Shown here: one piece after another, positions 1-64,000 of the stretch | Layout of the letters: each line of letters starts with the position of its first letter | Position numbering within the stretch: position 1 is the first letter of the stretch | Origin: Candidatus Niyogibacteria bacterium | Lineage (GTDB): Bacteria; Patescibacteriota; Minisyncoccia; HO2-45-28 | Reading direction: 5' to 3' | Assembly (NCBI GenBank): GCA_016181935.1 | Contig: JACOYI010000003.1 | Coordinates: 35,741 to 99,740, forward strand | Length of the DNA: 64,000 nt | Notes under the pieces: model-generated | Seen by the model: the letters and a program-made list of their open reading frames with translations, nothing else | Databases searched by the model: none | What the model was told of the DNA's origin: nothing | Program-made: the position numbers and the translations under genes

Positions 1-1721
1 TAAGCGAAACAATAAAATTCATTGAGGTTTTTACGACGCGGCCCGATACGCTTTTTGGCGCGACGTACATTGCGATATCGCCGGAGCTTGCGAAATCATG
101 GCTCGATAGCGGATGGCAGGCGCCGGCCGACGTCGGCGCATTCATCGGGGAGTGCCTGAAAGCGCGCGAAGTTCCCCAGACGGACGAGGAACCCTCCTTC
201 GCTGAAGCTACGGCGGGCAAGGAGAAAACCGGCATTTTCACCGGCGTCTACGCCCTCAATCCCGCGAACCAAGAAAAAATTCCGGTCTGGGTCGCGAATT
301 ACGTGCTCGCGGGGTATGGCACCGGCGCCATCATGGCGGTGCCGGCGCACGACCGGCGTGATTTCGAATTCGCGAAAAAATACGGCCTGCCGATAAAAAT
401 CGTCATCTGTCCGCATTATCCCGAAAAAACCTGTCCGATGCTGGATGCGGCCTATGAAGGCGAGGGACATCTGGTGGGGTCGGGCGAATTCGACGGGGTG
501 CCGTCCGAGGAAGCGAAACGAAAAATTGCGGAGAAGATCGGCGCGACAATCAAAGTGAATTATCACCTGCGCGATTGGCTCATCAGCCGCCAGCGCTATT
601 GGGGGCCGCCGATTCCAATGATTTTTTGCGGTCCGCCAGTTGGCGGATGCGGCTGGCAACCGGTGCCGGAAGAGGATCTGCCGGTGCTCTTGCCCGACGT
701 AAAGGATTTCCATCCCACGGGAACCGATCAATCGCCGCTCGCGACCGTCGAGTCATTCGTAAAGACGAAATGCCCGAAGTGCGGGGGTGAGGCGCGTAGA
801 GAAACCGATGTGTCCGATACGTTTTTGGATTCGGCGTGGTATTTTTTCCGGTATCCGGATGTCAAAAACAAAAAAGAACCCTTCGGCAAGCTCGGGGCAA
901 AAACATGGCTACCCGTGGATATGTACATCGGCGGCGCGGAGCACGCGGTTCTGCATCTTCTCTACACGCGATTTATTACGAAAGTGTTCCATGACTGGGG
1001 GCTTGTTGATTTTGACGAACCCTTCAAAAAATTCCGCGCGCACGGATTGCTTATCAAGGACGGCGCCAAAATGTCGAAGTCGAAGGGGAACGTCGTGAAT
1101 CCGGATGACTATATCAAAAAATATGGCGCCGATGTGTTCCGGATGTATCTCATGTTTTTGGGCCCCTTTGAACAAGGCGGCGATTTTCGGGATGAGGGAA
1201 TTGCGGGGATTGCGCGATTTTTGGAGCGGGTGAAAAAACTCGCCAAAAAAGAATGGGGTGCCTCGGCGGACGAAACGATACTGCACCGGTCGGTCAAAAA
1301 GATCTCGGATGACATCGAGGGGCTGCATTACAATACGGCGATCGCTCAACTGATGATGTTGCTTTCCGCGTTGGAAAAGATGGAATGCGATAGAGCTAGT
1401 GTCAAGGTGTTTTTAAAACTCCTTGCGCCTTTCGCGCCCTTCATCGCAGAAGGGTTATGGCATAAGCTCGGCGAAAAAGAAAGCGTCCATCGTGCAGAAT
1501 GGCCAACATACGATGAATCAAAAACGCGGAGCGCGACCGCGACCATTGTTGTTCAAATCAACGGCAAGGTTCGCGACCGGTTTGAAGCAGAGACCGGAAC
1601 AGGGGACGTGGAATTAAAAGCGAAAGCGCTTGAACTTCCCAAGATCAAAAAACTCATCGGCGGCAAAGCGCCGGCGAATATCATCGTCATCAAAGACCGT
1701 CTCGTGAATATCGTTTTGTGA
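1..1721 (+). CDS. leuS: leucyl-tRNA synthetase, C-terminal ~570 aa (5' end lies outside the window)
   Basis: Frame 3 is open from the window start. The upstream translation contains TTRPDTLFGATY and the ORF has AVPAHDRRDFEFAKKYGLPI and the KMSKSKGN motif, which are class Ia LeuRS hallmarks. Confidence 0.9.
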   Translation, partial: SETIKFIEVFTTRPDTLFGATYIAISPELAKSWLDSGWQAPADVGAFIGECLKAREVPQTDEEPSFAEATAGKEKTGIFTGVYALNPANQEKIPVWVANYVLAGYGTGAIMAVPAHDRRDFEFAKKYGLPIKIVICPHYPEKTCPMLDAAYEGEGHLVGSGEFDGVPSEEAKRKIAEKIGATIKVNYHLRDWLISRQRYWGPPIPMIFCGPPVGGCGWQPVPEEDLPVLLPDVKDFHPTGTDQSPLATVESFVKTKCPKCGGEARRETDVSDTFLDSAWYFFRYPDVKNKKEPFGKLGAKTWLPVDMYIGGAEHAVLHLLYTRFITKVFHDWGLVDFDEPFKKFRAHGLLIKDGAKMSKSKGNVVNPDDYIKKYGADVFRMYLMFLGPFEQGGDFRDEGIAGIARFLERVKKLAKKEWGASADETILHRSVKKISDDIEGLHYNTAIAQLMMLLSALEKMECDRASVKVFLKLLAPFAPFIAEGLWHKLGEKESVHRAEWPTYDESKTRSATATIVVQINGKVRDRFEAETGTGDVELKAKALELPKIKKLIGGKAPANIIVIKDRLVNIVL

Positions 1722-1746
1722 TTGCGCCGGCGCGACTTACGCGCTA

Positions 1747-2415
1747 GTGTGGAGAAAGATTTTTGACAAAGGAGGCGCCCCCATGGCTTTACTCCGGCAA
1801 CTTCCCAACGCAATAACGCTTACCCGTCTCATCGGCGGGCCGGCGCTTGCGTATGTTTTTGCGAATGGAAGCGAGCGGCCGACCGCTTTTTTCACCGTAA
1901 TTTTCGTGTGGTTTTTCTGCCTCGTGGCGACGGATTGGCTGGACGGATTTCTTGCCCACTTGCTCGGAGCCCAAAGCCGGTTCGGCGCGATTCTCGATCC
2001 GCTTGCGGACAAGGCGCTGGCGTGGTCATTCCTCGGATTTTTCTTCTTCGGGACCCGCGTGTTCAACGCGTGGATGTTCGTGCCGCTCGGGATTCTCGCG
2101 ATTTTCGATCTGTATTCCACGATCCGCCGCTTCATTCAGCGCAAAGCCCCGGAAACGCATTTGCGCGCAAACTGGTTCGGAAAATGGAAGGCGGTGATGT
2201 CCTATCTCTCCATCGCCTGCCTGCTTTCGGCCACGATCGCCGTCTCGTTCCTGTATGAATTCTGGGACAGCGCTTCCGATGAAATGCTCATGGGCGCCGT
2301 GTTTGTTTCAAAGTTCAGTATGATGATGGCGCAGATTTCCATTGCCGCCGCCGCCCTGTTCGCCTTTTTTTCCACCCTTCTCGAAGGACTCCGCCGCGTT
2401 CCGGCCCAACACTAG
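1747..2415 (+). CDS. CDP-alcohol phosphatidyltransferase family protein (PgsA-like)
   Basis: NAITLTRL...GP followed by DWLDGFLAH...G...ILDPLADK matches the D-x2-DG-x2-AR...G-x3-D-x3-D motif. The protein has multiple TM segments. Confidence 0.7.
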   Translation: MWRKIFDKGGAPMALLRQLPNAITLTRLIGGPALAYVFANGSERPTAFFTVIFVWFFCLVATDWLDGFLAHLLGAQSRFGAILDPLADKALAWSFLGFFFFGTRVFNAWMFVPLGILAIFDLYSTIRRFIQRKAPETHLRANWFGKWKAVMSYLSIACLLSATIAVSFLYEFWDSASDEMLMGAVFVSKFSMMMAQISIAAAALFAFFSTLLEGLRRVPAQH

Positions 2416-2451
2416 AAAGTGTTGGGTTTTTTGTTTATCCTCTGTCTATAT

Positions 2452-4308
2452 ATGTGCGGCATCGTGGGTTATATCGGCCGTCGGAACGCGGTCGAAATCG
2501 CGCTCAAAGGCCTGAAGCTCTTGGAATACCGCGGCTATGATTCTGCGGGCATCGCGTCTTGCGACGCGCGGGGCGTTGTGTTTCTCGAAAAATCACCGGG
2601 CAAGATCGCGTCCTTGGAACGCAAATTGAAGCATATCCCGCCCTCGATCCTGGCCATCGCGCACACGCGGTGGGCGACGCACGGAGAGCCGAATTTCGAA
2701 AATGCGCATCCGCATGCGGATTGCAAAAACGAAATTTTCATCGCGCATAACGGCATCATCGAAAATCACGAAACAATCCGCGCCGCCCTCACACAGGAGG
2801 GGCACCTGTTCCGCTCGCGGACCGATTCCGAGGTTGTTGCGCATTTGATCGAGCGCGAACGTGCGGGCGCTTCGACGCTCGAGGAAGCGGTCATGCGCGC
2901 GCTCGCGCATGTGGAGGGAACGTTCGGGCTCGCGGTGCTCTCGGCGCGGGAACCCAGAAAACTCATCGGCGCGCGCCGCGGCTCGCCGCTTCTGGTCGGT
3001 CTCGGAAAAAAGGAATATTTGCTCGCATCGGATGCGGCGGCCATCGTCGGCCGGACGCGCCGCGTGATCTATCTCGATGACAACGAAATGGCGGTATTCA
3101 CCCCGTCATCGAAAAAGATCCTCGCGATCTCGCAGTCCGCATCCGCCGCGCACAGGGAGGTCGAGAAAACCGTGCGCACCATCGACTGGACCGTGGAGGA
3201 TTCCCAGAAAGGCGGGTTCGGCTCTTTCATGGAAAAGGAGATCTTCGAGGCGCCGTTCGTCATCGAAAACGCCCTGCGGGGGCATGTGCTGGCAAAGGCG
3301 GGCGAGGTGAAATTCGGCGGACTCGATATGATGCGCGATCGTCTTTCGCAGATCAACCGCGTCATATTCGTCGGTTGCGGAACCTCGCATTATGCGAGCT
3401 TGGTGGGAAAATATTTTTTTGAAAAATTCGCGCGCCTGCCGGCCGAGTCGGTGCTGGCGTCCGAATTCCGGTATCAGCCGCCGGTCATGGATTCGAAGAC
3501 CGCCGTATTCGCCATTTCGCAATCGGGCGAGACCGCCGATACGCTCGAAGCCGTCCGTGAGGCAAAGCGCAGGGGCGCGCTGACGCTCGGCATCGTCAAT
3601 GTCGTCGGGTCGTCCATCGCGCGGGAGGTGCAAGCCGGTGTTTATAATCATGCAGGCCCCGAGATCGCCGTTGCGTCCACCAAGGCGTTCATTTCGCAGT
3701 TATGCGTATTGGCGCTATCGGCGATCTATTTCGGGCGGCTTCGCAAGACGCTTCCCGCATCGGAAGCATCGGGCATTCTCTCGGAGCTTTTGAGTTATCC
3801 GGCCCGTGCACGCCGTCTCTTAACGGATGCGCGGTCAAGCGTGGAGCAGGCGGCCGAAGCGTATCATACGGCGGAGCATTTTTTCTATTTGGGCCGGCGC
3901 TTTAACTGGCCGGTCGCGCTCGAAGGGGCGCTTAAACTGAAGGAAATTTCCTACATTCATGCGGAGGGATACGCGGCGGGGGAAATGAAGCACGGCCCGC
4001 TGGCATTGGTGAATGCCGGATTCCCCGCGTTCGTCGTCATCCCGCACGACAGCGTGTACGAAAAGACGGTCTCCAATATCCACGAATTGAAAGCGCGGGG
4101 CGCCAAGATCATTGCGTTGGCAACCGAAGGGGATGATGGAATCGCGAAACTCGCCGACCATGTGATTCCGTTACCGGCGCTCCGCGAGGAATTGTCGCCC
4201 ATTCTGTCGGTGATCCCGCTTCAGCTCTTCGCGCATCAGGCGGCGGTTTTACGGGGGCGCGACGTGGACCGGCCGCGCAACCTCGCCAAAAGCGTGACGG
4301 TGGAATAA
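2452..4308 (+). CDS. glmS: glutamine--fructose-6-phosphate aminotransferase
   Basis: Starts MCGIVGYIG with the Ntn Cys, has two SIS domains and ends ...VTVE. The ORF-track start at 2419 is probably an N-terminal over-extension. Confidence 0.9.
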   Translation: MCGIVGYIGRRNAVEIALKGLKLLEYRGYDSAGIASCDARGVVFLEKSPGKIASLERKLKHIPPSILAIAHTRWATHGEPNFENAHPHADCKNEIFIAHNGIIENHETIRAALTQEGHLFRSRTDSEVVAHLIERERAGASTLEEAVMRALAHVEGTFGLAVLSAREPRKLIGARRGSPLLVGLGKKEYLLASDAAAIVGRTRRVIYLDDNEMAVFTPSSKKILAISQSASAAHREVEKTVRTIDWTVEDSQKGGFGSFMEKEIFEAPFVIENALRGHVLAKAGEVKFGGLDMMRDRLSQINRVIFVGCGTSHYASLVGKYFFEKFARLPAESVLASEFRYQPPVMDSKTAVFAISQSGETADTLEAVREAKRRGALTLGIVNVVGSSIAREVQAGVYNHAGPEIAVASTKAFISQLCVLALSAIYFGRLRKTLPASEASGILSELLSYPARARRLLTDARSSVEQAAEAYHTAEHFFYLGRRFNWPVALEGALKLKEISYIHAEGYAAGEMKHGPLALVNAGFPAFVVIPHDSVYEKTVSNIHELKARGAKIIALATEGDDGIAKLADHVIPLPALREELSPILSVIPLQLFAHQAAVLRGRDVDRPRNLAKSVTVE

Positions 4309-4320
4309 TGCTTGAAGTAA

Positions 4321-4348
4321 AAAACCCGCCGTGGCGGGTCAATTTTTG
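4321..4348. terminator. rho-independent terminator (bidirectional hairpin ACCCGCC-GTG-GGCGGGT flanked by A and T runs)
   Basis: Perfect 7-bp GC stem after the glmS stop, followed by CAATTTTT. An A-run precedes it, so it can also serve the minus-strand small ORF. Confidence 0.7.
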
Positions 4349-4584
4349 GGAAACAAACTTCGGAACGCGTTGCGGAGAAGATACAGACCGGCACAAAGCT
4401 GGATGAAGGTGAGTGCGTAGGCGACCTTAAAGAAAGAAGACGAGACGCCAACCCAGAAACTCGCATTGTGAGCTTGTTGTATCGAGCTAAAATTCTGAGC
4501 GGAACTGAAAAAAGCGGCGCCCGCAAACAGGAGAAAAACAACAAAGAAGAAAACACGTTTGAGCATCTGCATCGCGAGCTGCAT
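4339..4584 (-). CDS. small hydrophobic membrane protein (~81 aa), hypothetical
   Basis: Internal start MQLAMQMLKRVFFFVVFLLFAGAAFF... is preceded by GGAGG 5 nt upstream. The longer ORF-track version overlaps the glyA start and is less likely. Confidence 0.4.
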   Translation of the reverse strand: MQLAMQMLKRVFFFVVFLLFAGAAFFSSAQNFSSIQQAHNASFWVGVSSSFFKVAYALTFIQLCAGLYLLRNAFRSLFPKN

Positions 4585-4669
4585 CAGCACCTCCCGTGGT
4601 TGAATGAGTCCGGGTTCATTAAACCATTTTTTGTTGAAAATACAAGCGGTATCGGGTATCGTGAGAGCC

Positions 4670-5890
4670 ATGAATGAGAAGGTGGTTCTAAAGTTAATAC
4701 GCGCCGAAGAGCGGCGGCAGGCCGGCGTCATCAATCTGATCGCGTCGGAGAATTACGTGTCGCGCGCGGTCCGCGCGGCGTCGGGTTCCATATTCACGAA
4801 CAAATATTCGGAGGGATACCCGGGAAAACGATATTACGCAGGCAACGAGATCGTGGATGAAGTCGAGCGGCTGGCGCAGGAACGCGCGCTCAAGCTTTTT
4901 GGCTTGAATCCCAAAAAATGGGGCGTGAATGTGCAGGCGCTTTCCGGCGTTCCCGCGAATGTTTTTGTGTACTCGGCGCTGGTCAAAAACGGCGACCTGA
5001 TGGCGGCGCAGGCGCTCGATCAGGGCGGCCATTTGTCGCATGGCTCTCCCGTAAGTTTAACCTCGCGATTCTGGAAATGGGTCCACTACGGGGTTTCGAA
5101 AGAAACCGAAACGCTGGATTATGACGGCATTACCGCTTTGCTCGAAAAAGAATTCCCCAAGCTGATCGTCGCGGGATTTTCGTCGTATCCGCGCCGCCTC
5201 GATTTCAAGCGGTTCCGGACGATCGCGGACGCGTGCGGCGCGTATCTGATGGCGGATATCGCGCATGTGGCGGGATTGGTCGCGGCCCGTGCCTATCCTT
5301 CGCCGTTTCCGTATGCGGATGTCGTGACCATGACCACGCATAAAACCCTGCGCGGGCCGAGAGGCGCGCTCATTTTTTTCAAAAAAGAATTGGAGGAAAA
5401 GATCAACAAAGCGGTTTTTCCCGGCGGGCAGGGCGGGCCGCATAACCACCAAACCGCCGCGATCGCGGTCGCGCTTGCGGAGGCAAAGAGTCCGGCGTTC
5501 AAAAAATACGCGCGCCAAACTGTCGCGAATGCACGCGTGCTTGCGCAGGAATTGCAAAAGAAGAGATGGCGCATCGTATCGGGCGGAACGGATAACCATT
5601 TGATGCTGGTGGATGTCTCCCGCGAAGGGCTTTCCGGCAAGGATGCAGAAAAATTGCTGGAGAGCGCGGGTATTATCGTGAACCGGAATGCGATCCCATT
5701 CGATGCGCGTCCTCCGTATAATCCTTCGGGCATCCGCATCGGGACGCCGGCAGTGACCACGCGGGGCATGAAAGGGGGCGATATGAAAAGGATCGCCGAA
5801 TGGCTCGATGGCGTCTTGCGCCGCGCATTAGAACCCGCCGTCGTGAAAGCGGAGATTCGCCGTTTTATCAAAAAATTCCCTCTGCCATGA
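4670..5890 (+). CDS. glyA: serine hydroxymethyltransferase
   Basis: MNEKVV..., LIASENY, the PLP-lysine region TTHKTLRGPRG, and SHMT family length. Confidence 0.9.
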   Translation: MNEKVVLKLIRAEERRQAGVINLIASENYVSRAVRAASGSIFTNKYSEGYPGKRYYAGNEIVDEVERLAQERALKLFGLNPKKWGVNVQALSGVPANVFVYSALVKNGDLMAAQALDQGGHLSHGSPVSLTSRFWKWVHYGVSKETETLDYDGITALLEKEFPKLIVAGFSSYPRRLDFKRFRTIADACGAYLMADIAHVAGLVAARAYPSPFPYADVVTMTTHKTLRGPRGALIFFKKELEEKINKAVFPGGQGGPHNHQTAAIAVALAEAKSPAFKKYARQTVANARVLAQELQKKRWRIVSGGTDNHLMLVDVSREGLSGKDAEKLLESAGIIVNRNAIPFDARPPYNPSGIRIGTPAVTTRGMKGGDMKRIAEWLDGVLRRALEPAVVKAEIRRFIKKFPLP

Positions 5891-6741
5891 TCGTGGGCGG
5901 AAAGGCGATCGCGGAGGAAATTCGCTTTGAACTAAAAAACGAGATTCAGGCGCGAGAACACGCTCCGCGGCTGGATATTATTTTGGCGGGTGATGATCCG
6001 GCATCGGCCGCGTATGTGAAGCGCAAACAGGTATTTGGCAAATCCATCGGCGCAGAAGTCGTGGTCCACGAAACGTCGGAAGATGCTTATCCCGATTCAA
6101 TCGCGCTTATTGCATTCATAAAGGATATCGTTCAAAATCCCGCAACGGATGGGATCATCGTTCAACTTCCGTTGCCGGAATCACTGCGTACGCATACGCG
6201 GTCTGTTTTGGACGCAGTGCCGCCGGAAAAAGATGTTGATTGTCTTTCGTCGGGAGCACTCGAACGGTTTGCGTCGAGGGAGAGCGACATACGGCCGCCA
6301 TCGGTCGGCGTTGTGGATGAAATTTTCCGACGCCATTCCGTCGATATTCGAGGGAAAAAGATCGCGCTGGTCGGCGCTACGGGCGGGCTGGTGGGAAGGC
6401 CGCTTGCGCTCTGGTTTTCGTCGCGCGGCATTCCGTTTTCGGCGGTCAATACAAAAACGCCGCCCGTCCAAATGCGCGAAATTTTGAAAAACGCCGATAT
6501 CGTCATTTCGGGCGTCGGGAAAGCGGGTCTTATAACCGCGGACATGGTGAAGGCGGGCGTCATTGCGATCGATGCGGGGACATCGAGTTCGTTTGGCACA
6601 CTTCGTGGCGATATGGACCCCGCGATCGCTTTGAAAGCCGAATTATTCACGCCCGTACCGGGCGGTGTCGGTCCAATCACAGTCGCGATGCTTTTTCGGA
6701 ATCTGCTTGCGCTTGCAAATAAATCCAAGGGTAGTCCTTAG
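5887..6741 (+). CDS. folD: bifunctional methylenetetrahydrofolate dehydrogenase/cyclohydrolase
   Basis: MIVGGKAIAEEI..., YVKRKQ, GVGPIT. It overlaps the glyA stop by 4 nt (translational coupling). Confidence 0.85.
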   Translation: MIVGGKAIAEEIRFELKNEIQAREHAPRLDIILAGDDPASAAYVKRKQVFGKSIGAEVVVHETSEDAYPDSIALIAFIKDIVQNPATDGIIVQLPLPESLRTHTRSVLDAVPPEKDVDCLSSGALERFASRESDIRPPSVGVVDEIFRRHSVDIRGKKIALVGATGGLVGRPLALWFSSRGIPFSAVNTKTPPVQMREILKNADIVISGVGKAGLITADMVKAGVIAIDAGTSSSFGTLRGDMDPAIALKAELFTPVPGGVGPITVAMLFRNLLALANKSKGSP

Positions 6742-6764
6742 GAATCAGACAAGGACTACCCTTA
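6726..6764. repeat. REP-like palindromic element, copy 1 (CCAAGGGTAGTCC-loop-GGACTACCCTT)
   Basis: 11-bp inverted arms around a 14-nt loop. The element overlaps the folD stop. Related copies lie at 22835, 48791 and 57751. Confidence 0.8.
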
Positions 6765-6804
6765 AAAAAAGAATGGCCCGCCTGAAAGGCGAGGCCGTTT
6801 CTGA

Positions 6805-7551
6805 CTAAAAACTCCAATCTGTCGCGCCAACAGGGATACTCGTTTCGCGGTTTTGCATTCTCTTGTTTTCGAGAAACTCCTTTCCATGCCCGACATCGGT
6901 GTTGATCGGAACGCCGTCTTTGCAGAGCGGGCATTGATCGGGTGGCCACGACGGGATTTCTTTGGTGATGAGCGAGCCGATGGGGATGCCGAGTTTGCCG
7001 GGTGTCACTCCGCCGCGATTCCAAATGGTGAGGGCGAGCACGACTTCCCCGCCAACTTTTTGGACAGAGCGTTTCACCTTTTCAAGCGAACCGCCTTTTG
7101 TCGAAACATCGTCCACCAGAAGGATGCGTTTTCCCCGCACGAATTCCTCATGGCACTCCGCGACCGCGAAATCGTCTTTTCCGACTTTGTCCGTCCACGC
7201 GCATCGGATCGGCGAATCATCCGGATCCTTTTTCGGGCTGGGAAATCGGAGCTGGGAAAGCCAATAGGCAACGCCTTTTGCGAGATCATTGCCGCCCCGC
7301 GCCGGTCCGACCACGGTATCAATGGGGGCAGAAGGATCGACGCAGAAGGCGAACAAGCGGCACATTCTCCAGAATCTTTCCGGATTGGCAAAAAGTTTGC
7401 GCGCATTCACGTATTCATCCGCATGGTCTTTGCTTCGGAGAACGAAATGCCCATGAATAAGGGATTTCGTCACGGTCAGCAAAATCAGGGCCGATTCGCC
7501 GAACGCCGGTTTAACCGTGAAGAGTTGGGACACGGGTTTCCTCCTTATCAA
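6805..7551 (-). CDS. type I phosphoribosyltransferase, orotate phosphoribosyltransferase-like
   Basis: GHFVLRSKDHADEYVN resembles the PyrE N-terminal motif. VVGPARGGNDLA and KRILLVDDVSTKGGS form the PRPP-binding loop. The C-terminus has an extension containing CPLC, and the true start may lie downstream of the listed one. Confidence 0.6.
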   Translation of the reverse strand: MIRRKPVSQLFTVKPAFGESALILLTVTKSLIHGHFVLRSKDHADEYVNARKLFANPERFWRMCRLFAFCVDPSAPIDTVVGPARGGNDLAKGVAYWLSQLRFPSPKKDPDDSPIRCAWTDKVGKDDFAVAECHEEFVRGKRILLVDDVSTKGGSLEKVKRSVQKVGGEVVLALTIWNRGGVTPGKLGIPIGSLITKEIPSWPPDQCPLCKDGVPINTDVGHGKEFLENKRMQNRETSIPVGATDWSF

Positions 7552-7568
7552 AATCCTTCGAAAAAATA

Positions 7569-8240
7569 TTACCGCGATTTGATCTCCCAGTCAAGATGCA
7601 TCCGTGGAAGCATCATGCGGGGATTCCATAGTTTTTTGAGTTTTGAGAGTTCGTCCGAAATCTGATATTTGCCGTCCCGCGAATAATCCGTGCCCGAGAT
7701 CGGCTCCACTTCGTAAAAAACCATTTGCGCGATGCGGCGGCCGACGACAAGCGGGATCGTGAAATGCTGGGAATTGTTCGTCACTTCCATGGTCCAGCGG
7801 TTGAAATAGCCGACGTCGCCCCAGCCCGCATCTTTGCAGACCTCGATGAAATTGCGGCCGAGAGATGAACGCGCGTACATTTTACACACGGCATTGTACC
7901 GCCCGCCAATGAATTCCTGCGTATGCGCGAGAATGGTTTCGCCTGGGCGCAAAAGGATGATTTTATCGGCCGGCTTGATATTTGCGAAATTCAAATTCAG
8001 GCGCTTGGCGGTAATGCCGACTTTATCGGCGCGAAACGGCCCGCCCCAGATACGGTTGGTGGATGCTTCATCGTAGATATTGTGGATCGTATGCGCGCCT
8101 TCGGGATGGTGTTCGCGCCAGAACCAGTCTCCCAACGAAACATCGTAGCTCGTGGTTTTGAGTTTCTTGGGGTCAAAGGGATCAATGATGATGGTCCCTT
8201 TTTTCTTGTGTCTTAATATCGCATCACGCGAAAGAAGCAT
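7569..8240 (-). CDS. dcd: dCTP deaminase
   Basis: MLLSRDAILRHKKKGTIIIDPFDPKKLKTTSYDVSLG is a Dcd/dUTPase-fold N-terminus. The upstream 43 codons of the ORF-track version were judged spurious. Confidence 0.85.
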   Translation of the reverse strand: MLLSRDAILRHKKKGTIIIDPFDPKKLKTTSYDVSLGDWFWREHHPEGAHTIHNIYDEASTNRIWGGPFRADKVGITAKRLNLNFANIKPADKIILLRPGETILAHTQEFIGGRYNAVCKMYARSSLGRNFIEVCKDAGWGDVGYFNRWTMEVTNNSQHFTIPLVVGRRIAQMVFYEVEPISGTDYSRDGKYQISDELSKLKKLWNPRMMLPRMHLDWEIKSR

Positions 8241-8260
8241 AGGGCTACTATACGGTGGAC

Positions 8261-8299
8261 AAAGAAAAATAAAAAGGGCAGCCGAACTTTTCGGCTGCC
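8261..8299 (-). terminator. rho-independent terminator (GGCAGCCGAA-CTT-TTCGGCTGCC followed by a U-run on the minus strand)
   Basis: Perfect 10-bp stem. The minus strand then reads CTTTTTATTTTTCTTT. It lies between the Cys-rich small ORF and the dcd start. Confidence 0.7.
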
Positions 8300-8323
8300 T
8301 CTCTAGAAATGCGCTCGCGGCGA

Positions 8324-8629
8324 CTAGCGAGCTCGCATGTTGTCGAAGTGATATCCGCAACAGCGGCAAACTGCGAGGACGCTATTTTTCACGAAATTCC
8401 TTGTCCTGCCGCACTTTGCGCATCGCTGCATTTGCACGATTTTGTATCGCGCCATCGGTTTTTTGCAACAAAAGACCAAATAGATCAGATGGGTCTTCTG
8501 TCCAAAAACCCCCATCATGGGTTCACGCCGCTCTTCGCCGACATTCTCCCATTTCGGGTCATGATAGAGACACATTCCGTGGGCGCATTGGATGTGCGCG
8601 GTTTTTTGGTTCGGATTGCTATGGTCCAT
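8324..8629 (-). CDS. Cys-rich small protein (~101 aa), hypothetical zinc-binding
   Basis: Start MDHSNPNQ... is preceded by GGAGG with a 7-nt spacer. The pairs CAHGMC, CAKC and CRCC suggest a zinc ribbon. No family could be assigned by eye. Confidence 0.45.
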   Translation of the reverse strand: MDHSNPNQKTAHIQCAHGMCLYHDPKWENVGEERREPMMGVFGQKTHLIYLVFCCKKPMARYKIVQMQRCAKCGRTRNFVKNSVLAVCRCCGYHFDNMRAR

Positions 8630-8738
8630 AGCAATACCTCCCTTGGGAAGGTTCACTTCGTGGCCACCCATTTTCTTGGGTGCCCCAGGCATCATAAAGC
8701 AAAGGTAAAAAAAATCAAGTGCCGCGGGCGGGGCTTGG

Positions 8739-9320
8739 TTAGGCCTTCCAATACTTTATTTCATCAACGAAACGGTGGACATTTTTAGAAAGGCGAATAG
8801 TGTGTTTTATCTTCTTATTTGATTGTTCTAGCTTTTGCATCGTTGGCGAATAGCCGATAGAGCGCATCATGGAAAATGCATCATGCGCCAAGGTTTCGCA
8901 TGTGTTCACAAAATTGATCATGGGATAGCCGCGATCATGGTATAGCGACCCATCGGTTTGTAATAATCCGCGCAAGCACTCTTTTGTATAGATGGCACGT
9001 TGTTTGATCCACGGCGGGACTGCGACATTCTGTTTGTCTTTCGGACCACCATCCCATCTCCATTCGAGAAGCTTGGGAAGATGGTTAGAGTAAACACTTA
9101 CATCTGCGCAAGATCGCTGATTGACGATATTCACGGAGTTATCCGGAAATAATCGCTGTAATGATTTGGCAATATGATGAAGTAGTTTTTTGTACCGTTT
9201 GTCGCAGGTTATGCGTAATCGCACAGCTCGTCCGTTGGGGTTGGAAAGATTGCCATCACCAAGAGCAAGACCTACAATATATGCTCTCAATTTTTTATCT
9301 CGGCTTACGAGTTTTTTCAC
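8739..9320 (-). CDS. LAGLIDADG homing endonuclease
   Basis: YIVGLALGDGNLS and GLLQTDGSLYHD are two LAGLIDADG motifs. The ORF-track N-terminus reads through tRNA-Leu, so the likely start is GTG at 9320, immediately 3' of the tRNA. Confidence 0.75.
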   Translation of the reverse strand: MKKLVSRDKKLRAYIVGLALGDGNLSNPNGRAVRLRITCDKRYKKLLHHIAKSLQRLFPDNSVNIVNQRSCADVSVYSNHLPKLLEWRWDGGPKDKQNVAVPPWIKQRAIYTKECLRGLLQTDGSLYHDRGYPMINFVNTCETLAHDAFSMMRSIGYSPTMQKLEQSNKKIKHTIRLSKNVHRFVDEIKYWKA

Positions 9321-9321
9321 G

Positions 9322-9404
9322 TGCCTAGGGGGAGAGTCGAACTCCCACGGGCTTTCGCCCAAAGGTTTTTGAGACCTTCGCGTATACCATTCCGCCACCT
9401 AGGC
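9322..9404 (-). tRNA. tRNA-Leu(CAA)
   Basis: Hand-folded cloverleaf: acceptor GCCTAGG/CCTAGGC, anticodon stem AAGGT/ACCTT with loop CTCAAAA, long variable arm TGGGCGAAAGCCCGT, T-loop TTCGACT. Confidence 0.85.
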
Positions 9405-9515
9405 AATTTTAGTATGAAAATTCCACCACTCCAGCATCGCCGTTATTGTATCGGAATATCGGAGTTTTATCCACCGTTTGTCAATTTGGTCGGGTCTGAT
9501 ACGCTGGATGTATCT

Positions 9516-10517
9516 ATGACAGATACCGCGATACGAAATGAACAACCGGCAGGCAGCGTTTTTTGGGTGGAAACCGATAAGATCCGGCCCAATCCGATGC
9601 AGCCGCGCCGCGAATTCGATGAGCCGAAACTCAAGGAACTCGCGGAGTCCATCCAGCAATACGGCATTTTGCAGCCGATGGTGGTGGTGCGCGTGGAGCG
9701 CGATACGGATACCGGCCGCGCCGTGGATTACGAACTGATCGCGGGCGAGCGCCGGCTTCGCGCCGCCAAGATCGCCGGTCTCGCGCACGTGCCGGTTCTT
9801 ATCCGCGACGAACCTGCCGATAAAGTGAAATTGGAATTGGCGCTCATTGAAAATGTCCAGCGCGAGGATCTGAATGCGATCGAGCGCGCGCGCGCATTCA
9901 AGCAACTGATGGACGAATTCAATTTGAAGCAGAAAGAAGTCGGCGCGCGCGTCGGTAAAAGCCGCGAATATGTTGCGAACACGATGCGTTTGCTTTCTTT
10001 GCCTGACTTTATCCAAAAAGCCGTCGTGGACGGCCGGCTAAGCGAGGGCCACACGCGCCCGCTCCTGATGCTTGCGGACCGGCCTCAAGAGCAGGAAGCG
10101 CTTTTCAATGATGTTTATTTTAAGCGCCTGACCGTGCGCGATGCCGAGCGCGCGGCGCGACGGATCGCCGTGGAGCGCGCCCGCCGCAGAGACGATATTC
10201 CGGATGCCGAAACGCGTTCGTTCGAGGAGCGGTTGCGCGAGGTGTTGGGAACGCGCGTGTACATCGAGCGAAAAGGCATCGGCGGCAAAATTTCCATTGA
10301 GTTTTTTTCGGAGGATGAATTGCGGAATTTGATCGCGCATGTCGCGTCGGCCAACGCAGAGGCCGCCCATCATCATGCCGAGGCCTTGGACCCGACGCCG
10401 GCGGCCGTCGAGCACACGGCGCCGGAAGAATGGAGCCGTGAATCGGATCCCGCGAATCCTGACGTCTCCGCGACCGCACACGCGCGCGAGGACGATATAA
10501 AAGGGTTTACGGTTTAG
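9516..10517 (+). CDS. parB: chromosome partitioning protein ParB/Spo0J with acidic low-complexity C-terminal tail
   Basis: IRPNPMQPRREFDE...LAESIQQYGILQPMVV...YELIAGERRLRAAKIAGL matches ParB box motifs. The ORF-track start lies inside the opposite-strand tRNA, so the start was moved to 9516. Confidence 0.85.
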   Translation: MTDTAIRNEQPAGSVFWVETDKIRPNPMQPRREFDEPKLKELAESIQQYGILQPMVVVRVERDTDTGRAVDYELIAGERRLRAAKIAGLAHVPVLIRDEPADKVKLELALIENVQREDLNAIERARAFKQLMDEFNLKQKEVGARVGKSREYVANTMRLLSLPDFIQKAVVDGRLSEGHTRPLLMLADRPQEQEALFNDVYFKRLTVRDAERAARRIAVERARRRDDIPDAETRSFEERLREVLGTRVYIERKGIGGKISIEFFSEDELRNLIAHVASANAEAAHHHAEALDPTPAAVEHTAPEEWSRESDPANPDVSATAHAREDDIKGFTV

Positions 10518-12267
10518 CGGGCTTTGCGTGCTCGGCGATCGAGTGTACGCCCCGGATCTTTTTGATCTGGGTTTTTATCTTTCCAAGTTGTCCGGGGTTT
10601 TTGTGCCGGAAACGAACGAGGATGACGGGGTACGCGCTCGCACGCCGTTCAACGGACGCCGTTTCGATGTTGATGCGAAAGCGCGCAAAAGCGCCCGAAA
10701 TGTCCTTTAAAAGTCCTACGCGGTCATTCACGGCGATCTCCAATTCGGTTTCGGTCGGTTTTGTTTCCGGCGGCGCCGCGCCTCGGAGAACATGGCGGAT
10801 CTGGGAGCGGGCGAGCGACGTTTTGACGAATGCAAGCCATTCCGAGCTCGGCCGCCGGTTTTTTTGCGTGATGATCTCGATCATGTCGCCCGACGAAAGG
10901 GGATGGTCGAGAGGGACCATTTTTGAATTCACTTTAACGCCCGCCGCGCGATTCCCGATATCGGAATGAATGTGGTAGGCGAAATCCACGGGCGTCGCAT
11001 TTTCGGGGAGATCCACGACGTCGCCTTTCGGCGTCAGGACGAAGATCCGGTCTTTGAAAAAATCGATCTTCAACGATTCCAAATAGTCATCCGAACGCTC
11101 GGCGTGGCCGAATTCTTTTTGCCATGTGCGAAGCTGGCGGACCCACGCGAATTTTTTCCCCACGAGGCGCGTCCCCTCTTTTGGTTTTCCGGTTTGGGTC
11201 CAAAGCCAGTGCGCGGTGATGCCGTATTCATTTTCACGGTGCATCGCTTCCGTTCGGATCTGGAATTCGGTCGCATTTCCATCGAGGCAGAACACGGTCG
11301 TATGCAAACTCTGATAGCCGTTGGGTTTCGGAAGCGCGATGTAATCCTTGATGCGGCCGGGCATGGGCGGCCACAGGGCATGGATGACGCCGAGCGCCGC
11401 ATAACAATCCTCGATCGTCGGCACAACGACGCGCAACGCCACCAGATCCAGAAGATGGTCCCAATTCATGTCATACCGCAGCAATTTTTTCCATGCGCTA
11501 TAAAAATGTTTTGCGCGCGCCGAAACGAAGAGCGCCGGAATGTTTTCGTCCGCAAGCGCTTTCTCGAGGATCGGTCTTATTTTTTTCAGATGCTCCTCGC
11601 GCGCCGGGATCCGCTTGCGGATCTCGCGCGCCATCCATCGGTGTTCGTCCGGAAAGACATAGGCGAACGCGAGATCCTCAAGCTCGCCCTTCAGTTCCCC
11701 CATGCCGAGGCGATCGGCAATGGATGCGTAAATATCAAGAGTTTCTTTTGCGATGCGAAGGCGCTTTTCTGGCGCGGGATGCGCCCAAAGCGTCTGCATA
11801 TTGTGAAGGCGGTCCACCAGTTTCAGGATGATCACGCGAACGTCTTCGGCGACCGCAAAAAGCATGCGCCGCATGCTTTCCGCGGCGCGCTCCGCTCCAT
11901 GGTAATGGATCTTGTCCACTTTTGTGACGCCGTCGACGAGAAACGCGATCTCATCGCCGAACCGTTTTTTGACGTCGGAGAGCGCCCCGCCGTCTTCAAC
12001 GGTGTCGTGCAAAAGGGCCGCCGCGATCGTCGGCGCGTCTAGTTTGTATGCTGTGGCGCTCTGCGATACCGCGATCGGATGCGTGAAATACGGGTCGCCC
12101 GAAAACCGTTTTTGTTCGCGGTGAATATCTGCCGCGTAATCGAATGCTCTACGGATCAGCGAAAGTTCGGCGCCGGTATAGCGGTTTCCGGAAATGCGAA
12201 CGAGTTCACGATGATAGGCGTCCCAATCCAGGAGTGTTTGAGGTGCGAGATTCGTGAGATCATTCAT
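10507..12267 (-). CDS. relA: bifunctional (p)ppGpp synthetase/hydrolase RelA/SpoT
   Basis: HD domain (HDTVEDG), synthetase motif GRIKDYIALPKPNGYQSLHTTV, and TGS and ACT-like C-terminus. The start MNDLTN overlaps the topA stop (ATGAATGA). Confidence 0.9.
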   Translation of the reverse strand: MNDLTNLAPQTLLDWDAYHRELVRISGNRYTGAELSLIRRAFDYAADIHREQKRFSGDPYFTHPIAVSQSATAYKLDAPTIAAALLHDTVEDGGALSDVKKRFGDEIAFLVDGVTKVDKIHYHGAERAAESMRRMLFAVAEDVRVIILKLVDRLHNMQTLWAHPAPEKRLRIAKETLDIYASIADRLGMGELKGELEDLAFAYVFPDEHRWMAREIRKRIPAREEHLKKIRPILEKALADENIPALFVSARAKHFYSAWKKLLRYDMNWDHLLDLVALRVVVPTIEDCYAALGVIHALWPPMPGRIKDYIALPKPNGYQSLHTTVFCLDGNATEFQIRTEAMHRENEYGITAHWLWTQTGKPKEGTRLVGKKFAWVRQLRTWQKEFGHAERSDDYLESLKIDFFKDRIFVLTPKGDVVDLPENATPVDFAYHIHSDIGNRAAGVKVNSKMVPLDHPLSSGDMIEIITQKNRRPSSEWLAFVKTSLARSQIRHVLRGAAPPETKPTETELEIAVNDRVGLLKDISGAFARFRINIETASVERRASAYPVILVRFRHKNPGQLGKIKTQIKKIRGVHSIAEHAKPAKP

Positions 12268-14359
12268 TCTTTTTTGATTTTCCCTTTTTCCCTCTGAATG
12301 AACAGGATTTGTTCGAACATTTCTCGCCGGTGGGGGTTTCGATGAGCGGTGAGGCGCATTCGATGCAGAGTTTGCCGGTCGGTTTGCGCCATGTTGCGAA
12401 TTTGCATTGAGGCCAGCGCGAACAGCCGTAAAAAAGACGCTTTGTTTTTGTGTGGCGCTCGACGATCGTGCCTTCGTTGCAGAGTGGGCAGGGAATATTG
12501 AGAGAGACCGGCGGCAGGGCCTCCGTGTATTTGCATTCCGGAAAACCCGAACATGCAATGAAGCGTCCGAACCGGCCGTGGCGGACGATCAAGGACTTGC
12601 CGCATGTGGGGCATGCGCGGTCCAAGGGCTCCGTGAGGTCCTCTTTGGCGACGGTCTCATATTTTTCCTTGAGATTTTTCGCGAAGGGCTCATAAAATTC
12701 CTGAAGTATGGGGCGCCACTCTTTCTTCCCCGATGCGATCGAGTCAAGTTTTTCCTCCATGGCACGCGTGAAATCCACATCGATGACATCAGCAAAATGC
12801 TCGACCAGAAGGGCGATCACTTTTTCGCCGATCTCGGTCGGCGCAAATCGCTTATCGTCGTCGCGCGTGACATAACCGCGTTCTTCCAGCGTCGAGATCG
12901 TCGGCGCATAGGTGGACGGGCGGCCGATGCCCGATTCCTCGAGCACTTTAACGAGCGACGCATCGCTGTAGCGCGCGGGGCCTTTGGTTTGGCGTTCCTT
13001 GGATTCGACGCCGGAGAGCGCGAGCGTCTCTCCGTCGGAGAGCTCGGGAAGAATGACATCCGTTGTTTTGTAGGGGTAGATCTTCAAAAAACCGTCGAAT
13101 CGGATGAGGGAACCCGTTCCTTTGAGTCCATAGGATTTCGCTCCCCGCGCATGGATCGCAATGCGGGTTTCGTCGAACAGCGCTTCCGGCATTTGGGATG
13201 CCATAAAACGGCGCCAGATCAATTCGTACAGGCGCGCTTGCGCCGAATCCTTGAATTTCGAATTCAGCGCATCGGGGGTTCCTGCAGGATTTGTCGGCCG
13301 GATCGCTTCATGGGCTTCCTGGGCGAGTTTGGAGGCGGTCTTGAATCGGCGTCCGCCGGGGATGGCATAATCGGGACCGAACGTTGTTTTCAGATATTCG
13401 GACGCGGCAAGGAGAGCTTCGGGCGCGATCGCGAATGAATCCGTGCGCATGTAGGTGATAAAGCCCGTTTCATAGAGTTGCTGGGCGATGGTCATTGTTT
13501 TTTTGGCGGAAAATCCCAAACGGCCGAACGCATCCTGCTGAAGCGTGGATGTCGTGAATGGTGGATTCGGGGAACGCTTGCGTTTTCGTTTTTCGAGCGA
13601 CGCAATGGAAAAGGCCGCTTTTTTCAAATCGTCGGTTACGGCAACAGCTTCCGTTTTATCGAGCATGCCGGGTTTTTCGATGGCTTTTTCGTCGATGCTC
13701 TCGAGGGTGGCGCCGAAGGGGATGCACTCCGCCGTTTGGCTTGTACAATTTTGTTTTTGGAGCATTGCCTCGATGGTCCAAAATGTTTGCGGCCGGAAGG
13801 CGCGGATCTCATTTTCACGTTCAACGATCAGGCGGAGCGCCACCGATTGAACGCGGCCGGCGGAAAGTCCGCTCATGACCTTCCGCCAAAGAAACGGAGA
13901 AAGTTTGTATCCCACCAGACGGTCGAGGATCCGGCGCGCCTGTTGGGCGTCCACCAAATGCTGATCAACGCCGCGCGGATGCTCGATGGCGTCGAGGATC
14001 GCTTTTTTCGTGATCTCGTGAAAAACAATGCGGTCCATCGGTTTCGGTCCGCCTTTTTTCCCGTCGAGCTCCAATGCTTGCTGGATGTGCCACGCGATCG
14101 CTTCGCCTTCGCGGTCCTCGTCGGTCGCGAGAATGACATGGGTGGCCTCCGCCGCTTCTTCTTTCAGTTTTTTGACCACCGGCCGGGCTTTGCGGGAAAT
14201 GACGTAATGCGGTTCGAAATTATTTTCGACGTCCACCCCCAATTCATAACTCGGCAGGTCGCGGATATGGCCGTAGCTTGAATCAACCTTAAAACCCCGA
14301 GGCAAGAATCGGGAAATGGTGCGGGCTTTCGTGGGCGATTCGACAATGACAAGCTGCAT
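12260..14359 (-). CDS. topA: DNA topoisomerase I
   Basis: MQLVIVESPTKARTI Toprim N-terminus, Tyr-recombinase-like core, and C-terminal CxxC zinc ribbons. Confidence 0.95.
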   Translation of the reverse strand: MQLVIVESPTKARTISRFLPRGFKVDSSYGHIRDLPSYELGVDVENNFEPHYVISRKARPVVKKLKEEAAEATHVILATDEDREGEAIAWHIQQALELDGKKGGPKPMDRIVFHEITKKAILDAIEHPRGVDQHLVDAQQARRILDRLVGYKLSPFLWRKVMSGLSAGRVQSVALRLIVERENEIRAFRPQTFWTIEAMLQKQNCTSQTAECIPFGATLESIDEKAIEKPGMLDKTEAVAVTDDLKKAAFSIASLEKRKRKRSPNPPFTTSTLQQDAFGRLGFSAKKTMTIAQQLYETGFITYMRTDSFAIAPEALLAASEYLKTTFGPDYAIPGGRRFKTASKLAQEAHEAIRPTNPAGTPDALNSKFKDSAQARLYELIWRRFMASQMPEALFDETRIAIHARGAKSYGLKGTGSLIRFDGFLKIYPYKTTDVILPELSDGETLALSGVESKERQTKGPARYSDASLVKVLEESGIGRPSTYAPTISTLEERGYVTRDDDKRFAPTEIGEKVIALLVEHFADVIDVDFTRAMEEKLDSIASGKKEWRPILQEFYEPFAKNLKEKYETVAKEDLTEPLDRACPTCGKSLIVRHGRFGRFIACSGFPECKYTEALPPVSLNIPCPLCNEGTIVERHTKTKRLFYGCSRWPQCKFATWRKPTGKLCIECASPLIETPTGEKCSNKSCSFRGKKGKSKKNE

Positions 14360-14553
14360 AATGGAAGGAGCGTTTTTAATTTTTTGAAATGTTGCGGAAA
14401 CGCTTTGAAAATGAAGAAGTATTGCGAGCGAAAATAGCGGTCGGAAAATCCTGACTGGAGCGAAGCGGAAGGAAGGAGGAACGGGAACCGCGTGAAGTTT
14501 TCGCGAGCAAGACGACTATCATTTTCAAGCGCTGGAGCATGTATTGAAAAAAA

Positions 14554-15450
14554 TTAAAAGCGCCCCTTCTTAAAGCCGGTTTTATGGAATAATCCGCCGC
14601 GGTTTTCGATCTTTCCCGCGAGTTCCAACCGCGTGAGCCGTCCCAGTAATTCCGAAATGGATGTCCGGACGGCGTCCGCAAGCATTTCGGCATTCTGCGG
14701 CGTTTCCAAACAACGGAGCAGATTGTTATCATTTTCGTCCATGATGTCAAGTGCGGGGCGGATTTTAACCTCCAATCCCAAGAGTTCATAGACATCATCG
14801 AGCGTCCGGATGAGCGCCGCCCCTTCTTTCAATAGTTGATTCGTTCCCTTTGAATTGATCGAGGTGATCTCGCCGGGGACCGCCCCTACGTCGCGGTTAA
14901 AATCCAGAGCGAAACGCGCGGTGATCAACGCCCCGCTTTTTTCCGGCGCCTCTATGACAATGGTCGCTTCGGCGAGGCCCGCGATGATGCGGTTTCGCTG
15001 GGGGAAGGTCCACGTCTCGGCTGGCATATCGGGTTCGAACTCGGAAACGATGGCGCCTCCGGTCTCCAAAATTTGTTCCGCTAAACGGCGGTTGGTCATC
15101 GGGACAATGTGATTCAACCCGGAACCGAGCACGGCGATGGTCGGCGATTTTCCTGCGAGCGCCCCCGTATGCGCCTCTGCGTCAATGCCGAGCGCCAAAC
15201 CGCTTACGACCGCAATGCCGGCATTGGATGCGTCGCGCGCAAGGTCGCGCGCGGTTTCGAGTCCGTAGCGCGTGGCTCTCCGTGTTCCGACGATCGCAAC
15301 GGAGGGCGCATGCGCGAGCACTTCCGCATTTCCGAGACAATACAAAATTTCGGGCGGTTCGGGAATGTGCCGTAAGCCGTCCGGAAAGCGTTCATCGGTT
15401 CGGGCGAGTTTTTGGATAGAGAATCGCACGTCCTTACTATTATATATCAA
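14554..15450 (-). CDS. dprA: DNA processing protein A (Smf family)
   Basis: HAPSVAIVGTRRATRYG Rossmann motif. The dprA-topA adjacency is conserved in many bacteria. Confidence 0.85.
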   Translation of the reverse strand: MIYNSKDVRFSIQKLARTDERFPDGLRHIPEPPEILYCLGNAEVLAHAPSVAIVGTRRATRYGLETARDLARDASNAGIAVVSGLALGIDAEAHTGALAGKSPTIAVLGSGLNHIVPMTNRRLAEQILETGGAIVSEFEPDMPAETWTFPQRNRIIAGLAEATIVIEAPEKSGALITARFALDFNRDVGAVPGEITSINSKGTNQLLKEGAALIRTLDDVYELLGLEVKIRPALDIMDENDNNLLRCLETPQNAEMLADAVRTSISELLGRLTRLELAGKIENRGGLFHKTGFKKGRF

Positions 15451-15484
15451 ACCAAGGAGTTAAGGGTTACCCTTTGGTTGCGTG

Positions 15485-15512
15485 TTGACAGACATGAAGG
15501 TGGATGTATAGT
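15485..15512 (+). promoter_or_regulatory. sigma70-like promoter TTGACA-N16-TATAGT
   Basis: Consensus -35 with a 16-nt spacer and TATAGT -10, about 30 nt upstream of the GGAGG RBS and ATG at 15543. Confidence 0.6.
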
Positions 15513-15542
15513 AGGGGCGGATTTTACAACTTGGAGGTTCGT

Positions 15543-16694
15543 ATGAACGATCCGCTCTATCGACTTCTCGGCGCCTATCACGAGCGTCTTTTTGACTACG
15601 AGCGTGGGCTCGATTTTCCGGGCGAGATTCATCTGTTCCGGCATCCCGGGATACCGGCAGATGTTCTTTTCGCATGCGTGAAAACAGCGTTCGCGAGTTC
15701 CACCGGCGGGACGCACTGCGACGAATTGCGGCCGTTGAATCCTCATGGCTGGGCAAGTTTTGACGAGGCGATGGAAAAAGTCGCGCATAAAGCGCTCGCC
15801 ATGCGCCAAAAAAATCTCATTCATGGATTGCCCTATGGCGGCTCGAAGGGCGTGATTGTCGGACGCGGACCGATCGCGGCGGGCAAGAATCGTCTTCGTG
15901 TTTTTCTAGAAATATGGCCGCATGCCATCAATTTTTTCAACGGCAAATTGTATACCGGCGCTGATGTCGGCGTCGGAGAGCCGGAGGCGCTTCTGGCGCG
16001 CGGGCGTACGCCGTGGGTGTTCGGTCTTCCGAAAAATTTCGGCGGCTCCGGCGATCCCTCGGAAAACACGGCGTATGGATTGGTCGGCGTGATCGATGCG
16101 TATCGCGACCTGTTCCATCTGTTCCATGCGGGCGGCAAACTTACCGTTGCCATCAAAGGCGTTGGCAAAGTCGGTAAAGAAGTTTTGCGGCTGCTCCACG
16201 AGCGCGGTGATCGGATCTTTTTTGCGGATGTGTTGCCGGATGCGATAGAAAAAATCCAGAGAGAATTTTCCGGCGTTACGCCATGCGTTCCGCACGCGAT
16301 CCACAAACTTCCGCGGGGCGTGGACGTTTTCGTTCCGTGCGACAAGGACGTGGCCGTAACATCGGAAACTGTGGATGAATTTGCGTGCAAAGCCATCATC
16401 GGCGCGGCCAACGACCAATGCCGCGATCCGGCGCTCGAAGAGCGCCTGCACGAACGCGGTATTCTGCACATGACGGATTTTTTGGTGAATGGCGGCGGCG
16501 TCATCACCATCACATCAGAACTCGGTTCATCGGGATACGACGAGGCCGCGGTGAAAGCAAAGATCGATGAAAGCGTCATCGAGCAATCGCGCGCGGTAAT
16601 GCAGGAATCGCTTGAAACCGGCCTCGCACCCTACAAAATTTGCGCGCGGCTCGTTCAAGAAGAAGCCGAACGCACCGGTAATGTCCTTTCGTGA
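15543..16694 (+). CDS. Glu/Leu/Phe/Val-family amino acid dehydrogenase
   Basis: GGSKGVIVG is a GGxKGG-like catalytic lysine motif. GVGKVGKEV is a Rossmann GxGxxG. IGAANDQ is also present. GGAGG RBS. Confidence 0.75.
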   Translation: MNDPLYRLLGAYHERLFDYERGLDFPGEIHLFRHPGIPADVLFACVKTAFASSTGGTHCDELRPLNPHGWASFDEAMEKVAHKALAMRQKNLIHGLPYGGSKGVIVGRGPIAAGKNRLRVFLEIWPHAINFFNGKLYTGADVGVGEPEALLARGRTPWVFGLPKNFGGSGDPSENTAYGLVGVIDAYRDLFHLFHAGGKLTVAIKGVGKVGKEVLRLLHERGDRIFFADVLPDAIEKIQREFSGVTPCVPHAIHKLPRGVDVFVPCDKDVAVTSETVDEFACKAIIGAANDQCRDPALEERLHERGILHMTDFLVNGGGVITITSELGSSGYDEAAVKAKIDESVIEQSRAVMQESLETGLAPYKICARLVQEEAERTGNVLS

Positions 16695-16700
16695 AAAATA

Positions 16701-16733
16701 CCCCCCGCCTTGGCAGGGGGTTGACTTTTTTTC
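16701..16733 (+). terminator. terminator hairpin CCCCCGCC-TT-GGCAGGGGG plus T-run
   Basis: GC stem after the dehydrogenase stop, followed by TTGACTTTTTTT. Confidence 0.55.
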
Positions 16734-16748
16734 CAAAGGGTATATAAT
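16721..16748 (+). promoter_or_regulatory. consensus sigma70 promoter TTGACT-N16-TATAAT
   Basis: Near-perfect -35 and -10 boxes, about 160 nt upstream of the 16908 ORF. Confidence 0.6.
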
Positions 16749-16907
16749 CACCGTCAGTTAGGTCTTTAAGCTTTCTATCCGTTAACCCCCAAAAGGGAGA
16801 AAAAACAGCGTCGGGCGCAGGTTTCCCCCAAAGATCTTCCGGAAACGGAAGCGCATTTCCAACATGGCTCGCTGATCGTTGGGCGGGCTTTCACGAACAG
16901 GTGTGTC

Positions 16908-18479
16908 ATGGAAAACGGAGCAGACAATCTGCAGGTCGTTTCTCTCGATGATCTCGAGCAGACCATCGCGGGCATCGATGCGAAGAAGGAGGAGCAGAAG
17001 GCAGTGGACCAATACACCATGAGCCTCCTGCCCTTCTTCGAGAAGTTGCCGGTACTCGTCGACAAGCTCATCGCCGAACAGTATCGTTCCGGCGGTGGCG
17101 GCGGGCAGGACGAAGTCATCCGCAAGCAGATCCTCGAGCGGGGCGGTCTCGATCCGGTCGCGCAATTTCGCGCTCGGATGATCTACTTCGAGCGTCTGGC
17201 CTTCTACGCAAGGCAGCACGGCGGTGTTCCGAGTTTCGCCGCCGTGATGCGCGCGGTCAAGGAGTATCGGCTGATCAAGGAGGCCGGCAACAAGGCGCAG
17301 GGCGCGCGGAACGCGTACATCGTCGGCGAAACGAAGTATACGCTTTCGCTGGAGGTGTCTTCCGAGCTTCGTGAATTCGCGGAGCAGAAGTTTTTCCCGG
17401 CACTGCGCGCTCTCGAGCGCGTGTCATCCGAGAAAGCGCACATGCAACGCGAAACCGCCCGGCGTGATTTTCGCGCCGACGTCACCATCACGCCGCTTCA
17501 ATTTTTGGGCGGCACGTCCGGAGTGACCATTCTTCCCATCCCGCCTCGTCGGTTCAAAAAAACCGACCGCGAGACCAAGGAAGAAATCGAAATCACCCAG
17601 CCCGGTGGACAGGTGAAAATGGAGTCGAACGGCCGGACATTCTGGGTGCTCGACGCAACCGGCTCGAAGAGATTCATCGACGCAATGGAGCGAGGGCGGG
17701 ACTTGGATGCCAAGGTTCTCGTCAGGAGCATTTCTGAAGCTCCGCCGCTCAAAGTGAAGGAGTGGCGGGAGATCAACGAAGAGACGCTCCGGTCGATGAC
17801 GTTCGTTCACGCTGCGGTTCATGCCTGCTGGCAGAAGATGGGCCAGATGAAGAACGCCCGCGACCGCGCAACGATTCCCGAGTACGAATTTGTGCTCGGG
17901 CCCAAGAAGCCGGGTGTCTCGTTCTTCCGTCTTCCGATGTTCTATTGGAAGACGAGGATGAAGGGTGGCACCGAGATCCCCATTCCGTACTCTGATCTCT
18001 GGGGTCTTATCGAGCGCGACAAGGAAGGCATGCTCCAACTGTTGGAGTACGACTCTTTCGCGTTCGAGTTTCTGGCGGCCTGCATGGGCAAGGTGAAGCC
18101 CGGCGACAAGTACGCCGGCGTTCTCCAGCCGCTTCGGTCCGTTCTCCAGCGGTGGAACGTGGAGACCCGCGAATTGGCGGAGCAGGAAAAAGATCCCGAG
18201 TGGCAGAGGATCATCGCGCAGTGGAAAGAGGAGGCCGCAACCGCGGCCGCAGCTGCGACGCAAGAAGATCAAGCGCATCGGGACCATCTGGCGCGGCTCA
18301 AGGAGACCGATCCGGATGGCTACGAGCGAGCAATCGCAGCCGAACAGGCGCCCGGCGATGACACCGGTGATGACGATCCGGAAGGCGTGCAGCTCGGCGC
18401 CTCGGAATCCGAACCGCCCAGCGGCGAGTCGGACGGCGCGGAAAAGCCGAAGAAGGAGCGGAAGCCCCGCAAGAAGTAA
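16908..18479 (+). CDS. hypothetical protein (523 aa) with Gly-rich loop and acidic/lysine-rich C-terminal tail
   Basis: Long ORF with balanced amino-acid composition, whereas the antisense ORF is R/L/G junk. Codon usage (GAG, AAG, CTC, GAC) is markedly more GC3-biased than neighbouring genes. Confidence 0.6.
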   Translation: MENGADNLQVVSLDDLEQTIAGIDAKKEEQKAVDQYTMSLLPFFEKLPVLVDKLIAEQYRSGGGGGQDEVIRKQILERGGLDPVAQFRARMIYFERLAFYARQHGGVPSFAAVMRAVKEYRLIKEAGNKAQGARNAYIVGETKYTLSLEVSSELREFAEQKFFPALRALERVSSEKAHMQRETARRDFRADVTITPLQFLGGTSGVTILPIPPRRFKKTDRETKEEIEITQPGGQVKMESNGRTFWVLDATGSKRFIDAMERGRDLDAKVLVRSISEAPPLKVKEWREINEETLRSMTFVHAAVHACWQKMGQMKNARDRATIPEYEFVLGPKKPGVSFFRLPMFYWKTRMKGGTEIPIPYSDLWGLIERDKEGMLQLLEYDSFAFEFLAACMGKVKPGDKYAGVLQPLRSVLQRWNVETRELAEQEKDPEWQRIIAQWKEEAATAAAAATQEDQAHRDHLARLKETDPDGYERAIAAEQAPGDDTGDDDPEGVQLGASESEPPSGESDGAEKPKKERKPRKK

Positions 18480-18535
18480 GCAGTGGTTCTGTGAAGCCGG
18501 GAGTGGCATTGCCATTCCCGGCGTTTTATTTTAGA

Positions 18536-20398
18536 ATGAACTTAATGAAATTATTCTCTCGCAATATCGCCATTGCGATTTTGGTTTTGTTGCTGATCGC
18601 GACGCTCTATCCGGTCGTCACGGGTCAGCTGCAGCCGAAAGAGACATTCGCGCTTTCCGATGTCGTGTCCGAGATCCGCACCGGAAACGTGACGTCGATC
18701 ATGATTTCGGGCGACGATCTCGCGATCCGTCTGAAGGACGGGAGCGAGCGCGCATCGAAAAAAGAATCGGAAGCGGGGCTCACGGAAACCCTCAAAAATT
18801 ATGGCGTGACGGATGCGATGCTGGAATCGATCGCCATCACCGTGGAAGGGCCATCCGGATTTTTGTTCTGGGCAGGGGCGGTTCTGCCGTTTCTATTGCC
18901 GTTTGTGCTCGTGATCTTTTTCTTCTGGCTCATTTCGCGCCAAGTCAAACAAGCCAATGTCCAGGCATTCACGTTCGGGAAATCGCGCGCGCGCGTGATC
19001 TCTCCCGACAGCAAAAAAAACCGCATTACATTCGGCGATGTGGCGGGCGCGGACGAAGCAAAACAGGAACTTTCCGAGATCGTTGATTTTTTGAAAAGTC
19101 CCAAAAAATTCCATGCGATCGGCGCGCGCATCCCCAAGGGCGTATTGCTCATGGGCGCTCCAGGGACGGGGAAAACGCTTCTTGCGCGCGCGGTCGCAGG
19201 CGAGGCGGGCGTCCCCTTTTTCCATATGTCCGCATCCGAGTTCGTGGAAATGTTCGTGGGGGTGGGCGCATCGCGCGTGCGCGATCTTTTTAAAATGGCA
19301 AAGCGCTCGGCGCCCGCCATTATTTTCATTGACGAGATCGATGCGATCGGCCGCCATCGCGGCGCGGGATTGGGCGGCGGGCACGATGAACGCGAACAGA
19401 CGCTCAATCAAATTCTGGTGGAATTGGATGGATTCGAGCCGCATGAATCGGTGATCGTGATGGCGGCAACCAACCGCCCCGATGTGCTGGATCCCGCGCT
19501 TTTGCGCCCCGGCCGGTTTGACCGCCGCGTCGTCATTGATCTGCCGGACTTGAAAGCCCGCGAGGCGATCCTCGCGATCCACGGCCGCGGAAAACCGATG
19601 AGCGAAAAAGCGGACCTGCATGAAATCGCCCAGCGAACGCCCGGATTTTCGGGCGCCGACCTCCAGAATTTGATGAATGAAGGGGCGATCTTGGCCGCGC
19701 GAGAAAACCGCAAGCTGATCGAGCAGAATGACCTGCTTGTTTCGATCGAGAAAGTGATGCTCGGCCCCGAACGCAAAAGCCATATTTTGTCGCCTGAAGA
19801 AAAAAAGATATCCGCGTATCACGAGGCGGGACATGCATTGGTCGCCGCCACGCTTCCCGAAGCCGATCCGGTGCATAAGGTCTCGATTGTATCGCGCGGG
19901 CGCGCCGCAGGGTACACCCTTAAACTTCCGGTGGAGGACCGCCACTTGTATTCCAAAAAACATTTTTTGGCGGAACTGGCGGTTGCGCTTGGCGGATACG
20001 CGTCCGAAGAGGTGGTGTTCAATGAACTGACGACCGGCGCATCGAATGATTTAAAAACCGCGACCGCGATCGCGCGGGACTTGGTTACGCGCTACGGGAT
20101 GTCGGAAAAGATCGGCCCGGTATCGCTCGACGAGCCGCACGAAATGGTGTTTTTGGGCAGAGAGCTCGGCATGGAGCGGACATATTCGGAAAAAATGGCC
20201 GAGGCTGTGGATTCAGAAGTCGCGCGATTCATGAAAAACGCGTACCAGACCGCCCTTGATATTTTGAAAGAAAAGCGCGAAGCTCTGGAGGCCATCGCAA
20301 AACATCTGATCGAAAAAGAGACCATTGAGCGCGAAGAGTTCGCCAAACTCATGGGCTCGTTCGGGATTCAGGCGACGCGCGGGGCGTCTGCGGCGTAA
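18536..20398 (+). CDS. ftsH: ATP-dependent zinc metalloprotease FtsH
   Basis: Two N-terminal TM segments, Walker [14 protein letters not shown], second region of homology, and HEAGHA zinc motif. Confidence 0.9.
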
Positions 20399-20420
20399 AC
20401 AACTAAAACACGTTTTTTGT

Positions 20421-20455
20421 GCGCGCGGTAGTTGACCGCGCGCTTTGATTTTTTA
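20421..20455 (+). terminator. rho-independent terminator GCGCGCGG-TAGTTGA-CCGCGCGC plus TTTGATTTTTT
   Basis: Perfect 8-bp GC stem and a T-run directly after the ftsH stop. Confidence 0.75.
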
Positions 20456-20494
20456 ACGCTGAAAGCAACCCCCTGTTCTTTCAAAAGAGGTTCG

Positions 20495-21802
20495 ATGATC
20501 CACCTGGGAACCGATCCAGATGTGCTTTCAGATGCGGCTCGGGTCATGTTGCGGCGCCTCGATGCGCCAAAGCGGAAGACGGATATTCCAGTCCCGCCCC
20601 TGATCGCGGAATTTTTCGGTATGCATAAAGCCGGAAAAGACACGCAATTGGTGGAGGTCGACCGATGGGCCAAACGGAATGGTTTTAATGCATTTATCGA
20701 GCGAGAGTCCGCAGAAGCCGACGAAATCCGCCGGTTCCCGCGCGATAATCCGTACGTTTATGAGATGAGGCATTTTACCTACGCGTTTAAGGCGCTGCTC
20801 GATGCGTTCGGAAGCCGCGATTATCATTTTGTGGCATTGAATCGCGGCATTGTGGATACGCTCGTGTGGCTCGAGGTGGGGCGGCACCAGCAAAAAATCA
20901 CGGAAGAAGCGCAGGCGGCCGCCAAACAGCTGATCTTGGGAGGGCCGTGGCTTGCCAGCGTTGACGCATTTTTTTATCTCACCTGCAGCGTTGAAAAGGC
21001 GCTCGAAAGGGAATATGGGACGACAACCGGAGCCATCAAATACGGCTCACGGATGAACCCGCCCATGCTTGCATTGATGCACGGGTGCCTGGAAAGCGTG
21101 TATCAGGAATTACGCGAGACATTTCCCCAGCTTCCGATCTGCCGGATCGACACGACCAAAAAAACCATCGCTGACGTACGCGACGAGATCCTCTCATTTC
21201 TTTTGAGTTCCGCGATGGAACGCCGGCGTCTGGAGGAAACGGACGTTCTGCCGTGGTGCGGAGCGCTTCTGCGCGAGAAAGCGCGGATGGCGGGTCCGGA
21301 GATCAAATTCCGTCGGGCGGTTTCGCATGATGCGCTCCGGAGTAACGGGTGGCAGATGCAGGGCGTGACGCTGGAAGAGGACATTTTTCTCAAGCCCCGA
21401 AATCAGGAATTGCAAGGCAACGAATGTTTTCATTTGCGCCGGTCGGGCGAACGATGGTATTTCGTGTACAAGCGGGAAGGAGCGGACTCGCGGCATTGGG
21501 CGAAAATCCACATTCCAGTTTCGCAGGAGGGCGCTGCTGAAATTCTTGAGGTATTCGAGCGGGTTGCGGTGGTCAAAAAACGGCGGGAGATCTTCACGCG
21601 CGACCACTTCATCTTGAATCGGGATGACGTGGAGGGGCTCGGCGCATTTACGGAGGTGAAATCGTCAAAACCCACGGATGAGGACCGGCTGTTACGGGCG
21701 GCTCGCAAGCTTGGCTTGGAGGACGGCGACATCCTGCCGGAAAGTTATGTGAATTTGCAAAGAAAAATGGCCGGCGCCGCGCCGATAGCGCAAGCGGTCT
21801 GA
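20495..21802 (+). CDS. P-loop kinase-like N-terminal domain fused to a C-terminal CYTH (CyaB/thiamine triphosphatase-like) domain; hypothetical
   Basis: GMHKAGKDTQ is a Walker A-like loop. The C-terminus FHLRRSGERWYFVYK...VVKKRREIFTRDHFILNRDDVEGLGAFTEVKS matches the second half of CYTH domains. Confidence 0.5.
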   Translation: MIHLGTDPDVLSDAARVMLRRLDAPKRKTDIPVPPLIAEFFGMHKAGKDTQLVEVDRWAKRNGFNAFIERESAEADEIRRFPRDNPYVYEMRHFTYAFKALLDAFGSRDYHFVALNRGIVDTLVWLEVGRHQQKITEEAQAAAKQLILGGPWLASVDAFFYLTCSVEKALEREYGTTTGAIKYGSRMNPPMLALMHGCLESVYQELRETFPQLPICRIDTTKKTIADVRDEILSFLLSSAMERRRLEETDVLPWCGALLREKARMAGPEIKFRRAVSHDALRSNGWQMQGVTLEEDIFLKPRNQELQGNECFHLRRSGERWYFVYKREGADSRHWAKIHIPVSQEGAAEILEVFERVAVVKKRREIFTRDHFILNRDDVEGLGAFTEVKSSKPTDEDRLLRAARKLGLEDGDILPESYVNLQRKMAGAAPIAQAV

Positions 21803-21858
21803 TAATAGAGCCGCCAGCCCAAAGGCCGGCGGTTTTTCTTTTGTGCGTGCGCTTGGAT

Positions 21859-21904
21859 TCGCCCTATCATTCGATAGGGCGCCCCGTCGGATGACGGGGC
21901 GAAC
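21859..21904 (-). terminator. two tandem perfect 8-bp hairpins (GCCCTATC/GATAGGGC and GCCCCGTC/GACGGGGC) 3' of tRNA-Ile
   Basis: Located immediately downstream of the tRNA 3' end on the minus strand. Confidence 0.5.
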
Positions 21905-21914
21905 CTTTGCCGTG

Positions 21915-21986
21915 TGGGTGTGCTAGGATTCGAACCTAGAACCACGAAGGTATAAGCTTCGCGCTCTACCATTGAGCTACACACCC
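21915..21986 (-). tRNA. tRNA-Ile(UAU), hand-folded with anticodon UAU
   Basis: Acceptor GGGTGTG/CACACCC, D-arm GCTC-AATGGTA-GAGC, anticodon stem CGAAG/CTTCG with loop CTTATAC, T-loop TTCGAAT, discriminator A. Confidence 0.7.
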
Positions 21987-22035
21987 ATTTGCCTTGCTCC
22001 TCGCTCACTGCCAGCGATAAGCTCCGTGCTCCCTA

Positions 22036-22083
22036 CCTGCCTGCCTGCCGGCAGGCAGGTACCGATTGAGCTACGGGTGCGTT
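22036..22083 (-). other. tRNA 5'-half-like fragment (GCACCCGTAGCTCAATCGGTA) followed by a perfect palindrome CCTGCCTGCC/GGCAGGCAGG, upstream of tRNA-Ile
   Basis: Matches the acceptor and D-arm 5' strand of the adjacent tRNA but lacks the D-stem 3' strand. A candidate TTGACA -35 lies at 22133 to 22138 on the minus strand. Confidence 0.5.
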
Positions 22084-22218
22084 GAAACCGCCCTTATTCT
22101 AGCACTGTGTGGATAACTTTTCTATCCTATTTTGTCAACCCCCCGTATAATGACCATGTTATTGCTTTTATCTTTTTAAAGGTCGAGTTTGTATTATTCA
22201 ATGAATTTATAAGCGAAT

Positions 22219-22812
22219 ATGCAACCTTCCTTTAATAAATGGCTCCCGATCGCGTTGATGATCGGCGTGCTCGCCGGATTTTCGGTATGGCTGACCGTTG
22301 GCTGGCTTTCGGTGAACATCGCGGGGTGGCTGGGCGCCGTATGGGCTTTGTTTATCAGCTGGGGATTGTATTTTGCCGGAGGCGCCAAACTGTCGCGTCT
22401 TCACAAATATTTCTTCGGGCTGACCGGCGGCATCGTTTTCGGCTGGCTCACGCTTCTTGTTTACGGCTGGATTTTGGCCTATGTGGGTGATCCATGGGCA
22501 TTGCCATTGACGGTGTTTCTTGCCGCCACATCGATCGTGCTTCTTGAGCTGACGGATTGGTTCGAATATGCCCCCGCGTATTTTCTGACCTATGCGGGAT
22601 ATTTCGCGTTTGTGTTCGGTAATTTCGCGCCGGGGGCGACCGTCGAGATGGCGGCGATCTATTTCTGGATCCTTATCATGATCGGCGTCGGGTTCGGCAT
22701 CGTTTCCGCCGTCGTCAAAGACAAAATGTTCGATTGGATGCGTGTTCCTAAAAGTCAGCGTCAAACGGTATTTGATCGCGAAAACCGCGGAATGTACGGC
22801 TTGATGCAGTGA
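22219..22812 (+). CDS. integral membrane protein, hypothetical (W/G/F-rich, ~6 TM)
   Basis: Hydrophobic helices throughout. The overlapping 462-aa minus ORF is antisense junk. Confidence 0.6.
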   Translation: MQPSFNKWLPIALMIGVLAGFSVWLTVGWLSVNIAGWLGAVWALFISWGLYFAGGAKLSRLHKYFFGLTGGIVFGWLTLLVYGWILAYVGDPWALPLTVFLAATSIVLLELTDWFEYAPAYFLTYAGYFAFVFGNFAPGATVEMAAIYFWILIMIGVGFGIVSAVVKDKMFDWMRVPKSQRQTVFDRENRGMYGLMQ

Positions 22813-22834
22813 TTTTTTTGACGTCAAAACCGCC

Positions 22835-22874
22835 CCAAAGGTAGTCCTGCGGGTCAGAAACGGACTACCCTTGG
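22835..22874. repeat. REP-like palindromic element, copy 2 (opposite loop orientation)
   Basis: CCAAAGGTAGTCC-TGCGGGTCAGAAAC-GGACTACCCTTGG. An outer stem AAAACCG/CGGTTTT and a following T-run make it terminator-like. Confidence 0.8.
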
Positions 22875-22974
22875 GACGGTTTTTGATTTGCCCATCCACA
22901 ACTGTTATGAAAAGGCGCGAAGGTTTATTATAGAGAAGGAACGGAATTTGAAAATTTTTGCATGGAGGCGTGTC

Positions 22975-24996
22975 ATGCCCGAAAACAACCGATTCGATGT
23001 TGACCGCGCGATCACGGATGACGCCGAACGAAAAAAGGAAAAAGGCGCCCAAAAGCAGGAAATTCTGTTCGCTGAATATCTGAAGCGCGTTCAAGAAGAT
23101 CCGAAGATCGCCCAGAACGCCCATGCGCGGGTTTTGGAAACGGTCTTGGGCTTCAGCGTGGAGGATATTCCGGAAGCGGAGCGATGGTTGGGCGTCGAGA
23201 AGCGCTATTCTTTGATCGCATCCAAACTTTTCGGCATTGAAAAGCCGACCGAAGAGATCATGCGATACCTGGAGGCGGGCGCCGAAGGGCTTCCGATCGG
23301 CAAGCAAATTCTTTTGATCGTGGGTCCGACCGCGAGCGGAAAATCCACGTTCGTGAATATTCTCAAGCACGCGCTCGAACACTATCACGAGCGCCCGGTC
23401 TTTATGATCAAAGGGTGTCCCCTGTACGAAGAACCGCTTCATTTGCTGCCTCGTCATCTTCGGGATGAATTTTTCGAGAAAACGAGCATCCGGATCCGCG
23501 GGGATCTCTGTCCGCATTGCCGATATCGACTGATGGAAGAATACAAAGGAGAATGGGCGCGCGTGCCCATCGAAACGTTCACATTCTCGATCCAAGGAAC
23601 GCGCGGTATCGGGTCATTTGAGCCATCGGATGAAAAATCGTCCGATGTTTCCGAGCTCGTGGGCCGTGAGAATATCGCCATCAGTTCAAGAAAGGGCACG
23701 GATCATCCGTTGGCATATTCGCTTTCCGGAGAGTTGGAAAAAGCGAATCGCGGCATTTTCGAGGGGCGGGAGCTTATCAAGGCCGACGAAAAGCTTTTGT
23801 GGGTGTTGATCAGCGCCGCCGAAGAAGGGGAGATCAAAGTTCAGGGCTCAACGCTTCCCCATATTTCTGTTGATGTTTTGATGATCGGTCATACGAATCT
23901 TACGGAATACCGGAAATTCGCGGCGCGTCAGGAAAATGAAGCGCTGCACGACCGGATGTATGTGGTCACATTCCCGTATCTGTTGCGGGTCAAGGACGAG
24001 GTGGCGCTGTATCGCAAGCTCATTCGAAGCGAAAACGATTTCTCGGATCTTCGTAAATGCCATGTGGCGCCGGGAACGCTCGAAATGGCGGCGATCTTTG
24101 CGGTACTTTCGCGGCTTCTGGATTCGCAAATGGGCGTGGATGCGTTGACCAAACTCAAGCTCTATAACGGCGACAAAGCGCTCACCGAGATTCAGAACAA
24201 AGAAAAAATGCCGGTGGATCTGCGCGCGCTCATCGAAGAAGGTCAGGCATCGTCGGATATTTCCAAGCGCGAAGGCATGTTCGGCATCAGCCCCCGGGAC
24301 GTATTGGCTGCGCTCAACACGTCGCTGGTCGCTCAAAAAGGGAAAAACGGATGCTTAACGCCGCTTCGGGCGATCCGCGCGATCCGCGAGATCTTTGAGC
24401 ACCGGATGGGATATACGCCCGAGGAGATCGAGCGGTTCCGAACGCTCTTGTCTGCAGGAGAGGGCGGCAGCGTGATGACCGAGTATCATGATTTTGCGGT
24501 TCGAACCGTAAGCCGAGCGTTTTTGCACGCGTACGACGATCTTAAGCGGGACCTGTTCGGAAGGTATATCAACGAGATCGAATTTTACCGCGAAACGAAA
24601 CGAAAATTCGTTCGCGGTCAGACCCATGATATTCGCAGAGACGAGCTGACCGGAAAACCCAAAGAACCGGACACGAAGTTGATGCGGTCCGTGGAAGAGC
24701 AAATCCCGATCGTCGAATCGGAGGCGGAAGCATTTCGGGGCGAGATCTTGGAATTCAAAGCGGGGACTCCGAATTTTTCTTACGATACCTATCCGCCGCT
24801 TGCCCAAGCCATTGATAAAAAATTATTGCACGACAGCCGGTCGGTTTTGACGCTTGTTTTGGATCCCAACCGTCCTCGCGGCGATGAAGAAAAAAAGCGG
24901 GTTGGAGATCTTTTTAACGCGCTAAAAATGCGTGAGCATTGCGAGGTTTGCGCTCGGGAATTGGTGGAAAAGGCCAGTGAATTTTTGAGGGAATAG
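22975..24996 (+). CDS. prkA: PrkA family serine protein kinase (AAA ATPase-like)
   Basis: GGAGG RBS 6 nt upstream. Walker A LLIVGPTASGKSTFV. Length and domain order match PrkA/YeaG. Confidence 0.85.
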   Translation: MPENNRFDVDRAITDDAERKKEKGAQKQEILFAEYLKRVQEDPKIAQNAHARVLETVLGFSVEDIPEAERWLGVEKRYSLIASKLFGIEKPTEEIMRYLEAGAEGLPIGKQILLIVGPTASGKSTFVNILKHALEHYHERPVFMIKGCPLYEEPLHLLPRHLRDEFFEKTSIRIRGDLCPHCRYRLMEEYKGEWARVPIETFTFSIQGTRGIGSFEPSDEKSSDVSELVGRENIAISSRKGTDHPLAYSLSGELEKANRGIFEGRELIKADEKLLWVLISAAEEGEIKVQGSTLPHISVDVLMIGHTNLTEYRKFAARQENEALHDRMYVVTFPYLLRVKDEVALYRKLIRSENDFSDLRKCHVAPGTLEMAAIFAVLSRLLDSQMGVDALTKLKLYNGDKALTEIQNKEKMPVDLRALIEEGQASSDISKREGMFGISPRDVLAALNTSLVAQKGKNGCLTPLRAIRAIREIFEHRMGYTPEEIERFRTLLSAGEGGSVMTEYHDFAVRTVSRAFLHAYDDLKRDLFGRYINEIEFYRETKRKFVRGQTHDIRRDELTGKPKEPDTKLMRSVEEQIPIVESEAEAFRGEILEFKAGTPNFSYDTYPPLAQAIDKKLLHDSRSVLTLVLDPNRPRGDEEKKRVGDLFNALKMREHCEVCARELVEKASEFLRE

Positions 24997-25083
24997 TGTT
25001 ATTGCCCAGCCCAGTAGGACTGGGCTTTTGTTTTCGCGGTATAATCAAGGCGAAGCGCATTTTGACAACACCTAGAGGTTCCG

Positions 25084-26394
25084 ATGCCGATCATCCGTTC
25101 CGATCCGGTCGCGCAGAAAGGAAAAAAGGACGCCGCGCGGCACCGCGAGAAACAAAAAGACGCCATTCGAAGACAATTGCCCGAGATCATTGCGAGGGAA
25201 TCCATTATCACGTCGAAAAAAGGAAAGATCGTGAAAGTTCCCATTCGTATCATGGATATTCCGCATTTTCGCCCCGCACAAGGTTCTGCGGGTGCGGGAG
25301 TCGGACAAGGGAAGGGAAAAGCCGGGGGTGTTATCGGTCGGCGTCCCGGAACCGGAAAACCGGGCGAGGCGGGAGACCGTCCGGGCGAGGAATATCTGGA
25401 AACAGAGATCGAAATGGAGGAATTGATCGAAATGATGATCGAAGACCTCGGCCTTCCGCGGCTGGAAGAGCGGAAGGGCGAAGGAATGGTCGCCGAAACC
25501 CGATTTAAGATCCGCGGCATTCAGAAAACAGGTCCGTGGGTGCTTTTGGATAAACGAAGGAGCGCCCGGGAGGGGTTGCGCCGGTTTTGGGAATTTTTGC
25601 ATTATCTTGTCAAGGAAACCGGCCGCGATGAGCTCGCCTGTTTTGATGCGCTCGAGCAGACGGATGGTATCCTTGCCGACGCGTTGGAATTGCTGAAAAG
25701 CGGCGCCTATGCGCCGATCCATACGGTTTTTGAGCCGTTTCCGATCTTCTATCCCGACGATCTCCGGTTTTTGGAACAGAAAAAGGACATAGAGTATCAT
25801 TCGCAAGCCGTGGTGTTCGCCCTGATGGATACGTCGGGCTCCATGACGGACAAAAAAAAATATCTTGCGCGCTCGGCGCTTTTTTGGCTCGCGGCATTTT
25901 TGCGAACGATCTACGAGCGGGTCGAGATCCGGTTCATCATTCACGATGCCCGAGCCGAGGTCGTAGAGGAGGAGGAATTTTTCAAGAAAGTACTGGGCGG
26001 CGGAACGCGCGCGTGGACCGCGTACGAACTTGCCGGAGGACTTATGGATTCCGAATATCCGGTATCGGAGTGGAATATCTATTTATGGCATTTTTCGGAC
26101 GGGGAAGATTTTGAACCCGCGCGCGCGGCTCTCGAAGCGAAGAAACTGATCGAACGCGGCATTTCCATGTTCGGGTATGGCGAGATCGAACCGAGCAGCA
26201 GCCATTCCGATTCGGCGCTGCTCGCGGCCTTCAAGGAAATACTGGATGTTCAGGTTCACTGGAAAGAGGGGTTCATGGTGGTCGCAGGGCGGGACATGCC
26301 ATTTCTTGCGGTCGCGATCCAGAAAAAGGAGCACGTTCATTTGGCGCTTCGCGAATTTCTGGACAAAGAGAGGTGGGGCCATGCAACGAAGTGA
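25084..26394 (+). CDS. yhbH: YhbH/YeaH family protein (DUF444, vWA-like)
   Basis: Start MPIIRSDP.... Glycine-rich segment GQGKGKAGG. Conserved position in the prkA-yhbH-spoVR triad. Confidence 0.8.
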   Translation: MPIIRSDPVAQKGKKDAARHREKQKDAIRRQLPEIIARESIITSKKGKIVKVPIRIMDIPHFRPAQGSAGAGVGQGKGKAGGVIGRRPGTGKPGEAGDRPGEEYLETEIEMEELIEMMIEDLGLPRLEERKGEGMVAETRFKIRGIQKTGPWVLLDKRRSAREGLRRFWEFLHYLVKETGRDELACFDALEQTDGILADALELLKSGAYAPIHTVFEPFPIFYPDDLRFLEQKKDIEYHSQAVVFALMDTSGSMTDKKKYLARSALFWLAAFLRTIYERVEIRFIIHDARAEVVEEEEFFKKVLGGGTRAWTAYELAGGLMDSEYPVSEWNIYLWHFSDGEDFEPARAALEAKKLIERGISMFGYGEIEPSSSHSDSALLAAFKEILDVQVHWKEGFMVVAGRDMPFLAVAIQKKEHVHLALREFLDKERWGHATK

Positions 26395-27919
26395 CGTAAA
26401 GCGATTGGAAACCGTTGAGCGCCGGAGCCGCGAGATCGCCGAAGAGTTCGGACTTTCCACGACCGATGTCATGTTCGAAATCGTGTCGAGCCAGCAGATG
26501 CTCGAAGGGATGGCGTATCGGTTTCCGACCAATTTTTCCCATTGGACGTTCGGACGGGATTACGAACGCCAGCGCACGATCTATGAACATACGGGCGGCG
26601 GCCTTCCCTACGAGGTCGTGTGGAATTTTGAGGTGCCACGGGCGTTTTTGATGGAATCGAATCCATTCGCATTGAATGCGCTCGTCATCGCGCATGTGTG
26701 GGGGCATGTGGATTTTTTTCTGGAGAGCCGGTATCTCCAGCGCGGCCGCGCTTTTTCCGACATTGCCGGAGAAGCGCGAAGCGCCGCCGAGCGGTTTCGC
26801 GGCTATGAAGAGCGGTATGGAAAAGAAAACATGGAAAAATTCATTGACGCGGCCATGTCCATTGAGTGGCATCAGCATCCGGATCCCTTTTTTGAGGAGC
26901 CGGATGAAGAAGAAATGCGTGAGCGGCTGATCCAGCGAGAACGCGCAATGCTCGAACGCACGCGCGATATTCATTCCCAGTTCAAAAAACCGGAAACGAA
27001 AGCCGAGATCCGTGAGATCGAAAAACGCCTGAAACGTCTGTCACGCAAAACTCCGCCTGGGCCGGTATACGACCTCTTGTGGTATATCACCCGGAAATCT
27101 CCTCTGCCGCTCGAACCGTGGCAGCAGGATGTGTTGTCGGTGGTCCGCAGTCAGGCGCGCGCACTTTCTCCCAACCGCAAGACCAAAATGCTGAACGAGG
27201 GATGGGCGACCTATTGGCATGTCCGGATCATGCGGCGGCTGTTCGAGGAAGGGATACTGGACGCAAAAGAGCACGGCATTTTTTCGGATTTCCATGCGAA
27301 GGTCACGCGTCCTCTGCGCCGCGATTTCAATTGGTACGCGATCGGGCCGGCGCTTTACGAATATGTACGCGAGCGGTGGGATCGCGGGCAATTCGGGCTC
27401 GAATTCGAGGAATGCGGCGATTCCGCAAAAAGAGCGTACTGGGATACGAAAGTAGGCAAGGGGCGGGAGAAAATATTCGAACTGCGGTCGTTTTACACCG
27501 ATCGCATGGCCATTGAGCATTTCTTTGATGCGGATTTCATCCGTCGCAACGATCTGTATCTTTATACGGAGACCGTGGATCCGCAAAATGGGGACATTGT
27601 GGATGTCATTGCGGAAAAGGATCCTGAAACGATCCGGCGCATGTTGAAACACGCCTTTGTTCATTACGGGACGCCCGTGATCCGCGTGGAGGACGGGAAT
27701 CATAATCAGCGCAGCGAACTCTATTTGGTGCATGAATTCGACGGATTCGAATTGGATCCGGCGTATCGCGACCGGACGCTCGAAAATATCCATGAACTTT
27801 GGGGACGCGCCGTGCATCTGGAAACGGTCATTCAGGGAAAGCGGACGCTTTGCACGTATAACGGAAGAAGCGTCTCGACGGATACGGGTTCTTCGGCCGA
27901 CGGATTGATGGAATTATGA
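26381..27919 (+). CDS. spoVR: SpoVR/YcgB family protein
   Basis: Start MQRSDVKRLE overlaps the yhbH end by 14 nt. SpoVR-like length. Followed by a terminator. Confidence 0.8.
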   Translation: MQRSDVKRLETVERRSREIAEEFGLSTTDVMFEIVSSQQMLEGMAYRFPTNFSHWTFGRDYERQRTIYEHTGGGLPYEVVWNFEVPRAFLMESNPFALNALVIAHVWGHVDFFLESRYLQRGRAFSDIAGEARSAAERFRGYEERYGKENMEKFIDAAMSIEWHQHPDPFFEEPDEEEMRERLIQRERAMLERTRDIHSQFKKPETKAEIREIEKRLKRLSRKTPPGPVYDLLWYITRKSPLPLEPWQQDVLSVVRSQARALSPNRKTKMLNEGWATYWHVRIMRRLFEEGILDAKEHGIFSDFHAKVTRPLRRDFNWYAIGPALYEYVRERWDRGQFGLEFEECGDSAKRAYWDTKVGKGREKIFELRSFYTDRMAIEHFFDADFIRRNDLYLYTETVDPQNGDIVDVIAEKDPETIRRMLKHAFVHYGTPVIRVEDGNHNQRSELYLVHEFDGFELDPAYRDRTLENIHELWGRAVHLETVIQGKRTLCTYNGRSVSTDTGSSADGLMEL

Positions 27920-27931
27920 CGTGAGTATCAA

Positions 27932-27961
27932 AGCTCCGCCTTCGCGGCGGGGCTTTTTTTC
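27932..27961 (+). terminator. rho-independent terminator AGCTCCGCC-TTCGC-GGCGGGGCT plus TTTTTTT
   Basis: 9-bp stem with one G-U pair and a 7-T run after the spoVR stop. Confidence 0.75.
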
Positions 27962-27987
27962 TTGACGCAGGCGCGTATAATGGTGGC

Positions 27988-29505
27988 GTGACACAGCCGT
28001 ATTTGCATATCGGGAATTTCCGCAACCTCACGGGCCGCGACCGTCTGCTCTATCGCCTATTTGAAATCATTCCCGCGTTTTTGTCGTGGGGCACGCTCGC
28101 GGGCGTTGTTTTTTTGTCGGAAGTCTGGCCCGCCGGCATCGCGGTTTTCATCATCCTGTTCGACCTGTATTGGCTTATCAAGACGATGTATTTATCGCTG
28201 CATTTGCGCGCGAACTGGAGACGGCTCGAGAATTTTCAGGCGATGGACTGGGAGGCGCGCCTGAAAAATGTGAGATGGGATCATGTGCGCCAACTGGTGA
28301 TCTTGCCGCTTTCGCGCGAAGGGTGGGAGGTGGTGGACGCGACACTGCATTCACTTGCGAATTCAAAATGGCCTCAGGAGCGCCTGATGGTCGTGCTGGC
28401 ATGCGAGGAGAGGGCGCGCGATACGGCGGAAGCGGTGGCAAAAAAAGCGGAGGAAAAATACGGCGCTCTGTTCCGGCATTTTTTGGTCACATGGCATCCG
28501 GCGGGGCTCACGGGCGAAGTCGCGGGCAAGGGCTCGAATATCACGTGGGCCGCTAAAGAAGCGCAAAAGCTCATCGATGCCGAAAAAATTCCGTATGAGG
28601 ATATTCTGGTCTCGGCTTTCGACGTCGACACGCAGGCGGGGCCGCAGTATTTTTTGTGCCTTGCGTATCACTTTTTGACGGCGGAGAAACCGCATCGCTC
28701 GAGCTATCAACCGGTGCCGCTCTATAACAACAACATCTGGAGAGCTCCGGCCGCATCGCGGGTCGTTGCGACCTCGGGCACGTTTTGGCAGATGATGCAG
28801 CAGGAACGGCCCGAACGCCTGTCCACGTTTTCGTCGCACTCGATGAGCTTCAAAATGCTTGCGGATGTCGGCTTCTGGCAGACCAACGTCGTATCCGAGG
28901 ATTCGCGGATCTTCTGGAATGCGCTCCTGCATTATGACGGCGATTACCGCGTGGTGCCGATGGCATTTCCGGTTTCGATGGATGCGAACGTCGGGCGCAA
29001 TGTATGGGAAACCATGAAGCAGGTGTACAAGCAGCAGCGCCGCTGGACGTGGGGGGTCGAAAACGTTCCGTATCTTTTTTACGGATTTTGGAAAAATAAA
29101 AAAATCCCATTCCGGACAAAGGCCTTCCATGTCGCGACGCAGCTCGAAGGATTTTGGGGGCTTGCGACCAACCCCATTCTGATCTTTTTGCTGGGATGGC
29201 TTCCGTTGATGATGGGCGGCCCCGAATTCAACGCGACGCTATTATCGTACAATTTGCCGCGTATCACGCGGTTGTTGATGACCGTGGCGATGCTTGGTCT
29301 TTTCACGTCCGCCGTCATTTCAACGCGGCTCTTGCCGCCGCGTCCGGCGGGATATGGTAAATGGCGCCACATCAGCATGATATTCCAGTGGCTGTTGATA
29401 CCGGTTACGATCGTGGTGTTCGGCGCGATCCCCGGGCTCGATGCGCAATTACGTCTCGCGCTTGGCCGCCCGCTCGGTTTTTGGGTGACACCGAAGCGAC
29501 GCTAG
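27988..29505 (+). CDS. family 2 processive glycosyltransferase (cellulose/PNAG synthase-like) with TM helices
   Basis: QQRRWTWG is a QxxRW motif. DVDT-like and ED motifs are present. N- and C-terminal TM segments. The start codon is GTG. Confidence 0.8.
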   Translation: MTQPYLHIGNFRNLTGRDRLLYRLFEIIPAFLSWGTLAGVVFLSEVWPAGIAVFIILFDLYWLIKTMYLSLHLRANWRRLENFQAMDWEARLKNVRWDHVRQLVILPLSREGWEVVDATLHSLANSKWPQERLMVVLACEERARDTAEAVAKKAEEKYGALFRHFLVTWHPAGLTGEVAGKGSNITWAAKEAQKLIDAEKIPYEDILVSAFDVDTQAGPQYFLCLAYHFLTAEKPHRSSYQPVPLYNNNIWRAPAASRVVATSGTFWQMMQQERPERLSTFSSHSMSFKMLADVGFWQTNVVSEDSRIFWNALLHYDGDYRVVPMAFPVSMDANVGRNVWETMKQVYKQQRRWTWGVENVPYLFYGFWKNKKIPFRTKAFHVATQLEGFWGLATNPILIFLLGWLPLMMGGPEFNATLLSYNLPRITRLLMTVAMLGLFTSAVISTRLLPPRPAGYGKWRHISMIFQWLLIPVTIVVFGAIPGLDAQLRLALGRPLGFWVTPKRR

Positions 29506-29579
29506 CGCTACAACGTTTTTTGTTATACGTTAAAAGGAGAAATTGAAACGGTGAATTTCAGTATAAGGGAGGTTGACCG

Positions 29580-29786
29580 ATGCCGCGACACAAACATTCC
29601 GCTGGAATGTCGGAATCCGAATACCGTCGCAGGGCCAAGCGCGACTTGCCCGGTCTTATCCGGATGGGCATAAAGGCGGCGAAAAAGCTTTTTGGCGATC
29701 AGTACCTCGAATCGATCAATGAATTGGCCGATCGAGATAAGCCGGTTTCCGCTCGGAAGCAAAAAATACCGACTGGTAAGTCGTAG
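29580..29786 (+). CDS. small basic hypothetical protein (68 aa)
   Basis: Strong RBS GGGAGG upstream. Immediately followed by a perfect terminator. Confidence 0.5.
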   Translation: MPRHKHSAGMSESEYRRRAKRDLPGLIRMGIKAAKKLFGDQYLESINELADRDKPVSARKQKIPTGKS

Positions 29787-29799
29787 AACAAGGACTCGC

Positions 29800-29830
29800 G
29801 AGCCGACTTCTGTCGGCTCATTTTTTATTA
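29800..29830. terminator. bidirectional rho-independent terminator GAGCCGAC-TTCT-GTCGGCTC plus TTTTTT
   Basis: Perfect 8-bp stem shared by the small plus-strand ORF and convergent recG. Confidence 0.8.
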
Positions 29831-29837
29831 TTTCAAC

Positions 29838-32045
29838 CTATTCAAAATGCAGATTTTCGAATCGCGCGGCGAATGATTTGAGGCGCGGGTGGCGCCCGAG
29901 TTCGGGGTCGCGTTCCAAAAGCGCCCGCGCTTCGGCGCGCGCCGCTTCCACCATTTTGATATTTTTGAGCGCTTCCATGCCTGCGTCCGAAATGCCCCAT
30001 TGCCCCGAGCCGGAAAGTTCGCCTGCGCCGCGGAATTTGAGATCATACTCGGCAAGTTCGAATCCGTTTTTGGCTTCCACCAACGCCTGCAGACGCGTGA
30101 GCGTACGCGCCGTCGTGGAATCGGTGAAAACAAAACAATAGGGCTGATGCGTGCCGCGCAACACGCGGCCGCGCAATTGATGCAGTTGCGCGAGCCCGAA
30201 CCGGTCCGCGCCCTCGATCAGGATGAGGGTGGCGTTCGGCACATTCACGCCGACCTCGATGACCGAGGTGGCGATCAACACATGGATTTTCCCCGCGCGA
30301 AAATCGCGCATGACGCGTTCTTTTTCTTTTGGCAGCATTTTACCGTGGAGCATTTCCACATTAAATTCCGGAAAAACATCGCGCGAAAGTTTTTTATGCT
30401 CGGCTTTCACGGATTTCATTTCGAGCACCATTTCCGAGTCCGACCCGTCTCGCCCGACGCGAGTCGAGGCGGAGTTTTCCTCGATTCGCGGGCAGATGAT
30501 GTAGGCCTGCCGGCCCTTTTTGATCTCCGAGCGCATCTGTTCGTAGGCGCGGGCGCGTAGTGCGGGCGGTACGACGGTCGTGATGATCTTCTTGCGTCCC
30601 GCGGGCATTTCGTCAATGAGGGTGAGTTCGAGGTCGCCGTAGAGGGTGAGCGCGAGGGTACGCGGAATGGGGGTTGCGGTCATGCTCAAAAGATGAGGGA
30701 TGCCGAGCGCGGTTGCCGAAGCAAGGTGGGTCCGCCTCGGCGAGCCCTCGGCGAGACGGGCCCGCTGGGCGACGCCGAAGCGGTGCTGTTCATCAATGAC
30801 GGCAAGCGCGAGTTTCCTGAATTTCATCGAATCCTGTATCAACGCATGGGTGCCGATGATGATGGGAATTTCTCCGGAAGCCGCCCATTTCAAAAATTGC
30901 GCGCGGCTCGTGTGCGTATCCTTTGTGGGAAATGCCTTGGACGGGAAGCGACGGCATTCCGACGAGGTGATGAGCCCGACGGGGATACGGTACGGGGCGA
31001 AATGCGCGCAAAAGTCCTGATAGTGCTGGCGCGCGAGGATCTCGGTGGGCGCCATGTAGGCGATCTGGTGGCCGCTCTTGGCGCACGCATAAGCGGCGAT
31101 CGCGGCGACAATGGTTTTGCCCGAGCCGACATCGCCCTCGAGCAGGCGCGCCATGGGCAGGGGACGCGAAATATCCGTAAGAACCGCTTTGATCGCGGCT
31201 TTTTGGGCGTTGGTCAATGCGAAAGGGAGAGACGAAAGAAAGGGTTTGAACGCATCGGGCGCGATGCGGACCGGAGTGGCATGCGACCGGCTTCGCGCCA
31301 TTTTTATTTTCTGGCGGTCGAGCTGGATCAAAAAAATTTCCTCGAACGCGAAGCGTTTGCGCGCCGCAAGAGCGATCCGCGCGTCGGGCGCTTTGTGGAT
31401 GGCGTGGAGCGCGGTCTTTAAGCTCGGCAATTTGTAGCGCGCGAGGATGTCATGCGGGATAGGGTCATCGAATGCGCCTGCCTCGCCGGCAGGCAGGCCC
31501 GAAAATTTTTCCAAAAGTTTTCCGGCGGCATACGCGAGCCATTCGGAGGTCACGCCGCGCGATTCGGGATAGACCGGTGTGAGTGTTTTTTGTTCGGTCT
31601 CTTCCACGAATGAACCCGGTGCGCGATATTTAGGATTCGCAAGAAAAAGTCCGCGCTTTCCTTCGCCCACGCGCCCCGCAAACGAGTATTCAATTTCTGG
31701 CTTCAGGGTTTTGGCAATGTAGGGCTGGTTGAACCAGATGGCGCGGATTTTTCCGGTGCCATCATCAATGACGGTTTCGGCGAGTGCGATTTTGGTGCGG
31801 AATGTTTTTGTAATTTTCGCCGATACGACATGCCCCGTAATGACGGCGCGGTCGCCCGCGGCGAGGTCGCGGATGGCTTTGGGTTCGTGGAACGATTCGT
31901 AGCGCGCGGGAAAACGCCAGAGAATGTCGCGCGCGGTTTTGAGCCCTGCGTTCAGGAGCCGCTCCTTTTGCTTGGGCGTCAGGCGCAGATGGAGTTCCAG
32001 CGGGTCGTCGAGATGCATAGGATTAACGGTATCGCGTTCGCTCAA
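29838..32045 (-). CDS. recG: ATP-dependent DNA helicase RecG
   Basis: Wedge domain, helicase motifs (GDVGSGKT, DEQHRFG, SATP), and C-terminal helicase domain. Confidence 0.9.
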   Translation of the reverse strand: MSERDTVNPMHLDDPLELHLRLTPKQKERLLNAGLKTARDILWRFPARYESFHEPKAIRDLAAGDRAVITGHVVSAKITKTFRTKIALAETVIDDGTGKIRAIWFNQPYIAKTLKPEIEYSFAGRVGEGKRGLFLANPKYRAPGSFVEETEQKTLTPVYPESRGVTSEWLAYAAGKLLEKFSGLPAGEAGAFDDPIPHDILARYKLPSLKTALHAIHKAPDARIALAARKRFAFEEIFLIQLDRQKIKMARSRSHATPVRIAPDAFKPFLSSLPFALTNAQKAAIKAVLTDISRPLPMARLLEGDVGSGKTIVAAIAAYACAKSGHQIAYMAPTEILARQHYQDFCAHFAPYRIPVGLITSSECRRFPSKAFPTKDTHTSRAQFLKWAASGEIPIIIGTHALIQDSMKFRKLALAVIDEQHRFGVAQRARLAEGSPRRTHLASATALGIPHLLSMTATPIPRTLALTLYGDLELTLIDEMPAGRKKIITTVVPPALRARAYEQMRSEIKKGRQAYIICPRIEENSASTRVGRDGSDSEMVLEMKSVKAEHKKLSRDVFPEFNVEMLHGKMLPKEKERVMRDFRAGKIHVLIATSVIEVGVNVPNATLILIEGADRFGLAQLHQLRGRVLRGTHQPYCFVFTDSTTARTLTRLQALVEAKNGFELAEYDLKFRGAGELSGSGQWGISDAGMEALKNIKMVEAARAEARALLERDPELGRHPRLKSFAARFENLHFE

Positions 32046-32090
32046 TAAAAAAAGCCCCGCGCGTGTCGTGCGACACGGCGGGGCGTCGGT

Positions 32091-32489
32091 CTAGCGGGTC
32101 CATTCCTCGGGGAGGGGTTGGTCGAGCCTGAATACCAGCCCTTGGCGGGTCCTGGAATTGAAGACGACTTCCCACTGCCATTGGGTGAGAGCGGAAGCTG
32201 GGTAATCAAAGAGCGGTTCACTGGTCAGGAATCGGCCCAGGAATCGGATATTGCTTGGCTCGTCTTCTTGATGTCCCATCGCGACGGTCGTTCCTCGGAG
32301 CGCGACCTCGAAGGAAATTTTAAACTCGTTCCAGCGCCCGAGCCGCTGTTGGAATTCGCGTGTGGGAGCGAGCGTGAATTCCACGATGACTTTCTTGTGT
32401 TCTCGGTATGACCGGAGTTCCTCCTCGATAATGCGAGACAAGCCCGGAGCATTGGTGACACAGGAATAGGGCAGGCGTTCGGATGCCAT
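32091..32489 (-). CDS. hypothetical protein (~132 aa)
   Basis: Start MASERLPY is preceded by AAAAGGAG. The ORF-track N-terminal extension was judged spurious. Confidence 0.45.
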   Translation of the reverse strand: MASERLPYSCVTNAPGLSRIIEEELRSYREHKKVIVEFTLAPTREFQQRLGRWNEFKISFEVALRGTTVAMGHQEDEPSNIRFLGRFLTSEPLFDYPASALTQWQWEVVFNSRTRQGLVFRLDQPLPEEWTR

Positions 32490-32645
32490 AACGGCTCCTT
32501 TTAATGTGCGGGTGCCTCTCGAGGCCGAGGCACGGCAAGCCCTTACAAAAGGCATAACGCCTTTTGCGACCCGTTCGTGAATGGAATGAACAGGAATTGA
32601 ACTATAAGTATTATATACTATCTAGTGTAAAAAGTCAAGTTTTTG

Positions 32646-32717
32646 TGCCCCCATGAGGAATCGAACCTCAATTTCAGCCTCCGCAGGGCTGCGCTCTATC
32701 CGTTGAGCTATGGGGAC
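32646..32717 (-). tRNA. tRNA-Arg(GCG), hand-folded
   Basis: Acceptor GTCCCCA/TGGGGGC with one G-U pair, D-arm GCTC-AACGGATA-GAGC, anticodon stem CAGCC/GGCTG with loop CTGCGGA, T-loop TTCGATT. Confidence 0.65.
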
Positions 32718-32735
32718 AATAATAATGAAGAGCGG

Positions 32736-32768
32736 GACGGTCCTATCCGTTGAACGACGAGGGCAACA
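32736..32768 (-). other. degenerate tRNA 5'-half-like fragment upstream of tRNA-Arg
   Basis: GCCCTCGTCGTTCAACGGATAGGACCG resembles the acceptor and D-arm of the adjacent tRNA. Confidence 0.4.
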
Positions 32769-32784
32769 GGAATTCCGAAATCCA

Positions 32785-32910
32785 TTTTAGAAGCCCCACA
32801 GGCGTTTTGCACGGCGTTTTTTGGTTATAATTTCTGTGGAACCAAAAAACAAAGTGCCGAGGACGGAGCTTGAATCTCGCCGGAAATTCAAGCGTATTCT
32901 AAAAGGGATT
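32785..32910 (+). repeat. ~135-nt structured repeat element, copy A (terminal stem plus two internal hairpins)
   Basis: P1 TAGAAG/CTTCTA, P2 TTTTTTGG/CCAAAAAA, P3 GCTTGAAT/ATTCAAGC. Conserved linkers are CCCCRCAGGCG and CAAAGYGCCGAGGACGGAGC. Homologous to copy B at 63558 to 63695. Confidence 0.7.
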
Positions 32911-32924
32911 TCGGGATTCGTGTT

Positions 32925-33524
32925 CTAGAAGCCGAGATATCGCCCGATGCCTTCGGCGAGCGATTCCTCGGTTTCCGTTTCTTTCAAGGTTTTTATCAAA
33001 ATGTTCCGTATCTCGATCGGATCGGCGTCGCCTAAGGGAATCGTAATGCGGGGCGAGGTCAATTTCTTGGAAATGATATCGAGCTCTTTGGTATGCGGCG
33101 GGTCGTAGCGGATCCAAAAGGATTCGAGCGATTCGTAGGAATGCAATTTTTCTCCGATCTGAACGCCGCGCGCCGTCACCGCGAATTTCACGATCTTGGG
33201 ACGCCGCGCTCCGTAAAGCGCGATCGTGAAGCCAGCCAAGACCGTTAAAATACCAAATAAAAGGTTTCGAATCAAGGCGGCGACAATAACAAGCGCCGCA
33301 ACGATGATGCCGACGGCCCAGTACCATTCGCGGGATTTGGGAACGAAATCGTATTCGGGCGCCGACCAGCTGACGAGCGGCGTTTTAATGTCCGGTTTCG
33401 GTTCGGGCGTTGCGGCGATTGGCGGCAGTCCGCCAGCTGGCGGAGGCTGCGGTTCCGGCAGTTTTTCTGCGGGCGCTTGTTGTCCGGCATCCGGTTCTTT
33501 GCGGCGGACCATATCCATATCCAT
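32925..33524 (-). CDS. membrane protein with Pro-rich N-terminal region, hypothetical
   Basis: Start MDMDMVRRKE lies just after a terminator. TM helix VGIIVAALVIVAALI. The ORF-track N-terminus was judged spurious. Confidence 0.5.
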   Translation of the reverse strand: MDMDMVRRKEPDAGQQAPAEKLPEPQPPPAGGLPPIAATPEPKPDIKTPLVSWSAPEYDFVPKSREWYWAVGIIVAALVIVAALIRNLLFGILTVLAGFTIALYGARRPKIVKFAVTARGVQIGEKLHSYESLESFWIRYDPPHTKELDIISKKLTSPRITIPLGDADPIEIRNILIKTLKETETEESLAEGIGRYLGF

Positions 33525-33550
33525 TTCTTTATTGTCGCGGTTTCGCCTCA

Positions 33551-33584
33551 AAATGAAAAGCCGTCCTGCTTTGAGTAGGACGGC
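33551..33584 (-). terminator. rho-independent terminator GCCGTCCT/AGGACGGC plus U-run (minus strand)
   Basis: Perfect 8-bp stem followed on the minus strand by TTTTCATTTT, after the stop of the 33602 to 33802 ORF. Confidence 0.65.
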
Positions 33585-33601
33585 CTCGCTATTTTGAACC
33601 T

Positions 33602-33802
33602 TTATTTTTTGAAACGCTCCGGCAGAATTCTGCCGAAAATTTTTTTGATTTTCATCCGGAGCCAGCGCGCATAGACGAAGTAGCCGGCAAGGATGGCAAT
33701 GCCCCACACGAGGAACGGAATGCCGGGCACCAGTGGCAGGATAAGTCCCGCAATCCCCAAAAGAACAAGAACTCCGCCGAGCGCGATCCAGAAGAGCCTC
33801 AT
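33602..33802 (-). CDS. small membrane protein (66 aa), hypothetical
   Basis: Two TM helices, GGAG RBS, terminator downstream. Confidence 0.5.
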   Translation of the reverse strand: MRLFWIALGGVLVLLGIAGLILPLVPGIPFLVWGIAILAGYFVYARWLRMKIKKIFGRILPERFKK

Positions 33803-33833
33803 CGGAAATCTCCGTATCTGCGGCGCGGCATCG

Positions 33834-34009
33834 CTAGATGCCGAAATATTTCATCAGCGCTCCGACGCCGGCAATGGCGAGACCGCCGGCGATTTTGATT
33901 ATCGGCTTTTTCCAATCCCTGTCGTCTTCGCTGTCGCCGAAAGTCATGACATCAAAAGCGCCGAAGAGAACGGCTATGCCGCCAATGAACATCACGAGAT
34001 GTCCCATTT
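33834..34009 (-). CDS. small membrane protein (58 aa), below the ORF-track length cutoff
   Basis: MGHLVMFIGGIAVLFGAF...GGLAIAGVGALMKYFGI. GGAGGG RBS 7 nt upstream of the ATG. Confidence 0.45.
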
Positions 34010-34136
34010 TTCAACCCTCCGTGTTTGGGATGTATGGTCTAGATATTCAATAGCATTTCCATAAATCTTGTCAACCCCGCAGTAGAAAGCGGCGTAGCGC
34101 GCGCATGCCGGACGTCGCTTTTCACTACGGGGTCAA

Positions 34137-34170
34137 CATAAAAACTCCGCCAAGGGCGGAGCCATTTTTC
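34137..34170. terminator. bidirectional terminator CTCCGCC-AAG-GGCGGAG flanked by A and T runs
   Basis: Perfect 7-bp stem with CCATTTTT on the plus strand and TTTTTATG on the minus strand. Confidence 0.6.
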
Positions 34171-34309
34171 AACTGGCGGTGTATTTTAAAAATAGCTCGA
34201 ACGGAATTCGCTCCTCGCCGCGCACACTGATAATTTCAAGTTTTTCTTTGGCGGAATAAATTCAGAATTCGCGAAGCGAATACCAAATGTATTTTATGAA
34301 AAATTTCAA

Positions 34310-34360
34310 AATAAATCAAAAAGAAGAAACCTGCCAGAGCTCCGGGAGGAGATGGCAGGT
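34310..34360 (-). terminator. rho-independent terminator ACCTGCCA/TGGCAGGT plus U-run (minus strand)
   Basis: Directly 3' of the 34365 to 35030 ORF stop. The minus strand then reads TTCTTCTTTTTGATTTATTTTG. Confidence 0.65.
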
Positions 34361-34364
34361 CAGT

Positions 34365-35030
34365 TTAGTTGAACGACACCAGAGGATTGAGAGTGAAGTA
34401 CTCCTCGCGCCCGTGGACGCCAGACGACACGATCCGCAAGAACTGCCGATTGAAGTCTTGCTGCACCGGCAAGCTCTCGTGAGGAGTCAGGATGCCGATC
34501 TCGTGGACTTCGCCGGCTTTCAGGAAGCTCGCGCGATCGAATGGATAGTCCGCCGCAGCGTGGCCGATGTCGCCGTCGAGCGACGTGTCCTCGTGTTCGG
34601 CGTCCCACACAGCGCAACTGTCGTCGAGGTTGTTGGCGAGCAGGATCCTGACATCACGGTCGAGGGTGACGCGGTGTCTTGGCTTCGGCTTCGGTTTTGG
34701 GCGTGGGCCTAGGCTAGGACGTGGTACGCCCCATCCTCCTCCACCTCCCCAACAGTAGATTTGACCCGGAACTCTTCCCACTTCTGTGTGCAATGCGCGG
34801 CCATATTTTGCCCGCTGTCCGCGGTGAGGAGTCCCTGCGACGGCGACAGATTCATCGATCGTCAGGAAGCCAATGTCGCCTTTTTTCAGAAACACCAAAT
34901 CCACGATGTCCCTGTAAGGCGCATAGATGTCGGGAATCGACGCCGAATCGCCTTGGATGTAAGGCATCATCAGGCACCGAATACCCGAGAATTGAGGGAA
35001 CTCCACTGTCCGTCCTGTGTGTGTGTTCAT
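34365..35030 (-). CDS. hypothetical two-domain protein with GGGGGWG...PKPKPKP linker
   Basis: AAAGGAGG RBS. Own promoter with an operator palindrome upstream and its own terminator. Confidence 0.55.
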   Translation of the reverse strand: MNTHTGRTVEFPQFSGIRCLMMPYIQGDSASIPDIYAPYRDIVDLVFLKKGDIGFLTIDESVAVAGTPHRGQRAKYGRALHTEVGRVPGQIYCWGGGGGWGVPRPSLGPRPKPKPKPRHRVTLDRDVRILLANNLDDSCAVWDAEHEDTSLDGDIGHAAADYPFDRASFLKAGEVHEIGILTPHESLPVQQDFNRQFLRIVSSGVHGREEYFTLNPLVSFN

Positions 35031-35089
35031 TGTCCAACCCTCCTTTCAAGGTACGATTACTATCTCAGCACATTGCCAAGGTTTAGCTC

Positions 35090-35142
35090 CATTTTACTAG
35101 ATTATGCATAAAAGTCAATAGTCGGCAAACTTGCCGACTATT
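35090..35142 (-). promoter_or_regulatory. promoter TTGACT-N17-TAAAAT overlapped by a perfect 26-bp palindrome AATAGTCGGCAA-AC-TTGCCGACTATT (candidate operator)
   Basis: The palindrome lies at 35117 to 35142, the -35 at 35113 to 35118 and the -10 at 35090 to 35095, all on the minus strand upstream of the 34365 ORF. Confidence 0.55.
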
Positions 35143-35306
35143 GAGAAAAATCTTATGAAAAAATTTCTTTTGCCCTTACAAAATATGGTTCGAGTCGATT
35201 TGTTTTCAGGTTCTTTGGCAGTTTGGAGTGTGCGCGGCGGAGCCGCTCATTTTTGCCCCGCCACACCCGAGCCGCGCTTTGCGCGGCGAGGAGCGAATTC
35301 CTTTCT

Positions 35307-35375
35307 GGCGGAGGCGGTAGGATTCGAACCTACGAAGCCCTTGCGGACTTAGCAGTTTTCAAGACTGCCCCCATT
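35307..35375 (-). pseudogene. tRNA-Ser(UGA) 3' two-thirds copy (anticodon arm to 3' end, ~85% identical) lacking the 5' acceptor strand
   Basis: GCAGTCTTGAAAACTGC...GTAGGTTCGAATCCTACCGCCTCCGCCA has no upstream GGAGGCG partner. Confidence 0.7.
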
Positions 35376-35382
35376 CTTTCGC

Positions 35383-35418
35383 TTTTACGCGAAAGCCGGG
35401 GTTGCTTTTTATTTTATC
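35383..35418. repeat. left copy of a 38-nt inverted repeat (AATAAAAAGCAACCCCGGCTTTCGCGTARAAGCGAAAG)
   Basis: Its reverse complement recurs at 45505 to 45542 with one mismatch. It contains the internal hairpin CTTTCGC/GCGAAAG. Confidence 0.8.
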
Positions 35419-35425
35419 GACGCGG

Positions 35426-35512
35426 CGGAGGCGGTAGGATTCGAACCTACGAGGCCATTGCTGACCTAACGGTTTTCAAGACCGTCCCATTCAACCGCTC
35501 TGGCACGCCTCC
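35426..35512 (-). tRNA. tRNA-Ser(UGA)
   Basis: Acceptor GGAGGCG/CGCCTCC, anticodon stem ACGGT/ACCGT with loop CTTGAAA, long variable arm, T-loop TTCGAAT, discriminator G. Confidence 0.85.
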
Positions 35513-35543
35513 GCCTCGCCGACAAATCAATGTAAAGCAACCC

Positions 35544-35589
35544 GTCGAATCTGAAGCAGTTCAGATTCGACCCACTCTGGCACGCCTCC
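35544..35589 (-). other. tRNA-Ser 5' fragment (GGAGGCGTGCCAGAGTGGG) fused to a perfect 12-bp hairpin GTCGAATCTGAA/TTCAGATTCGAC
   Basis: Seen on the minus strand upstream of the complete tRNA-Ser(UGA). Confidence 0.5.
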
Positions 35590-35592
35590 GTA

Positions 35593-35838
35593 TCATTTGA
35601 TCAGATTTTCGAGATTAGGCAGGGCTTTGAGGCCGCTCCCGTAAATCGTGTAGAGCGTACCAAGATACGGCTGGATTTGCAAATAACCAAAAACGGTAAG
35701 GCCGATGATGGCGGTCCATTTGACGGCGACGACGACCCGCTGCCAGACAAACACGCGGTGCATTTTTTGCACGAGCTCGAGCGTTTTGCGGGTCGCTTCG
35801 AGGTTTTTTTCAAGAAGAAGTTTGAGCTCGGGGTCCAT
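35593..35838 (-). CDS. small membrane protein (81 aa), hypothetical
   Basis: One TM segment WTAIIGLTVFGYLQI. GC content similar to the core genome. Confidence 0.4.
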   Translation of the reverse strand: MDPELKLLLEKNLEATRKTLELVQKMHRVFVWQRVVVAVKWTAIIGLTVFGYLQIQPYLGTLYTIYGSGLKALPNLENLIK

Positions 35839-35890
35839 GGATCCAGTATAATTGAAAAACCGGCAAAAATAGAGTACAATAAAGCGGGCT

Positions 35891-35935
35891 TGGAGAGGTG
35901 GCTGAGTGGGTTTAATGTGCTCATAAGCACATTAA
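35891..35935 (+). other. tRNA-Ser 5' fragment (GGAGAGGTGGCTGAGTGGG) followed by the perfect palindrome TTTAATGTGCT-CAT-AAGCACATTAAA
   Basis: Canonical tRNA-Ser 5' end without the remainder of the tRNA. Confidence 0.5.
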
Positions 35936-35964
35936 ACGGGCGCTCAAAGCATTGAACCCATAGC

Positions 35965-36051
35965 GGAGGCGTGGCTGAGCGGTTGAAAGCGGCGCCGTGC
36001 TAAGGCGTTAAGGGGGAAACTCCTTCAGAGGTTCGAATCCTCTCGCCTCCG
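35965..36051 (+). tRNA. tRNA-Ser(GCU)
   Basis: Acceptor GGAGGCG/CGCCTCC, anticodon stem GCGCC/GGCGT (one G-U pair) with loop GTGCTAA, long variable arm, T-loop TTCGAAT. Flanked by the processing-stem-like inverted repeat CCCATAGC/GCTATGGG. Confidence 0.85.
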
Positions 36052-37893
36052 CTATGGGTTTTTAATACGCGCCCTGGGTTTTCGCCAAGATGCCGCCGAT
36101 GCTCGCAATGCGAGCTTTGGCGGGACAAGCCGTGCTAAGGCGTTAAGGGGGAAACTCCAGAGGTTCGAATCCTCTCGCCTCCGCAATCTTGGAATGTCTG
36201 CCTCGAAAGGCAGGCATTTCCGTTTATTCACGCGATATTTTTTAGGTTCGATTGCTATTGTGGTTGAAGGAAAACGATTTGCGATCATCGAATAAAAATC
36301 GAGCGGTTTTTTCAAGGAAATACTCAACTTTTCGTCTTTTAGGGTTAGGTTCGATTCAGAAAGCGACATAAAGACCGCCCGCTTCTGTTCCGGCGCGCCA
36401 TTTTCAAACCACATCCGTGCTGCAACGGCAAAATTGAAGGAGTTCTCCGCCCAATCGATCCATTCCTCAATCTTGCGACCGGTGTCTTGTTGGGCTTCTT
36501 CGAGTTGCTTCTTTTGAGCCAAAAGGGTTTTGCGTTGCGGCTCGTATTCCTCGAGCGTTAGGAGTTCGCCGCTGGCGTTTTTCGGCGATGTATAGAGTTG
36601 CGTCAAATTCTGTAATTCGGCAACAACGTCTTTATAGCGCTTCTGTTGGGAGTCGATGACCGCGTTTTGGTTTTTAACGGTCTCAACATTGTCTTTCGAT
36701 AGTTCCTCAAGCGCCCACTGGCTGAACTCTTGGGAAAGTTTGAATCCTTTGATCTCATTGTCAATGAGTTTCTCCAAAACTTCGGCGCGCATGAATTTCT
36801 GGGTGCACTTCTTATTCTTCTGCTTGGTGCAATGGTAATAAACGTAGTGGAGGATTGTCGGCTTTTTCATTTCTTCAATCCTCGTTTTGCATTGGGGACA
36901 AGCATCTTTGCTCTTGTAAGCAAATTTATATTTACACTTCGTGCAAATGAGTTGATGTTTTTCTTCTGCGGTTACCATCCCGCCGCACTCGCCGCATTCA
37001 ATCTTCCCCGTGTAGGAAAAATGGTGGTTGGTGTGCGATCTTGGCTTTCCTTTCCTGCCGAGCTTCACTTGGATACGGTCAAAGTCATCCTCGGTAATCA
37101 TGGGTGTATGCGCGCCTTTGACGAGATCGCGCTCACCTGTTTCTTCGTTCTTTACTCCAAAGTAGCCGTAGTAAAACGGCTCGGTGAGAATTTTATAAAT
37201 TGCGGAGATGGGAAGATGCCGACCGCCCTGCCGTTTTGTTTGCCGTGTTTTTAAACCCCATTTTACTATTTCTTTTTGAATCCTGCGTACTGAATATTCT
37301 TCGCTCAAGAAAAGTTGGAAGAGACGCTGCACGAGAGGGAAACGTTCGGGGTCAGAGATAATATTTCGTTCACCCTTTGGTTTATCAAGATTGTTGAGAT
37401 ATCCGATGGGTGCGATGCCGTTCCTCCATCCCTGAAGGACTTTTGTCCGGTGTCCACGTTTTACGCTTGCGATCATGTCATCGGAATACTTTTTTGCCAT
37501 GCCGAATTCTATTTGCAGGATGAACTTATCATCAGACGAATTGTAATAAGTTTTGAAAGGCGTGCGCACTTCATCAATGTGTCCTTCGTCCATCAAGGTG
37601 ATTACCCAGCCACCGTCTAAGGCGTTGCGGGCAATGCGGTTCGGCTGCCAGACAAGGAAGGCATTTATTTTGCCCTCCTCCATCATGCTCATGAGTTGAG
37701 CAAACACCGGCCTTCCCCGTTTGTGGGCGGATTTTTCCTCTCGGTAAGTGCCGAGGACTCTGAGGTTGTGTTTCTTTGCGTACTCCTTTAGTTCGCGCTC
37801 CTGCGAATCAATCGAAAGCACCTGCTTATCCTTGTCCTCGGTGGACTTCCGGCAGTAGATGACGTATTTAAGTTTCTCGTTTTGGGTTGTCAT
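36052..37893 (-). CDS. large serine recombinase (phage integrase/transposase type)
   Basis: N-terminal resolvase catalytic domain YCRKSTEDKDKQVLSIDSQ, recombinase domain, Cys4 zinc ribbon (CGECGG...CTKC...CPQC) and coiled coil. The C-terminal ~45 codons read through the tRNA-Ser fragment, so the exact stop is uncertain. Confidence 0.85.
   Translation of the reverse strand: MTTQNEKLKYVIYCRKSTEDKDKQVLSIDSQERELKEYAKKHNLRVLGTYREEKSAHKRGRPVFAQLMSMMEEGKINAFLVWQPNRIARNALDGGWVITLMDEGHIDEVRTPFKTYYNSSDDKFILQIEFGMAKKYSDDMIASVKRGHRTKVLQGWRNGIAPIGYLNNLDKPKGERNIISDPERFPLVQRLFQLFLSEEYSVRRIQKEIVKWGLKTRQTKRQGGRHLPISAIYKILTEPFYYGYFGVKNEETGERDLVKGAHTPMITEDDFDRIQVKLGRKGKPRSHTNHHFSYTGKIECGECGGMVTAEEKHQLICTKCKYKFAYKSKDACPQCKTRIEEMKKPTILHYVYYHCTKQKNKKCTQKFMRAEVLEKLIDNEIKGFKLSQEFSQWALEELSKDNVETVKNQNAVIDSQQKRYKDVVAELQNLTQLYTSPKNASGELLTLEEYEPQRKTLLAQKKQLEEAQQDTGRKIEEWIDWAENSFNFAVAARMWFENGAPEQKRAVFMSLSESNLTLKDEKLSISLKKPLDFYSMIANRFPSTTIAIEPKKYRVNKRKCLPFEADIPRLRRREDSNLWSFPLNALARLVPPKLALRASAASWRKPRARIKNP
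36130..36184 (+). pseudogene. tRNA-Ser(GCU) 3' partial copy (anticodon loop to 3' end, near-identical apart from a 3-nt deletion)
   Basis: CCGTGCTAAGGCGTTAAGGGGGAAACTCC-AGAGGTTCGAATCCTCTCGCCTCCGC lies about 78 bp downstream of the complete tRNA and inside the 3' end of the recombinase ORF. Confidence 0.75.
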
Positions 37894-37926
37894 TTTGTGT
37901 ACACCAACATTATGGCCGAACTTTGG

Positions 37927-38253
37927 CTAAAGCCAAGGGCGGAGTGGATTTTCTCCATCTCGCGGATATTCCCAGTTAAGTTCGCGGATTTTCTCATAAA
38001 ACTCCCGTACTGCTTCAACGACCCCCGCTCGCCATTTAAGGAGATCAGCCGATAAGTCGGATTTCCTTTTCTCCTCGGCCGTGAGCTTTGCGCATGCTCG
38101 CCACAGAAGCTTGGTAGTATAGCTCCGGTTTAAATGGAGCCCTTGCCGGTCAATCTCCCTCCATAAGTACCGCGCGCTCATATTCGGGTTTTGTGAGAAA
38201 ATCGCGTATACCTTCTCGAGGTGTAACTCTTGCTGTTCTTTTGAATATTTCAT
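37927..38253 (-). CDS. hypothetical protein (108 aa), island gene
   Basis: AT-rich codon usage typical of the island. Lies between the recombinase and the replication-like gene. Confidence 0.45.
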   Translation of the reverse strand: MKYSKEQQELHLEKVYAIFSQNPNMSARYLWREIDRQGLHLNRSYTTKLLWRACAKLTAEEKRKSDLSADLLKWRAGVVEAVREFYEKIRELNWEYPRDGENPLRPWL

Positions 38254-38324
38254 GGATTATTATTTAATGGTTCGGTCTGCTCTACTGGTACGTTTTGTCC
38301 ACCTTTGTGGCCTACGATGGATTA

Positions 38325-38921
38325 TCATTCCATTCCGTACTGGCGTTTTGACCTTCTTTCCTCCCACGCGGCTTCCTCCTGTGCTTCAGTCCTCATCCTA
38401 TCAGGCAACACCTTTCGCCTTATGAGCTCTTTTTTCATTTCTTCTAAAAGTTTTATCCTATCCTTCTTTTGTGAATCCTTCTCTTGTGCATCCTTCGTGG
38501 CTCCACCGGAACCCGCACGAAGTTCTACAGGAGCCAACATCATAGGTCTGACGGTTCTCTCATCCCGTCTTTTTAATGGCTCTGTGGGAGCCAGCAAACC
38601 CTTACTTTTCCATTCTGATTTATCAAGAAGCCAGTAGGTATTGCTCATGCGTCCGCCGAGGCGCTGTTTCCGGATAATATTCCAAGCCAGAAGTTCTTTA
38701 AGGCCACGCTTAACCGACTTTGTAGAAATGTGATGCTGTTCCGCAATCCGCCTGATAGACGGGAACGCTTTTTGCGCTTTGTCGGCGTGCCGACAAAGGG
38801 AAAGGTAGGCGCACGTTGCATACGGACTCATTAACCTCGCGTAGCCGTTCAAATATGAATCATCAATGATGAACTGCTCTTTTTTGCGCAGATCTCTGAC
38901 TTTGAAATAACCATCGTTCAT
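38325..38921 (-). CDS. helix-turn-helix replication-organizer-like protein (DnaD/phage replisome organizer N-terminal-like)
   Basis: FIIDDSYLNGYARLMSPYATCAYLSLCRHADKAQKAFPSIRRIAEQHHISTKSVKRGLKELLAWNII is a wHTH of the replication-initiator type. Start MNDGYFKV with AGGAAAAG RBS. Charged C-terminal tail. Confidence 0.55.
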   Translation of the reverse strand: MNDGYFKVRDLRKKEQFIIDDSYLNGYARLMSPYATCAYLSLCRHADKAQKAFPSIRRIAEQHHISTKSVKRGLKELLAWNIIRKQRLGGRMSNTYWLLDKSEWKSKGLLAPTEPLKRRDERTVRPMMLAPVELRAGSGGATKDAQEKDSQKKDRIKLLEEMKKELIRRKVLPDRMRTEAQEEAAWEERRSKRQYGME

Positions 38922-39109
38922 AACTTTTCCTGCTCTTTGAGAAGCTGGTTGTACCGATCCAGCCATTCTTTCGGCATTGGCTGATAAACAACTCGGGCAA
39001 GGTTCAAAAGTCGTTGCGCCTGTTCAGCCGCCTCATCGTGCGAAATCTCAATGCCAAACTCCTTTTGGTAAATCGCTCGGTATTTTTCAATGGCTTGCTC
39101 GGAAAGCAT
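38918..39109 (-). CDS. small hypothetical protein (63 aa)
   Basis: Overlaps the downstream gene start by 4 nt. No clear RBS. Confidence 0.3.
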   Translation of the reverse strand: MLSEQAIEKYRAIYQKEFGIEISHDEAAEQAQRLLNLARVVYQPMPKEWLDRYNQLLKEQEKL

Positions 39110-39155
39110 GGAATTGGTGAACGGCCTTCATCGCGGCTGGAACTCGCGACACGGC

Positions 39156-39410
39156 CTAATTTTGTGCGTACAGGCGCGTCTTTATGGCTCGGAGTTCGTC
39201 AAAATATGCCTGCGGTTCGACCTTTAACTCTTTCCGCCAGAATGCCGCGACAAGCTCGTCAAGCTCCTCGCTATGCGGAAAAACAAAATAAGCCCGACGA
39301 TAATCGGTCTTGTCTATGGCCTCAAGAGGCACAAAAAGAGAAAGCGCGGCTGCAAGCGCGAGATCCGCCGTTCGATAAAAATCTTTGGATTGTAGTTTTT
39401 GCATAGTCAT
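39156..39410 (-). CDS. small hypothetical protein (84 aa)
   Basis: Island codon usage. The ATG is preceded by an AT-rich leader. Confidence 0.4.
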   Translation of the reverse strand: MTMQKLQSKDFYRTADLALAAALSLFVPLEAIDKTDYRRAYFVFPHSEELDELVAAFWRKELKVEPQAYFDELRAIKTRLYAQN

Positions 39411-39434
39411 TGTAATTGCTTATTATTTTTTCTT

Positions 39435-39475
39435 GCTTTCAGTAAAACAAAACCTCTCGGCGCGAAATGCCGAGA
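39435..39475 (-). terminator. terminator CTCTCGGC-GCGAAAT-GCCGAGAG plus U-run (minus strand)
   Basis: Perfect 8-bp stem followed by GTTTTGTTTTACTG on the minus strand, after the 39583 ORF stop. Confidence 0.55.
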
Positions 39476-39582
39476 GTACGAGGGAGGAGATTTTTCTTTT
39501 TAGAGAATGGTTTTAGGCAACAAAAAAGAAGGTTTTTGACAAACCCTCTCAACCGGTCAAGCCGGCAAGAAAAATGTACTCT

Positions 39583-40410
39583 CTAACCCTCTAACTCAAG
39601 CCAGAATGTTCTTTTTTGGGCGTCAGTACGGTATCGGATTTTTCCTTGAAGTTTTTCATTCTTTTGCAATTCTTTTTTTGTAAATTCAATAAGCTCCACC
39701 ATACGAGTATGGCGCTGTGGGCTGTAATCAATCAACCGGCTATCACCCTTATCTTTTGGCAGGCGGATCGCTTCAAATACGGCATCTATATTTTTCTGAA
39801 CCCCGAAATGCGGCTCGCAGAGGGTTTGCAAAAGTTTGAAATGCCGCGACCTGCTTGATCCAACGAGAATCTTTTCCCTTTGTTTATAAAATTTAAAGTA
39901 TCCCTTGCCCCCTTCGATAAGCGTGTATGGTTTCGCTGGTTCATCAACCGACACTTTTTTATCAGTTGGTTGGAGCTTAGTTTCCGTGGGAGCGGTTGCA
40001 CCTTTTGGTTTTGCCTTTATGATCTCCCACGCCCTATACACGATCTTGTCATTGTAGCTATGGGGGAACGCCCAATGCTGGATAACGTTATGAAATTCTT
40101 TGGCATCAAGCCCCAGTTTCAAGCCGTTTTCAAAAAGTTTATATGTCTCATCAAATTTCTCTCCAAGAGTTAGATGGAACAGGACTGGCTTGCCATCGCG
40201 CCCCAGAGGAACATCGGGCACTGCTTCATAGGTAACCGCATGATACCCCCGCAGCATTCTTAAGAGTTTACGCTGTGTTGCGAGATCCGGCGTATTCTCG
40301 CCGGTTTCCGAAAGCGTGAATTCTCCATTTTCTGGCGTCAAAAGACGATCCTTTTTAATTGCCTGCAACATCCACCAAATATTTTGAATAAAAAAATCGT
40401 GTGGGGTCAT
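39583..40410 (-). CDS. hypothetical protein (~275 aa), island gene
   Basis: Start MTPHDFFIQ.... Upstream TGTAAT-TGTAAT direct repeat. No recognisable motifs. Confidence 0.5.
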   Translation of the reverse strand: MTPHDFFIQNIWWMLQAIKKDRLLTPENGEFTLSETGENTPDLATQRKLLRMLRGYHAVTYEAVPDVPLGRDGKPVLFHLTLGEKFDETYKLFENGLKLGLDAKEFHNVIQHWAFPHSYNDKIVYRAWEIIKAKPKGATAPTETKLQPTDKKVSVDEPAKPYTLIEGGKGYFKFYKQREKILVGSSRSRHFKLLQTLCEPHFGVQKNIDAVFEAIRLPKDKGDSRLIDYSPQRHTRMVELIEFTKKELQKNEKLQGKIRYRTDAQKRTFWLELEG

Positions 40411-40554
40411 TGTAATTGTAATGTTTAATTTTAATGCCCCCGATTTGCCTCGTTCCTCTAAAAGTTGCACAAAATCCGATAAATGTAAACGTCGCGCTTT
40501 AGTTTTTACGAGTCGATCCTATACAAGATTTACCAAAAATGATAGCGTGATTTT

Positions 40555-41256
40555 ATGAATATAAACACGCTAGTCAAGAAGTTGCACATAATCAAAGATA
40601 AGGGTTTCATAAAAACTCACCGTGCTCACGATACTGGGATTGGTAAAACTCTGGAAGATTTGCTGGAAATAAAAGAAAATAATTTGCAACTCCCTGATGT
40701 CGGAAAGATTGAATTGAAGGCAAAAAGGATCGACTCGGGGAGCATGCTCACTGTTGCCACTAAATCACCCTTACCAAAAGGCGTGAATAGGATTTTATTT
40801 GAGAAGTATAAATATAGGGATAAAGAAGGAAAATATAATCTTCACTCTACCGTGTGCGGTTCGCGAACCAACAGACAAGGACTTAGGGTTGTTTTGAAAA
40901 ACGATAAGTTAATTTTGAAAAATACCTACAACGTTGAGGCATATTGGCCTCTTTCTATTTTCGATGATGTTTTAAAGAGCAAATCAAATAAGATATTGCT
41001 CATTTTTGCTGAAACAAAAGGCGAGAGAAAAACTCCAAGCGAAAAATTTCACTACAGCGAGGCCTATTTACTTTCGGGGCTTAATAGTAAAAAGTTCAAA
41101 TCTGCCATAGAAAAAGATAAACTAAAGGTTGATATTCGAATTGGGGTATATCGAAGCGGCAAATTCAAAGGACGCTATCACGATCATGGCACTGGATTTC
41201 GAATCAATAAAAAAGACTTCCTCCAACTTTTTGATCATTACAAAAAGCTCATTTAG
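40555..41256 (+). CDS. type II restriction endonuclease, MutH/MvaI/BcnI-like PD-(D/E)xK family
   Basis: LPDVGKIELKAKR is a PD...ELK catalytic motif as in MutH. LLIFAETKGERKTPSEKFHYSEAYLL and YHDHGTGFRI resemble conserved MvaI/BcnI blocks. Convergent with and overlapping the methyltransferase by 8 nt. Confidence 0.65.
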   Translation: MNINTLVKKLHIIKDKGFIKTHRAHDTGIGKTLEDLLEIKENNLQLPDVGKIELKAKRIDSGSMLTVATKSPLPKGVNRILFEKYKYRDKEGKYNLHSTVCGSRTNRQGLRVVLKNDKLILKNTYNVEAYWPLSIFDDVLKSKSNKILLIFAETKGERKTPSEKFHYSEAYLLSGLNSKKFKSAIEKDKLKVDIRIGVYRSGKFKGRYHDHGTGFRINKKDFLQLFDHYKKLI

Positions 41257-43114
41257 TTTTTCTCAGAACAACGATACTTTCTCTTGTCATCGTTTCTTCT
41301 AGCTCGCCGGCGATATTGGTGGGGGAATTTTTAATTGGCATTCTTTTGCCTGGTATATTGCGTACCACAATATTCTCACAATTGAACCCGATTTGCTCTG
41401 CGAGTTCGGCAATAATAAAATCGGTCGGTAGTCTTACTTGCTTAACTAAACGATTTCCGATAACGAGACAAAAATACTTATTTGGTTTTAATATCTGATG
41501 GGCTTTTTTAAGGCAATCATTTAGTCCGATATAAAAACTCAAAACATCTTTTGCTCTCTTGGGGTCTCGTTCGTCGATCTTTTTTAGAGAATCTTTGAGA
41601 TAATCTGACGCCAATGAATTTCTTAACTCAATGACAGGCTTACCGCCTAGCAACTTGTTGTCAACTCCGGAAGCTTCATTTGGATCATCAAACATATCAA
41701 TCCACTGTGAAGAAAGCCGTGAAAACTGACCGTAGGCGACAGTCGTTCTACTGTCTCCATAGGGTGGGGAGGTGATAATAAAATCAATGGATTCGTCTTT
41801 TATGCCGTTATCTTTTGAAGAATCTCCGTATATAATTTTTGCCCATGTGTTTCTATCAACGTCACGGTAATAACTCTCCATGCCTTTCATGTTGAGCTCC
41901 GTTCTTTTTTTAAATGTGGCTAAAACATCGGGGCTGTGATTTTCAAGATTTTCTTTTTTAATTCTCACAAGCTTAAATTCTCCGCTCTTTGTATTTGACA
42001 CTTTCCTGACAGTTTCACTAAAAGCAACCATGAAGAAATTTCGGATATTTTTACTGGAGATTTCCTGTATAGCTTTTTTTATTTTTGCCAACTCGATGAC
42101 TACTTTTTCTTTAAACCAAAATTCAACGTTATTAAATACCGGCTTCTTAATCTGATTGTTTTTAATCTCGCCGATTTTTTTTAGGAGTTTTAAATACTCC
42201 TTATTGAGAATCGCGGGGTCAATAGGGGTTGTTTTTGTTTTTGCAAGAAAGATGGCAAGTGGGTTTAAATCAATACCATGCGCATTTCGGCCTAACAGAC
42301 GACTCTCAATCAAGGCCGTGCCGGAGCCACAAAAGATGTCGCAAACCGTATCTCCCTTTTTGCTGTAAGTTAGTAAAAGTCGCCTTGCAACGTGAGGGAT
42401 AAACATTGCGGGGTATGTGTGAAAACCGTGAGTGTATGGTTTGGTATTAACTCTTTCAAAATCCCATGAGTAGTCGATCTGTCTTTGAAGTTTATGATCA
42501 GATACTTTTTCTTTCTCGGTTGGCTTTTCGAGATTTCTAATAATTCTTACAACAACACCGCGAACCTCTAACTCTTTTGTGTAAATTGGGAATAGAGTTG
42601 GATTTGCTGGTTGCAATCTGAAACGATCCTTTTCTCGATAAATCCGTTTTAGCGTTGCCTCGTTGTCATTAATAATCGCAACTACAGTTTGTCCGTTATC
42701 AGCGATGTTCTGCTGCCGAATGACAACAATATCTCCGTCATAGATTCCATCGTCTATCATGCTATTTCCTTGCACTCGTAGGGCATAATGATTGCCGAAC
42801 TTTCCAATGTCGTCTTTCGCAACTGTGATTGTTTCTGGAATTTCTATGGCCTCGATGGGCGTGCCGGCGGCAATCGTACCCAAAAGAGGAATTTTAATCG
42901 TTCTGCTGTTTTTTTCTGCCGACATCGCGCGCGGCTGGTTAACCTCGCGCTGTAAATATCCGGCTTCTTGCAGTCTCTTAACATGAAAATGCGCCGTAGA
43001 AACCGAAGCAAGTTTAAAGCGCCTCCGAATCTCCTCTAAGGATGGGGCGTACCTTTTCTTTGCGCTATATTGTTTTATGAATTCCAAAACTTCCTTTGGA
43101 CGCTTTGTTAACAT
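41249..43114 (-). CDS. LexA-like repressor (wHTH plus S24 autopeptidase) fused in-frame to an amino-DNA methyltransferase (motif I FCGSGT, motif IV SPPY)
   Basis: N-terminal ~205 aa: LTKRPKEVLEFI, HLKAL-like helix, IPLLGTIAAGTPIEA (Ala-Gly cleavage site), LRVQGNSMIDDGIYDGDIVV (Ser nucleophile), GQTVVAIINDNEATLKRIY (Lys), VVVRIIRN. The following ~420 aa carry HGFHTYPAMF...DIFCGSGTALIESRLLGRNAHGIDLNP and IDFIITSPPYG. The reading frame is continuous over 621 aa. Confidence 0.85.
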   Translation of the reverse strand: MLTKRPKEVLEFIKQYSAKKRYAPSLEEIRRRFKLASVSTAHFHVKRLQEAGYLQREVNQPRAMSAEKNSRTIKIPLLGTIAAGTPIEAIEIPETITVAKDDIGKFGNHYALRVQGNSMIDDGIYDGDIVVIRQQNIADNGQTVVAIINDNEATLKRIYREKDRFRLQPANPTLFPIYTKELEVRGVVVRIIRNLEKPTEKEKVSDHKLQRQIDYSWDFERVNTKPYTHGFHTYPAMFIPHVARRLLLTYSKKGDTVCDIFCGSGTALIESRLLGRNAHGIDLNPLAIFLAKTKTTPIDPAILNKEYLKLLKKIGEIKNNQIKKPVFNNVEFWFKEKVVIELAKIKKAIQEISSKNIRNFFMVAFSETVRKVSNTKSGEFKLVRIKKENLENHSPDVLATFKKRTELNMKGMESYYRDVDRNTWAKIIYGDSSKDNGIKDESIDFIITSPPYGDSRTTVAYGQFSRLSSQWIDMFDDPNEASGVDNKLLGGKPVIELRNSLASDYLKDSLKKIDERDPKRAKDVLSFYIGLNDCLKKAHQILKPNKYFCLVIGNRLVKQVRLPTDFIIAELAEQIGFNCENIVVRNIPGKRMPIKNSPTNIAGELEETMTRESIVVLRKTK

Positions 43115-43252
43115 GGCTGTGTATTGCTTTTTATCCCGCACTTAAAGTATAATAGAAAATAAATAGAAAGTCGAAAGTCGGGTTATCCCCAGCTTCATGT
43201 GATAAGTTCGATGGGGGTTGAAATATCCTAAAAATGTGATAAAAAATAAGAA

Positions 43253-44035
43253 ATGTTTGCAACCCAAGAAGAACAAAACAAATACATCAAAGAAACCTAT
43301 CCTGAAATCACTGATAATCGTATTGACGAAGCGCATTGGGATCTTCACTGTTCAAGATGTGAAATAACGCGAGGGTTTTTTGTTACCGAAATGGGCTTTG
43401 CCCACCAACAAACCCGTTATAGCGGCGTCTCTTTGAATCAACCACATGGATTCACATTCCATTGCCCAGTGTGCAAGTTGTATAAGCTCTGGATTGTTTT
43501 TGAGATTTCAGGCAACGAAACAAAAGAAGATGGCAGTCAGGGGTGGGTCAAGAGGTGTTACAAAGTGACATCTCTACCAAGCGAAGGATTAGAGGAGATA
43601 GAACAACTTCCAGAAAATCCCTCGTCTCTCCGCATTGCGTATAGGCAGGCAATACGGGCAATGGATGCGAATGCACACATCGCTGCTGCGGCTATGTTTC
43701 GGCGAGCGCTCCAAATCATCACGCGGGAGATTTTGAAAGCTAAACATGGATCTCTGGCAGATGAGCTAGATTCGCTTGTGGGCACAGAGTTCAACGGAGT
43801 AAAACTTACAAACAACTTCGCTACGAATGGTTACATCATTAGGGAATCAGGGAATCAAGGAGCGCACCCCGACAAAGACCCCGACTTATTGGATTTCACT
43901 CAGCAAGATGCGGAGGATCTACAGGGGATTTTCATGGAGCTTGTCAGTGAGCTTTTTATCGCGCCCGAAGCAATGAAAAAAGCTAAGCAGGAGTTTGTGC
44001 AAAGGAGGAAGATTGCGCCACCAAAAATAGTCTAA
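43253..44035 (+). CDS. zinc-ribbon N-terminal domain plus C-terminal DUF4145 domain protein
   Basis: HCSRC...HCPVC Cys pairs. C-terminus AMFRRALQIITREIL...IRESGNQGAHPD matches DUF4145 (R..LE...IR..GN..AH). Confidence 0.6.
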   Translation: MFATQEEQNKYIKETYPEITDNRIDEAHWDLHCSRCEITRGFFVTEMGFAHQQTRYSGVSLNQPHGFTFHCPVCKLYKLWIVFEISGNETKEDGSQGWVKRCYKVTSLPSEGLEEIEQLPENPSSLRIAYRQAIRAMDANAHIAAAAMFRRALQIITREILKAKHGSLADELDSLVGTEFNGVKLTNNFATNGYIIRESGNQGAHPDKDPDLLDFTQQDAEDLQGIFMELVSELFIAPEAMKKAKQEFVQRRKIAPPKIV

Positions 44036-44050
44036 GATAAAAACTTTTCT

Positions 44051-44599
44051 ATGGATATAAACGAGAAAATCGCCCCTATCTATTCAGAGCTACAAGGATA
44101 CCTTGCACAAGCGCCAGAAAAAGATAAAGAAATCTTCGTTGAAGCTGTTTGGGAACGATACAATCAAACCGTTGAGGAGCTCAATAATGTTTCTGGAAAA
44201 AACTATGATGGTTACCGTGTTCAACCAAGAAGATGGGCGAATACCACGAATCCATGTGTAGCTACTCTTGATTATCGCACCAAGCTCGGAGGAATCATTG
44301 CGCGATTACATCGAGAGTATTTTTCGGATGAAGCAGCGCCTTTCAGCGGAATGCCGAATACCGTAATCAATCAAAGTCAACACCAATACCAATCCATTCA
44401 GATGCTTCTCGAAATACAAGATAAAATCAGTGAGAAGTTTTATCAAGCAACTGAAGGTAGTAAAGAAAAAACTTTTTTGGAAAAAGTGAAAAGTTCTCTG
44501 TCCTCTGTTCGGAATGCTACGGAACTACTCTCGTTGATTATGAAAACAGCAAAAGACATAGGACTGTCGGTCGATGAACTTATAAAACTTTTTATGTAA
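44051..44599 (+). CDS. hypothetical protein (182 aa), co-operonic with the DUF4145 gene
   Basis: 16-nt gap from the upstream gene. Island codon usage. Confidence 0.5.
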   Translation: MDINEKIAPIYSELQGYLAQAPEKDKEIFVEAVWERYNQTVEELNNVSGKNYDGYRVQPRRWANTTNPCVATLDYRTKLGGIIARLHREYFSDEAAPFSGMPNTVINQSQHQYQSIQMLLEIQDKISEKFYQATEGSKEKTFLEKVKSSLSSVRNATELLSLIMKTAKDIGLSVDELIKLFM

Positions 44600-44601
44600 A
44601 T

Positions 44602-44781
44602 ATGGGAAAAGAAACATACAAGCTCAAAGTATTTTGTGTTAACTGCAATTTTAAGGGCGAGATCGAGATTCCGAAGGGGGTTGCTTACAAAAGCCAAGAG
44701 TGTCCGAACTGCGGAGTTACGGGATTGGAACGCGTGCTTGAGCCCGCAAGATTGATTCCTGATATTCCCAACTATTTTTAG
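44602..44781 (+). CDS. small zinc-ribbon protein (59 aa), below the ORF-track length cutoff
   Basis: MGKETYKLKVFCVNCNFKGEIEIPKGVAYKSQECPNCGV has CxxC-N19-CxxC. The start abuts the upstream stop. Confidence 0.4.
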   Translation: MGKETYKLKVFCVNCNFKGEIEIPKGVAYKSQECPNCGVTGLERVLEPARLIPDIPNYF

Positions 44782-44948
44782 TTGTGAGTTTGCCGTGACA
44801 AACAATTCAAAAGAACTACCGCAAAACTCATGAGTAATCTGGAAATGGTTGCCAGCTTCTGATACCCTGAAAGTAAGTTCTAATATCGTTCAAGATTTCC
44901 CGCAGGATTGAGCGCCCGTTCGAGAGACCGGGAATCCTCAAAAACAAA

Positions 44949-44975
44949 ACGCCCGCTAACAGCGGGCTACGAAGA
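44949..44975 (-). terminator. terminator hairpin GCCCGCT-AACA-GCGGGC with U-run on the minus strand
   Basis: The minus strand reads GCCCGCTGTTAGCGGGCGTTTTGTTTTTG at the 3' end of the 44967 ORF. Confidence 0.5.
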
Positions 44976-45320
44976 TGTTTTAGGGAGAGAACGAAGTTTA
45001 CGCATTGCAAAATAGTTCGTAATCGCTTTAAGAATTTCCGGCTCGTTTACAAATTTTCCGGAAGTTGTAAGATTTCTCATTGTTTCGTCAAGTTGAACCA
45101 AATCCAGTGCTGTAACAAATTGAACAAGCGACCCGACAACTCGCGGATTGTCGTTTGTCTCGATGATTTCGCCAATCGCTCTGATAAAGATAGTTCGATC
45201 CTCGCCGCCGCTTGAATCATAGAGTTCGAGGAGTGCGCCCGACCCACCCCAATCTGCATAATCGTAATCAGAGATTCCGGCAAAACATGCCAAAATTTCT
45301 GCTTGCCAATTCTTTTCCAT
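44967..45320 (-). CDS. hypothetical protein (117 aa), acidic, possible immunity/accessory protein
   Basis: Clean ORF in the island. Confidence 0.45.
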   Translation of the reverse strand: MEKNWQAEILACFAGISDYDYADWGGSGALLELYDSSGGEDRTIFIRAIGEIIETNDNPRVVGSLVQFVTALDLVQLDETMRNLTTSGKFVNEPEILKAITNYFAMRKLRSLPKTSS

Positions 45321-45445
45321 TATTTCTCCTTCTATAATTTTGTTAAGGTTCTACGTTTAAGGTTACTATCTTTTAAAACAAAAGGCGAGTTTTTAACCCC
45401 GACCGACCCCCATCAAATCATTCTCTAGAAAAGAGCGCGAAAAAG

Positions 45446-45473
45446 CCTTATGATTCTCATATTGGGTAGTTCT
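45446..45473 (+). other. highly degenerate tRNA-Ser 3'-end-like remnant (GTAGTTCTAGACTGGCTCACTCCGC)
   Basis: About 65% identical to GTAGGTTCGAATCCTACCGCCTCCGCC. It has the same spacing to the 38-nt repeat as the complete tRNA-Ser(UGA) on the left side. Confidence 0.3.
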
Positions 45474-45504
45474 AGACTGGCTCACTCCGCTTTAAGCGTA
45501 AATA

Positions 45505-45542
45505 AAAAGCAACCCCGGCTTTCGCGTAGAAGCGAAAGCGGC
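45505..45542. repeat. right copy of the 38-nt inverted repeat
   Basis: AATAAAAAGCAACCCCGGCTTTCGCGTAGAAGCGAAAG is the reverse complement of 35383 to 35418 with one mismatch. Confidence 0.8.
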
Positions 45543-45787
45543 GGCTTGCGTCTTTTTGATGCCTCCGCGATAATGGGATGACCGTGCGGGAACGGGGATC
45601 GCTTAATGATTAATCGTAGTTATAAAACATAATATGGCATTTGAAGAACCCAAGACAGGGCAGGAAGAGATGGATGAGGACAAAAGTTTTTTTAGGCAAG
45701 TAGCAGAACAGAAAGAAGAAGATGCGCGTGAGGCGCAAAAAGCGGCGGAAGCGGAAAAAGGAGACAAAAAAGCCGCGTAAAAGCAGA

Positions 45788-46108
45788 ATGCGATCATTTA
45801 TGCCGGATGATACGATCCAAGACGCGAAGACCGGTCTTGAATTTCACGCAAAAAAACTTGCGGCGCTTATCATCGTTTCGTCCATGCCGCAGAGCGTAAA
45901 AGAGGCATGGGTCGCGCTATTGCCGATCATGAAACTGCCGCAAATCGCGCGGTTCCTCGATATTCTCGAGGCGAAGTATTTGAATGAAAAAACGAAAATG
46001 GTGGATGAAACCTACAAACATGAATTGGCGGATTTTTTGCATGAAGTTGAAGAGTCGGATAACGAACGCGAACTCGCGCTGATTAAAAAGATCGATGCAT
46101 TGGCATAA
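45788..46108 (+). CDS. hypothetical protein (~106 aa)
   Basis: Start MRSFMPDD. Preceded by a possible 48-aa ORF at 45634 to 45780. Ends 2 nt before the 891-aa ORF. Confidence 0.35.
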   Translation: MRSFMPDDTIQDAKTGLEFHAKKLAALIIVSSMPQSVKEAWVALLPIMKLPQIARFLDILEAKYLNEKTKMVDETYKHELADFLHEVEESDNERELALIKKIDALA

Positions 46109-46110
46109 CT

Positions 46111-48786
46111 ATGGCGCTTGAAAATCCCGAATCAGAGGAGGGAAAGCCGCTAAAATCCGCGCTCGATATCACGAATAAACGGGCGCGGGAAGCCGCGGCC
46201 GAAACTGCCGAACAAGAGCATGAGGAAGCGGTGGTCCAACACCGGCAGGCGCCACCGTTGATGGAAAAGCCGCCGGAAGAGAAAAAAGAAGAAAAGCCGG
46301 AAACCGCTCCGGAAAAAAGAGCGGGTATGGTAGAACGTGCAAAAGGGGCATGGGAAAATTTAAAACAACTCTCACGCAAACATCCGATATGGACCGAGGC
46401 GCTCCGCACGACGGCGAGCGTTGCCGCGTCCATTGCGGGCATCCGGAGTATTTATGATGTTCCAGAATATTTTAGGGAGCGCTTTGCGGTGCGCGGATTT
46501 CGCGGAAAAGGGGGCCTCGACGCGGCAACCGAGAAACTGCTTGCCGCGCGATGGGAATTGAAAAAGGAAAAACCGGCGGAAAAGCGCGGCGAAATCAAAC
46601 ACGCGATCGCTGATCTGAATCGCCGCCTGAAAATGACGAAAGAGGGCGTGAAAAAAGGTTCGGAACAGCGAACGAAACTTGCCGAAATTTTGCGCGAGAA
46701 TCGGCTTGGAGAAAAACAAGTACGCGAAGAGCGGCAGGCGAAAGTCAAAGAAATTCTCGATAATTACACAACCACCAAGGTAACCGGCATGCAGGCGGCG
46801 CGCGAGGCAATGAACTCGGCGTTCGTGGCAACAGGCGCGTTTGCCCTGCGGCCCGTTGCATACGGGCTTATGGAAGGCGCCGAACGCTATCACCGGTTGG
46901 CAAAAGAAGCGCGAGTCAAAGGCGGCAAGGTAAGCATTGTAAAAGACGTATTGGCGCGGGGCATTACGGAAACGTTCAAGGAAGCGGTCGGAAGGGGCGA
47001 GCAAAAAACGAAATTGGAAAAAGGAATGAGCGCCGTGCGCGCGTGGGGCAAGGTCGCGCGCTATGCGGGTATCGGCGCCACATGGCGTCCGGAATCGGCA
47101 GATGAGATGATCGGGAAGGCGCTCGACGCGTTTTCCGGAAGATTGACGTTCGAGAAGATGGGGGAAAATTTCGTTGAAAATATCAATCGGCTGGGAGATA
47201 CGCTGAAAAAGCCGTTTGAATGGGGGGACGCTGAAAAAGCAGAGGTTTCTGCTCCCGCCGCTACGGGCGTTGCGGGACTTGAAGCCGAGATTTCAGGGCC
47301 CCCGCCGGTCGTTGAAGCGATGACGCCGGAAGTCCCGATCGAGACCGCTGTCGAAGCGGGATTTGTCGGACATTTGGAATACCAAGGCGGAAAATCCGTT
47401 TGGAATGAGGGCGAAAAACAGCTCATCCAACGATTCAAAGAATTTAAAACATTGGGCGGTGAGCGTTCATACATGGCCGATGCGCTCAAAACGTACAACA
47501 TTGACCGTATCAAAGACACGATCGCCGAAAATCCCGAAAAGTACGGTCTTTTGGCAAAAGATGCGAATATTGTGACCGCCGAGCAATTGAAGGGCGTCCA
47601 TTGGGATCAGGCGTTTGAGGATACATTCGGAAAATCGGGGCTCACGAAAGAATTGACGCCGGAACAGATCGAGGGGGTTTTGCGGAGTAATTTGTCGATG
47701 AAGGCGGCGCTTGCTCAAAGTGTTGCGGCGCACGAGGCCGCGCCGTTGATGCCCGCAGCAGAGGTTGCGGGGCCATTGCCGGAGCAGTTGGAATACCCGC
47801 CTCCGAATCCGGATGCGTTCGTTCGCGAACAGGAATTGGTGGATATCCGTTCGGTCGAAGGAGAATCGGGTCTTACGGTGCGCGACTATATTGTGACGCG
47901 GCGGGAATCGGTTGTGGGCGGGATGCGGATCGAGGAAGGAGTCGCGGAAGCGCCATCCGGCCTCAAACAATTCAAAGTGGCCGCGTTATGGAATGAAAAA
48001 GCAAACGAGTGGAACGGCGAACCCGTGGAAATTTTGGATCCGTACGGGAAAACCGATGCGCTTCCGAATGCGGAGCGGGTAGCGACGCTGGATACGGAGG
48101 CGCAACAGGTCATTGCAGACCGGAATCGGGATTTCGGGGAGGCGGAGAAAAATATCATTACCGCGCGCCAAACCGCGTTCGGGACGACCGCGGAAGCGGA
48201 GCGCGCAACATTCGAGCGCCTTACGAAAGATTGGGGCATCGAGCGCGACCGATGGGCATCGGAAGATCCTCTTGAATTTTGGAGAAAAAATCCGGCGCTT
48301 GATACAAAAACCCTTGAAAATATCTTTTTTGTCAATCGGATGTCCGGAAATACGTTGGATTGCGAAGTGATCAAAAAATACATCGATAGCGGTTTTCTTC
48401 CGAAAATTCAGGAAACGCTATCGTTGCCGCAAGCAATGGACCTCGTTAAAATTTTGGAATATCCGGAATCGGCAAAAGTTCCGGTGCTGAATGTCATTGG
48501 CGAAGGGTGGCGGGAGAGCGGGCTTTTTTCGGATGTTGAATGGGAAGTAAAAGACGGTAATCTGAAGATCTCATTCGATGTAAAAAACAATCCGGTGGAT
48601 GTGGATCTGTGGATTTCGCGCGACGGCACGATGGCAGTGGATGGCCACGGCATGCGGAATTGGCATCTGGATAAACCGGCGCCGGTATCGGATGTGAATC
48701 TCAAAGAAGCAATGGATTTTATTGTGCGAAAAGACGGGAAAGGCGCGGTGGCGATCCAGCCGGCGAGCGCCGGCCGAGGCCGTTAA
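46111..48786 (+). CDS. large hypothetical protein (891 aa), charged/alanine-rich, no recognised domains
   Basis: Long ORF with core-like GC. The antisense ORFs are junk. Confidence 0.6.
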   Translation: MALENPESEEGKPLKSALDITNKRAREAAAETAEQEHEEAVVQHRQAPPLMEKPPEEKKEEKPETAPEKRAGMVERAKGAWENLKQLSRKHPIWTEALRTTASVAASIAGIRSIYDVPEYFRERFAVRGFRGKGGLDAATEKLLAARWELKKEKPAEKRGEIKHAIADLNRRLKMTKEGVKKGSEQRTKLAEILRENRLGEKQVREERQAKVKEILDNYTTTKVTGMQAAREAMNSAFVATGAFALRPVAYGLMEGAERYHRLAKEARVKGGKVSIVKDVLARGITETFKEAVGRGEQKTKLEKGMSAVRAWGKVARYAGIGATWRPESADEMIGKALDAFSGRLTFEKMGENFVENINRLGDTLKKPFEWGDAEKAEVSAPAATGVAGLEAEISGPPPVVEAMTPEVPIETAVEAGFVGHLEYQGGKSVWNEGEKQLIQRFKEFKTLGGERSYMADALKTYNIDRIKDTIAENPEKYGLLAKDANIVTAEQLKGVHWDQAFEDTFGKSGLTKELTPEQIEGVLRSNLSMKAALAQSVAAHEAAPLMPAAEVAGPLPEQLEYPPPNPDAFVREQELVDIRSVEGESGLTVRDYIVTRRESVVGGMRIEEGVAEAPSGLKQFKVAALWNEKANEWNGEPVEILDPYGKTDALPNAERVATLDTEAQQVIADRNRDFGEAEKNIITARQTAFGTTAEAERATFERLTKDWGIERDRWASEDPLEFWRKNPALDTKTLENIFFVNRMSGNTLDCEVIKKYIDSGFLPKIQETLSLPQAMDLVKILEYPESAKVPVLNVIGEGWRESGLFSDVEWEVKDGNLKISFDVKNNPVDVDLWISRDGTMAVDGHGMRNWHLDKPAPVSDVNLKEAMDFIVRKDGKGAVAIQPASAGRGR

Positions 48787-48790
48787 ATTC

Positions 48791-48835
48791 CCCCAAGGGT
48801 AGTCCTTTTCTGACCCGCAGGACTACCCTTGGGGC
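48791..48835. repeat. REP-like palindromic element, copy 3
   Basis: CCCCAAGGGTAGTCC-TTTTCTGACCCGCA-GGACTACCCTTGGGG begins 5 nt after the stop of the 891-aa ORF. Confidence 0.8.
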
Positions 48836-48887
48836 GGATATGTAAAAACCCCCCGAGCCGGAAACGGCTCGGGGGTTGTTCGCTGCA

Positions 48888-49787
48888 TCACTTCGGCTGT
48901 GGCTTCAGCATCTCGGGGCTCAGGATGAACTGCTGGCTCGATGGCACCAGCATCACGCTGACGTTCGGCGCCAGCTTGCTCGCGAAGATGTACTGAACGA
49001 GTTGCGGCGAGAGCGACTCGGCGAGCTTTTTGTTGGCCTCGGCCTGTTTGGAGGCGGTGATCAGGATCGCTTCTCCGGCGCCGCGGGCCGTTTCGATCGC
49101 CTGATCGGCCTTGGCTTTTTCACTCGCGACCTTTTCCCGCTCTGCAAGCGCGAGCTGGCTCTGCCTCTGCTTTTCCTCGATCGCGTTCTGGAACTCCGCG
49201 CTGAAGGAGATGTTGTCGATCAGTAGATCTTGAACGGCGATCGAGTGGATCATGAGCTCGGTCGTCAGGCGTTCGCGAACCTCCTTGCGGATGGCTTCGC
49301 GATTCGGTGCGATCTGGACACTCGAATACCGGACGGTCGCATCCTTGAACGCCTGCAGGACGCGCGGGCGCACGAGGACGTCAAAGTACTCCGGGCCCAC
49401 TTCGCGGTACAGTTCCTGGATGTTCTCGGGCGAGACCTGAATGTTGATGGTGGCGGCCACGAACACGTCCTGCGTTTCGAGACTGAAAGAATCCAGCTTG
49501 TCGAACTTGTGGCCCTGCACCTGAATCGAAGCCCTGGTGATGCTTCTCCATGGCGCGACCCATTGCAGGCCGTCGCTGGTCTGGTTCACGATGGCGCCGA
49601 ATGAATAGACGATGCCCACGTGGCCGGCCGGAACTTGGTAGGCCGAGTTCCAGCCGGTCCACAGAAGGGCCGTGACCGCGGCGACCCACAACGCGATGCT
49701 CCGCGGAAACGGCGCGCGCGTTCCGGCGGTAGTGGCGTAAAGCACGCCGCCCACCATGACGAAAAGGACAGAGATGAGGTAGCCCAT
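48888..49787 (-). CDS. SPFH/band 7 domain protein (HflC/prohibitin-like)
   Basis: N-terminal TM segment, PAGHVGIVYSFG, coiled-coil C-terminus. Confidence 0.8.
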   Translation of the reverse strand: MGYLISVLFVMVGGVLYATTAGTRAPFPRSIALWVAAVTALLWTGWNSAYQVPAGHVGIVYSFGAIVNQTSDGLQWVAPWRSITRASIQVQGHKFDKLDSFSLETQDVFVAATINIQVSPENIQELYREVGPEYFDVLVRPRVLQAFKDATVRYSSVQIAPNREAIRKEVRERLTTELMIHSIAVQDLLIDNISFSAEFQNAIEEKQRQSQLALAEREKVASEKAKADQAIETARGAGEAILITASKQAEANKKLAESLSPQLVQYIFASKLAPNVSVMLVPSSQQFILSPEMLKPQPK

Positions 49788-49892
49788 GGCATTTTCCTTT
49801 TTGAAAGGTGCCGCTGCATTCCCGCAGCTGGGGTGTCGCTTGGCGCGACTCTGGAAAGAACTAACTTCTTATACCTTAAAAGGATTATTTTG

Positions 49893-50528
49893 TCAACTAT
49901 GCGCGACGACGGCGCCGATGACGGTCTGGGCGCCGGATTTTTTTAATGCGCGCGCGGCTTCGATGAGCGTCGCGCCGGTGGTGGAAATGTCGTCCACGAT
50001 AATGACGGTTTTTTGCGGAATATGATCACCCCGCGCCGCAAACGCGCCGCGCAAATTTTTCAATCGTTCGTTGCGCTTGAGCGTTGATTGCGGCGGCGTT
50101 TCGCGGATTTTAACAAGCGCATCCGCAAATGGCAGATTCAACTGCGCCGCGAGCGCGCGTCCCAACAGTTCGGCTTGATTGAATCCGCGCTCGTGCCGGC
50201 GCGCGGCGGTTGTAGGGATTGCGACGATTTCGGTATCGCGAGGATTTTTTTTGAGCGCATCCGCGAGTAATTCCGCAAGCGCCGAAGCAATGTCGCGCGA
50301 ACCGCGGTACTTCAATTGTTTGAGCGCTCGTTTAATGCCGTCGTTTTGGTATGGAATGCAGGCATAAACCTGCATTCCGGCGTCTAGCCGATAGGTTTGC
50401 GGCGTACATTGCGAAGCGCAGGCGGTGCATATATAAGAACCGCTCCCTCCGCACCCGAAACAGAAACGCGGAAAGAGTATTTGGGCGCAAAAATCCCACA
50501 TTTTGTGGATAAGTCGAAGTCCTTGCAT
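49893..50528 (-). CDS. comF: ComF family phosphoribosyltransferase (competence protein ComFC-like)
   Basis: N-terminal CxxC...CxxC zinc finger followed by the PRTase motif VIIVDDISTTGATL. Confidence 0.75.
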   Translation of the reverse strand: MQGLRLIHKMWDFCAQILFPRFCFGCGGSGSYICTACASQCTPQTYRLDAGMQVYACIPYQNDGIKRALKQLKYRGSRDIASALAELLADALKKNPRDTEIVAIPTTAARRHERGFNQAELLGRALAAQLNLPFADALVKIRETPPQSTLKRNERLKNLRGAFAARGDHIPQKTVIIVDDISTTGATLIEAARALKKSGAQTVIGAVVAHS

Positions 50529-50572
50529 GTTATTGTATGATACGCTGAATACAGGCGACGGCCTACGCATGC

Positions 50573-51706
50573 ATGCCCGACTTTTCATTCCTCAAGAATT
50601 TACCGGGTATTCCGAAGTTCCCGCCGTTTTTTAAACGCGAGTCGAGCGTGCTTGGAATTGACGTCGGTTCCTCGTCCATTAAAATCGTTCAGCTTCGCCG
50701 CGAACAAGAGCGCGCCGTGCTGGAGACCTACGGCGAACTGTCGCTCGGTCCCTACGGAAGCGTTGCCGGAGGACAAGCGGTGCGCCTGACCGAGGACAAA
50801 GCAAAAGAAGCGCTCGCCGATCTGATGCGGGAAGCGGGCGTCAAGGCGAAAAGCGCGGTCGTCGCGATACCGCTTCGCGCAAGTTTTGTAACCGTGATCG
50901 AAATGCCGCAAATGGAAAAAAAGGAATTGAAAGAGGCGGTGGAATATGAATTGCGCCGGTATATACCGGTGCCGCTCGCCGAGGTGTTGCTCGATTGGTG
51001 GGTGATTCCGGAAGGATTTGCGGTGAGCTCGGAAGAAGTGGGGGACGAGGGGCTGGTGAAAAAGAAAAAGTTCATTTCCGTACTTATTGCCGCGATCTAC
51101 AGCGATGTGATCGAAAAATACCGGTCCTTCATCACGGCGGCGGGACTGTCCATCGCCGCCTACGAGATCGAAGTGTTCAGCGCCGTGCGTTCTCTTCTCG
51201 GCAATGAATTGGCGCCGGTTCTGATCCTTGATTTCGGGGCGTCGTCCACCAAGATCGCGGTCGTGGATTACGGCATCGTGCGGATGGCGTATTCGTACGA
51301 GCACGGGTTTCAGGAATTGACCGAAAGCATTGCGCGGTCTTTGGGCGTGGATTTTGCCCGCGCCGAAGAAATGAAACGGACGATCGGTCTTTCCGATAAA
51401 CCCGAGCATCGGGAATTGCAAAACGCCATTCTGCCGACGCTCGACCTCATGTTCGTGGAAGCCGGCCGGGTGCTTCTCGATTACCGGCGCCGGACCGGAC
51501 GATCGATCACGCGTGTGATCATTCACGGCGGGGGCGCCGCACTCAAAGGGCTTCCGGAAAAGATCGCGCAGAAATTCGGCATCGAAGTGAATCTGGCGGA
51601 GCCCTTCAACCGTTTGAAATATCCGTTGCTGGTTCAGCCTGTGGTAAAAGAGGTTGGTCCGCCGTTTTCCACCGCCATCGGATTGGCGCTCCGCGGTCTT
51701 AAATAA
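50573..51706 (+). CDS. pilM: type IV pilus assembly ATPase-like protein PilM
   Basis: VLGIDVGSSSIKIV actin-like fold motif. Second ILDFGASSTK motif. Confidence 0.85.
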   Translation: MPDFSFLKNLPGIPKFPPFFKRESSVLGIDVGSSSIKIVQLRREQERAVLETYGELSLGPYGSVAGGQAVRLTEDKAKEALADLMREAGVKAKSAVVAIPLRASFVTVIEMPQMEKKELKEAVEYELRRYIPVPLAEVLLDWWVIPEGFAVSSEEVGDEGLVKKKKFISVLIAAIYSDVIEKYRSFITAAGLSIAAYEIEVFSAVRSLLGNELAPVLILDFGASSTKIAVVDYGIVRMAYSYEHGFQELTESIARSLGVDFARAEEMKRTIGLSDKPEHRELQNAILPTLDLMFVEAGRVLLDYRRRTGRSITRVIIHGGGAALKGLPEKIAQKFGIEVNLAEPFNRLKYPLLVQPVVKEVGPPFSTAIGLALRGLK

Positions 51707-51743
51707 TTTTTTAGTTTTTATATTTTAATTTTTAAATCGAAAC

Positions 51744-52328
51744 GTGCCTGTCGAACAACCCACATTCATTCCCCGAACACCGATCCCGCCGTCCGGCAGG
51801 CGGGGAACGGGTATTGGATGGTTCGTAACGTTCGGTTTTTTGGCGCTCATCGTGTCCGTTTTAATGACGGCGGGGTTATGGCTGTATCGCGGACTTTTAA
51901 TGTCGCAGATCGACGGGTACACCGAAACATTGAAACAGGTGGAAAGCGAATTCGAGCCGTCATTGATCTTAGAATTGCGCCGTACTGCGCAGGCGATCGA
52001 TGTGGGCCGCGAATTGCTGAAAAATCACGTGGCGACATCGCGCCTTTTGAAATTCATCGAAGACAATACGCTTCCCGAAACCAGTTTCTCACGGTTCATT
52101 TATAAAGACGGGACGCTCGTGCTTTCGGGTTCCGCGCGGTCGTACGCGTCTTTGGCGCAGCAAGCGCGCGTATTTGAAGAATCGCCATTCCTTGAGCGCG
52201 CGACGTTTTCGGATTTTACGCTGGGCTCGGGCGGACTCGTGAATTTCCGCGCGGAACTCGTGATCGAACCCGAGCTTATCACTTACACCGGCGCCGCGGG
52301 CGCCGCAACAACAACCCAAGGAGATTGA
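51744..52328 (+). CDS. pilN: type IV pilus assembly protein PilN-like
   Basis: N-terminal TM segment and periplasmic domain, positioned after pilM. Confidence 0.55.
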   Translation: MPVEQPTFIPRTPIPPSGRRGTGIGWFVTFGFLALIVSVLMTAGLWLYRGLLMSQIDGYTETLKQVESEFEPSLILELRRTAQAIDVGRELLKNHVATSRLLKFIEDNTLPETSFSRFIYKDGTLVLSGSARSYASLAQQARVFEESPFLERATFSDFTLGSGGLVNFRAELVIEPELITYTGAAGAATTTQGD

Positions 52329-52329
52329 T

Positions 52330-52875
52330 ATGCGTTTGATCATCGCATCATTATTGTTCGCCTCCTCGATCGCCGTATTCATATTCGGGGTGCGTCCCGT
52401 GTGGCAGGACATCGGAACATTGGGCGCAAAAAAGGATACATTCAGTACGACGATCGAGCGCATCAACGAACTTCGTCGAGCGCGCGATACGCTGATCCAA
52501 ACCTATAATTCCATTTCGCAAACCGACATCCGGCGCGTCAAAAAAATTCTGCCTGATACGCTCAATTCCGGCCTCATTCTCGTTGAATTGTCCAATCTGG
52601 CGTCGCAAAGCGGATTTTTGCTGAAAAGCACGGATGTTTCCGCAGCCGCCGGACGTTCGGGCGCTCCGGTCGTTCGCGGCGCAAACCAGCGTTTTGCCGA
52701 GGTGCAACTGAAACTCGTCGTATCGGGCCCCTATGAGCGATTCCGGTCCTTTTTGCAGAATTTAGAAAAAAACTTGCGCATCATCGATGTAACATCGCTG
52801 TCCTTTACGTCGCCGGGGCAGCCCAGCGCCTCCGTGGATTTTTCCATAGAGGCGAAAAGCTATACACAACCATAA
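52330..52875 (+). CDS. pilO: type IV pilus assembly protein PilO-like
   Basis: N-terminal TM segment and coiled-coil, in the pilMNO position. Confidence 0.55.
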   Translation: MRLIIASLLFASSIAVFIFGVRPVWQDIGTLGAKKDTFSTTIERINELRRARDTLIQTYNSISQTDIRRVKKILPDTLNSGLILVELSNLASQSGFLLKSTDVSAAAGRSGAPVVRGANQRFAEVQLKLVVSGPYERFRSFLQNLEKNLRIIDVTSLSFTSPGQPSASVDFSIEAKSYTQP

Positions 52876-52877
52876 GT

Positions 52878-53171
52878 ATGTGGAAACGAACGCTTGTTTT
52901 GGGGATCATCATCATCGGCGTAGGGGCGGCCGCGCTTTTTTGGCAGCGTTTTTTGCGTTCGCGTTCCGTAGAACCCGTGGTCCGGACGAATGGGCAGGCG
53001 GCAGGTTCGCAAGAATTGCTGACTCTGTTGGGTTCGCTCGAGGGGCTTACATTCGACACCTCATTTTTTGACGACCGTCTGTACAAAAGTTTGCAGGATT
53101 TTTCACCCGAGATTCAGGTCCCGCAAACGCGCGGGTCGCAAAATCCCTTTGTCGCGCCATCCGGCCGATAG
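52878..53171 (+). CDS. small membrane-anchored protein in pilus operon (PilP-position), hypothetical
   Basis: N-terminal TM segment, 97 aa. Confidence 0.4.
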   Translation: MWKRTLVLGIIIIGVGAAALFWQRFLRSRSVEPVVRTNGQAAGSQELLTLLGSLEGLTFDTSFFDDRLYKSLQDFSPEIQVPQTRGSQNPFVAPSGR

Positions 53172-53176
53172 CCCGT

Positions 53177-54886
53177 ATGGACACCGCTTTCGTTGACCGC
53201 TTGGTGGAACGAGGGCTCATCACCGAGCGCGATGCGCTCGGCGTGAAGCGTGAAGCGGCGGACGACGCCGCGTTTGAGCGGTTGCTTCTTGCGCGCGGCG
53301 TTTCCGAGTCGGACGTGCTCGGCGTCAAGAGCGAATTTTACGGCGTTCCGGCATTTGAATTGCAGGGTTCGAAAGTGAACGCCGAAGTATTGAAAAATAT
53401 TCCCGAGGAATCCGCGCGCCACTACCGATTTATACCGCTCGGCATCCGGGACGGCGTATTGGAATTGGGGATGGCGGATCCGTCGAACATCGAAGCACGG
53501 GAAGCGATCAAATTCATTGCGGCCAAAAACAATATCCCGTACAAAATTTACGTCATTTCGGCGTCGGACTTAAACGCCGTCCTTGAGGAATACAAAAGTT
53601 TGGGGGGCGAGGTGACAAAAGTTCTTTCCGAATTCGAGCTCGCGGTTTCCGGAGAAAAACTCACGATCCCGACGCTCGAAGCGGCCGAAAATGTGCTAGT
53701 GGAGGAAGCGCCCGTGACCAAAATGGTGGCGGTCATTATTCGCCACGCGACCGAAGGCAAGGCGTCGGATATCCACATTGAGCCGTCGCGCGATAAATTA
53801 CGCGTCCGGTTCCGGGTGGACGGGGTGCTCTACACCAGTTTGATTTTGCCGATGGCGATCCACGAATCGCTCGTATCGCGGATCAAGATCATGACGAAAC
53901 TGCTTTTGGATGAAAAACGAAAGCCGCAGGACGGCCGGTTCAGCGCGCAGGTGGACCAGCGCCAGATCGATTTTCGCGTCTCCACGTTTCCGACCGCATT
54001 CGGCGAAAAAGTCGCGGTCCGCATTTTGGATCCGGAAACCGCCATTTTATCGCTTCCGGAACTGGGATTGGAAGGGGAGAATCTCTCGGCTGTTGAGGAG
54101 GCGCTCGCGCGTCCCTACGGCATGATCTTGGTCACGGGTCCTACGGGGTCCGGAAAGACGACGACGCTTTATGCGATGCTCCAAACATTGAACCGCGAGC
54201 GCTACAATATCGTGAGTTTGGAGGACCCGATCGAATATAATATTGAGGGCGTCAATCAATCGCAGGTGCGCCCCGAGATCGGCTACACATTCGCGAACGG
54301 CCTTCGTTCCATCTTGCGTCAGGACCCTGATATAATGCTGGTAGGCGAGATCCGCGACAAGGAAACGGCGGAACTCGCGATCCATTCGGCGCTCACCGGA
54401 CATCTGGTTCTCTCAACGCTCCATACGAATGACGCGATCGGGGCCGTTACGCGATTGATGGATATGGGGGTGGAGCCGTTTTTATTGGCGCCGACGCTCG
54501 CTTGCGTCATTGGCCAGCGGCTCGTGCAAACGTTATGCGCCGAATCGCGCGAGCCCATGAAAGTGGAGGGGACGCTCGAAGAGCGCCTGGAAGCCGAGCT
54601 CGCGGATATTCCTGCGCTCATGCGCAAAAAGATCGAATTGCCGAAAGATGTGTATGAGGCGTTGCCGTCCGCTGTGTGCCCCAAGGGTACGCGGGGGCGC
54701 CTCGGCGTATTTGAAGTGCTATCCACGACAAAAGAATTCGAGCGCGTTATTTTGCGGGAGCCGACCCAAGAGGCCATTCAAGCGGAGTTTCGCCGGCAAG
54801 GGCGCCTGACCATGCGGGAAGACGGGATCATGAAAGTACTCGACGGCCGGGTCGGGCTTGAGCAATTGGTGCAGATCACATTGTAA
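53177..54886 (+). CDS. pilB: type IV pilus assembly ATPase PilB/GspE
   Basis: Walker A VTGPTGSGKTTTLYA. GspII N-terminal domain. Asp box and His box. Confidence 0.9.
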   Translation: MDTAFVDRLVERGLITERDALGVKREAADDAAFERLLLARGVSESDVLGVKSEFYGVPAFELQGSKVNAEVLKNIPEESARHYRFIPLGIRDGVLELGMADPSNIEAREAIKFIAAKNNIPYKIYVISASDLNAVLEEYKSLGGEVTKVLSEFELAVSGEKLTIPTLEAAENVLVEEAPVTKMVAVIIRHATEGKASDIHIEPSRDKLRVRFRVDGVLYTSLILPMAIHESLVSRIKIMTKLLLDEKRKPQDGRFSAQVDQRQIDFRVSTFPTAFGEKVAVRILDPETAILSLPELGLEGENLSAVEEALARPYGMILVTGPTGSGKTTTLYAMLQTLNRERYNIVSLEDPIEYNIEGVNQSQVRPEIGYTFANGLRSILRQDPDIMLVGEIRDKETAELAIHSALTGHLVLSTLHTNDAIGAVTRLMDMGVEPFLLAPTLACVIGQRLVQTLCAESREPMKVEGTLEERLEAELADIPALMRKKIELPKDVYEALPSAVCPKGTRGRLGVFEVLSTTKEFERVILREPTQEAIQAEFRRQGRLTMREDGIMKVLDGRVGLEQLVQITL

Positions 54887-54908
54887 CGGAGATAAAAACA
54901 AATCACCT

Positions 54909-55289
54909 ATGGCGAACGGAAAAAAGGTTTTGATCATTGACGACGACGAATTTTTACTGGACATGTACGCGGTCAAATTCCGCGAATCGGGTTTTGATGT
55001 TCAGGTGGCCTCATCCGGCGGCGATGCGGAGGCCGCGATAAAAAACGGTTTCTCGCCTGACGTGATCCTCTTGGATCTTGTGATGCCGGGCATGGACGGT
55101 TTTGATTTTTTGAAATCCATAAAGACCTTGAGACCCGCATTGCATGCCAAGGTCGTCATTCTTACGAATTTAGGGCAGAAAGAGGATATCGATAAAGGAT
55201 TAAAACTCGGCGCCGCCGATTACATCGTAAAAGCGCATCATACGCCGTCGGAGGTGGTCAATAAAGTCAGCGCGATGCTCTCGACATGA
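54909..55289 (+). CDS. single-domain response regulator (CheY/PilH-like receiver)
   Basis: KVLIIDDDE. Phospho-acceptor Asp in ILLDLVMPGMDG. Conserved Lys in YIVKA. Confidence 0.75.
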   Translation: MANGKKVLIIDDDEFLLDMYAVKFRESGFDVQVASSGGDAEAAIKNGFSPDVILLDLVMPGMDGFDFLKSIKTLRPALHAKVVILTNLGQKEDIDKGLKLGAADYIVKAHHTPSEVVNKVSAMLST

Positions 55290-56350
55290 ACGACCACAAA
55301 ACAAAACTCGACGCGCTCGCGATCCAGACCGCGTCTCAAGGCGCATCGGATTTGCATCTGTCCGTAGGCCGTCATCCGGCGCTCCGGATTGCGGGCGTTC
55401 TTTCGCCGCTTTCCTCGGAGCCGTTATTGACGCGCGAGGATACGGAAGGGATGGTGTTTTCCATTTTGACCGACGATCAAAAGGCGCGCCTTGCGCGGGA
55501 TCGGACCGTTGATTTTTCGTATGCGGTGGAAGACCGCGCCCGTTTCAGGGTCAACGCATTTTTTGAGCGCGGATTTGTTTCCGTGGCGTTCCGGCTGATC
55601 CCCGTCAAAATCCCGACGCTTGACGAGTTGAATCTGCCCCCGATCCTTGCGGATTTCGCCCGCCGCCCCCAGGGATTTTTTCTGGTGGTCGGCCCTACGG
55701 GACACGGAAAATCCACGACGCTTGCGTCCATGGTGGACGTCATCAATCACGAGCGTGCGGAGCATATTTTAACGATCGAGGATCCGATCGAATATATTTT
55801 TTCGGACGATAAATCCATTATCAATCAGCGCGAAGTGGGCACCGATGCCGCTGATTTTCCGTCGGCGCTCCGCTCGTTGTTCCGGGAGGACGTGAACGTC
55901 GCGATGATCGGGGAGATGCGCGATTCCGAAACGATCTCGACGGCCGTCACGGCGGCCGAAACCGGCCACCTGATCCTGTCGTCGCTTCACACCAACAGCG
56001 CCTCTCAAACGGTCCACCGCATCATTGATGCATTTCCGTCGGACCAGCAAACCCAGATCCGTTCCCAGCTGTCGAGCACGCTTCTCGGCGTTTTTTCACA
56101 GCGGTTATTGCCGAGGATCTCGGGCGGACGGGTCCCTGCGTATGAGATGCTTATTGCGAACACGGCCGTGCGCAACCTCATTCGGGAAAATAAAGTCCAT
56201 GAGATCGATCTGTTCATTGAGACGAGCTCCTCGGAAGGCATGATGAGTTTGAATCAATCGTTGGTCGAACTGGTGCGCAAGGGAGAGATCACGCTCGAGG
56301 CCGCGCGCGATTATTCATTGAATGTGAAGGGACTCGAACATCTATTATAA
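55286..56350 (+). CDS. pilT: twitching motility ATPase PilT
   Basis: Walker A VVGPTGHGKSTTLAS. AIRNLIRE motif. Confidence 0.9.
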   Translation: MNDHKTKLDALAIQTASQGASDLHLSVGRHPALRIAGVLSPLSSEPLLTREDTEGMVFSILTDDQKARLARDRTVDFSYAVEDRARFRVNAFFERGFVSVAFRLIPVKIPTLDELNLPPILADFARRPQGFFLVVGPTGHGKSTTLASMVDVINHERAEHILTIEDPIEYIFSDDKSIINQREVGTDAADFPSALRSLFREDVNVAMIGEMRDSETISTAVTAAETGHLILSSLHTNSASQTVHRIIDAFPSDQQTQIRSQLSSTLLGVFSQRLLPRISGGRVPAYEMLIANTAVRNLIRENKVHEIDLFIETSSSEGMMSLNQSLVELVRKGEITLEAARDYSLNVKGLEHLL

Positions 56351-56440
56351 TGAATCCTATGCATGCAAGTTTTGCCGATAGCGATTCTCGACACGCGGGA
56401 CTGCCCCTGCGAGGCATTCCCGCTCTGTCCTCGGCTCGCT

Positions 56441-56485
56441 CGTTTCGCTTAAACGCTACGCGTGATTATAAGCGAAACGCCGTGC
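56441..56485 (+). other. perfect 10-bp hairpin GTTTCGCTTA/TAAGCGAAAC with 15-nt loop in the pilT-pilC intergenic region
   Basis: The spacer is 188 bp long, much longer than other intergenic gaps in the operon. Confidence 0.4.
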
Positions 56486-56537
56486 CCGCTCGCCTGCGGA
56501 CGGTCTCGAATTCACTATCGGCAAATCTTGCGTAAAT

Positions 56538-57746
56538 ATGCTTTTCTACTACAAAGCCAAAACGCGCGAAGGGGAGGATAAATCCGGCTCGATCGAGGCG
56601 GCTACACAGGATTTAGCCGTTGCCGCGCTTCAACGACGGGAATTGATCATCGTGTCGCTCGAGGCGGCCGAAGAGCGCGGTTCGTGGCTTTGGCGCAATT
56701 TAGCCGCATTCGAGCGCGTCAAGGATCGCGACATTGTCATTCTTTCGCGCCAAATGGCAACGCTCTTTGGCGCAAAGGTGGCCGTGGTGGACGCGCTCCG
56801 GATCTTGGTGACCGAAACCACCAACGAACAGATACGCAAGGGGCTTACGGCGGTCGCGGATGATATTCAGGGCGGACTTCCCATTTCGCAGGCCATGGCC
56901 CGACAGCCCAAGATTTTCACCCCGTTTTATACGCAAATGGTGCGTTCGGGCGAGGAATCCGGAAAACTGGAGGACGTACTAAATTATCTGGCCGACTATT
57001 TGGAGCGTTCCTACGATCTTATCTCCAAAGCGCGCAATGCCCTGATCTATCCGTCCTTTGTGGTCGTGACGTTCGCGGTCGTGATCAGCATTATGCTGGT
57101 GGTGGTCGTTCCCCGCCTGTCCTCGATCCTTATTGAATCCGGCCAAGCCGTTCCTTTGTATACCCGCATCATCATCGGGTTATCCGATTTTTTGCGCGTA
57201 TTCGGTATTTTCATTATTTTGGGACTCGTGATCGCGGGCATTGTGGTGTGGCGGTATCGCGAAACTGCGCGGGGCCGTCGGGCGACCGCGCGGTTCCAGC
57301 TGAGCATCCCGATCGTGCGCGACCTGTATCGTCAGCTGTATCTCGCGCGGTTTGCCGATAATTTGCAAACGCTCTTATCGGGCGGCGTGCCGGTGGCGCG
57401 CTCGCTCGAAGTGGCGTCCGATGTGGTGGGGAATGAAGTTTATGCGTCCATTCTTCGCGAAACGCGCGATGCGGTCAGCGCCGGCTCCTCGATCTCCGAT
57501 GCGCTTGCGCGCTACGAGGATGTTCCGCCGCTCGTGTCCCAGATGATCAAGATCGGCGAGGAAACCGGAAAACTAGTGCCGATCCTGGAAACGCTTGCCA
57601 AGTTTTATAACCGCGAAGTCAACAACACGCTTGAGCGCATCGTCAGCTTGATCGAGCCAGCCCTGATCGTGGGCCTTGGCCTCGGTGTCGGCATCATCGT
57701 TGCCGCTATTTTGGTTCCGATCTACAACCTGTCTATTGGGATTTAA
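56538..57746 (+). CDS. pilC: type IV pilus inner-membrane platform protein PilC/GspF
   Basis: Two GspF repeats and three TM segments. Confidence 0.85.
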   Translation: MLFYYKAKTREGEDKSGSIEAATQDLAVAALQRRELIIVSLEAAEERGSWLWRNLAAFERVKDRDIVILSRQMATLFGAKVAVVDALRILVTETTNEQIRKGLTAVADDIQGGLPISQAMARQPKIFTPFYTQMVRSGEESGKLEDVLNYLADYLERSYDLISKARNALIYPSFVVVTFAVVISIMLVVVVPRLSSILIESGQAVPLYTRIIIGLSDFLRVFGIFIILGLVIAGIVVWRYRETARGRRATARFQLSIPIVRDLYRQLYLARFADNLQTLLSGGVPVARSLEVASDVVGNEVYASILRETRDAVSAGSSISDALARYEDVPPLVSQMIKIGEETGKLVPILETLAKFYNREVNNTLERIVSLIEPALIVGLGLGVGIIVAAILVPIYNLSIGI

Positions 57747-57750
57747 GAGT

Positions 57751-57829
57751 AGCCCCAAGGGTAGTCCTTTTCTGATTCCTAAGGACTACCCTTGGGGCTA
57801 TTTTCTGATTCCTAAGGACTACCCTTAAG
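57751..57829. repeat. REP-like palindromic element, copy 4, plus a tandem partial fifth copy
   Basis: AGCCCCAAGGGTAGTCC-TTTTCTGATTCCTA-AGGACTACCCTTGGGGCT followed by a loop-plus-right-arm repeat. Confidence 0.8.
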
Positions 57830-57925
57830 TTATCCACAACGGCAATTATTTTACCGTCCCAAGTCGTCTATAATGGATGTATCAATGTTTTGGGATTATT
57901 TTAACAATTAACTAAACAGCTTTTT

Positions 57926-58441
57926 ATGCTACAAGCTACAAGCTACAAGCTACAAGCTCGCAAGGGGCTGCAAGCCCGCAAAGGTTTTACGTTGATCGAG
58001 CTTTTGGTGGTGATCGCCATTATCGGTGTATTGGCGTCGGTCGTATTGGCATCGCTCAATACCGCGCGCACCAAGTCGCGCGACGCACGCCGCATCGCGG
58101 ATATTAAACAGCTTCAATTGGCGCTCGAGCTTTCTTTTGATTCGGTCGCTACTTATCCGGCTACTTTAGCGGAGCTTGCTCCAACGTATATTCCGGTGGT
58201 TCCGCTCGATCCCCTTCTCGCTTCCTATAATTACGAGCGGTGTTCGGCTACGGTGTATCATATCGGCGCTGCGCTTGAAGAACCCACGAATCCTGCGCTT
58301 GACTCGGATTCTCGAGGCAACGACACAGACGTAAATATAACGCTTCCTAACGGTTGTACTACATGGGGTACTGACAGTGCTGTTTGTTACACTCCAACAA
58401 CGGGAGGTCAGGGATCTCATTGCTACGACGTTTTGCCGTAA
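57926..58441 (+). CDS. pilA: type IV major pilin (PilA-like) with an unusually long 20-aa leader that contains a heptanucleotide repeat
   Basis: KG-FTLIELLVVIAIIGVLA prepilin cleavage and N-methylation motif. C-terminal Cys pair. Confidence 0.8.
   Translation: MLQATSYKLQARKGLQARKGFTLIELLVVIAIIGVLASVVLASLNTARTKSRDARRIADIKQLQLALELSFDSVATYPATLAELAPTYIPVVPLDPLLASYNYERCSATVYHIGAALEEPTNPALDSDSRGNDTDVNITLPNGCTTWGTDSAVCYTPTTGGQGSHCYDVLP
57929..57956 (+). repeat. (CTACAAG)x4 tandem heptanucleotide repeat inside the pilin leader coding sequence
   Basis: Four perfect units start 1 nt after the ATG and are followed by a degenerate unit CTCGCAAG. Confidence 0.9.
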
Positions 58442-58456
58442 CGCGTTGATATTGGC

Positions 58457-59242
58457 GTGGGGTCTTTCGTTTTTCTTCTCGGTTTGATTCTTGGCAGTTT
58501 TGCGAATGTCGTCGTAATGCGCTTGAATACCGGCGAGTCCCTGATCTACGGGGGCTCGCGGTGTTTTTCGTGCTCGCGGCGGCTTCGGTGGTTTGAACTG
58601 ATTCCCGTTGTTTCCTATTTCGCATTTCGCGGCAAATGCCGTTCCTGCGGCGCCGGCATTTCCCTGCAATATCCGTTGGTTGAACTTGCGAGCGGCCTCC
58701 TATTTTTATTTATTTATCTCAAAAGCACCCAAAGTCCGCCAACTGGCGGATTTGAGTGGATAACGTTTGCGCTCACAATAAGTTTCTTTTGGCTTTTATT
58801 GACGCTTTCGGTCTATGACATCCGGCATCAGATCCTGCCGGATATGCTGGTGGGAGCCGCGGCGGCGGCCGCCATCGTGTTTGTGACGGCCCAAAGCATC
58901 CAAAACCCTTCTCTTATCCTTGTGCACGGCTTTGCGGGAGCGGCCCTATTTTTGTTTTTTGGGGCACTTTGGTTTTTTTCGCAGGGACGCTGGATGGGGC
59001 TGGGGGACGCGAAATTAGCGTTTGCCGTCGGCCTTTTTTTGGGGCCGGTTCCCGCGCTCGTCGCCCTTTTTCTGTCGTTTTGGACGGGCGCCGCCGTTGG
59101 TATCGCCTGGGTGCTTCTAAACCGCATCCGGACGCTTAAAATCCCCATTCCTTTCGGTCCTTTTTTGGCGGCGGGTGCCTTTGTCGCCTATCTTTGGGGC
59201 GATATTCTTATCGAGCAGTACCTTCGATTGGTGATATACTGA
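58457..59242 (+). CDS. pilD: prepilin peptidase (A24 family) PilD
   Basis: Cys4 motif (CFSCSRRL...CRSCG) and catalytic Asp residues in TM regions. Confidence 0.85.
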   Translation: MGSFVFLLGLILGSFANVVVMRLNTGESLIYGGSRCFSCSRRLRWFELIPVVSYFAFRGKCRSCGAGISLQYPLVELASGLLFLFIYLKSTQSPPTGGFEWITFALTISFFWLLLTLSVYDIRHQILPDMLVGAAAAAAIVFVTAQSIQNPSLILVHGFAGAALFLFFGALWFFSQGRWMGLGDAKLAFAVGLFLGPVPALVALFLSFWTGAAVGIAWVLLNRIRTLKIPIPFGPFLAAGAFVAYLWGDILIEQYLRLVIY

Positions 59243-59246
59243 AATA

Positions 59247-59942
59247 ATGAATCGAGGGTTTATCCAGCACTACAACGTCGAAATTTTCCGGCGCCTAAAG
59301 CGTATTCGACATTGTAGTGCTGGGTTTACGCTCCTCGAAATGGCGGTGACGGTTGGCGTTGCCGCGATGATCTCGAGTTTGATCCTTGCGAATTTTCCGC
59401 AATTTTCAAGGCGGCTTGAAATGTCGAGAACGGCGCAGGCCGTGGCGCTTTCGTTCCGCGAGGCGGAAGCCGCCGCGCTCGGTGTGCGAGAGTTCACGTT
59501 CAGCGGAGTCGGTTTTTTCCCCGCCTATGGTTTGCATTTTGAAAAACCATCGGCAATAAATGGCGATGGCCGGCAATTTTTTCTTTTCGCGGACCTTGAC
59601 GAGGATCGGCTTTATGATGGAACGAAGGATGATAATTTTGACGGCGAGCCCGATGAGCGCGCGGATATTTTTACGATCAGCGGCGCGCCAAAGATCGTCG
59701 ATCTCTGTTCCGGCAGAAAATCCCGCAGCAGTTCCGCCGGTTGCAGGCTTGACAGCTTGGATATCACGTTCGTCCGTCCCAATCCGGATGTGAAGATCAA
59801 ACGGAACAACGATCCGTTATCCGATTTTTCCGATGCGGAGATCGTCGTCCGGATTCCGACCGGAGAATGCCGCCGCATTACCATTTGGTCGACGGGACAA
59901 TTATCCATTGAGCCGATCGAAATACCATGCCAATTGGAATAA
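59247..59942 (+). CDS. minor pilin/pseudopilin with long leader (…RHCSAG-FTLLEM)
   Basis: Prepilin N-terminal motif. The leader coding region carries a 20-bp inverted repeat at 59265 to 59325. Confidence 0.65.
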   Translation: MNRGFIQHYNVEIFRRLKRIRHCSAGFTLLEMAVTVGVAAMISSLILANFPQFSRRLEMSRTAQAVALSFREAEAAALGVREFTFSGVGFFPAYGLHFEKPSAINGDGRQFFLFADLDEDRLYDGTKDDNFDGEPDERADIFTISGAPKIVDLCSGRKSRSSSAGCRLDSLDITFVRPNPDVKIKRNNDPLSDFSDAEIVVRIPTGECRRITIWSTGQLSIEPIEIPCQLE

Positions 59943-60496
59943 AAAAAGGGTTCTCGCTTCTTGAGACCATTATTGCGATCGCGATTTTGACTCTCGCGAT
60001 GACCGCGGTCTTCACGCTCGTGTCCCGCGGTATACGCTCGATCTCATTGGCGTCCAATGAAATGACCGCATATTTTTTGGCGTCAGAAGCGCTTGAATTC
60101 ATTCGAAATACGCGGGACGGTAATTTGTTGGCGGATGATCCTCCGCGCGATGCATTCGATCCCGATATCTTTGCGGTATGCGAAACGTTCGAGGGCTGCG
60201 TGATCGACGTACACGCGAAAAATAACGACGGTTCTATCGAGTATTGTTCCGGCGGCATTTGCCCGCCGATCCGATTCAATCGCGAAAGCGGTATCTATAA
60301 TCATGATCCGCCGACCAGCGCCAATGAAAATACGATTTTTACGCGCCAGCTCCATATGACGTGCCGGCTACCCTGCGCAGAAACCGATCCGCAGGAGTTC
60401 GAAGTCCGTGTGGTCGTCACATGGCAGCAGCTGGATGCGCCGCGGACGCTTCGGTCATTCGCGCTTTCCGTTGGTTTATTCGATACCGCCTTTTAA
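59927..60496 (+). CDS. minor pilin/pseudopilin (MPIGIKKG-FSLLET)
   Basis: Canonical short leader and hydrophobic N-terminal helix. Confidence 0.7.
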   Translation: MPIGIKKGFSLLETIIAIAILTLAMTAVFTLVSRGIRSISLASNEMTAYFLASEALEFIRNTRDGNLLADDPPRDAFDPDIFAVCETFEGCVIDVHAKNNDGSIEYCSGGICPPIRFNRESGIYNHDPPTSANENTIFTRQLHMTCRLPCAETDPQEFEVRVVVTWQQLDAPRTLRSFALSVGLFDTAF

Positions 60497-60497
60497 T

Positions 60498-61094
60498 ATG
60501 AGAATGCATACCGCCGGATTCACCCAGCACTACAGCGTCGAAATATTTCGGTGCGCGAAGCGCATTCGACATTGTAGTGCTGGGTTCACGCTTCTTGAAA
60601 TGATCGCCGCGCTCGGCGTCTTCAGCGTCATCATCATTATTTTTTCCTCCACGTTTTTGAATCTGCTCAATGCCGAGCGCAAGGCGCAGATCGCCTCGAG
60701 CGTGCAGGATAATCTGCGTTTTGCTATCGAGGTGATGTCAAAGGAGATCCGGACGGGAACCCAATATCAAGTTCCGCCTCAGCCGACGAATACCGCAATA
60801 ACCTTCGTGAACGCGAATGATGAATCGATTACCTATCGCGTGAGCGGTCCGGATATTGCGAATAATCCATGCAGCGATGAGAAGCCCTGTATCGTTAAAA
60901 GCGTGAACGGTGGCGATTTTTTGCCGCTCACCTCCGATCAGATCGCAATCGATGACCTGTTGTTTTTTGTGGGCGGAATTCAGCCGCGCATTCAGATCAT
61001 CATTCGCGCGCGCGCAACCGTTCAAAATGTCGAAACGCAATTGAATCTTCAGACGACCGTTTCCCAGCGCAACATAGTGCGGCCAACACCATGA
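60498..61094 (+). CDS. minor pilin/pseudopilin with long leader (…RHCSAG-FTLLEM), paralogous 5' module
   Basis: The same ~85-nt 5' module as the 59247 gene, with an inverted repeat at 60523 to 60584. Confidence 0.65.
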   Translation: MRMHTAGFTQHYSVEIFRCAKRIRHCSAGFTLLEMIAALGVFSVIIIIFSSTFLNLLNAERKAQIASSVQDNLRFAIEVMSKEIRTGTQYQVPPQPTNTAITFVNANDESITYRVSGPDIANNPCSDEKPCIVKSVNGGDFLPLTSDQIAIDDLLFFVGGIQPRIQIIIRARATVQNVETQLNLQTTVSQRNIVRPTP

Positions 61095-61513
61095 AAGGTT
61101 TTACATTATTAATGACGCTTCTCTATATCACGGCCGCGCTCTCGATCGGCATCGGGGTTGCGCTTTTAGTTGCGGGAGAGGTGGGGCTTTCGGGTACCGG
61201 CCGCGATTCGCAATTTGCGTTTTACGCCGCGGATTTCGGCGCCGAATGCGCGCTCTATTGGGACTTGAAGCATCATAGGTTCGAGATTCCGACAGAAGAA
61301 AACGGTCTTCCGGATCAATTTACGATTCAATGCGGCGGCGCGGGTTTGAATGTATCATTCGTATCCCCGAATAAATTCATATTCGCTTCGCTTAATCCGC
61401 GTTTCGATGTAACATTTGAACGGCTGGACGGGGGCGGCGGGCAGATCACCGCGCGCGGATATGCGGGGCAGGCGGGCCGCCGCGTCGAGCGCGGGCTTCG
61501 AGTAGAGTATTAG
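61091..61513 (+). CDS. minor pilin-like protein (MKG-FTLLMTLLY)
   Basis: Short leader and hydrophobic N-terminus. Confidence 0.55.
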   Translation: MKGFTLLMTLLYITAALSIGIGVALLVAGEVGLSGTGRDSQFAFYAADFGAECALYWDLKHHRFEIPTEENGLPDQFTIQCGGAGLNVSFVSPNKFIFASLNPRFDVTFERLDGGGGQITARGYAGQAGRRVERGLRVEY

Positions 61514-63541
<2,028 letters not shown>

Positions 63542-63557
63542 CCATGAACCGGAAAAT

Positions 63558-63695
63558 CCTTTTCGGAGGCCCCGCAGGCGCTTTGCAAGGTGTTTTTTGG
63601 CTACAATTGCGCGAAGCGAGCCAAAAAACAAAGCGCCGAGGACGGAGCATGAGCGTCGCCGGACGCTCATGCGTACTCCGAAAAGGATTTTTAAG
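63558..63695 (+). repeat. ~135-nt structured repeat element, copy B (upstream of gatC)
   Basis: P1 TCGGAG/CTCCGA, P2 TTTTTTGG/CCAAAAAA with a different loop, P3 GCATGAGCG/CGCTCATGC. Same conserved linkers as copy A. Confidence 0.7.
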
Positions 63696-63713
63696 GTTCA
63701 TGGCATCATTCTT

Positions 63714-63998
63714 ATGATCACACGCGAAGATGTAAAAAAAATGGCCGACCTCGCGCGCATTGAATTGGATGCGAGCGAGGGCGCCGCGCTCGCAGGCGAT
63801 CTCGAGCGGATTTTGGATTACATTGAAAAATTGAAAGAAGTGAACACAAAGGGCGTGGAGGGTGCGGCGACGACCGCGCTCGTCAATGAATTCCGACTCG
63901 ATGCCGCGCGGTCATTCGAAAACAGTGCGGCGCTCTTGGATGCCGCTCCGCATACGGAGCATGGGCTTGTATCGGTCAAAAAAATCATCGAAAAATGA
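63714..63998 (+). CDS. gatC: Asp-tRNA(Asn)/Glu-tRNA(Gln) amidotransferase subunit C
   Basis: MITREDVKKMADLARIELDASE...LERILDYIEKL is a typical GatC. The ORF-track N-terminal extension reads through the repeat element. Confidence 0.8.
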   Translation: MITREDVKKMADLARIELDASEGAALAGDLERILDYIEKLKEVNTKGVEGAATTALVNEFRLDAARSFENSAALLDAAPHTEHGLVSVKKIIEK

Positions 63999-64000
63999 AT

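Follow-up and report, generated by a model that had tools for sequence, protein, structure and literature searches.

The window, a 64-kb stretch of a Candidatus Niyogibacteria MAG, contains two divergently transcribed tRNA-Ser genes (UGA and GCU), an arrangement that is kept in related Parcubacteria: pilM, tRNA-Ser(GCU), a gene for an 81-aa protein, tRNA-Ser(UGA), tRNA-Arg and recG follow each other in the same order and on the same strands in two relatives, L006 and L081, and the 81-aa proteins of L081 and the window are 86% identical. At this locus, several tRNA fragments, an inverted repeat and a low-GC island are found next to the complete genes (Table 1). The earlier note on this DNA, which drew attention to the repeat and the island, omitted tRNA-Ser(GCU), both partial tRNA copies and the 5' fragment that are listed in the table.

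Table 1. Features of the tRNA-Ser locus and the adjacent island (window coordinates)
Feature	Coordinates	Strand	Remarks
Older split tRNA-Ser(UGA), 3' part	35306-35375	-	D-loop end to encoded CCA
Module T, left arm	35376-35414	-	hairpin CTTTCGC-GTAAAA-GCGAAAG, preceded by AAATAAAAAGCAACCCCGG
tRNA-Ser cassette, 190 nt	35376-35565	-	left hairpin, spacer, tRNA-Ser(UGA), GCGTCGATA, module T; in D-loop of older tRNA-Ser(UGA)
tRNA-Ser(UGA), complete	35424-35512	-	cassette-borne; no encoded CCA; variable arm unlike that of older copy
Cassette left hairpin	35544-35571	-	12-bp palindrome GTCGAATCTGAA-CTGC-TTCAGATTCGAC
Older split tRNA-Ser(UGA), 5' fragment	35566-35589	-	acceptor strand and D-arm; position of intact tRNA in L081
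Conserved host gene, 81 aa	35593-35838	-	between the two tRNA-Ser genes
tRNA-Ser(GCU), complete	35965-36052	+	ancestral position; downstream, trailer Y (36053-36093), then hairpin segment X (36094-36128)
Large serine recombinase gene	36052-37893	-	613 aa as integrated; 575 aa (...IPRLRSEPV*) predicted on excised circle
tRNA-Ser(GCU), partial	36129-36184	+	anticodon stem to 3' end; attL target-side arm; last 6 nt are core CTCCGC (36179-36184)
Integrated island, 9306 nt	36185-45490	.	43% GC, flanks 55%; core CTCCGC again at 45485-45490
MvaI/BcnI-type restriction enzyme	40555-41256	+	island cargo
Type II methyltransferase	41249-43141	-	island cargo; N-terminal LexA HTH and S24 peptidase domain
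Spacer TTTAAGCGT	45491-45499	+	crossover core to module T; counterpart in L081 is TTTGAGAGT
Module T, right arm	45500-45538	+	9 nt past right junction of island; orthologous copy in L081 3902-3941
GAAAGCGGCG	45534-45543	+	identical to D-arm/anticodon-stem segment of tRNA-Ser(GCU); overlaps end of T

The inverted repeat, hereafter module T, is 39 nt long, and its arms are identical at 38 positions (97% complementary), the sole difference being an A/G substitution in the hairpin loop. A repeat with a single mismatch had been described correctly, at coordinates (35383-35418 and 45505-45542) that are off by 4 to 7 nt. The sequence AATAAAAAGCAACCCCGGCTTTCGCGTARAAGCGAAAG has two exact matches in the window (35376-35413 on the minus strand and 45501-45538 on the plus strand) and none in 100 shuffled sequences, with up to 3 mismatches tolerated. 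Within the 64-kb window, which stands here for the source MAG (its contig extends for another 71 kb), and L081, the 38-mer is not widely dispersed: the window has no further copies and L081 has one. On this scope, a generic REP- or MITE-like repeat, for which many copies would be expected, was rejected. An exact 30-mer of T was not found in JGI metagenomes or IMG/VR, and five matches to a 20-mer of T were dismissed as chance, being located in unrelated, coding-like contexts and forming no hairpin.

Module T is a strong hairpin with flanking A/T runs (folding energies of -17 to -27 kcal/mol, z-scores of -2.5 to -3.2) that resembles a two-way terminator in its sequence and might terminate transcription. 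Read on the antisense strand, the extended stem of either copy leads into U-runs; on the sense strand this holds for the right copy, whose stem is succeeded by GUCUUUUUGAU. Like the intrinsic (rho-independent) terminators that follow tRNA genes, T is a stable, GC-containing hairpin close to a tRNA 3' end, with the left arm 9 nt (rather than the 8 nt previously given) after the complete tRNA-Ser(UGA). Unlike such terminators, T was not called by a simple consensus terminator scan, and its left copy has no U-run in the sense direction of the tRNA, owing to the fusion of its 3' side with the 3' part of the older tRNA. Rfam, searched in E-value mode, assigned no family at T. Hairpins with the loop (C)GTARAA occur only 4 times in 1.36 Mb of sequence (the window plus related loci), and all 4 abut a tRNA-Ser fragment.

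The left copy of T belongs to a 190-nt cassette that separates the two pieces of an older tRNA-Ser(UGA) gene. Joined to each other, the 5' fragment and the 3' part of the older gene form a perfect cloverleaf, and the 3' part and the complete gene share 88% identity, the stems differing by paired changes. The same cassette design is present in L081 around tRNA-Ser(GCU): positions 3900-4113 of L081 and 35374-35590 of the window match at 78%, the left hairpin has a 95% identical copy at L081 4060-4098, the analogous join of 5' and 3' fragments yields tRNA-Ser(GCU), and the 3' parts of the cassette-borne and the older GCU genes are identical over 59 nt. Because the 5' fragments of both genomes share an unusual D-loop (GAGTGGGTCGA), the exact border of the cassette is uncertain. 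At the site orthologous to the UGA locus of the window, the cassette is absent from L081, L082-L085 and L091, and three relatives carry an intact tRNA-Ser(UGA) at this position, with other trailers and with neither the cassette nor T; none of the relatives compared spans the region beyond the UGA locus. At the GCU locus, the window and L081 have their modules in different orders, and that of the window is not derivable from that of L081 by single recombination events, at least three steps being needed.

The island is a large serine recombinase (LSR) integrative element inserted at the very 3' terminus of a tRNA-Ser(GCU) copy. The GC content drops to 38-47% from about 36 to 45.6 kb, and a distance of 770 nt separates the island from the left arm of the repeat, with tRNA-Ser(UGA), the 81-aa host gene and tRNA-Ser(GCU) in between, so that the repeat does not bracket the island, contrary to the initial description. 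The only sequence common to attL and attR is CTCCGC, the flanks being otherwise unrelated. The att sites could be reconstructed in silico to base level, as ...GGTTCGAATCCTCTCGCCTCCGC|TTTAAGCGTAAATAAAAAGCAACC for attB and ...TAGACTGGCTCACTCCGC|AATCTTGGAATGTCTGCC for attP. The degenerate, inverted remnant of the tRNA-Ser 3' end that the earlier note placed at 45446-45473 did not withstand comparison with shuffled sequences: for this stretch and for the whole right junction (45430-45492), aligned with either tRNA-Ser, 460 to 1987 of 2000 shuffles reach the observed score. The only real tRNA match at this end is CTCCGC(T) at 45485-45491, which has the same direction as tRNA-Ser(GCU) and is no inverted copy of tRNA-Ser(UGA). 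Of the proposed divergent copies of a tRNA 3' end with its trailer, the inverted trailers stand, each belonging to one of two divergent tRNA-Ser loci, and the inverted tRNA 3' end on the right does not. Megablast comparison of the island with phage and plasmid collections gave no match.

The recombinase contains a Resolvase domain (PF00239, 5e-18) and a Recombinase domain (PF07508, 3e-12), together with a zinc ribbon (PF13408) that at 4e-5 is just below the cut-off, and has the YCRKST motif at its N-terminus. In the integrated state, the protein is 613 aa long because the open reading frame reads antisense through the partial tRNA, and the predicted 575-aa excised form resembles the homologues in length; as far as can be read from the sequence, the C-terminus would depend on the integration state. 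The family includes more than 1700 database homologues (E <= 1e-30). In four homologues, with 92, 77, 70 and 40% identity, the gene runs antisense into a tRNA 3' end (Trp, Ser-CGA, Trp and Ser-UGA, respectively) and stops there. The first three have in common a conserved element arm that starts directly after the tRNA end; in the fourth, from L081, the start is also immediately after the tRNA end and the hairpin arm is a different one. These junctions show that the family targets tRNA 3' ends. The right-end arm of the island had no convincing counterpart in other islands of this recombinase family in a blastn-short search, in which the far ends of those islands were unmapped.

The GCU site without the island was found in one close relative, L081, on a contig of 9 kb. 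There, tRNA-Ser(GCU) is followed by TTGAGAGT and T, with the 38-mer 8 nt after the tRNA, and then by homologues of the right-flank genes of the window. This tRNA-Ser(GCU)-TTTGAGAGT-T arrangement matches the reconstructed attB across the junction: L081 3902-3956 (tRNA end, spacer and T) is 94.5% identical to window positions 45538-45485, and the right-flank alignment extends to window position 45485. In the comparison with relatives suggested in the earlier note, the island is absent from this site in L081 and the segment is not inverted. Among recG relatives, L001 is the closest (80% identity); its similarity to the window ends at about 34076, near the end of its own contig and short of the tRNA-Ser locus, and the contexts of the o32925 homologues (L092, L094) also end before this locus. 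For the 891-aa right-flank protein, which is of low complexity and K/E-rich, no relatives were found among the genome contigs.

The repeat is a trailer or terminator-like module that two divergent tRNA-Ser genes have in common, at a hot spot of integration. We consider it likely that T is the trailer of tRNA-Ser cassettes and that the serine recombinase island was inserted between a tRNA-Ser(GCU) copy and its T. In this scenario, T would follow the tRNA gene within a compact tRNA-Ser cassette; on the left, it would close the cassette (hairpin, complete tRNA-Ser(UGA), T) that sits in the D-loop of the older tRNA-Ser(UGA) and has taken its place, and on the right, it would originally have been the trailer of a tRNA-Ser(GCU) copy. 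The 9.3-kb element would have integrated exactly at the 3' end of tRNA-Ser(GCU), with the crossover inside CTCCGC, moving T 9.3 kb away from its tRNA, and the first half of T might be part of the recombinase target site. The two copies of T would be mutually inverted because each of the two divergent loci carries a T-bearing cassette or its remains, and the repeat would only appear to bracket the island because the island was inserted between a tRNA copy and its hairpin. Simple tRNA integration, previously judged insufficient, explains the island once tRNA-Ser(GCU) is taken as the target and a large serine recombinase with a short core as the enzyme.

Two other explanations had been proposed for the inverted arrangement. 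According to the first, the 38-mers are terminal inverted repeats and delimit a transposon-like element of roughly 10 kb (35376-45538), in keeping with which the arms are inverted, show 38/39 identity and lie roughly around the low-GC region; against it, this interval holds two tRNA-Ser genes and the 81-aa gene, which island-free relatives keep in the same order and orientation, the low-GC DNA begins 770 nt inside the left arm, L081 has T beside tRNA-Ser(GCU) without the island, no transposase family was detected among the island ORFs in Pfam and PHROGs scans, and there is no direct repeat or target duplication outside the arms, the actual ends of the element being attL and attR with only CTCCGC in common. 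A transposon of this kind is thus highly improbable. An old inversion between two att-like sites is hardly credible either: inverted repeats of such length can mediate inversion, and the reconstructed target on the GCU side is similar to the site on the UGA side (tRNA 3' end plus T), yet the divergent tRNA-Ser pair is ancestral in the group and all syntenic blocks, beside as well as between the arms, are oriented as in L006 and L081. With gene order and orientation matching from pilM to recG, no inversion took place.

It is also unlikely that T is a native, vertically inherited terminator of both tRNA-Ser genes whose copies are homogenized by gene conversion, with no cassette involved and with the tRNA fragments being unrelated integration scars. 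The retention of T after tRNA-Ser(GCU) in L081 and its terminator-like fold are compatible with this possibility, and the 59-nt identity of the GCU 3' parts in L081 fits a local duplication or conversion. Against it, tRNA-Ser(UGA) has other trailers and no T in three relatives, the two copies of T are 97% identical compared to about 71% for the tRNAs that precede them, the left copy lies between the halves of a split older tRNA that rejoin perfectly, and a tRNA fragment abuts all four hairpins of the T type.

The trailer-and-island reading leaves room for a broader and more tentative proposal, which we regard as possible and rather improbable: T could be the right end of mobile tRNA-Ser cassettes of about 190 nt that lack a recombinase, insert in the D-loop, replace the resident tRNA and provide landing sites for islands. 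The way in which the cassette entered the D-loop is inferred, and no recombinase could be linked to this insertion. Integron-like attC/attI insertion was rejected, the junctions not fitting GTTRRRY cleavage, and so were IS200/IS605-like hairpin ends, whose subterminal-hairpin geometry is not matched by the junctions, both on a reading of the sequence only. If the proposal holds, serial replacement of the resident tRNA-Ser would leave nested 5' and 3' halves, the junction of tRNA and T would be the target of islands with tRNA-3'-end-targeting serine recombinases, and the cassette would be a small mobile unit with a tRNA gene as its sole cargo that is moved by an enzyme from elsewhere. The nested tRNA-Ser cassettes are a hint that tRNA genes have been replaced repeatedly in these small genomes and, if confirmed in more genomes, would represent a mobile unit that is small yet of a new kind.

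At tRNA hot spots of bacteria and archaea, integration is known to leave scars in the form of split or fragmented tRNA genes. As in such scars, the 5' and 3' tRNA fragments flank the cassette and rejoin perfectly; unlike them, the cassette is only 190 nt long, does not encode a recombinase, brings a complete tRNA of the same isoacceptor as replacement and is located in the D-loop, not in the anticodon or T-loop region, and a second genome shows its design around another isoacceptor.

The island itself is ordinary in kind, with the nested tRNA cassettes being a modest curiosity. Integrative elements with large serine recombinases include the phiC31, Bxb1, A118 and TP901-1 prophages and, with the Ccr recombinases, SCCmec. 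The island shares with these elements a recombinase with Resolvase, Recombinase and zinc-ribbon domains encoded at one end of the element, a very short attL/attR core (6 nt here) and precise integration, the site being unoccupied in a relative. Protein-coding or intergenic sites are the usual targets of well-studied serine integrases; in contrast, the island family targets the very 3' terminus of tRNA genes (Ser, Trp), and the recombinase ORF crosses the junction, with a C-terminus predicted to vary with the integration state. In a mycobacterial survey, tRNA sites were found only among tyrosine integrases (PMC10654092). Similarly to tyrosine-integrase islands and prophages at tRNA genes, the island lies beside a tRNA, has a skewed GC content and carries restriction-modification defence cargo, and partial tRNA copies pile up at the locus. 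Unlike in those islands, no tyrosine integrase was found by Pfam scan, and only 6 nt of the tRNA 3' end are directly repeated, in place of a long stretch. An island of the latter type, which needs a direct repeat of at least 15 nt of the tRNA 3' end at both ends, was rejected, the right junction not rising above background. The exact junctions obtained here for a tRNA-targeting serine recombinase island of uncultured Patescibacteria could help in recombinase mining. Furthermore, this locus illustrates how a conspicuous inverted repeat "around" an island can arise as a side effect of a common trailer, one copy of which has been separated from its tRNA by an integrase. At the outer end of the right copy of T, the short GAAAGCGGCG segment may be the remnant of a still older tRNA copy.

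The 38-nt inverted repeat reported in an earlier note is real: the window holds two exact copies of the 38-mer, shifted by 4 to 7 nt from the positions first assigned, and none of 100 shuffled sequences contained a match with three mismatches tolerated. A repeat search of the window extends the pair to 39 nt (97% complementary), the sole mismatch between the arms being an A/G difference in the hairpin loop. The left arm does lie just beyond the 3' end of the complete tRNA-Ser(UGA) gene, at a spacing of 9 nt rather than the 8 nt claimed. The 38-mer is not a dispersed generic repeat in the window, the fetched related loci, JGI metagenomes and IMG/VR: apart from the window pair, there is one copy in L081 (a 9-kb contig of a close relative), and a 30-mer of the unit was not found in JGI metagenomes or IMG/VR, where the 20-mer matches were dismissed as chance matches.

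Window coordinates of the features discussed
Feature	Position	Strand	Remarks
tRNA-Ile, anticodon UAU	21914-21986	-	
26-nt inverted repeat	34199-34224 / 35280-35305		96% complementary; around 1055-nt segment
221-aa ORF	34365-35030	-	matches phage family phrog_8970, E 1.6e-19
tRNA-Ser(UGA) 3' part	35375 to 35306	-	D-loop end to encoded CCA; directly after 38-mer
38-mer, left	35376-35413	-	39-nt arm 35376-35414
190-nt cassette	35376-35565	-	
tRNA-Ser(UGA), complete	35424-35512	-	ARAGORN, Rfam; beyond the spacer, followed by GCGTCGATA and 38-mer
12-bp palindrome	35571 to 35544	-	after 5' fragment; then short spacer
tRNA-Ser(UGA) 5' fragment	35589 to 35566	-	24 nt; after stop codon of 81-aa gene
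81-aa gene	35593-35838	-	conserved host gene
Sigma-70-like promoter match	35852-35880		just upstream of the module below
tRNA-Ser 5' fragment + palindrome module	35892-35964	+	
tRNA-Ser(GCU), complete	35965-36052	+	not used in the earlier note
tRNA-Ser(GCU) partial 3' copy	36129-36184		
Core CTCCGC	36179-36184 and 45485-45490		both junctions
Island	36185-45490		9306 nt, 43% GC
Large serine recombinase	36052-37893	-	Resolvase, Recombinase, zinc-ribbon domains
HTH_36 protein			in island; resembles replication initiators
DUF5659 protein			in island
MvaI/BcnI-type restriction enzyme			in island; adjoins methyltransferase gene
Type II methyltransferase	41249-43141	-	N-terminal LexA HTH + S24 peptidase domain
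DUF4145 protein			in island
38-mer, right	45501-45538	+	39-nt arm 45500-45538
Band 7/SPFH gene	48888-49787	-	between gene for 891-aa K/E-rich protein and o49893 gene

The contig L081 carries homologues of the window right-flank genes followed by tRNA-Ser(GCU), the 81-aa gene (86% protein identity) and tRNA-Ser(UGA); its tRNA-Ser(GCU) gene has no island. Read in the tRNA sense, the complete tRNA-Ser(GCU) is followed there by TTGAGAGT and the 38-mer with one additional C; therefore, the right arm is target-side DNA older than the island, which contradicts the proposal that the repeat represents terminal ends of a transposon-like element. Nor does the repeat bracket the island ends, given that the left arm sits 770 nt outside the island. 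The alternative of an old inversion between the arms fails on synteny: pilM, the o49893 gene, tRNA-Ser(GCU), the 81-aa gene, tRNA-Ser(UGA), the o32925 gene, tRNA-Arg and recG are arranged identically, strands included, in the window and in the more distant locus L006, and thus the divergent tRNA-Ser pair is ancestral. Neither reading of the repeat, as the end of a transposon or as the scar of an inversion, holds.

The origin of the left arm is apparent from the tRNA-Ser(UGA) locus. The 5' fragment and the 3' part join into a flawless tRNA-Ser(UGA) cloverleaf, and an intact tRNA-Ser(UGA) occupies the position of the window 5' fragment in L081 and five other related loci (L082-L085 and L091), none of which contains the palindrome or the 38-mer at that site; therefore, the left arm closes a 190-nt insert, which split an older tRNA-Ser(UGA) gene and functionally replaced it. 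The orthologous tRNA-Ser(GCU) of L081 is organized similarly, with the D-loop split by a 95% identical version of the window palindrome, then a complete tRNA-Ser(GCU) and the 38-mer; its split fragments, when joined, likewise form a perfect tRNA. No enzyme is encoded by the cassette, and its exact left border is uncertain because the 5' fragments of the window and L081 have the same unusual D-loop sequence. The window and L081 do not have their modules in the same order at the GCU locus, and several steps are needed to account for the difference. Only the nested tRNA cassettes stand out as unusual in this region, and they rest on two genomes.

Modules consisting of a tRNA-Ser 5' fragment and a palindrome, and tRNA ends split in the T-loop, recur in the window, L081, L082/L083 and the distant locus L042; in these bacteria, the tRNA-Ser loci thus stand out as repeated integration targets. 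Outside the window, the fragment modules are located at 4113-4185 (-) in L081, ~250-319 (-) in L082 and 7386-7440 (+) in L042; like the window copy, they contain perfect 12-14 bp palindromes upstream of functional tRNA-Ser genes, with a constant position and a sequence that varies between genomes. Copies of tRNA-Ser(GCU) interrupted in the T-loop are found in L082 (~90-250 (-), 66-nt insert) and L042 (7688-7810 (+), ~95-nt insert). Both inserts are hairpin-rich, and the one in L082 terminates in a hairpin with the CGTAGAA loop of the 38-mer.

The 38-mer folds into a 7-8 bp hairpin lengthened by CCCCGG/GGGG or CGG pairing, with folding energies of -17 to -27 kcal/mol (z -2.5 to -3.2). In both copies, the antisense strand has a U-run (UUGCUUUUUAUUU) 3' of the extended stem; in the right copy, the sense strand has GUCUUUUUGAU after this stem. 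These features would fit a putative two-way terminator; the 38-mer was not among the terminators called by a simple consensus scan. Hairpins that combine a (C)GTARAA loop with a perfect stem of 6 bp or more number only four in 1.36 Mb (the window and fetched loci), namely, the two window copies, the L081 copy and the right end of the 66-nt insertion in the T-loop of tRNA-Ser(GCU) in L082; in all four cases, a tRNA-Ser fragment abuts the 3' side.

The island is of an ordinary kind, namely, a small integrative island that carries restriction-modification genes and encodes a large serine recombinase; it had no megablast match among phage and plasmid records. The methyltransferase combines LexA DNA-binding and S24 self-cleaving peptidase domains in one 630-aa ORF, a fusion that could couple RecA-stimulated cleavage to the level or the activity of the methylase.

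The right border is set by L081, where homology to the window right flank extends to 45485 (L081 3902-3956, covering the tRNA end, spacer and 38-mer, is 94.5% identical to window 45538-45485). The tRNA-Ser 3'-end remnant placed at 45446-45473 by the earlier note did not withstand alignment: neither this segment nor the whole junction (45430-45492) aligned to either tRNA-Ser above shuffles, 460 to 1987 of 2000 of which reached the observed score. The only true tRNA match at this junction is CTCCGC(T), 45485-45491, in direct orientation to tRNA-Ser(GCU). The left border is set by the recombinase family. In the homologues L095, L096 and L098 (92, 77 and 70% identity), which end antisense within the 3' ends of tRNA-Trp, tRNA-Ser-CGA and tRNA-Trp, respectively, the shared element-side sequence ...GCCTGCCTTTYGAGGCAGACATTCCNAGNTTG directly abuts the tRNA terminus. 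The window arm abuts the partial tRNA-Ser(GCU) copy ending at 36184, not the complete gene, and therefore the element begins at 36185. The core and the flanking comparison together make the crossover position secure.

The recombinase ORF crosses the junction and continues, in antisense orientation, over the whole partial tRNA and as far as the 3' terminus of the complete tRNA-Ser(GCU) gene (36052-36184 (-)), so that the last 40 residues of the 613-aa integrated form are translated from the opposite strand of the tRNA copy and of the adjoining DNA. In the reconstructed excised circle, the protein would have 575 aa and end in ...IPRLRSEPV*; its closest homologues are similar in length (570-590 aa). 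A fourth homologue, in L081 (40% identity), has its antisense end in the tRNA-Ser(UGA) 3' end (...RRR*, with the stop codon inside the T-stem) and a different hairpin in its element-side arm. The homologues stop at differing points within their target tRNAs. Targeting of tRNA/tmRNA 3' ends seems to be a family trait because related recombinases sit against such genes in other Patescibacteria; those in L081 (4563-6218 (-)), L026 (7094-8599 and 16570-17994) and L020 (11431-12903) are convergent against tRNA-Ser(UGA), tRNA-Ser(GCU) and tmRNA genes. A protein search yielded >1700 homologues at E <= 1e-30. Unlike textbook serine integrases, the island recombinase targets tRNA gene 3' ends and is encoded by an ORF that spans the attachment site; in a survey of mycobacterial prophages, tRNA sites occurred only among tyrosine integrases, and serine integrases used short cores (PMC10654092).

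The inverted repeat most probably reflects two divergent tRNA-Ser loci, each with the same trailer module; at one of them, the serine-recombinase island inserted between a tRNA copy and the trailer that followed it. The first half of the 38-mer may be the right half of the recombinase target; if so, this explains why the island lies at the partial copy with this trailer and not at the complete gene with a different one.

The flanking genes (recG, prkA, spoVR, type IV pilus genes and ligA) are bacterial, and the nearest recG homologues come from Patescibacteria MAGs, the best being from Candidatus Niyogibacteria (80%); an exact protein match identifies the source of the window as a Candidatus Niyogibacteria MAG. 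The flanks have a GC content of 52-60%, which drops to 38-47% from ~36 to 45.6 kb. The right arm of the second, 26-nt inverted repeat begins immediately 3' of the encoded CCA that terminates the older tRNA-Ser(UGA) 3' part; the 221-aa ORF that this repeat encloses had no homologue among the fetched relatives, and the similarity of the closest recG relative (L001) to the window ends at ~34076. The Band 7/SPFH gene is missing at the corresponding position of L081, and the tRNA-Ile gene is a conserved neighbour of recG, shared by the window with many of the fetched Patescibacteria loci.

Follow-up and report, generated by a model that had tools for sequence, protein, structure and literature searches.

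A predicted MvaI-type restriction-modification cassette with a LexA-fused methyltransferase in Candidatus Niyogibacteria

The window analysed here, a 64-kb stretch of the chromosome of Candidatus Niyogibacteria (Patescibacteria), carries two convergent genes, designated R and M (Table 1; positions are those of the window). R encodes a nuclease and M a fusion of a LexA module with a methyltransferase (LexA-M). The first-pass annotation had described a convergent, overlapping pair, and both open reading frames do lie where it placed them, sharing 8 nt tail to tail; the stop codon of R (TAG) occupies 41254-41256 and that of M (TGA on the complement) 41249-41251. The same 8-nt overlap occurs in the relative L009, and in the other 55 convergent relatives M abuts the nuclease gene or overlaps it by a few nucleotides. 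No convincing terminator was found between R and M. The open reading frame of M had been listed from a GTG codon (41249-43141, 630 aa). Because this GTG lies only 5 nt past the predicted -10 element of the M promoter, the ATG at 43114 is taken as the true start; the homologues of M are all about 621 aa long and have the N-terminus MLTKR or MITKR.

The cassette is mobile and sits on a low-GC serine-recombinase island. The sole tRNA-Ser duplicate was considered as a candidate for the att sites of the island and rejected, as it lies 135 nt away and not at the island's far end. A DUF4145 gene, a 182-aa ORF and a 295-aa ORF are not conserved beside other fusions and are therefore not regarded as parts of the system.

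Table 1. Features of the R-M locus (positions in the 64-kb window)
Feature	Position	Strand	Basis or detail
R gene, MvaI/BcnI-family (MutH-like fold) restriction endonuclease, 233 aa	40555..41256	+	Pfam, PDB, PADLOC, residue mapping
Spacer 5' of R, 84 nt	40471..40554	+	without C gene, C-box, LexA operator or consensus promoter
M gene, LexA-methyltransferase fusion, 621 aa	41249..43114	-	ATG at 43114
Tail-to-tail overlap of R and M stop regions, 8 nt	41249..41256		
M.MvaI-like amino-methyltransferase domain, residues 202-620	41255..42511	-	PADLOC, Pfam, plasmid homologues
Motif IV TSPPY, residues 448-452	41759-41773	-	
Motif I DIFCGSG, residues 259-265	42320-42340	-	
Peptidase S24 (LexA autoprotease/dimerisation) domain, residues 76-189	42548..42889	-	Pfam 1.3e-27
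Lys156	42647-42649	-	alignment to LexA structures
Ser118	42761-42763	-	alignment to LexA structures
Ala83-Gly84 cleavage site	42863-42868	-	alignment to LexA structures
LexA winged-helix DNA-binding domain, residues 1-63	42926..43114	-	Pfam LexA_DNA_bind 1.1e-14; TIGR00498
Recognition helix SVSTAHFHVKRL	42971-43006	-	
Candidate LexA-M-protected stretch TTTCTATTTATTTTCTAT (predicted), carrying both half-sites	within 43130-43200		
Predicted M promoter	43146..43174	-	-35 TCGACT 43169-43174, 17-nt spacer, -10 TATACT 43146-43151
Predicted LexA-module operator, direct repeat TTTCTAT-TTAT-TTTCTAT, 11-nt period	43152..43169	-	single copy, conservation, helix co-variation
Third, degenerate half-site TTTCGAC	43170-43176	-	
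TGGGGATAAC, one-mismatch copy of the DnaA-box-like element TGTGGATAAC	43182..43191	-	

The protein encoded by R matched the Pfam family MvaI_BcnI (PF15515) over profile positions 2-227 of 227 (3.6e-44; 151.9 bits against a curated cut-off of 25 bits), the PADLOC model REase_II (1.3e-38) and, in the PDB, R.MvaI (2.4e-35) and R.BcnI (5.9e-21). Its residues E34, D48, E53 and K55 align with the catalytic residues Glu36, Asp50, Glu55 and Lys57 of MvaI. The PD-x4-ELK signature noted in the first-pass annotation (P47 D48 ... E53 L54 K55) and the FAET block are both present; the block it gave as HD.G..RI exists as well, but reads HDHGTGFRI, so that the pattern was one residue short. By alignment mapping, the readout residues of MvaI are represented by R23, T27, N43, D193-I-R195, Y199 and H209-D-H211, and the equivalent of MvaI Arg209 is retained (VDIR). 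At the positions of BcnI His77 and His219 the protein has Thr and Gly, where MvaI has Thr and Ala. The central-pair readout predicted from these residues is of the MvaI type (W) and not of the BcnI type (S).

The methyltransferase domain of M matched PDLC03322 (PADLOC MTase_II), a REBASE-derived model of type II methyltransferases, over positions 13-443 of 446 (1.1e-133). Motifs I and IV, both invariant in 18 relatives, are about 185 residues apart with motif I first, and the match to Pfam N6_N4_Mtase is permuted, the C-terminal half of the profile aligning at residues 201-295 and its N-terminal half later. This order together with the long insert is the alpha-type arrangement in the class naming of Malone et al. 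(1995). The methyltransferase domain is 43-45% identical to unfused plasmid methyltransferases that adjoin MvaI-family nucleases; such unfused pairs occur on plasmids of Geobacillus and Liquorilactobacillus (Firmicutes). The comparison suggests that this part of M is an M.MvaI-like N4-cytosine methyltransferase, the SPPY motif being only suggestive of m4C.

With an intact nuclease, a methyltransferase covered end to end by a REBASE-derived model and unfused relatives of the pair on Firmicutes plasmids, the proposal that a MvaI/BcnI-like nuclease and an amino-methyltransferase form a type II system has been upheld, and the pair is almost certainly an MvaI-type restriction-modification system. 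It shares with the MvaI system (CC/WGG, Cm4CWGG) and the isoschizomer systems an MvaI_BcnI nuclease with the same E-D-ExK and base-contact residues, an amino-methyltransferase with TSPPY and homologous unfused pairs on Firmicutes plasmids. It differs in that its nuclease is 38% identical to R.MvaI and its methyltransferase has an N-terminal LexA of 195 residues; its site and activity, moreover, are predictions.

It had been thought that the specificity could not be inferred from the sequence. This is too pessimistic, because the MvaI-like readout residues, TSPPY and a depletion of CCWGG together point to CCWGG and m4C. In the window CCWGG was observed 21 times against 84 expected (0.25), and CCWGG and CCSGG make up the four most depleted of all 1024 5-mers. 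The ratio for CCWGG was 0.60 in 86 pooled related loci versus 1.00 in 43 control loci. Against this reading stands the depletion in the host flanks, for which this recently acquired island alone cannot account. We predict CC/WGG as the probable site of R and Cm4CWGG as that of M. Since CCSGG is depleted too (0.44), the recognition site may alternatively be CCNGG. According to PMC3001055, MvaI is blocked when the inner C carries an N4 methyl group. The predicted restriction barrier (CCWGG, m4C) matters for genetic work on candidate-phyla bacteria.

The remaining part of M is of a different nature. Its N-terminus matched the lexA model TIGR00498 over positions 3-202 of 203 with 177.1 bits (equivalog cut-off 110.95 bits) and LexA of Thermotoga maritima (3k2z) with 1.5e-33, and LexA structures could be aligned over residues 2-194. 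Ala83-Gly84, Ser118 and Lys156 are invariant in sets of 18, 20 and 44 fusion proteins, the last of which spans five methyltransferase families at 29-46% overall identity. As judged from these alignments, the N-terminal 195 residues of M constitute a complete, apparently cleavable LexA. A structure model of the fusion built from 20 sequences was poor (mean pLDDT 56, pTM 0.39).

In the M promoter the predicted operator fills the spacer between -35 and -10, and this promoter architecture is conserved across loci. A direct repeat with a period of 11 was found in 55 of 72 related loci; any other period occurred in 0-2 loci, and shuffled sequences gave a mean of 1.1. The 11-nt spacing is also that of the LexA box of Alphaproteobacteria, GTTC-N7-GTTC (PMC8565304). 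The half-sites vary with the recognition helix: Q or E in the helix goes with a GG half-site (12/12 loci), and F, Y or H with an xA half-site (43/43), giving a Fisher value of 2e-12 with loci counted without correction for shared ancestry. The pair in the window is STAHFH with TTTCTAT. At L141 the helix is E. coli-like and the position of the repeat is taken by a CTGT-N8-ACAG box, and some related loci carry GTTCGGT-N4-GTTCGGT. The element TGTGGATAAC is found immediately 5' of the -35 in the majority of related M promoters. As a LexA operator it was discarded: it stays the same whatever the recognition helix, it lacks a repeat structure and it also precedes host genes such as pilM. The earlier suggestion that the fused LexA module provides regulation thus gains a LexA-type operator within the M promoter, and we consider it very probable from the sequence that LexA-M represses its own promoter through this predicted operator.

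It might be thought that the fusion acts as SOS repressor for the whole cell, governing recA, uvr and further damage genes genome-wide, and methylates DNA as well. Its homologues are named 'transcriptional repressor LexA' by NCBI, and a direct-repeat box of the same kind, TTTCGGT-N4-TTTCGGT, goes with stand-alone LexAs from this clade. The distribution of the operator speaks against this: the 64-kb window contains a single exact copy and no further copy with fewer than three mismatches. Additional matches were found in 16 of 55 related loci (406 kb), all but two of them with 2 mismatches and in AT-rich DNA, and none of these second sites recurred in position. In addition, the gene is carried on a low-GC island and in swapped cassettes, and its helix/half-site pair, STAHFH/TTTCTAT, is not of the TTTCGG type seen in the stand-alone proteins. 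A general SOS repressor is therefore a very improbable reading of M. Fused as it is to a methyltransferase, and with a single box in the window and no second site that recurs in related loci, it has a LexA-family module and is not 'the' LexA. It resembles LexA/SOS repressors in its full LexA architecture, its catalytic residues and a box in its own promoter with an 11-nt spacing; unlike them, it does not stand alone as a protein of about 200 aa, its gene travels in a mobile R-M cassette, and no regulon was detectable beyond its own gene in the window or in the 406 kb of related loci. Database names call for caution, since 'transcriptional repressor LexA' is the name given to thousands of Patescibacteria proteins that are in fact R-M methyltransferases. 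A LexA box of the TTTCGG type may already have been defined in work on the Patescibacteria SOS network by Sanchez-Osuna, Barbe and Erill (Environ Microbiol, 2017).

R-M systems must produce the methyltransferase before the nuclease and must not cut their own genome, and the known solutions are C proteins, autorepression by an HTH on the methyltransferase, and antisense RNA. M.SsoII/M.Ecl18kI, M.EcoRII, M.MspI and M.ScrFIA have an N-terminal DNA-binding domain which represses their own gene from an operator overlapping the promoter (PMC3874152). LexA-M likewise has a DNA-binding domain at the N-terminus and a predicted operator overlapping the M promoter, so that the regulatory logic would be the same. 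In the SsoII/EcoRII type, however, a short HTH is attached to C5-methyltransferases and binds palindromes, whereas here a whole LexA (winged HTH plus S24) is paired with a direct repeat of 11-nt period, is joined to N4/N6, Dam-class, gamma-class and C5 methyltransferases and has a potential DNA-damage input. Homology of the regulatory domain of M to the N-terminal HTH of SsoII/EcoRII was not found. Because it consists of LexA_DNA_bind and Peptidase_S24, LexA-M is no member of that type by descent, though it appears to work alike.

The LexA module could, of course, be nothing but a dimerising autorepressor, standing in for the HTH of M.SsoII and M.EcoRII with no role for cleavage and no sensing of damage. 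The operator and its co-variation with the helix require DNA binding and dimerisation only. Moreover, the cleavage site is altered in places: the unfused relative L144 has Ala-Lys in place of Ala-Gly, and L017 has Gly-Gly, its Ala84 being replaced by Gly in an alignment of nine sequences in which Gly85, Ser119 and Lys156 (alignment numbering) are invariant. In the wider clade, then, not every member would be cleaved. Yet the invariance of Ala83, Gly84, Ser118 and Lys156 in 44 fusions is hard to explain without selection for catalysis, and we regard a purely dimerising role as unlikely. Whether LexA-M undergoes RecA-stimulated self-cleavage that is functional in SOS we judge to be an even bet. 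If it does, a cleavable LexA on a methyltransferase would tie the capacity for modification directly to DNA damage.

On balance the observations are likely to be best explained as a whole by a mobile MvaI-type cassette in which LexA-M is autorepressed and cleavage derepresses M. As an MvaI-type nuclease, R would act as a monomer that nicks each strand of CC/WGG in turn, while the C-terminal 420 residues of M would protect the host by making Cm4CWGG. In a naive cell the M promoter would be open, and therefore methylation would come first. As LexA-M accumulates, its dimer would bind TTTCTAT-N4-TTTCTAT between -35 and -10, repress its own synthesis and so hold its level at a set point. Given the invariance of the Ala-Gly site and of the Ser/Lys dyad, RecA filaments should trigger self-cleavage. 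Such filaments would form on damaged DNA, including breaks caused by self-restriction, and once cleavage had removed the DNA-binding domain, the repression of M would be lifted. This interpretation is built on sequence and comparison, namely the families to which R and M belong, catalytic residues that are intact, an operator that is conserved in its place in the promoter and co-varies with the helix, and the CCWGG depletion; from these we infer the binding of LexA-M to its operator, RecA-dependent cleavage and its direction, the methylated base and the control of R.

Cleavage might also have the opposite outcome. If RecA, activated by phage or damage, were to cut LexA-M and the fragments were degraded, methylation would lapse and R would kill the cell, as in abortive infection or post-segregational killing. 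The invariant catalytic residues would fit such a suicide trigger, as would the location of the cassette on mobile islands with serine recombinases, and cleavage would expose a C-terminal ...IAA. This resembles VAA, the end that ClpX recognises on LexA after cleavage in E. coli, where the LexA fragments are degraded. The cleaved methyltransferase, on the other hand, would keep its S24 domain, the sequence predicts no instability, and loss of the DNA-binding domain should raise rather than lower transcription of M. A suicide trigger is accordingly improbable, more so than a mere dimerising autorepressor, and derepression of M by cleavage remains our preferred reading.

The control of R is a separate matter. 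The first-pass annotation had linked the lack of a C-protein gene to regulation by LexA. Neither a C gene nor a remnant of one was found upstream of R in the window, and an alignment with C-bearing class A loci revealed nothing; L089 and L110, by comparison, retain the last ~45 nt of C. The absence therefore stands, but it is not a consequence of the fusion: a C gene with a C-box of its own was detected in 19 of 58 related loci with the same LexA-M. In many relatives of the cassette the C gene encodes an HTH_3 protein, lies directly upstream of R and has a typical C-box (ATTCCA...TGGAAT). As about a third of the relatives carry this gene, LexA is no simple replacement for C. No LexA-type operator was found before the C genes of related loci, which have their own C-box. 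Many relatives of the cassette thus resemble C-protein systems of the PvuII, BamHI and Esp1396I type; the window, with no C gene, remnant or C-box, does not, and its control of R must differ from the C type. A consensus scan found no promoter for R. R is probably weakly expressed, and transcription that starts at the M promoter and reads through into the convergent R gene may lower its expression further.

LexA-methyltransferase fusions are common in Patescibacteria, and the design is found widely among candidate-phyla bacteria; fusion loci account for at least 597 matches in the JGI metagenomes. The methyltransferases joined to LexA come from at least five families, among them N4/N6, Dam-class, gamma-class and C5 enzymes, and among relatives of the cassette the nucleases have been exchanged beneath a conserved M. 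No description of natural LexA-methyltransferase fusions was found in full-text searches covering such fusions and work on the SOS response or methylomes of Patescibacteria. A broader reading, which we offer tentatively and at slightly less than even chances, is that Patescibacteria have domesticated a branch of LexA to serve R-M systems in general as a damage-sensing controller, acting by autorepression and RecA cleavage through private operators. LexA, fused to DNA methyltransferases of at least five unrelated families or occasionally encoded just upstream of them, would then couple methylation capacity to DNA breaks, with rescue from self-restriction or death as the outcome, and sub-lineages such as STAHFH/TTTCTAT would be insulated from the host SOS box of the TTTCGG type. 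The natural pairs of helix and half-site (TTTCTAT, TTTCGAT, TTTCGGT, TTTCGGG and CTGT-N8-ACAG) are a resource on the evolution of LexA specificity.

Both open reading frames of the pair were found where the first-pass annotation had placed them, and their stop codons overlap tail-to-tail by 8 nt, as it had described. The PD-x4-ELK and FAET blocks claimed for the nuclease (R) are present; a third block, given as HD.G..RI, is there too, but in the form HDHGTGFRI, which is one residue longer. The open reading frame of the LexA-methyltransferase fusion (M) had been listed from GTG 43141 (630 aa). Because all homologues are about 621 aa long and begin with MLTKR or MITKR, and because this GTG sits 5 nt past the predicted -10, we place the start at ATG 43114. 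It is practically certain that R and M form a restriction-modification system, in itself one more ordinary example of the MvaI kind.

Coordinates of the cassette and of associated features (window positions unless a related locus, L, or residues of M are named)
Feature	Position	Strand	Remarks
R	40555-41256	+	233 aa; MvaI_BcnI nuclease
M	41249-43114		ATG start
M, LexA winged helix	residues 1-63		Pfam LexA_DNA_bind
M, Peptidase S24	residues 76-189		Pfam 1.3e-27
M, amino-methyltransferase	residues 202-620		PADLOC type II MTase model, 1.1e-133, positions 13-443 of 446
M promoter -10	43146-43151		TATACT; predicted
Operator	43152-43169		TTTCTATTTATTTTCTAT; predicted; fills 17-nt spacer
M promoter -35	43169-43174		TCGACT; predicted
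TGTGGATAAC elements	22108-22117, 50504-50513	+	
TGTGGATAAC elements	57829-57838, 43182-43191	-	
20-mers TCTAAAAGTTGCACAAAATC and TCAAGAAGTTGCACATAATC	40457-40476, 40574-40593		85% alike
tRNA-Ser(gct)	35965-36052		
tRNA-Ser 3'-half copy	~36129-36187		62 nt, 135 nt downstream of the tRNA
Serine recombinase	36052-37893		613 aa
DUF4145 protein gene	43253-44035	+	weak PADLOC PD-T7-4 match, 1.7e-4
182-aa ORF	44051-44599	+	
tRNA-Ile, anticodon TAT	21914-21986	-	
PrkA/SpoVR gene cluster	22888-27919	+	
L003, LexA DNA-binding domain only	9237-9605	-	122 aa
L011, BsaWI-like nuclease paired with LexA-M	6857-7613		
L141, MvaI/BcnI nuclease and M	3986-6588		same strand, not convergent
L144, LexA-like gene and N6_N4 MTase gene	136-2474		

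Residues 1-195 of M score 177 bits against the NCBIfam LexA equivalog (cut-off 111), and residues 2-194 align with the LexA structures of T. maritima and E. coli. In the methyltransferase domain, motif I (DIFCGSG, 259-265) and motif IV (TSPPY, 448-452) lie 185 residues apart; N4-cytosine methyltransferases typically have the SPPY form. Unfused methyltransferases 43-45% identical to this domain occur on Geobacillus and Liquorilactobacillus plasmids. Each adjoins an MvaI-family nuclease 38% identical to R, in one case with an HTH regulator also beside the pair, which indicates that the pairing of M and R is old and cognate.

R matches the entire Pfam MvaI_BcnI profile (3.6e-44) and the solved enzymes R.MvaI (2.4e-35) and R.BcnI (5.9e-21). 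The MvaI-DNA structure assigns catalysis to Glu36, Asp50, Glu55 and Lys57, and base contacts to Arg25, Asn28, Thr29, Asn45, Asp207, Arg209 (central T), Tyr213 and His223-Asp224-His225 (PMC1874612); in the alignment R keeps all of these but one, with Asp in place of Asn28. In BcnI the central C:G pair is read by His77 and His219 (PMC3089477), positions occupied by Thr and Gly in R and by Thr and Ala in MvaI, while Arg209 is shared by MvaI and R and is Cys in BcnI. The Arg209 equivalent is present, and the BcnI histidines absent, in every MvaI/BcnI nuclease class sampled. Oligonucleotide depletion gives a line of evidence independent of this residue comparison. By 5-mer counts CCWGG occurs 21 times in the window against 84 expected (ratio 0.25) and CCSGG has a ratio of 0.44, and together they are the four most depleted of the 1024 5-mers. 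The ratios are 0.60 and 0.77 in 86 pooled loci with the same M, and both 1.0 in 43 control loci. Since CCSGG is likewise depleted, the target may be CCNGG rather than CCWGG. Specificity had been thought impossible to infer, but the MvaI-like readout residues and the CCWGG depletion make cleavage of CC/WGG by R and protection as Cm4CWGG by M a likely prediction; MvaI is blocked by this modification (PMC3001055). Several other 5-mers are strongly depleted too: AGGCT/AGCCT (0.18 in the window), CTCAG/CTGAG (0.24; 0.51 in pooled loci L062-L141) and GCWGC (0.6; 0.57 in the same loci), which suggests pressure from additional restriction systems in these lineages.

The best 120 database matches to M share its architecture and length at 71-95% identity and come from Patescibacteria lineages wherever named; a metagenome scan gave at least 597 matches. 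Among 58 distinct loci with sufficient sequence downstream, a nuclease gene adjoins M in 57 and is convergent in 56 of these. The nuclease is of the window-like type (class A) in 15 loci, of a second MvaI/BcnI class in 18, an MvaI/BcnI enzyme just 37-41% identical to either class in 21, and BsaWI-like in three. M remains 65-79% identical among the listed loci although the nuclease is exchanged. The BsaWI-like PD-(D/E)xK nuclease paired with LexA-M in L011, L099, L127 and L140 was matched by tblastn in two pieces with a gap of about 55-70 nt; a frameshift or a divergent linker could explain this, as could two separate genes.

Upstream regions of M from 72 non-identical loci share a common layout: a TGTGGATAAC element, a -35, a 7-mer direct repeat with an 11-nt period and a -10 that adjoins or overlaps the repeat, except in some loci, where the repeat is inverted and follows shortly after the -10. 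Allowing up to one mismatch, 55 of the 72 loci have a direct repeat of period 11 (shuffles, mean 1.1), against 0-2 for each of the remaining periods of 7-15. The half-site varies among loci (TTTCTAT, TTTCGAT, TTTCGGT, GTTCGGT, TTTCGGG, ATCGGG), the two copies changing jointly, and it varies together with the LexA recognition helix. Helices of the form S-T-A-H-[F/Y/H] accompany T/G-A half-sites in 43 of 43 loci, and [S/A]-T-[I/V]-H-[Q/E] accompanies G-G in 12 of 12 (Fisher 2e-12, a statistic that ignores phylogeny); GGT is the usual partner of Gln, and GGG that of Glu. Aligned with E. coli LexA, the varying positions correspond to Ala43 and Glu45, the latter a base-contacting residue in the LexA-DNA structure. 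L141 is a natural control for this correspondence: its M, 60% identical, has the E. coli-like helix SPTAVNDHLKAL in the LexA module, and at the operator's usual place the promoter has a CTGT-N8-ACAG box, ACTGTATTTTTATACAGT. The operator geometry of LexA-M is that of the alphaproteobacterial LexA box GTTC-N7-GTTC, a direct repeat with an 11-nt period (PMC8565304). The window contains exactly one operator-type site, and no second site recurring in related loci was found. The simplest reading, and a highly probable one, is that the fused LexA binds the predicted operator and represses its own M gene.

The TGTGGATAAC element is the complement of the DnaA-box consensus TTATCCACA. It lies directly upstream of the -35 in 39 of the 72 M promoters, and is also present upstream of host genes such as pilM. 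In Patescibacteria it may act as a promoter-upstream element in general or as a site for DnaA or a transcription factor.

The lack of a separate controller (C) gene had been noted and taken to fit regulation by the fused LexA module. The observation is correct for the window, where neither a C gene nor a remnant was found upstream of R, but the absence does not follow from the fusion, as 19 loci with the same M, three of them window-like, carry an HTH_3 C gene and a classical C-box (ATTCCA...TGGAAT) ahead of the nuclease. Hence the two, LexA module and C protein, are control layers independent of each other, and absence of C is a trait of the sub-lineage to which the window belongs rather than of the fusion. 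In the 84-nt spacer ahead of R neither a C gene or C-box nor a LexA box or consensus promoter was found, and no convincing terminator was found between R and M. We conjecture that R is expressed weakly and constitutively, and that read-through from the stronger M promoter would damp it until M represses itself, giving the usual 'methylase first' order. The analogy is with convergent-promoter control of restriction-modification systems (reviewed in PMC3874152).

Upstream of R, L086, L088 and L110 are among the cassettes that end directly at a tRNA gene, and L089 and L110 keep just the last ~45 nt of C, pointing to a cassette boundary, or to deletions, inside C. The LexA-domain protein of L003 is encoded 450 nt from the cassette's C-R operon. 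In the window two similar 20-mers flank the starts of R and of a divergent 295-aa ORF; their similarity may mark a regulator site or be fortuitous.

A search with the LexA part alone covered representatives of 1.8 billion protein clusters. Of the ~50 closest relatives, most are long proteins that have an N-terminal LexA, and all 44 scanned have LexA_DNA_bind and Peptidase_S24 followed by a DNA methyltransferase: N6_N4_Mtase (30), Eco57I-type (7), D12/Dam class (5), N6_Mtase (5), MmeI-type (4) and C5 (2), counts which overlap, since some of the proteins hit two or more related families. Three fusions in restriction-modification loci, accompanied by an AlwI-type nuclease and a second methyltransferase (L014), an NgoFVII-like nuclease (L017) or a second methyltransferase (L013), have the same kind of repeat beside the -10. 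In L144 an unfused 198-aa LexA-like gene lies 12 nt upstream of the methyltransferase gene, which is followed by a convergent 277-aa ORF. Methyltransferase-borne LexA is a widespread design. Compared with SsoII/EcoRII-type methyltransferase autoregulation it is a new variant, in which both the domain, apparently cleavable, and the geometry of the operator differ. Full-text searches, with the main Patescibacteria SOS study outside their scope, found no LexA-methyltransferase fusion in the literature, and as far as they show it is so far undescribed. The boxes of stand-alone LexAs from the same clade read TTTCGGT-N4-TTTCGGT. The usual SOS box of Patescibacteria may accordingly have the GG-type half-site, and the TTTCTAT type of the window may be derived and private.

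Two sets of close relatives, of 18 and 20 proteins, show no change at Ala83-Gly84, Ser118 or Lys156. A nine-sequence alignment across the different fusion classes keeps Gly85, Ser119 and Lys156 throughout, and L017 has Gly for Ala84; the cleavage site and Ser/Lys are also invariant in the 44 representatives, with just 29-46% identity. Such conservation in divergent relatives argues that self-cleavage is under selection. Cleavage would split the DNA-binding domain from the S24-methyltransferase part and so derepress M; we consider the case for a working SOS switch evenly balanced. The outcome may be rescue, with more methylation while the genome is cut, or death through loss of M. The LexA-like protein of L144 has Ala-Lys, not Ala-Gly, at the cleavage site.

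The window has housekeeping genes in its flanks and a topoisomerase I 100% identical to a Candidatus Niyogibacteria MAG protein. The pair lies within a 10-kb stretch of 38-47% GC, surrounded by DNA of 55% GC, which adjoins tRNA-Ser(gct) and a large serine recombinase; several related cassettes are likewise flanked by serine recombinases. The C-terminal ~45 codons of the recombinase ORF cross the partial tRNA-Ser copy and reach the tRNA end. The copy looks like an integration scar; no repeat matching it was found at the far boundary of the island (~46.1 kb). The DUF4145 gene and the 182-aa ORF, divergent from M, accompany the cassette in a second sample (L001), are absent next to other fusions and are possibly a separate defence gene pair. 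Further from the cassette, the tRNA-Ile(TAT) gene and the PrkA/SpoVR cluster are each uncommon in a small Patescibacteria genome.

What the first reader, a model, noticed from the sequence alone, without database searches (positions are those of the whole stretch)
43253..44781. Tight three-gene module (zinc ribbon-DUF4145, 182-aa unknown, 59-aa zinc ribbon) beside the R-M system as a candidate novel defence operon
The three genes sit 16 nt apart or abutting. They are divergent from the LexA-methyltransferase promoter region and live inside a mobile island next to an R-M system. DUF4145 is recurrently attached to restriction, abortive-infection and other anti-phage proteins. Two of the three proteins are Cys4 zinc ribbons and could act as nucleic-acid sensors. 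None matches a named defence system that I recognise.
Basis: inference. Interest (0 to 1): 0.6.

Follow-up and report, generated by a model that had tools for sequence, protein, structure and literature searches.

The report
RAZR-like defence gene plus unrelated two-gene cassette
The three tightly packed genes are real, but they are two unrelated mobile pieces placed side by side: a divergent copy of the known single-gene anti-phage RNase RAZR (PD-T7-4), followed by a small two-gene cassette of unknown function.

Summary
The three ORFs exist as described: A 43253-44035, B 44051-44599 and C 44602-44781. The gaps are 15 nt and 2 nt. They lie in a low-GC island integrated at tRNA-Ser, next to an MvaI/BcnI-type R-M system.

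They are not a conserved unit. None of 65 loci encoding A homologues carries B or C. None of 25 other loci encoding B homologues carries A. C follows B in only two other places. DNA homology to A's closest relatives stops at A's stop codon, and homology to the B-C relatives starts at B's ATG.

B belongs to an uncharacterised stand-alone helical family of about 500 clusters, with no enzyme fold. C is a very rare zinc ribbon.

Verdict: this is a new, divergent member of a known defence family, with a passenger cassette beside it. It is not a novel three-gene system.

The parts
43218..43247 (+). Weak sigma-70-like promoter match (TTGAAA-18-AAAAAT) upstream of A. It aligns with a better TTGACA-type match upstream of the closest A homologues.
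   Evidence: Consensus scan and alignment with L025/L026. It is a consensus match only, and function is not shown.
43253..44035 (+). Gene A, 260 aa, a RAZR/PD-T7-4-like protein. It has an N-terminal Cys4 zinc-ribbon domain (about residues 20-108; C33, C36, C71, C74), a conserved linker (about 109-123) and a C-terminal DUF4145/HEPN domain (about 124-252) with R197-x7-H205.
44036..44050 (.). 15-nt junction between two independently conserved DNA blocks.
   Evidence: Homology to L025/L026 ends at A's stop codon. Homology to L027, L001 and L022 begins at B's ATG, 44051.
44051..44599 (+). Gene B, 182 aa, a member of an uncharacterised stand-alone family. It has an N-terminal helical bundle (1-95), a conserved but disordered Q-rich linker (about 96-112) and a C-terminal four-helix domain (113-182).
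44602..44781 (+). Gene C, 59 aa, a CxxC-x18-CxxC zinc ribbon. Outside this element it is found only directly downstream of the two closest B relatives.
   Evidence: Translation. Homologues only in L022 (76% identity) and L027 (66% identity), each about 2 nt after B. The database search returns only the protein itself. Only sub-threshold zinc-ribbon and anti-TRAP hits.
44951..44967 (.). GC-rich hairpin (GCCCGCT-loop-AGCGGGC) between C and the convergent 117-aa gene. It is the likely end of the A-B-C transcript. No terminator-like site lies between A, B and C.
   Evidence: Terminator scan and sequence. The scan scored it on the - strand, so any + strand function is inferred.
41249..43141 (-). 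Context: a LexA (DNA-binding + S24 peptidase) domain fused to a type II N4/N6 DNA methyltransferase, transcribed divergently from A.
   Evidence: Pfam, PADLOC and NCBIfam. The same fusion is called in the independent assembly L092.
40555..41256 (+). Context: MvaI/BcnI-family type II restriction endonuclease.
   Evidence: Pfam E 3.6e-44 and PADLOC REase_II.
35965..37893 (.). Context: the left end of the island, comprising tRNA-Ser(gct) and the abutting large serine recombinase.
   Evidence: ARAGORN, ORF list, phrog_95 integrase E 1.9e-65 and the GC profile.

Best explanation
The 'module' is a composite of two independently mobile cassettes. They happen to be adjacent, and are probably co-transcribed, in one integrated element of a Candidatus Niyogibacteria genome.

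**Gene A.** A is a divergent member of the RAZR/PD-T7-4 family. This is a self-sufficient single-gene abortive-infection system. By analogy with E. coli RAZR, the variable Cys4 zinc-ribbon domain would recognise a ring-shaped phage protein such as a portal. The protein would oligomerise around that ring, which would bring the DUF4145/HEPN domains into an active arrangement (R197/H205 here). These would then cleave cellular and phage RNA and halt translation.

**Genes B and C.** B-C is a separate cassette. B is a non-enzymatic two-domain helical protein that normally occurs alone. C is a rare zinc-ribbon add-on restricted to B's closest clade. Its function is unknown. The likeliest reading is that it is another accessory or conflict-related cargo gene that landed in the variable slot downstream of A.

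**Shown and inferred.**
- Shown: architecture, fold, family membership at HMM level, and lack of co-conservation.
- Inferred: RNase activity, ring activation, and any role for B-C.
For: **The genes are independent.**
- tblastn of A, B and C against 24 GTDB loci plus one metagenome locus that encode B finds no A.
- The same search against 65 loci encoding A finds no B or C.
- All-vs-all clustering finds no recurrent neighbour for either gene.
- Of 44 A loci with at least 600 nt downstream, 17 have a convergent next gene. The same-strand next genes are unrelated to one another: methyltransferase, AMP-binding enzyme, hydrolase, Vsr, TM + TIR, TM + MBL.
- The DNA alignment with the 90% and 83% identical A homologues loses all similarity right after A's stop codon.
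- blastn to the B-C relatives starts at B's ATG.

**A is a RAZR-family member.**
- PD-T7-4 is the only PADLOC hit. It is hit by A (1.7e-4), by 24 of 32 family members (best 2.8e-8) and by more distant relatives (1.4e-10).
- The match spans A residues 31-208 and profile positions 14-157. This puts R197 and H205 on profile positions 146 and 154, the numbers of RAZR's catalytic R146 and H154.
- The Cys4 residues are invariant, and the zinc-finger region is the most variable part of the protein, as reported for RAZR.
- RAZR is a single-gene Abi system.
- The zinc ribbon + DUF4145 fusion and its association with R-M systems were listed in 2013.

**B has no enzyme fold.**
Against: - The HMM match of the window's A to PD-T7-4 is weak (19 bits).
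- No direct comparison with the RAZR sequence or structure (PDB 9Y9C, 9Y6U) could be made. PDB sequence searches and Foldseek did not return them.
- A is about 50 residues longer than the 211-position PD-T7-4 profile, with a larger beta-rich zinc-finger domain.
- In more than 90% of the A family, the position equivalent to the catalytic arginine is lysine. The window copy has R. RNase activity of this clade is therefore not assured.
- The AF2 model has low confidence around 203-210, the putative active-site loop.
- The tight spacing and the absence of an internal terminator mean that a local functional interaction of A with B-C cannot be excluded.
- The loci sampled are a subset: at most 80 per scan, many on short contigs.
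Confidence: 0.68

Rival explanations
1. One reading: A, B and C act together as one new three-component defence system. The zinc-ribbon proteins would be the sensors and B the adaptor or effector.
For: The spacers are 15 nt and 2 nt, all three genes are on the same strand, there is no internal terminator-like site and there is a hairpin after C. The location is a defence or mobile island. The same arrangement appears in independent assemblies of the same element.
Against: There is no co-occurrence in any of 90 related loci. Homology blocks break at the A/B junction. A's family is a known single-gene system. B has no effector-type fold.
Confidence: 0.07
2. B-C is itself an independent, undescribed defence or counter-defence cassette. 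It sits in the variable cargo slot downstream of A, in the way that TM + TIR and TM + MBL pairs follow A's closest relatives.
For: Cargo downstream of the 90% and 83% identical A homologues is defence-like: ThsB-type TIR, and a TM protein with an MBL-fold protein. The B family is patchily spread, at 45-55% identity, over CPR bacteria, Planctomycetota, Omnitrophota, Thermodesulfobacteriota, Gammaproteobacteria, Bathyarchaeia and Woesearchaeota. This pattern indicates horizontal mobility. Some B neighbours hit defence models (SoFic, PtuA/GajA-like ATPases, methyltransferases, ShosA), and some B copies lie directly after a tRNA gene.
Against: Most B neighbours are housekeeping genes: CTP synthase, PdxA, chaperonin, pantothenate kinase, SurE, a tRNA synthetase. 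There is no enzymatic or known sensor fold and no PADLOC hit. C is absent from most B loci. No enrichment statistic against a background was computed.
Confidence: 0.2
3. A is a HEPN toxin, and in this genome B (with or without C) serves as its antitoxin or inhibitor, in a toxin-antitoxin-like arrangement.
For: HEPN RNases often pair with a neighbouring antitoxin (PMC3710099). The genes are tightly spaced.
Against: B occurs without A in all 25 other loci, and A occurs without B in all 65 loci. RAZR is kept inactive by its own oligomeric state, not by an antitoxin. B is not an MNT nucleotidyltransferase.
Confidence: 0.05
4. A is not an immune RNase. Instead it is a DNA-binding or regulatory accessory of the adjacent R-M systems.
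For: phrog_1305 is labelled 'DNA binding protein'. A lies divergent from an R-M operon in the window and in L025 and L026. Most family members have K rather than R at the first catalytic position.
Against: The adjacent R-M systems are of different types, and most A loci have no R-M neighbour among the conserved clusters. H205, N201, G200 and E198 are invariant, and the fold is HEPN. The PHROG label is an annotation, not a test.
Confidence: 0.08

Closest known systems
RAZR (ring-activated zinc-finger RNase), formerly PD-T7-4, of E. coli UMB1727 and Klebsiella variicola (Vassallo et al. 2022; Nature 2026, PMC13017515)
   Same: - N-terminal Cys4 zinc ribbon, conserved linker and C-terminal DUF4145/HEPN domain.
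- Rx7H spacing of the putative catalytic pair.
- The zinc-finger region is the most variable part of the protein.
- A stand-alone gene on mobile elements near integrases and R-M systems.
- The only PADLOC model hit by A and its family.
   Different: - A is about 260 aa, against a 211-position profile.
- The zinc-finger domain is larger and richer in beta strands.
- HMM similarity is weak: 19 bits for the window copy and up to about 39 bits for relatives.
- Most of the clade has K in place of the catalytic R.
- The hosts are CPR bacteria, Acidobacteriota and other environmental lineages.
- No trigger is known.
- Here A is followed by co-oriented passenger genes.
DUF4145 (PF13643) branch of the HEPN superfamily (Anantharaman et al. 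2013, PMC3710099)
   Different: That survey describes the domain mainly as fused to restriction endonuclease or helicase modules of R-M enzymes. Here it is a small stand-alone protein.
HEPN-MNT (HepT/MntA) toxin-antitoxin systems
   Different: There is no MNT nucleotidyltransferase partner. B is a helical bundle with no such fold and is never co-conserved with A.

Membership tests
RAZR / PD-T7-4 | N-terminal Cys4 zinc-ribbon domain | tested here: met
   C33, C36, C71 and C74 are invariant in 32 homologues. The AF2 model shows a beta-rich N-terminal domain at residues 42-108. Metal binding itself was not tested.
RAZR / PD-T7-4 | C-terminal DUF4145 domain with HEPN fold | tested here: met
RAZR / PD-T7-4 | Catalytic arginine and histidine (R146/H154 in RAZR-Ec, Rx7H) | tested here: met
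   The window copy has R197-ESGNQGA-H205, with the same spacing. By the ends of the PADLOC match, these fall on profile positions 146 and 154. Caveats: H205 is invariant, but position 197 is K in more than 90% of the clade. Catalysis was not tested.
RAZR / PD-T7-4 | Sequence-profile homology to the PD-T7-4 model | tested here: met
   A scores E 1.7e-4, which is weak. 24 of 32 family members hit only this model, best 2.8e-8. More distant relatives reach 1.4e-10. No curated cut-off exists in PADLOC.
RAZR / PD-T7-4 | Functions as a single gene with no obligatory partner | tested here: met
   No conserved neighbour in 65 loci. 17 of 44 loci have a convergent downstream gene. Homology to the closest relatives ends at the stop codon. 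Function itself was not tested.
RAZR / PD-T7-4 | Direct similarity to the RAZR sequence or structure (PDB 9Y9C, 9Y6U) | tested here: inconclusive
RAZR / PD-T7-4 | Higher-order oligomer that is activated on phage ring proteins and cleaves ssRNA; abortive infection phenotype | not testable with these tools
   This needs biochemistry, cryo-EM and phage assays.
HEPN-MNT toxin-antitoxin | Adjacent minimal nucleotidyltransferase antitoxin | tested here: not met
   B and C have no nucleotidyltransferase hit. The B fold is a helical bundle.
Multi-gene defence operon (any) | Component genes co-conserved as neighbours across genomes | tested here: not met
   0 of 65 A loci have B or C, and 0 of 25 other B loci have A. 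C accompanies B in only 2 other loci.

The most novel reading that the evidence does not exclude
B, with its clade-specific zinc-ribbon partner C, may be a new horizontally mobile conflict gene, acting in defence, counter-defence or addiction. It may work through the strongly conserved but disordered motif 'YFSDEpAPFSGMPsTiItQxQxQxQS' that links its two helical domains, for example as a decoy or docking peptide. A second possibility is that the slot immediately downstream of this RAZR-like gene is a recurrent landing site for such cargo: TM + TIR, TM + MBL and B-C in the three closest relatives.
Probability: 0.15. Interest if true: 0.55.

Novelty: new member of a known kind. Interest (0 to 1): 0.3.

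Why it matters
- It removes a false lead. The apparent three-gene operon should not be cloned or catalogued as one system.
- It extends the recently characterised RAZR family to a large, well-conserved environmental clade. That clade has more than 300 clusters at 90% identity and includes CPR/Patescibacteria, whose phage defences are poorly known.
- The clade has an enlarged zinc-finger sensor domain, and usually a lysine where RAZR has its catalytic arginine. This makes it a useful natural variant for testing how the ring-activation mechanism generalises.
- It flags an uncharacterised family B of about 500 clusters, which has no Pfam model and moves between bacterial and archaeal phyla.

Tried and rejected
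**Looking for RAZR directly**
- PDB sequence searches with A, with the A profile and with the B profile gave nothing useful.
- The RAZR sequence could not be retrieved. The paper has no held supplements.
- tblastn of A against the phage and plasmid collections found nothing.

**Looking for a link between the genes, or a conserved partner**
- Profile-profile comparison of A against B showed no relationship (probability 13%).
- Pfam on the small ORFs upstream of B in 10 loci found one HTH_3 and otherwise nothing. There is no conserved upstream partner.
- The regions upstream and downstream of B share no DNA motif.
- The convergent 117-aa gene after C is not shared with the other B-C loci.

**Other dead ends**
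- Viral contigs yielded one B locus (L091), with DnaN/ParB neighbours that were not informative. They yielded no A locus.
- No att-type direct repeat of the tRNA-Ser end was found, so the right island boundary is set only by GC content.
- The C protein search returned only the protein itself.
- N-terminally extended B relatives (P0255, P0321) were inspected by eye only. They were not searched against any family library, and they gave no obvious clue.

Full report
**1. Observation**

The ORF list and the sequence confirm three co-oriented ORFs:
- A: 43253-44035, 260 aa.
- B: 44051-44599, 182 aa.
- C: 44602-44781, 59 aa.

The spacers are 15 nt and 2 nt. A promoter-like match lies at 43218-43247. 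No terminator-like site lies inside the trio. A GC-rich hairpin at 44951-44967 separates C from a convergent 117-aa gene. In this genome the three genes are therefore probably one transcript.

- A full LexA domain (TIGR00498, 177 bits) is fused to a type II N4/N6 methyltransferase (41249-43141, - strand).
- An MvaI/BcnI-family endonuclease lies at 40555-41256.
- GC is 0.38-0.47 over about 36-46 kb, against about 0.55 in the flanks.
- The island begins at tRNA-Ser(gct) and a large serine recombinase. It also holds a replication-initiator-like HTH protein.

B and C are 100% identical to proteins of a Candidatus Niyogibacteria MAG. Two independent read-set assemblies show the same arrangement.

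**2. Are the three genes a unit? They are not.**

- *Loci found through B.* I fetched 24 loci from GTDB genomes that encode B homologues, plus the contig of the closest B. tblastn with A, B and C found no A near any of them. It found C only next to the two closest B copies, L022 and L027. Inspection of every ORF starting just after B confirmed that the other loci have no C-like zinc ribbon there.
- *Loci found through A.* I fetched 63 metagenome loci encoding A homologues, plus the contigs of the 90% and 83% identical proteins. None contains B or C.
- *Neighbours.* All-against-all clustering of neighbouring ORFs found no recurrent partner for B or for A.
- *Genes downstream of A.* Among 44 A loci with at least 600 nt downstream, the next gene is convergent in 17. 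It is co-oriented in 27, with a gap of 60 nt or less in 17 of these. The co-oriented genes are unrelated to one another: methyltransferase, AMP-binding enzyme, serine hydrolase, Vsr endonuclease and unknowns. In the two closest relatives they are a TM protein plus a ThsB-type TIR protein, or a TM protein plus an MBL-fold protein.
- *DNA homology blocks.* Similarity between the window and L025/L026 runs from about 60 nt upstream of A's ATG to A's stop codon and then vanishes. Similarity to the B-C relatives (74-80% identity) starts at B's ATG, 44051, and ends inside C.

The 15-nt spacer at 44036-44050 is therefore a junction between two separately inherited blocks.

**3. Gene A**

*Sequence conservation.* Pfam gives DUF4145 at residues 132-225. 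The family is large, with more than 317 clusters, all carrying PF13643 and about 255-265 aa long. It spans CPR lineages and Acidobacteriota, among others. Invariant residues include C33, C36, C71, C74, the AAAAMFRR helix and the E198-x-G-N-Q-x-x-H205-P-D loop. The region between the cysteine pairs is the most variable part.

*Link to a named defence system.* The only PADLOC match is PD-T7-4:
- A scores E 1.7e-4, matching residues 31-208 to profile positions 14-157 of 211.
- 24 of 32 family members hit this model and no other, best 2.8e-8.
- More distant relatives reach 1.4e-10.

*What PD-T7-4 is.* The literature search led to PMC13017515, which renames PD-T7-4 as RAZR. According to that paper:
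- RAZR is a single-gene abortive-infection protein.
- It has an N-terminal Cys4 zinc ribbon and a C-terminal DUF4145 domain that is a divergent HEPN RNase.
- Its catalytic residues are R146 and H154.
- It forms linear oligomers that assemble as a 24-mer around phage ring proteins (the T7 portal, and SECphi27 Gp77). It then cleaves single-stranded RNA.
- Its zinc-finger domain is the most variable part and sets specificity.

*How A compares.* In A, R197 and H205 have the same Rx7H spacing. By the coordinates of the PADLOC match they fall on profile positions 146 and 154. This step is an inference, because profile numbering need not equal RAZR residue numbering.

*Prior description.* The 2013 HEPN survey already lists zinc-ribbon fusions of DUF4145 and operon links with R-M systems.

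*Caveats.*
- The window copy's HMM score is low.
- RAZR's own PDB entries were not retrieved by any search.
- A is about 50 residues longer than the profile.
- Position 197 is lysine in more than 90% of the clade.

**4. Genes B and C**

B has 142 homologues in the 90%-clustered database. They come from CPR bacteria, Sedimentisphaerales and other Planctomycetota, Thermodesulfobacteriota and Woesearchaeota. The genome scan adds Omnitrophota, a Gammaproteobacterium and Bathyarchaeia. An exhaustive profile search finds 498 clusters at 50% identity with E<=1e-3. Nearly all are 180-195 aa with no added domains.

B's neighbours are mostly housekeeping genes. They include a few HTH, S24, AAA_15, GIY-YIG, methylase and SoFic genes. 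Two copies lie immediately after a tRNA gene.

Only one viral contig carries B, and none carries A.

C is a CxxC-x18-CxxC ribbon known only from the window element, L022 and L027.

The function of B-C is therefore unknown. The evidence shows only that it is an independent cassette.

**5. Mechanism**

The best-supported reading is as follows. A acts alone as a RAZR-type sensor and effector. Its zinc-finger domain would bind a multimeric phage ring. Oligomer curvature would then activate the HEPN RNase, leading to translation arrest. Everything after 'architecture and fold' is inferred from the E. coli homologue.

B-C is passenger cargo co-transcribed from A's promoter. The rivals are scored in the report sections:
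- a true three-gene system;
- a B antitoxin for A;
- B-C as its own defence system;
- A as an R-M regulator.

Only 'B-C as its own conflict system' keeps appreciable probability, and it is compatible with the main explanation.

**6. Novelty and score**

A is a new, divergent member of a known and now mechanistically characterised defence family. The three-gene operon is not a real unit. B is an uncharacterised family of modest interest.

Interest is 0.3. The most novel reading not excluded is that B(-C) is a new mobile conflict gene, and that the slot downstream of A is a cargo hotspot. I give that a probability of about 0.15.

Noticed in passing
window 41249-43141 (- strand); also L092 789-2654: A complete LexA (DNA-binding domain plus S24 autopeptidase; TIGR00498 at 177 bits, above its cut-off) is fused in one ORF to a type II N4/N6 DNA methyltransferase. 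The ORF's 3' end overlaps the 3' end of the MvaI/BcnI endonuclease gene by 8 nt. The fusion is also called in an independent assembly. It could couple R-M control to DNA damage or to autocleavage.
   Followed up: partly
window 43142-43252: The divergent intergenic region between the LexA-methyltransferase gene and gene A holds two exact copies of ATGTGATAA (43197 and 43234, 37 nt apart), plus short imperfect repeats. This may be an operator or may be chance in AT-rich DNA.
   Followed up: no
window 44321-44392 (B residues about 91-114): The most conserved stretch of the B family, 'YFSDEpAPFSGMPsTiItQxQxQxQS', lies largely in the linker that AF2 predicts as disordered (pLDDT below 50 at residues 100-112). 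A conserved linear motif in a disordered segment suggests a partner-binding or processing site.
   Followed up: no
L025 6788-7775; L026 6786-8175: The two closest A homologues (90% and 83% identity) are each followed, 2-4 nt downstream, by a small multi-pass membrane protein. In L025 a ThsB-type TIR protein comes next, and in L026 an MBL-fold protein. Both loci are divergent from an HTH_17 / N6_N4 methyltransferase / ResIII-helicase R-M-like operon. The position after A looks like a variable cargo slot.
   Followed up: partly
alignment A2, position 197 of A (window 43841-43843): The residue equivalent to RAZR's catalytic arginine is lysine in more than 90% of this clade. It is arginine in the window copy, in P0121 and in P0222.
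   Followed up: no
L023 about 7915-7985; L027 about 515-575: B homologues lie directly 3' of a tRNA gene end. This fits cargo at integration hot spots. An ORF annotated there in L027 (111 aa, DNA_binding_1) lies close to or overlaps this tRNA-like sequence, so its call may be spurious. This was not checked.
   Followed up: no
window 36052-37893 (- strand) and 35965-36052: The large serine recombinase ORF abuts the 3' end of tRNA-Ser(gct), and the two share coordinate 36052. No direct repeat of 11 nt or more of the tRNA region was found at 38-50 kb, so the right end of the island (about 45.4-45.6 kb) is defined only by GC content.
   Followed up: partly
L001 7533-7952: In the Saccharibacteria MAG that carries the closest B-C copy, the gene upstream of B is a 139-aa protein with a 'DTGFTGD' retropepsin-like aspartic protease motif and no Pfam hit.
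   Followed up: no

Follow-up and report, generated by a model that had tools for sequence, protein, structure and literature searches.

The window, by which we mean the whole 64-kb stretch of DNA that was analysed, comes from a Patescibacteria (CPR) genome and carries a type IV pilus cluster in the order PilB (53177), PilT (55286), PilC (56538), pilin, PilD (58457), further pilin-like genes and then LigA. Based on its position between pilC and pilD, the pilin is probably the major pilin. Homologues were found among the pilins of Patescibacteria (Niyogibacteria, Sungbacteria, Parcubacteria), and the best of them shares 74% identity with it. The features of the locus are as follows.

56538-57746, + strand: PilC, T2SSF platform protein, directly upstream of the pilin
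57750-57826, + strand: palindromic terminator-like element (CCCCAAGGGTAGTCCTT ... AAGGACTACCCTTGGGG, then a T-run), after pilC
57869-57874, + strand: TATAAT, a -10-like hexamer (TATAATGG), 52 nt upstream of ATG 57926
57926-57928, + strand: ATG start codon of the prepilin, the only in-frame ATG, GTG or TTG between TAA 57902 and the cleavage site
57926-58441, + strand: type IV pilin gene, 171-aa prepilin and 151-aa mature protein, with Patescibacteria pilin homologues
57928-57958, + strand: perfect period-7 tract, 31 nt, encoding prepilin leader residues 2-11 (LQATSYKLQA)
57947-57982, + strand: 18-nt tandem duplication, copies at 57947-57964 and 57965-57982, encoding LQARKG twice; read from the sequence
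57983-57988, + strand: prepilin peptidase cleavage site between Gly20 (GGT) and Phe21 (TTT), followed by TLIELLVVIAIIG; PF07963
58457-59242, + strand: PilD prepilin peptidase (A24_N_bact and Peptidase_A24), the putative remover of the tract-encoded leader

The open reading frame 57926-58441 encodes MLQATSYKLQARKGLQARKG, followed at the cleavage site by FTLIELLVV..., that is, MLQATSYKLQARKGLQARKG joined to FTLIELLVVIAIIG. Residues 17-41 match PF07963 (E=7.7e-9), with ...ARKG before the cleavage site and FTLIELLVVIAIIGVLASVVLA after it, and the features of a class III signal peptide are all present: Gly at -1, Phe at +1, Glu at +5, a hydrophobic N-terminal helix and a positively charged leader. 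Two side observations concern the surrounding DNA. Within the palindromic element after pilC, a 26-nt segment comes twice, 33 nt apart, and alternative hairpins result; the element recurs at other gene ends in the window (6723, 22833/22860 and 48791/48818; seven arm matches against 0 expected) and in the related contig L193 (2053-2081); it looks like a REP-like or terminator repeat family. Elsewhere in the window, at 21914-21986 on the minus strand, lies a predicted tRNA-Ile with anticodon TAT, an uncommon way of reading AUA.

The heptanucleotide tract, whose unit length is not divisible by 3, begins 2 nt past the A of the start codon at 57926 and lies within the translated 5' end of the gene. 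From 57926 to 57985 the layout is ATG, (CTACAAG)x4, CTCGCAAGGGG CTGCAAGCCCGCAAAGGT and then TTTACGTTGATCGAG. The first-pass annotation had reported four perfect copies of CTACAAG directly after the pilin ATG, and this is correct, the copies lying at 57929-57956; the "degenerate unit" noted behind them is also present, its actual sequence being CTCGCAAG, of 8 nt. For 57928-57958, Tandem Repeats Finder gives period 7, 4.4 copies, 100% matches and a score of 62, the top of 29 rows for the window. In our scan this is the sole perfect tandem repeat in 64 kb with a unit of at least 6 nt and at least three copies. In 300 Markov-1 simulated 64-kb sequences, the maximum perfect period-7 tract was 19 nt, compared with the 31 nt observed. 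The tract is thus non-random and far above chance expectation.

The leader also contains the 18-nt duplication, which the first-pass annotation does not mention. Its first copy overlaps the last heptamer unit, and the two LQARKG copies differ at four positions, every one a synonymous third position. The resulting 20-aa leader had been described as unusually long. It is indeed long compared with the modal leader of 7 aa among 115 homologues, but it is not unique, as eight of them have leaders of at least 20 aa as called, some probably from miscalled starts. Additionally, the pilin-like gene at 59247-59942, after pilD, has a 26-aa leader as called (MNRGFIQHYNVEIFRRLKRIRHCSAG before FTLLEM) and no Pfam match, so that long leaders are not confined to the tract-bearing gene.

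Whether the tract lies in the coding sequence depends on the start codon. Upstream in the pilin frame there is a TAA at 57902 and no further start. Between the tract and the Gly-Phe site the pilin frame contains no ATG, GTG or TTG, only a single CTG at 57965, in agreement with the earlier statement that no alternative ATG lies in this interval. If translation began at this CTG, the leader would be six residues long (M-QARKG), the tract would lie in the 5' UTR and a change in unit number would shift no frame. A leader ending in QARKG would fit the 5-8-aa modal leaders of the homologues, and ATG 57926 has no preceding Shine-Dalgarno motif. However, CTG 57965 likewise lacks such a motif at a usable distance, and most genes in the window have none, which makes its absence before ATG 57926 uninformative. 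CTG is a very rare start codon in bacteria, and this rarity also speaks against the downstream start. Moreover, since the two LQARKG copies differ only synonymously, the upstream copy would appear to be translated and the frame of ATG 57926 to be read through. In at least eight other pilin genes the tract follows immediately after the sole ATG, an arrangement seen for example in L134, L125 and L136, and in a +7-nt allele described below (L190) the pilin frame has no start at all. In L144, L147 and L193 the pilC-pilin spacer has the TATAATGG -10-like motif conserved at the corresponding position; at the window locus, TATAAT 57869 was missed by a consensus promoter scan because no good -35 is present. 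The LQARKG duplication, the similar pilins and the conserved TATAATGG together support ATG 57926 as the predicted start, and we consider initiation at the CTG very improbable.

Given this start, the number of units would decide whether pilin is made. When the gene was rebuilt in silico, full-length prepilin was obtained with 1, 4 or 7 units, while the other counts gave products of 55 aa (two units), 62 aa (five units), 20 aa (three units) and 27 aa (six units). The earlier claim that gain or loss of one unit would shift the frame and abolish the prepilin is borne out by the products with three and five units, with no start codon available for rescue.

No sibling strain or sequence of the window locus was found by exact-protein look-up, homology search or a locus-matching metagenome pattern, and the exact pilin protein is absent from the collection searched. 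In the nearest relative, L193, pilC is 78% identical in DNA. In related species, syntenic PilC-pilin-PilD loci have leaders of 5-10 aa and no tract (MNIFRKKTGG in L144-L146, MRKKG in L147 and MGKTSGG in L193), which indicates that the tract is a lineage-specific addition to a dispensable segment. The suggestion that repeats were recruited into the leader is therefore reasonable in the light of these short, tract-free orthologous leaders. Two homologues, P0030 and P0035, were considered as candidate OFF alleles, having been called from a TTG inside FTLIEL, and were rejected: their DNA has intact in-frame ATG leaders, and the calls are gene-caller errors. Public calls start the pilins of L144-L147 (P0030, P0035) and of L189 and L191 (P0128) at an internal TTG or ATG despite an intact ATG leader, and such miscalled starts drop the N-methyl motif match.

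Heptamer tracts were found in the leaders of many other CPR pilins. When metagenomes were scanned for (CTACAAG)x2 no more than 30 nt before FTL(I/V)E codons, 23 loci were recovered, corresponding to about 20 distinct genes. In all 23 the tract lies between an in-frame ATG and the Gly-Phe site (for example, MLQATSYKLQASRG before the Phe in L134 and MKLQATSYKLQANSG before the Phe in L125), and in these loci, as in L003 and L024, the CTACAAG tracts of the pilin leaders have 2.3-4.9 units and are without exception in frame. The tract-bearing pilins belong to very different classes, being 30-50% identical to the window pilin over the N-terminal helix only. Eight further pilin genes in the same loci, which were not the basis of locus choice, carry other units, among them CTACAAC, CTACAAA, CTACACA, TTCCACA and AGTACTC, again all in frame. 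Of 55 non-redundant pilin N-termini from all loci examined, 31 are preceded by a tandem tract that lies no more than 90 nt ahead of the Phe codon, and in 30 of the 31 its period is 7. Many genes share a common layout of ATG, about five units, about 7 nt and then TTY. Counting only tracts that played no part in the choice of a locus, there are 10 in 3.2 kb of leaders, 7 in 9.5 kb outside open reading frames and 8 in 119 kb inside them, so leaders are enriched about fourfold over the non-ORF DNA of the same loci. In several clusters (L132, L135, L141 and L003), each of several pilin genes has a leader tract. We also observed that one Nomurabacteria pilin (L024, 5540-5628) has a 34-aa leader with (CTTACAG)x3.7 and (CTACAAG)x3.6, both in frame, and that tandem pilin paralogues (L003 at 781 and 1423; L138; L135) have near-identical 5' regions and leaders, including the tract, with strongly diverged mature parts.

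An assembly or sequencing artefact is scarcely credible as the source of the repeats. The tract keeps a 171-aa open reading frame intact, and tract types identical to it are found in isolate genomes and in assemblies made independently, by different laboratories and with different assemblers.

The same survey bears on the proposal of the first-pass annotation that the tract is a contingency switch. Under this explanation selection would maintain the tract because the stochastic gain or loss of 7-nt units would switch the major pilin, and with it piliation, with the benefit that a host-attached CPR cell would evade pilus-specific phages or change its attachment. The lack of a rescue start, the enrichment of leaders over other non-coding DNA and the presence of tracts in several pilin genes of one cluster are all consistent with it. 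Nevertheless, all 32 of the 32 distinct CPR pilin-like genes with leader heptamer tracts (2.3-4.9 units) are in frame and thus ON, for which p is about 5e-16 if the phase were free, with a 1/3 chance of being in frame. There are just four units at the window locus, and 4.9 is the maximum seen in CPR.

Comparisons between close strains show both stability and change. Tract lengths are identical despite SNPs in L122/L123 (99.65%), L127/L133 (99.36%) and L135/L142 (99.57%, two tracts), and L129, L189 and L191 have identical tracts. In contrast, L190 compared with L189, L191 and L129 is 99.56-99.65% identical over 3,444 nt, and the sole indel is a +7-nt insertion (GCTACAC) in the leader tract. From the ATG, L190 reads MLPTTNYNLKSYTLQATS followed by a stop, and the pilin frame has no start. 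Judged from its sequence, L190 is a natural OFF allele of a CPR pilin analogous to that of the window, and slippage at such tracts thus does occur and makes frameshift alleles at analogous loci. This allele argues for the contingency proposal; that it is the only OFF allele among the strain-level comparisons argues against it. The tally of 32 in-frame genes and one OFF allele (L190) differs from a pattern in which ON and OFF alleles are both common at analogous CPR pilin leader tracts. One tract indel was found in about seven tract comparisons at 0.3-0.6% divergence, from which the tract indel rate is roughly tens of times the per-site substitution rate, a crude strain-pair estimate that purifying selection against OFF alleles would lower. 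Such a rate is far below that of classical contingency loci.

Tract type can also change between relatives. L132 and L135 have flanks that are about 96% identical, and in their orthologous pilin (TTCCACA)x4.4 stands against a CCTACAG-type array, with a 3-nt difference in length. The pair P0124 and P0123 (MNQNG versus MKLQATSYKLQANSG, with an identical mature protein) was examined as a possible tract loss and rejected, as the difference reflects a recombination breakpoint at the junction of leader and mature protein. L188 and L125 share 99.9% identity that sets in at GFTLIE, and the DNA before it is unrelated. The same arrangement, with identical mature parts, unrelated leaders and upstream DNA and a breakpoint at the GFTLIE codons, was observed for L192 (P0134) versus L129 as it was for L188 versus L125. 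These breakpoints suggest a modular exchange of 5' modules between pilin genes.

Heptamer repeats are by no means restricted to pilins. An exact scan for (CTACAAG)x3 in species-representative genomes gave at least 120 loci, compared with about 0.3 expected in random sequence. Among the matches listed, about 33 CPR loci have 3-4 units in sense orientation inside long open frames; in antisense, a CTACAAG tract has TAG in every frame. The CPR host genes among these matches encode GT4 and GT2 glycosyltransferases, PMT_2, Lgt, FemAB, SMC, class I and II tRNA synthetases, DnaG, LigA (x2), UvrC (x2), Pth and MiaA, and three are pilin-like genes, in L003 and L024. The frequency of glycosyltransferases among the other tract-bearing genes would fit a contingency role. 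The tract is in frame not only in glycosyltransferases, however, but also in DnaG, LigA (x2), tRNA synthetases, SMC, Pth and UvrC, and its presence in essential genes means that switching cannot be its purpose there. Up to four similar tracts occur within one open reading frame, which likewise weighs against a dedicated switch. The region 5875-7772 of L089 has a GT4 glycosyltransferase with two tracts and a 390-aa membrane ORF with four, of units that all differ, each 31-33 nt long and all in frame.

When perfect repeats of three or more copies were counted over 300 kb of CPR loci together with the window, 54 had period 7, a few had periods 4-5 and none had period 6 or 8-11. No CPR coding tract was seen above 4.9 units or 34 nt, and lengths cluster at 25-27 and 30-34 nt, which may reflect net additions of 21 nt. 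A dedicated mechanism for CTACAAG as a special unit was rejected: viral contigs contain 17 CTACAAG loci versus 16, 5 and 2 for three same-composition controls, and since one control unit is equally frequent there, the CTACAAG count reflects a general abundance of heptamer repeats. According to Mrazek et al. (2007), in the account given in PMC4679880, heptanucleotide SSRs are the most abundant 5-11-nt class in most SSR-rich prokaryote genomes. Period 7 dominates among the repeats of this size here too, as it does among the long prokaryote heptanucleotide SSRs (PMC4679880, PMC4692102); those in the literature are mostly intergenic, whereas the CPR tracts lie inside genes, in frame, with no more than 4.9 units. 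In Pseudomonas, Alcanivorax and Bacteroides the CTACAAG unit builds long arrays between genes. The arrays at these loci (L010, L022, L027, L037, L043, L088 and others) consist of AGCTNNN-type heptamers in up to 18 units, are often inverted around a short spacer and, in Alcanivorax, are then followed by a conserved ctacgcttg...gttcccgg, which marks them as a repeat-element family.

It could also be proposed that the tract acts at the level of the nucleic acid or the leader peptide and that frameshifting is a side effect. It might, for example, provide a C/A-rich, weakly structured start that aids initiation where Shine-Dalgarno sites are few, or it might bind a regulator or tune the length and charge of the leader. 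The recurring layout of ATG, about five heptamer units of differing sequence and about 7 nt before the Phe codon would fit such a role, as would the scarcity of Shine-Dalgarno motifs in the window and the recurrence of CTACAAN-like units in unrelated pilin classes. Also in its favour, a regulatory role has been proposed for intergenic heptamer repeats beside the start codons of Beggiatoaceae genes (PMC4679880). On the other hand, the predicted accessibility of the start region is nearly constant over 0-7 units (mean unpaired probability 0.44-0.55), and RNA accessibility was ruled out as the purpose of the tract. That the repeats are perfect and show no synonymous variation speaks against selection on the peptide. 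The nearest orthologues do without a tract, unrelated units (TTCCACA, AGTACTC) are found in the same position, and no Rfam family reaches its gathering score, so that no known RNA family is matched. We therefore regard a function of this kind as improbable.

Taken together, we favour, with some reserve, the explanation that a slippage-prone tract is tolerated in a cleaved leader, where it switches incidentally at a low rate and is kept in frame by selection, rather than being a tuned contingency switch. In this reading the tract is a genuine heptanucleotide microsatellite in the translated and later removed leader of a CPR type IV prepilin. PilD is expected to cut after Gly20, leaving the mature pilin unaltered by in-frame changes of the tract, and the leader would thus be a tolerant site for such repeats. 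Replication slippage would occasionally add or remove 7-nt units; a change of one or two units would abolish the pilin and a compensating change would restore it. The great majority of natural alleles keep the frame, and close strains show a stable tract, which makes a largely incidental tract kept in frame by selection the likeliest reading. Several observations pull in the other direction: the roughly fourfold enrichment in leaders and the recurrence of CTACAAN-type units in pilins of very different classes hint at more than passive tolerance, the single OFF allele demonstrates that switching happens in nature, and assembled consensus sequences hide minority OFF subpopulations. As for the contingency switch, the mechanism behind it is sound, with a translated leader, a 7-nt unit, no rescue start and the L190 OFF allele, while a switch maintained by selection is unsupported by the 32 in-frame genes and the stable strain pairs; we consider it unlikely, though far from negligible.

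Among known systems, the closest is the neuO O-acetyltransferase gene of E. coli K1 (CUS-3 prophage), with (AAGACTC)n; its arrays have 3-53 units, commonly 20, and 65.6% of alleles or genomes are OFF (PMC13001214). In both, a 7-nt unit lies at the extreme 5' end of the coding sequence, full-length product arises in one of three unit-number classes modulo 3, and the unit composition is equal (A3 C2 G1 T1); slipped-strand mispairing is the mechanism of neuO and is proposed here. The architecture of the window locus, with its 5' coding heptanucleotide repeat, matches that of neuO as it does leader repeats such as opa, in favour of a contingency locus. In contrast to the long and highly polymorphic neuO array, there are four units here, close to the bottom of the neuO range, and OFF alleles are very rare at analogous CPR loci. 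NeuO retains the peptide that its repeat encodes, whereas here that peptide would be cleaved off with the leader. The Neisseria opa genes have (CTCTT)n in the region coding for the signal peptide, in many more copies and with high measured switching rates. They resemble the pilin in that a frame-shifting repeat lies in the cleaved leader of a surface protein, so that in-frame changes spare the mature protein, and differ in combining a pentamer with a Sec signal peptide rather than a heptamer with a class III (prepilin) leader. The heptanucleotide repeats of H. influenzae hmw1A and hmw2A, also SSRs that control a surface adhesin, differ from the present tract in that they lie in the promoter region in 13-38 copies and grade transcription without a shift of reading frame (PMC2651432, PMC8262952).

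No paper on the repeat sequence or its encoded peptide was found, and the literature searched contained no report of phase variation or SSR switching of CPR pili. The window locus alone is an unproven instance of an already known kind of SSR phase variation, and the concentration of heptamer tracts in CPR pilin leaders is a more interesting lead than the single locus. It is tempting to extend this to a lineage-wide CPR system in which leader heptamer microsatellites, typically about five units between the ATG and the Gly-Phe site, switch individual pilins and, with the help of recombination at the GFTLIE junction, allow a fast remodelling of the 5' module, with the major pilin of the window as one member; we put this forward tentatively and hold it to be rather doubtful.

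Even without switching, two points are of use for annotation: heptamer tracts are concentrated in pilin leaders, where their turnover is fast, and gene callers mis-start such pilin genes (P0030, P0035, P0128). CPR bacteria are uncultivated and host-attached, and roles in attachment and DNA uptake are ascribed to their type IV pili. If leader tracts do switch pilins, they would give CPR populations a simple way to vary piliation, for example under pressure from phages or hosts.
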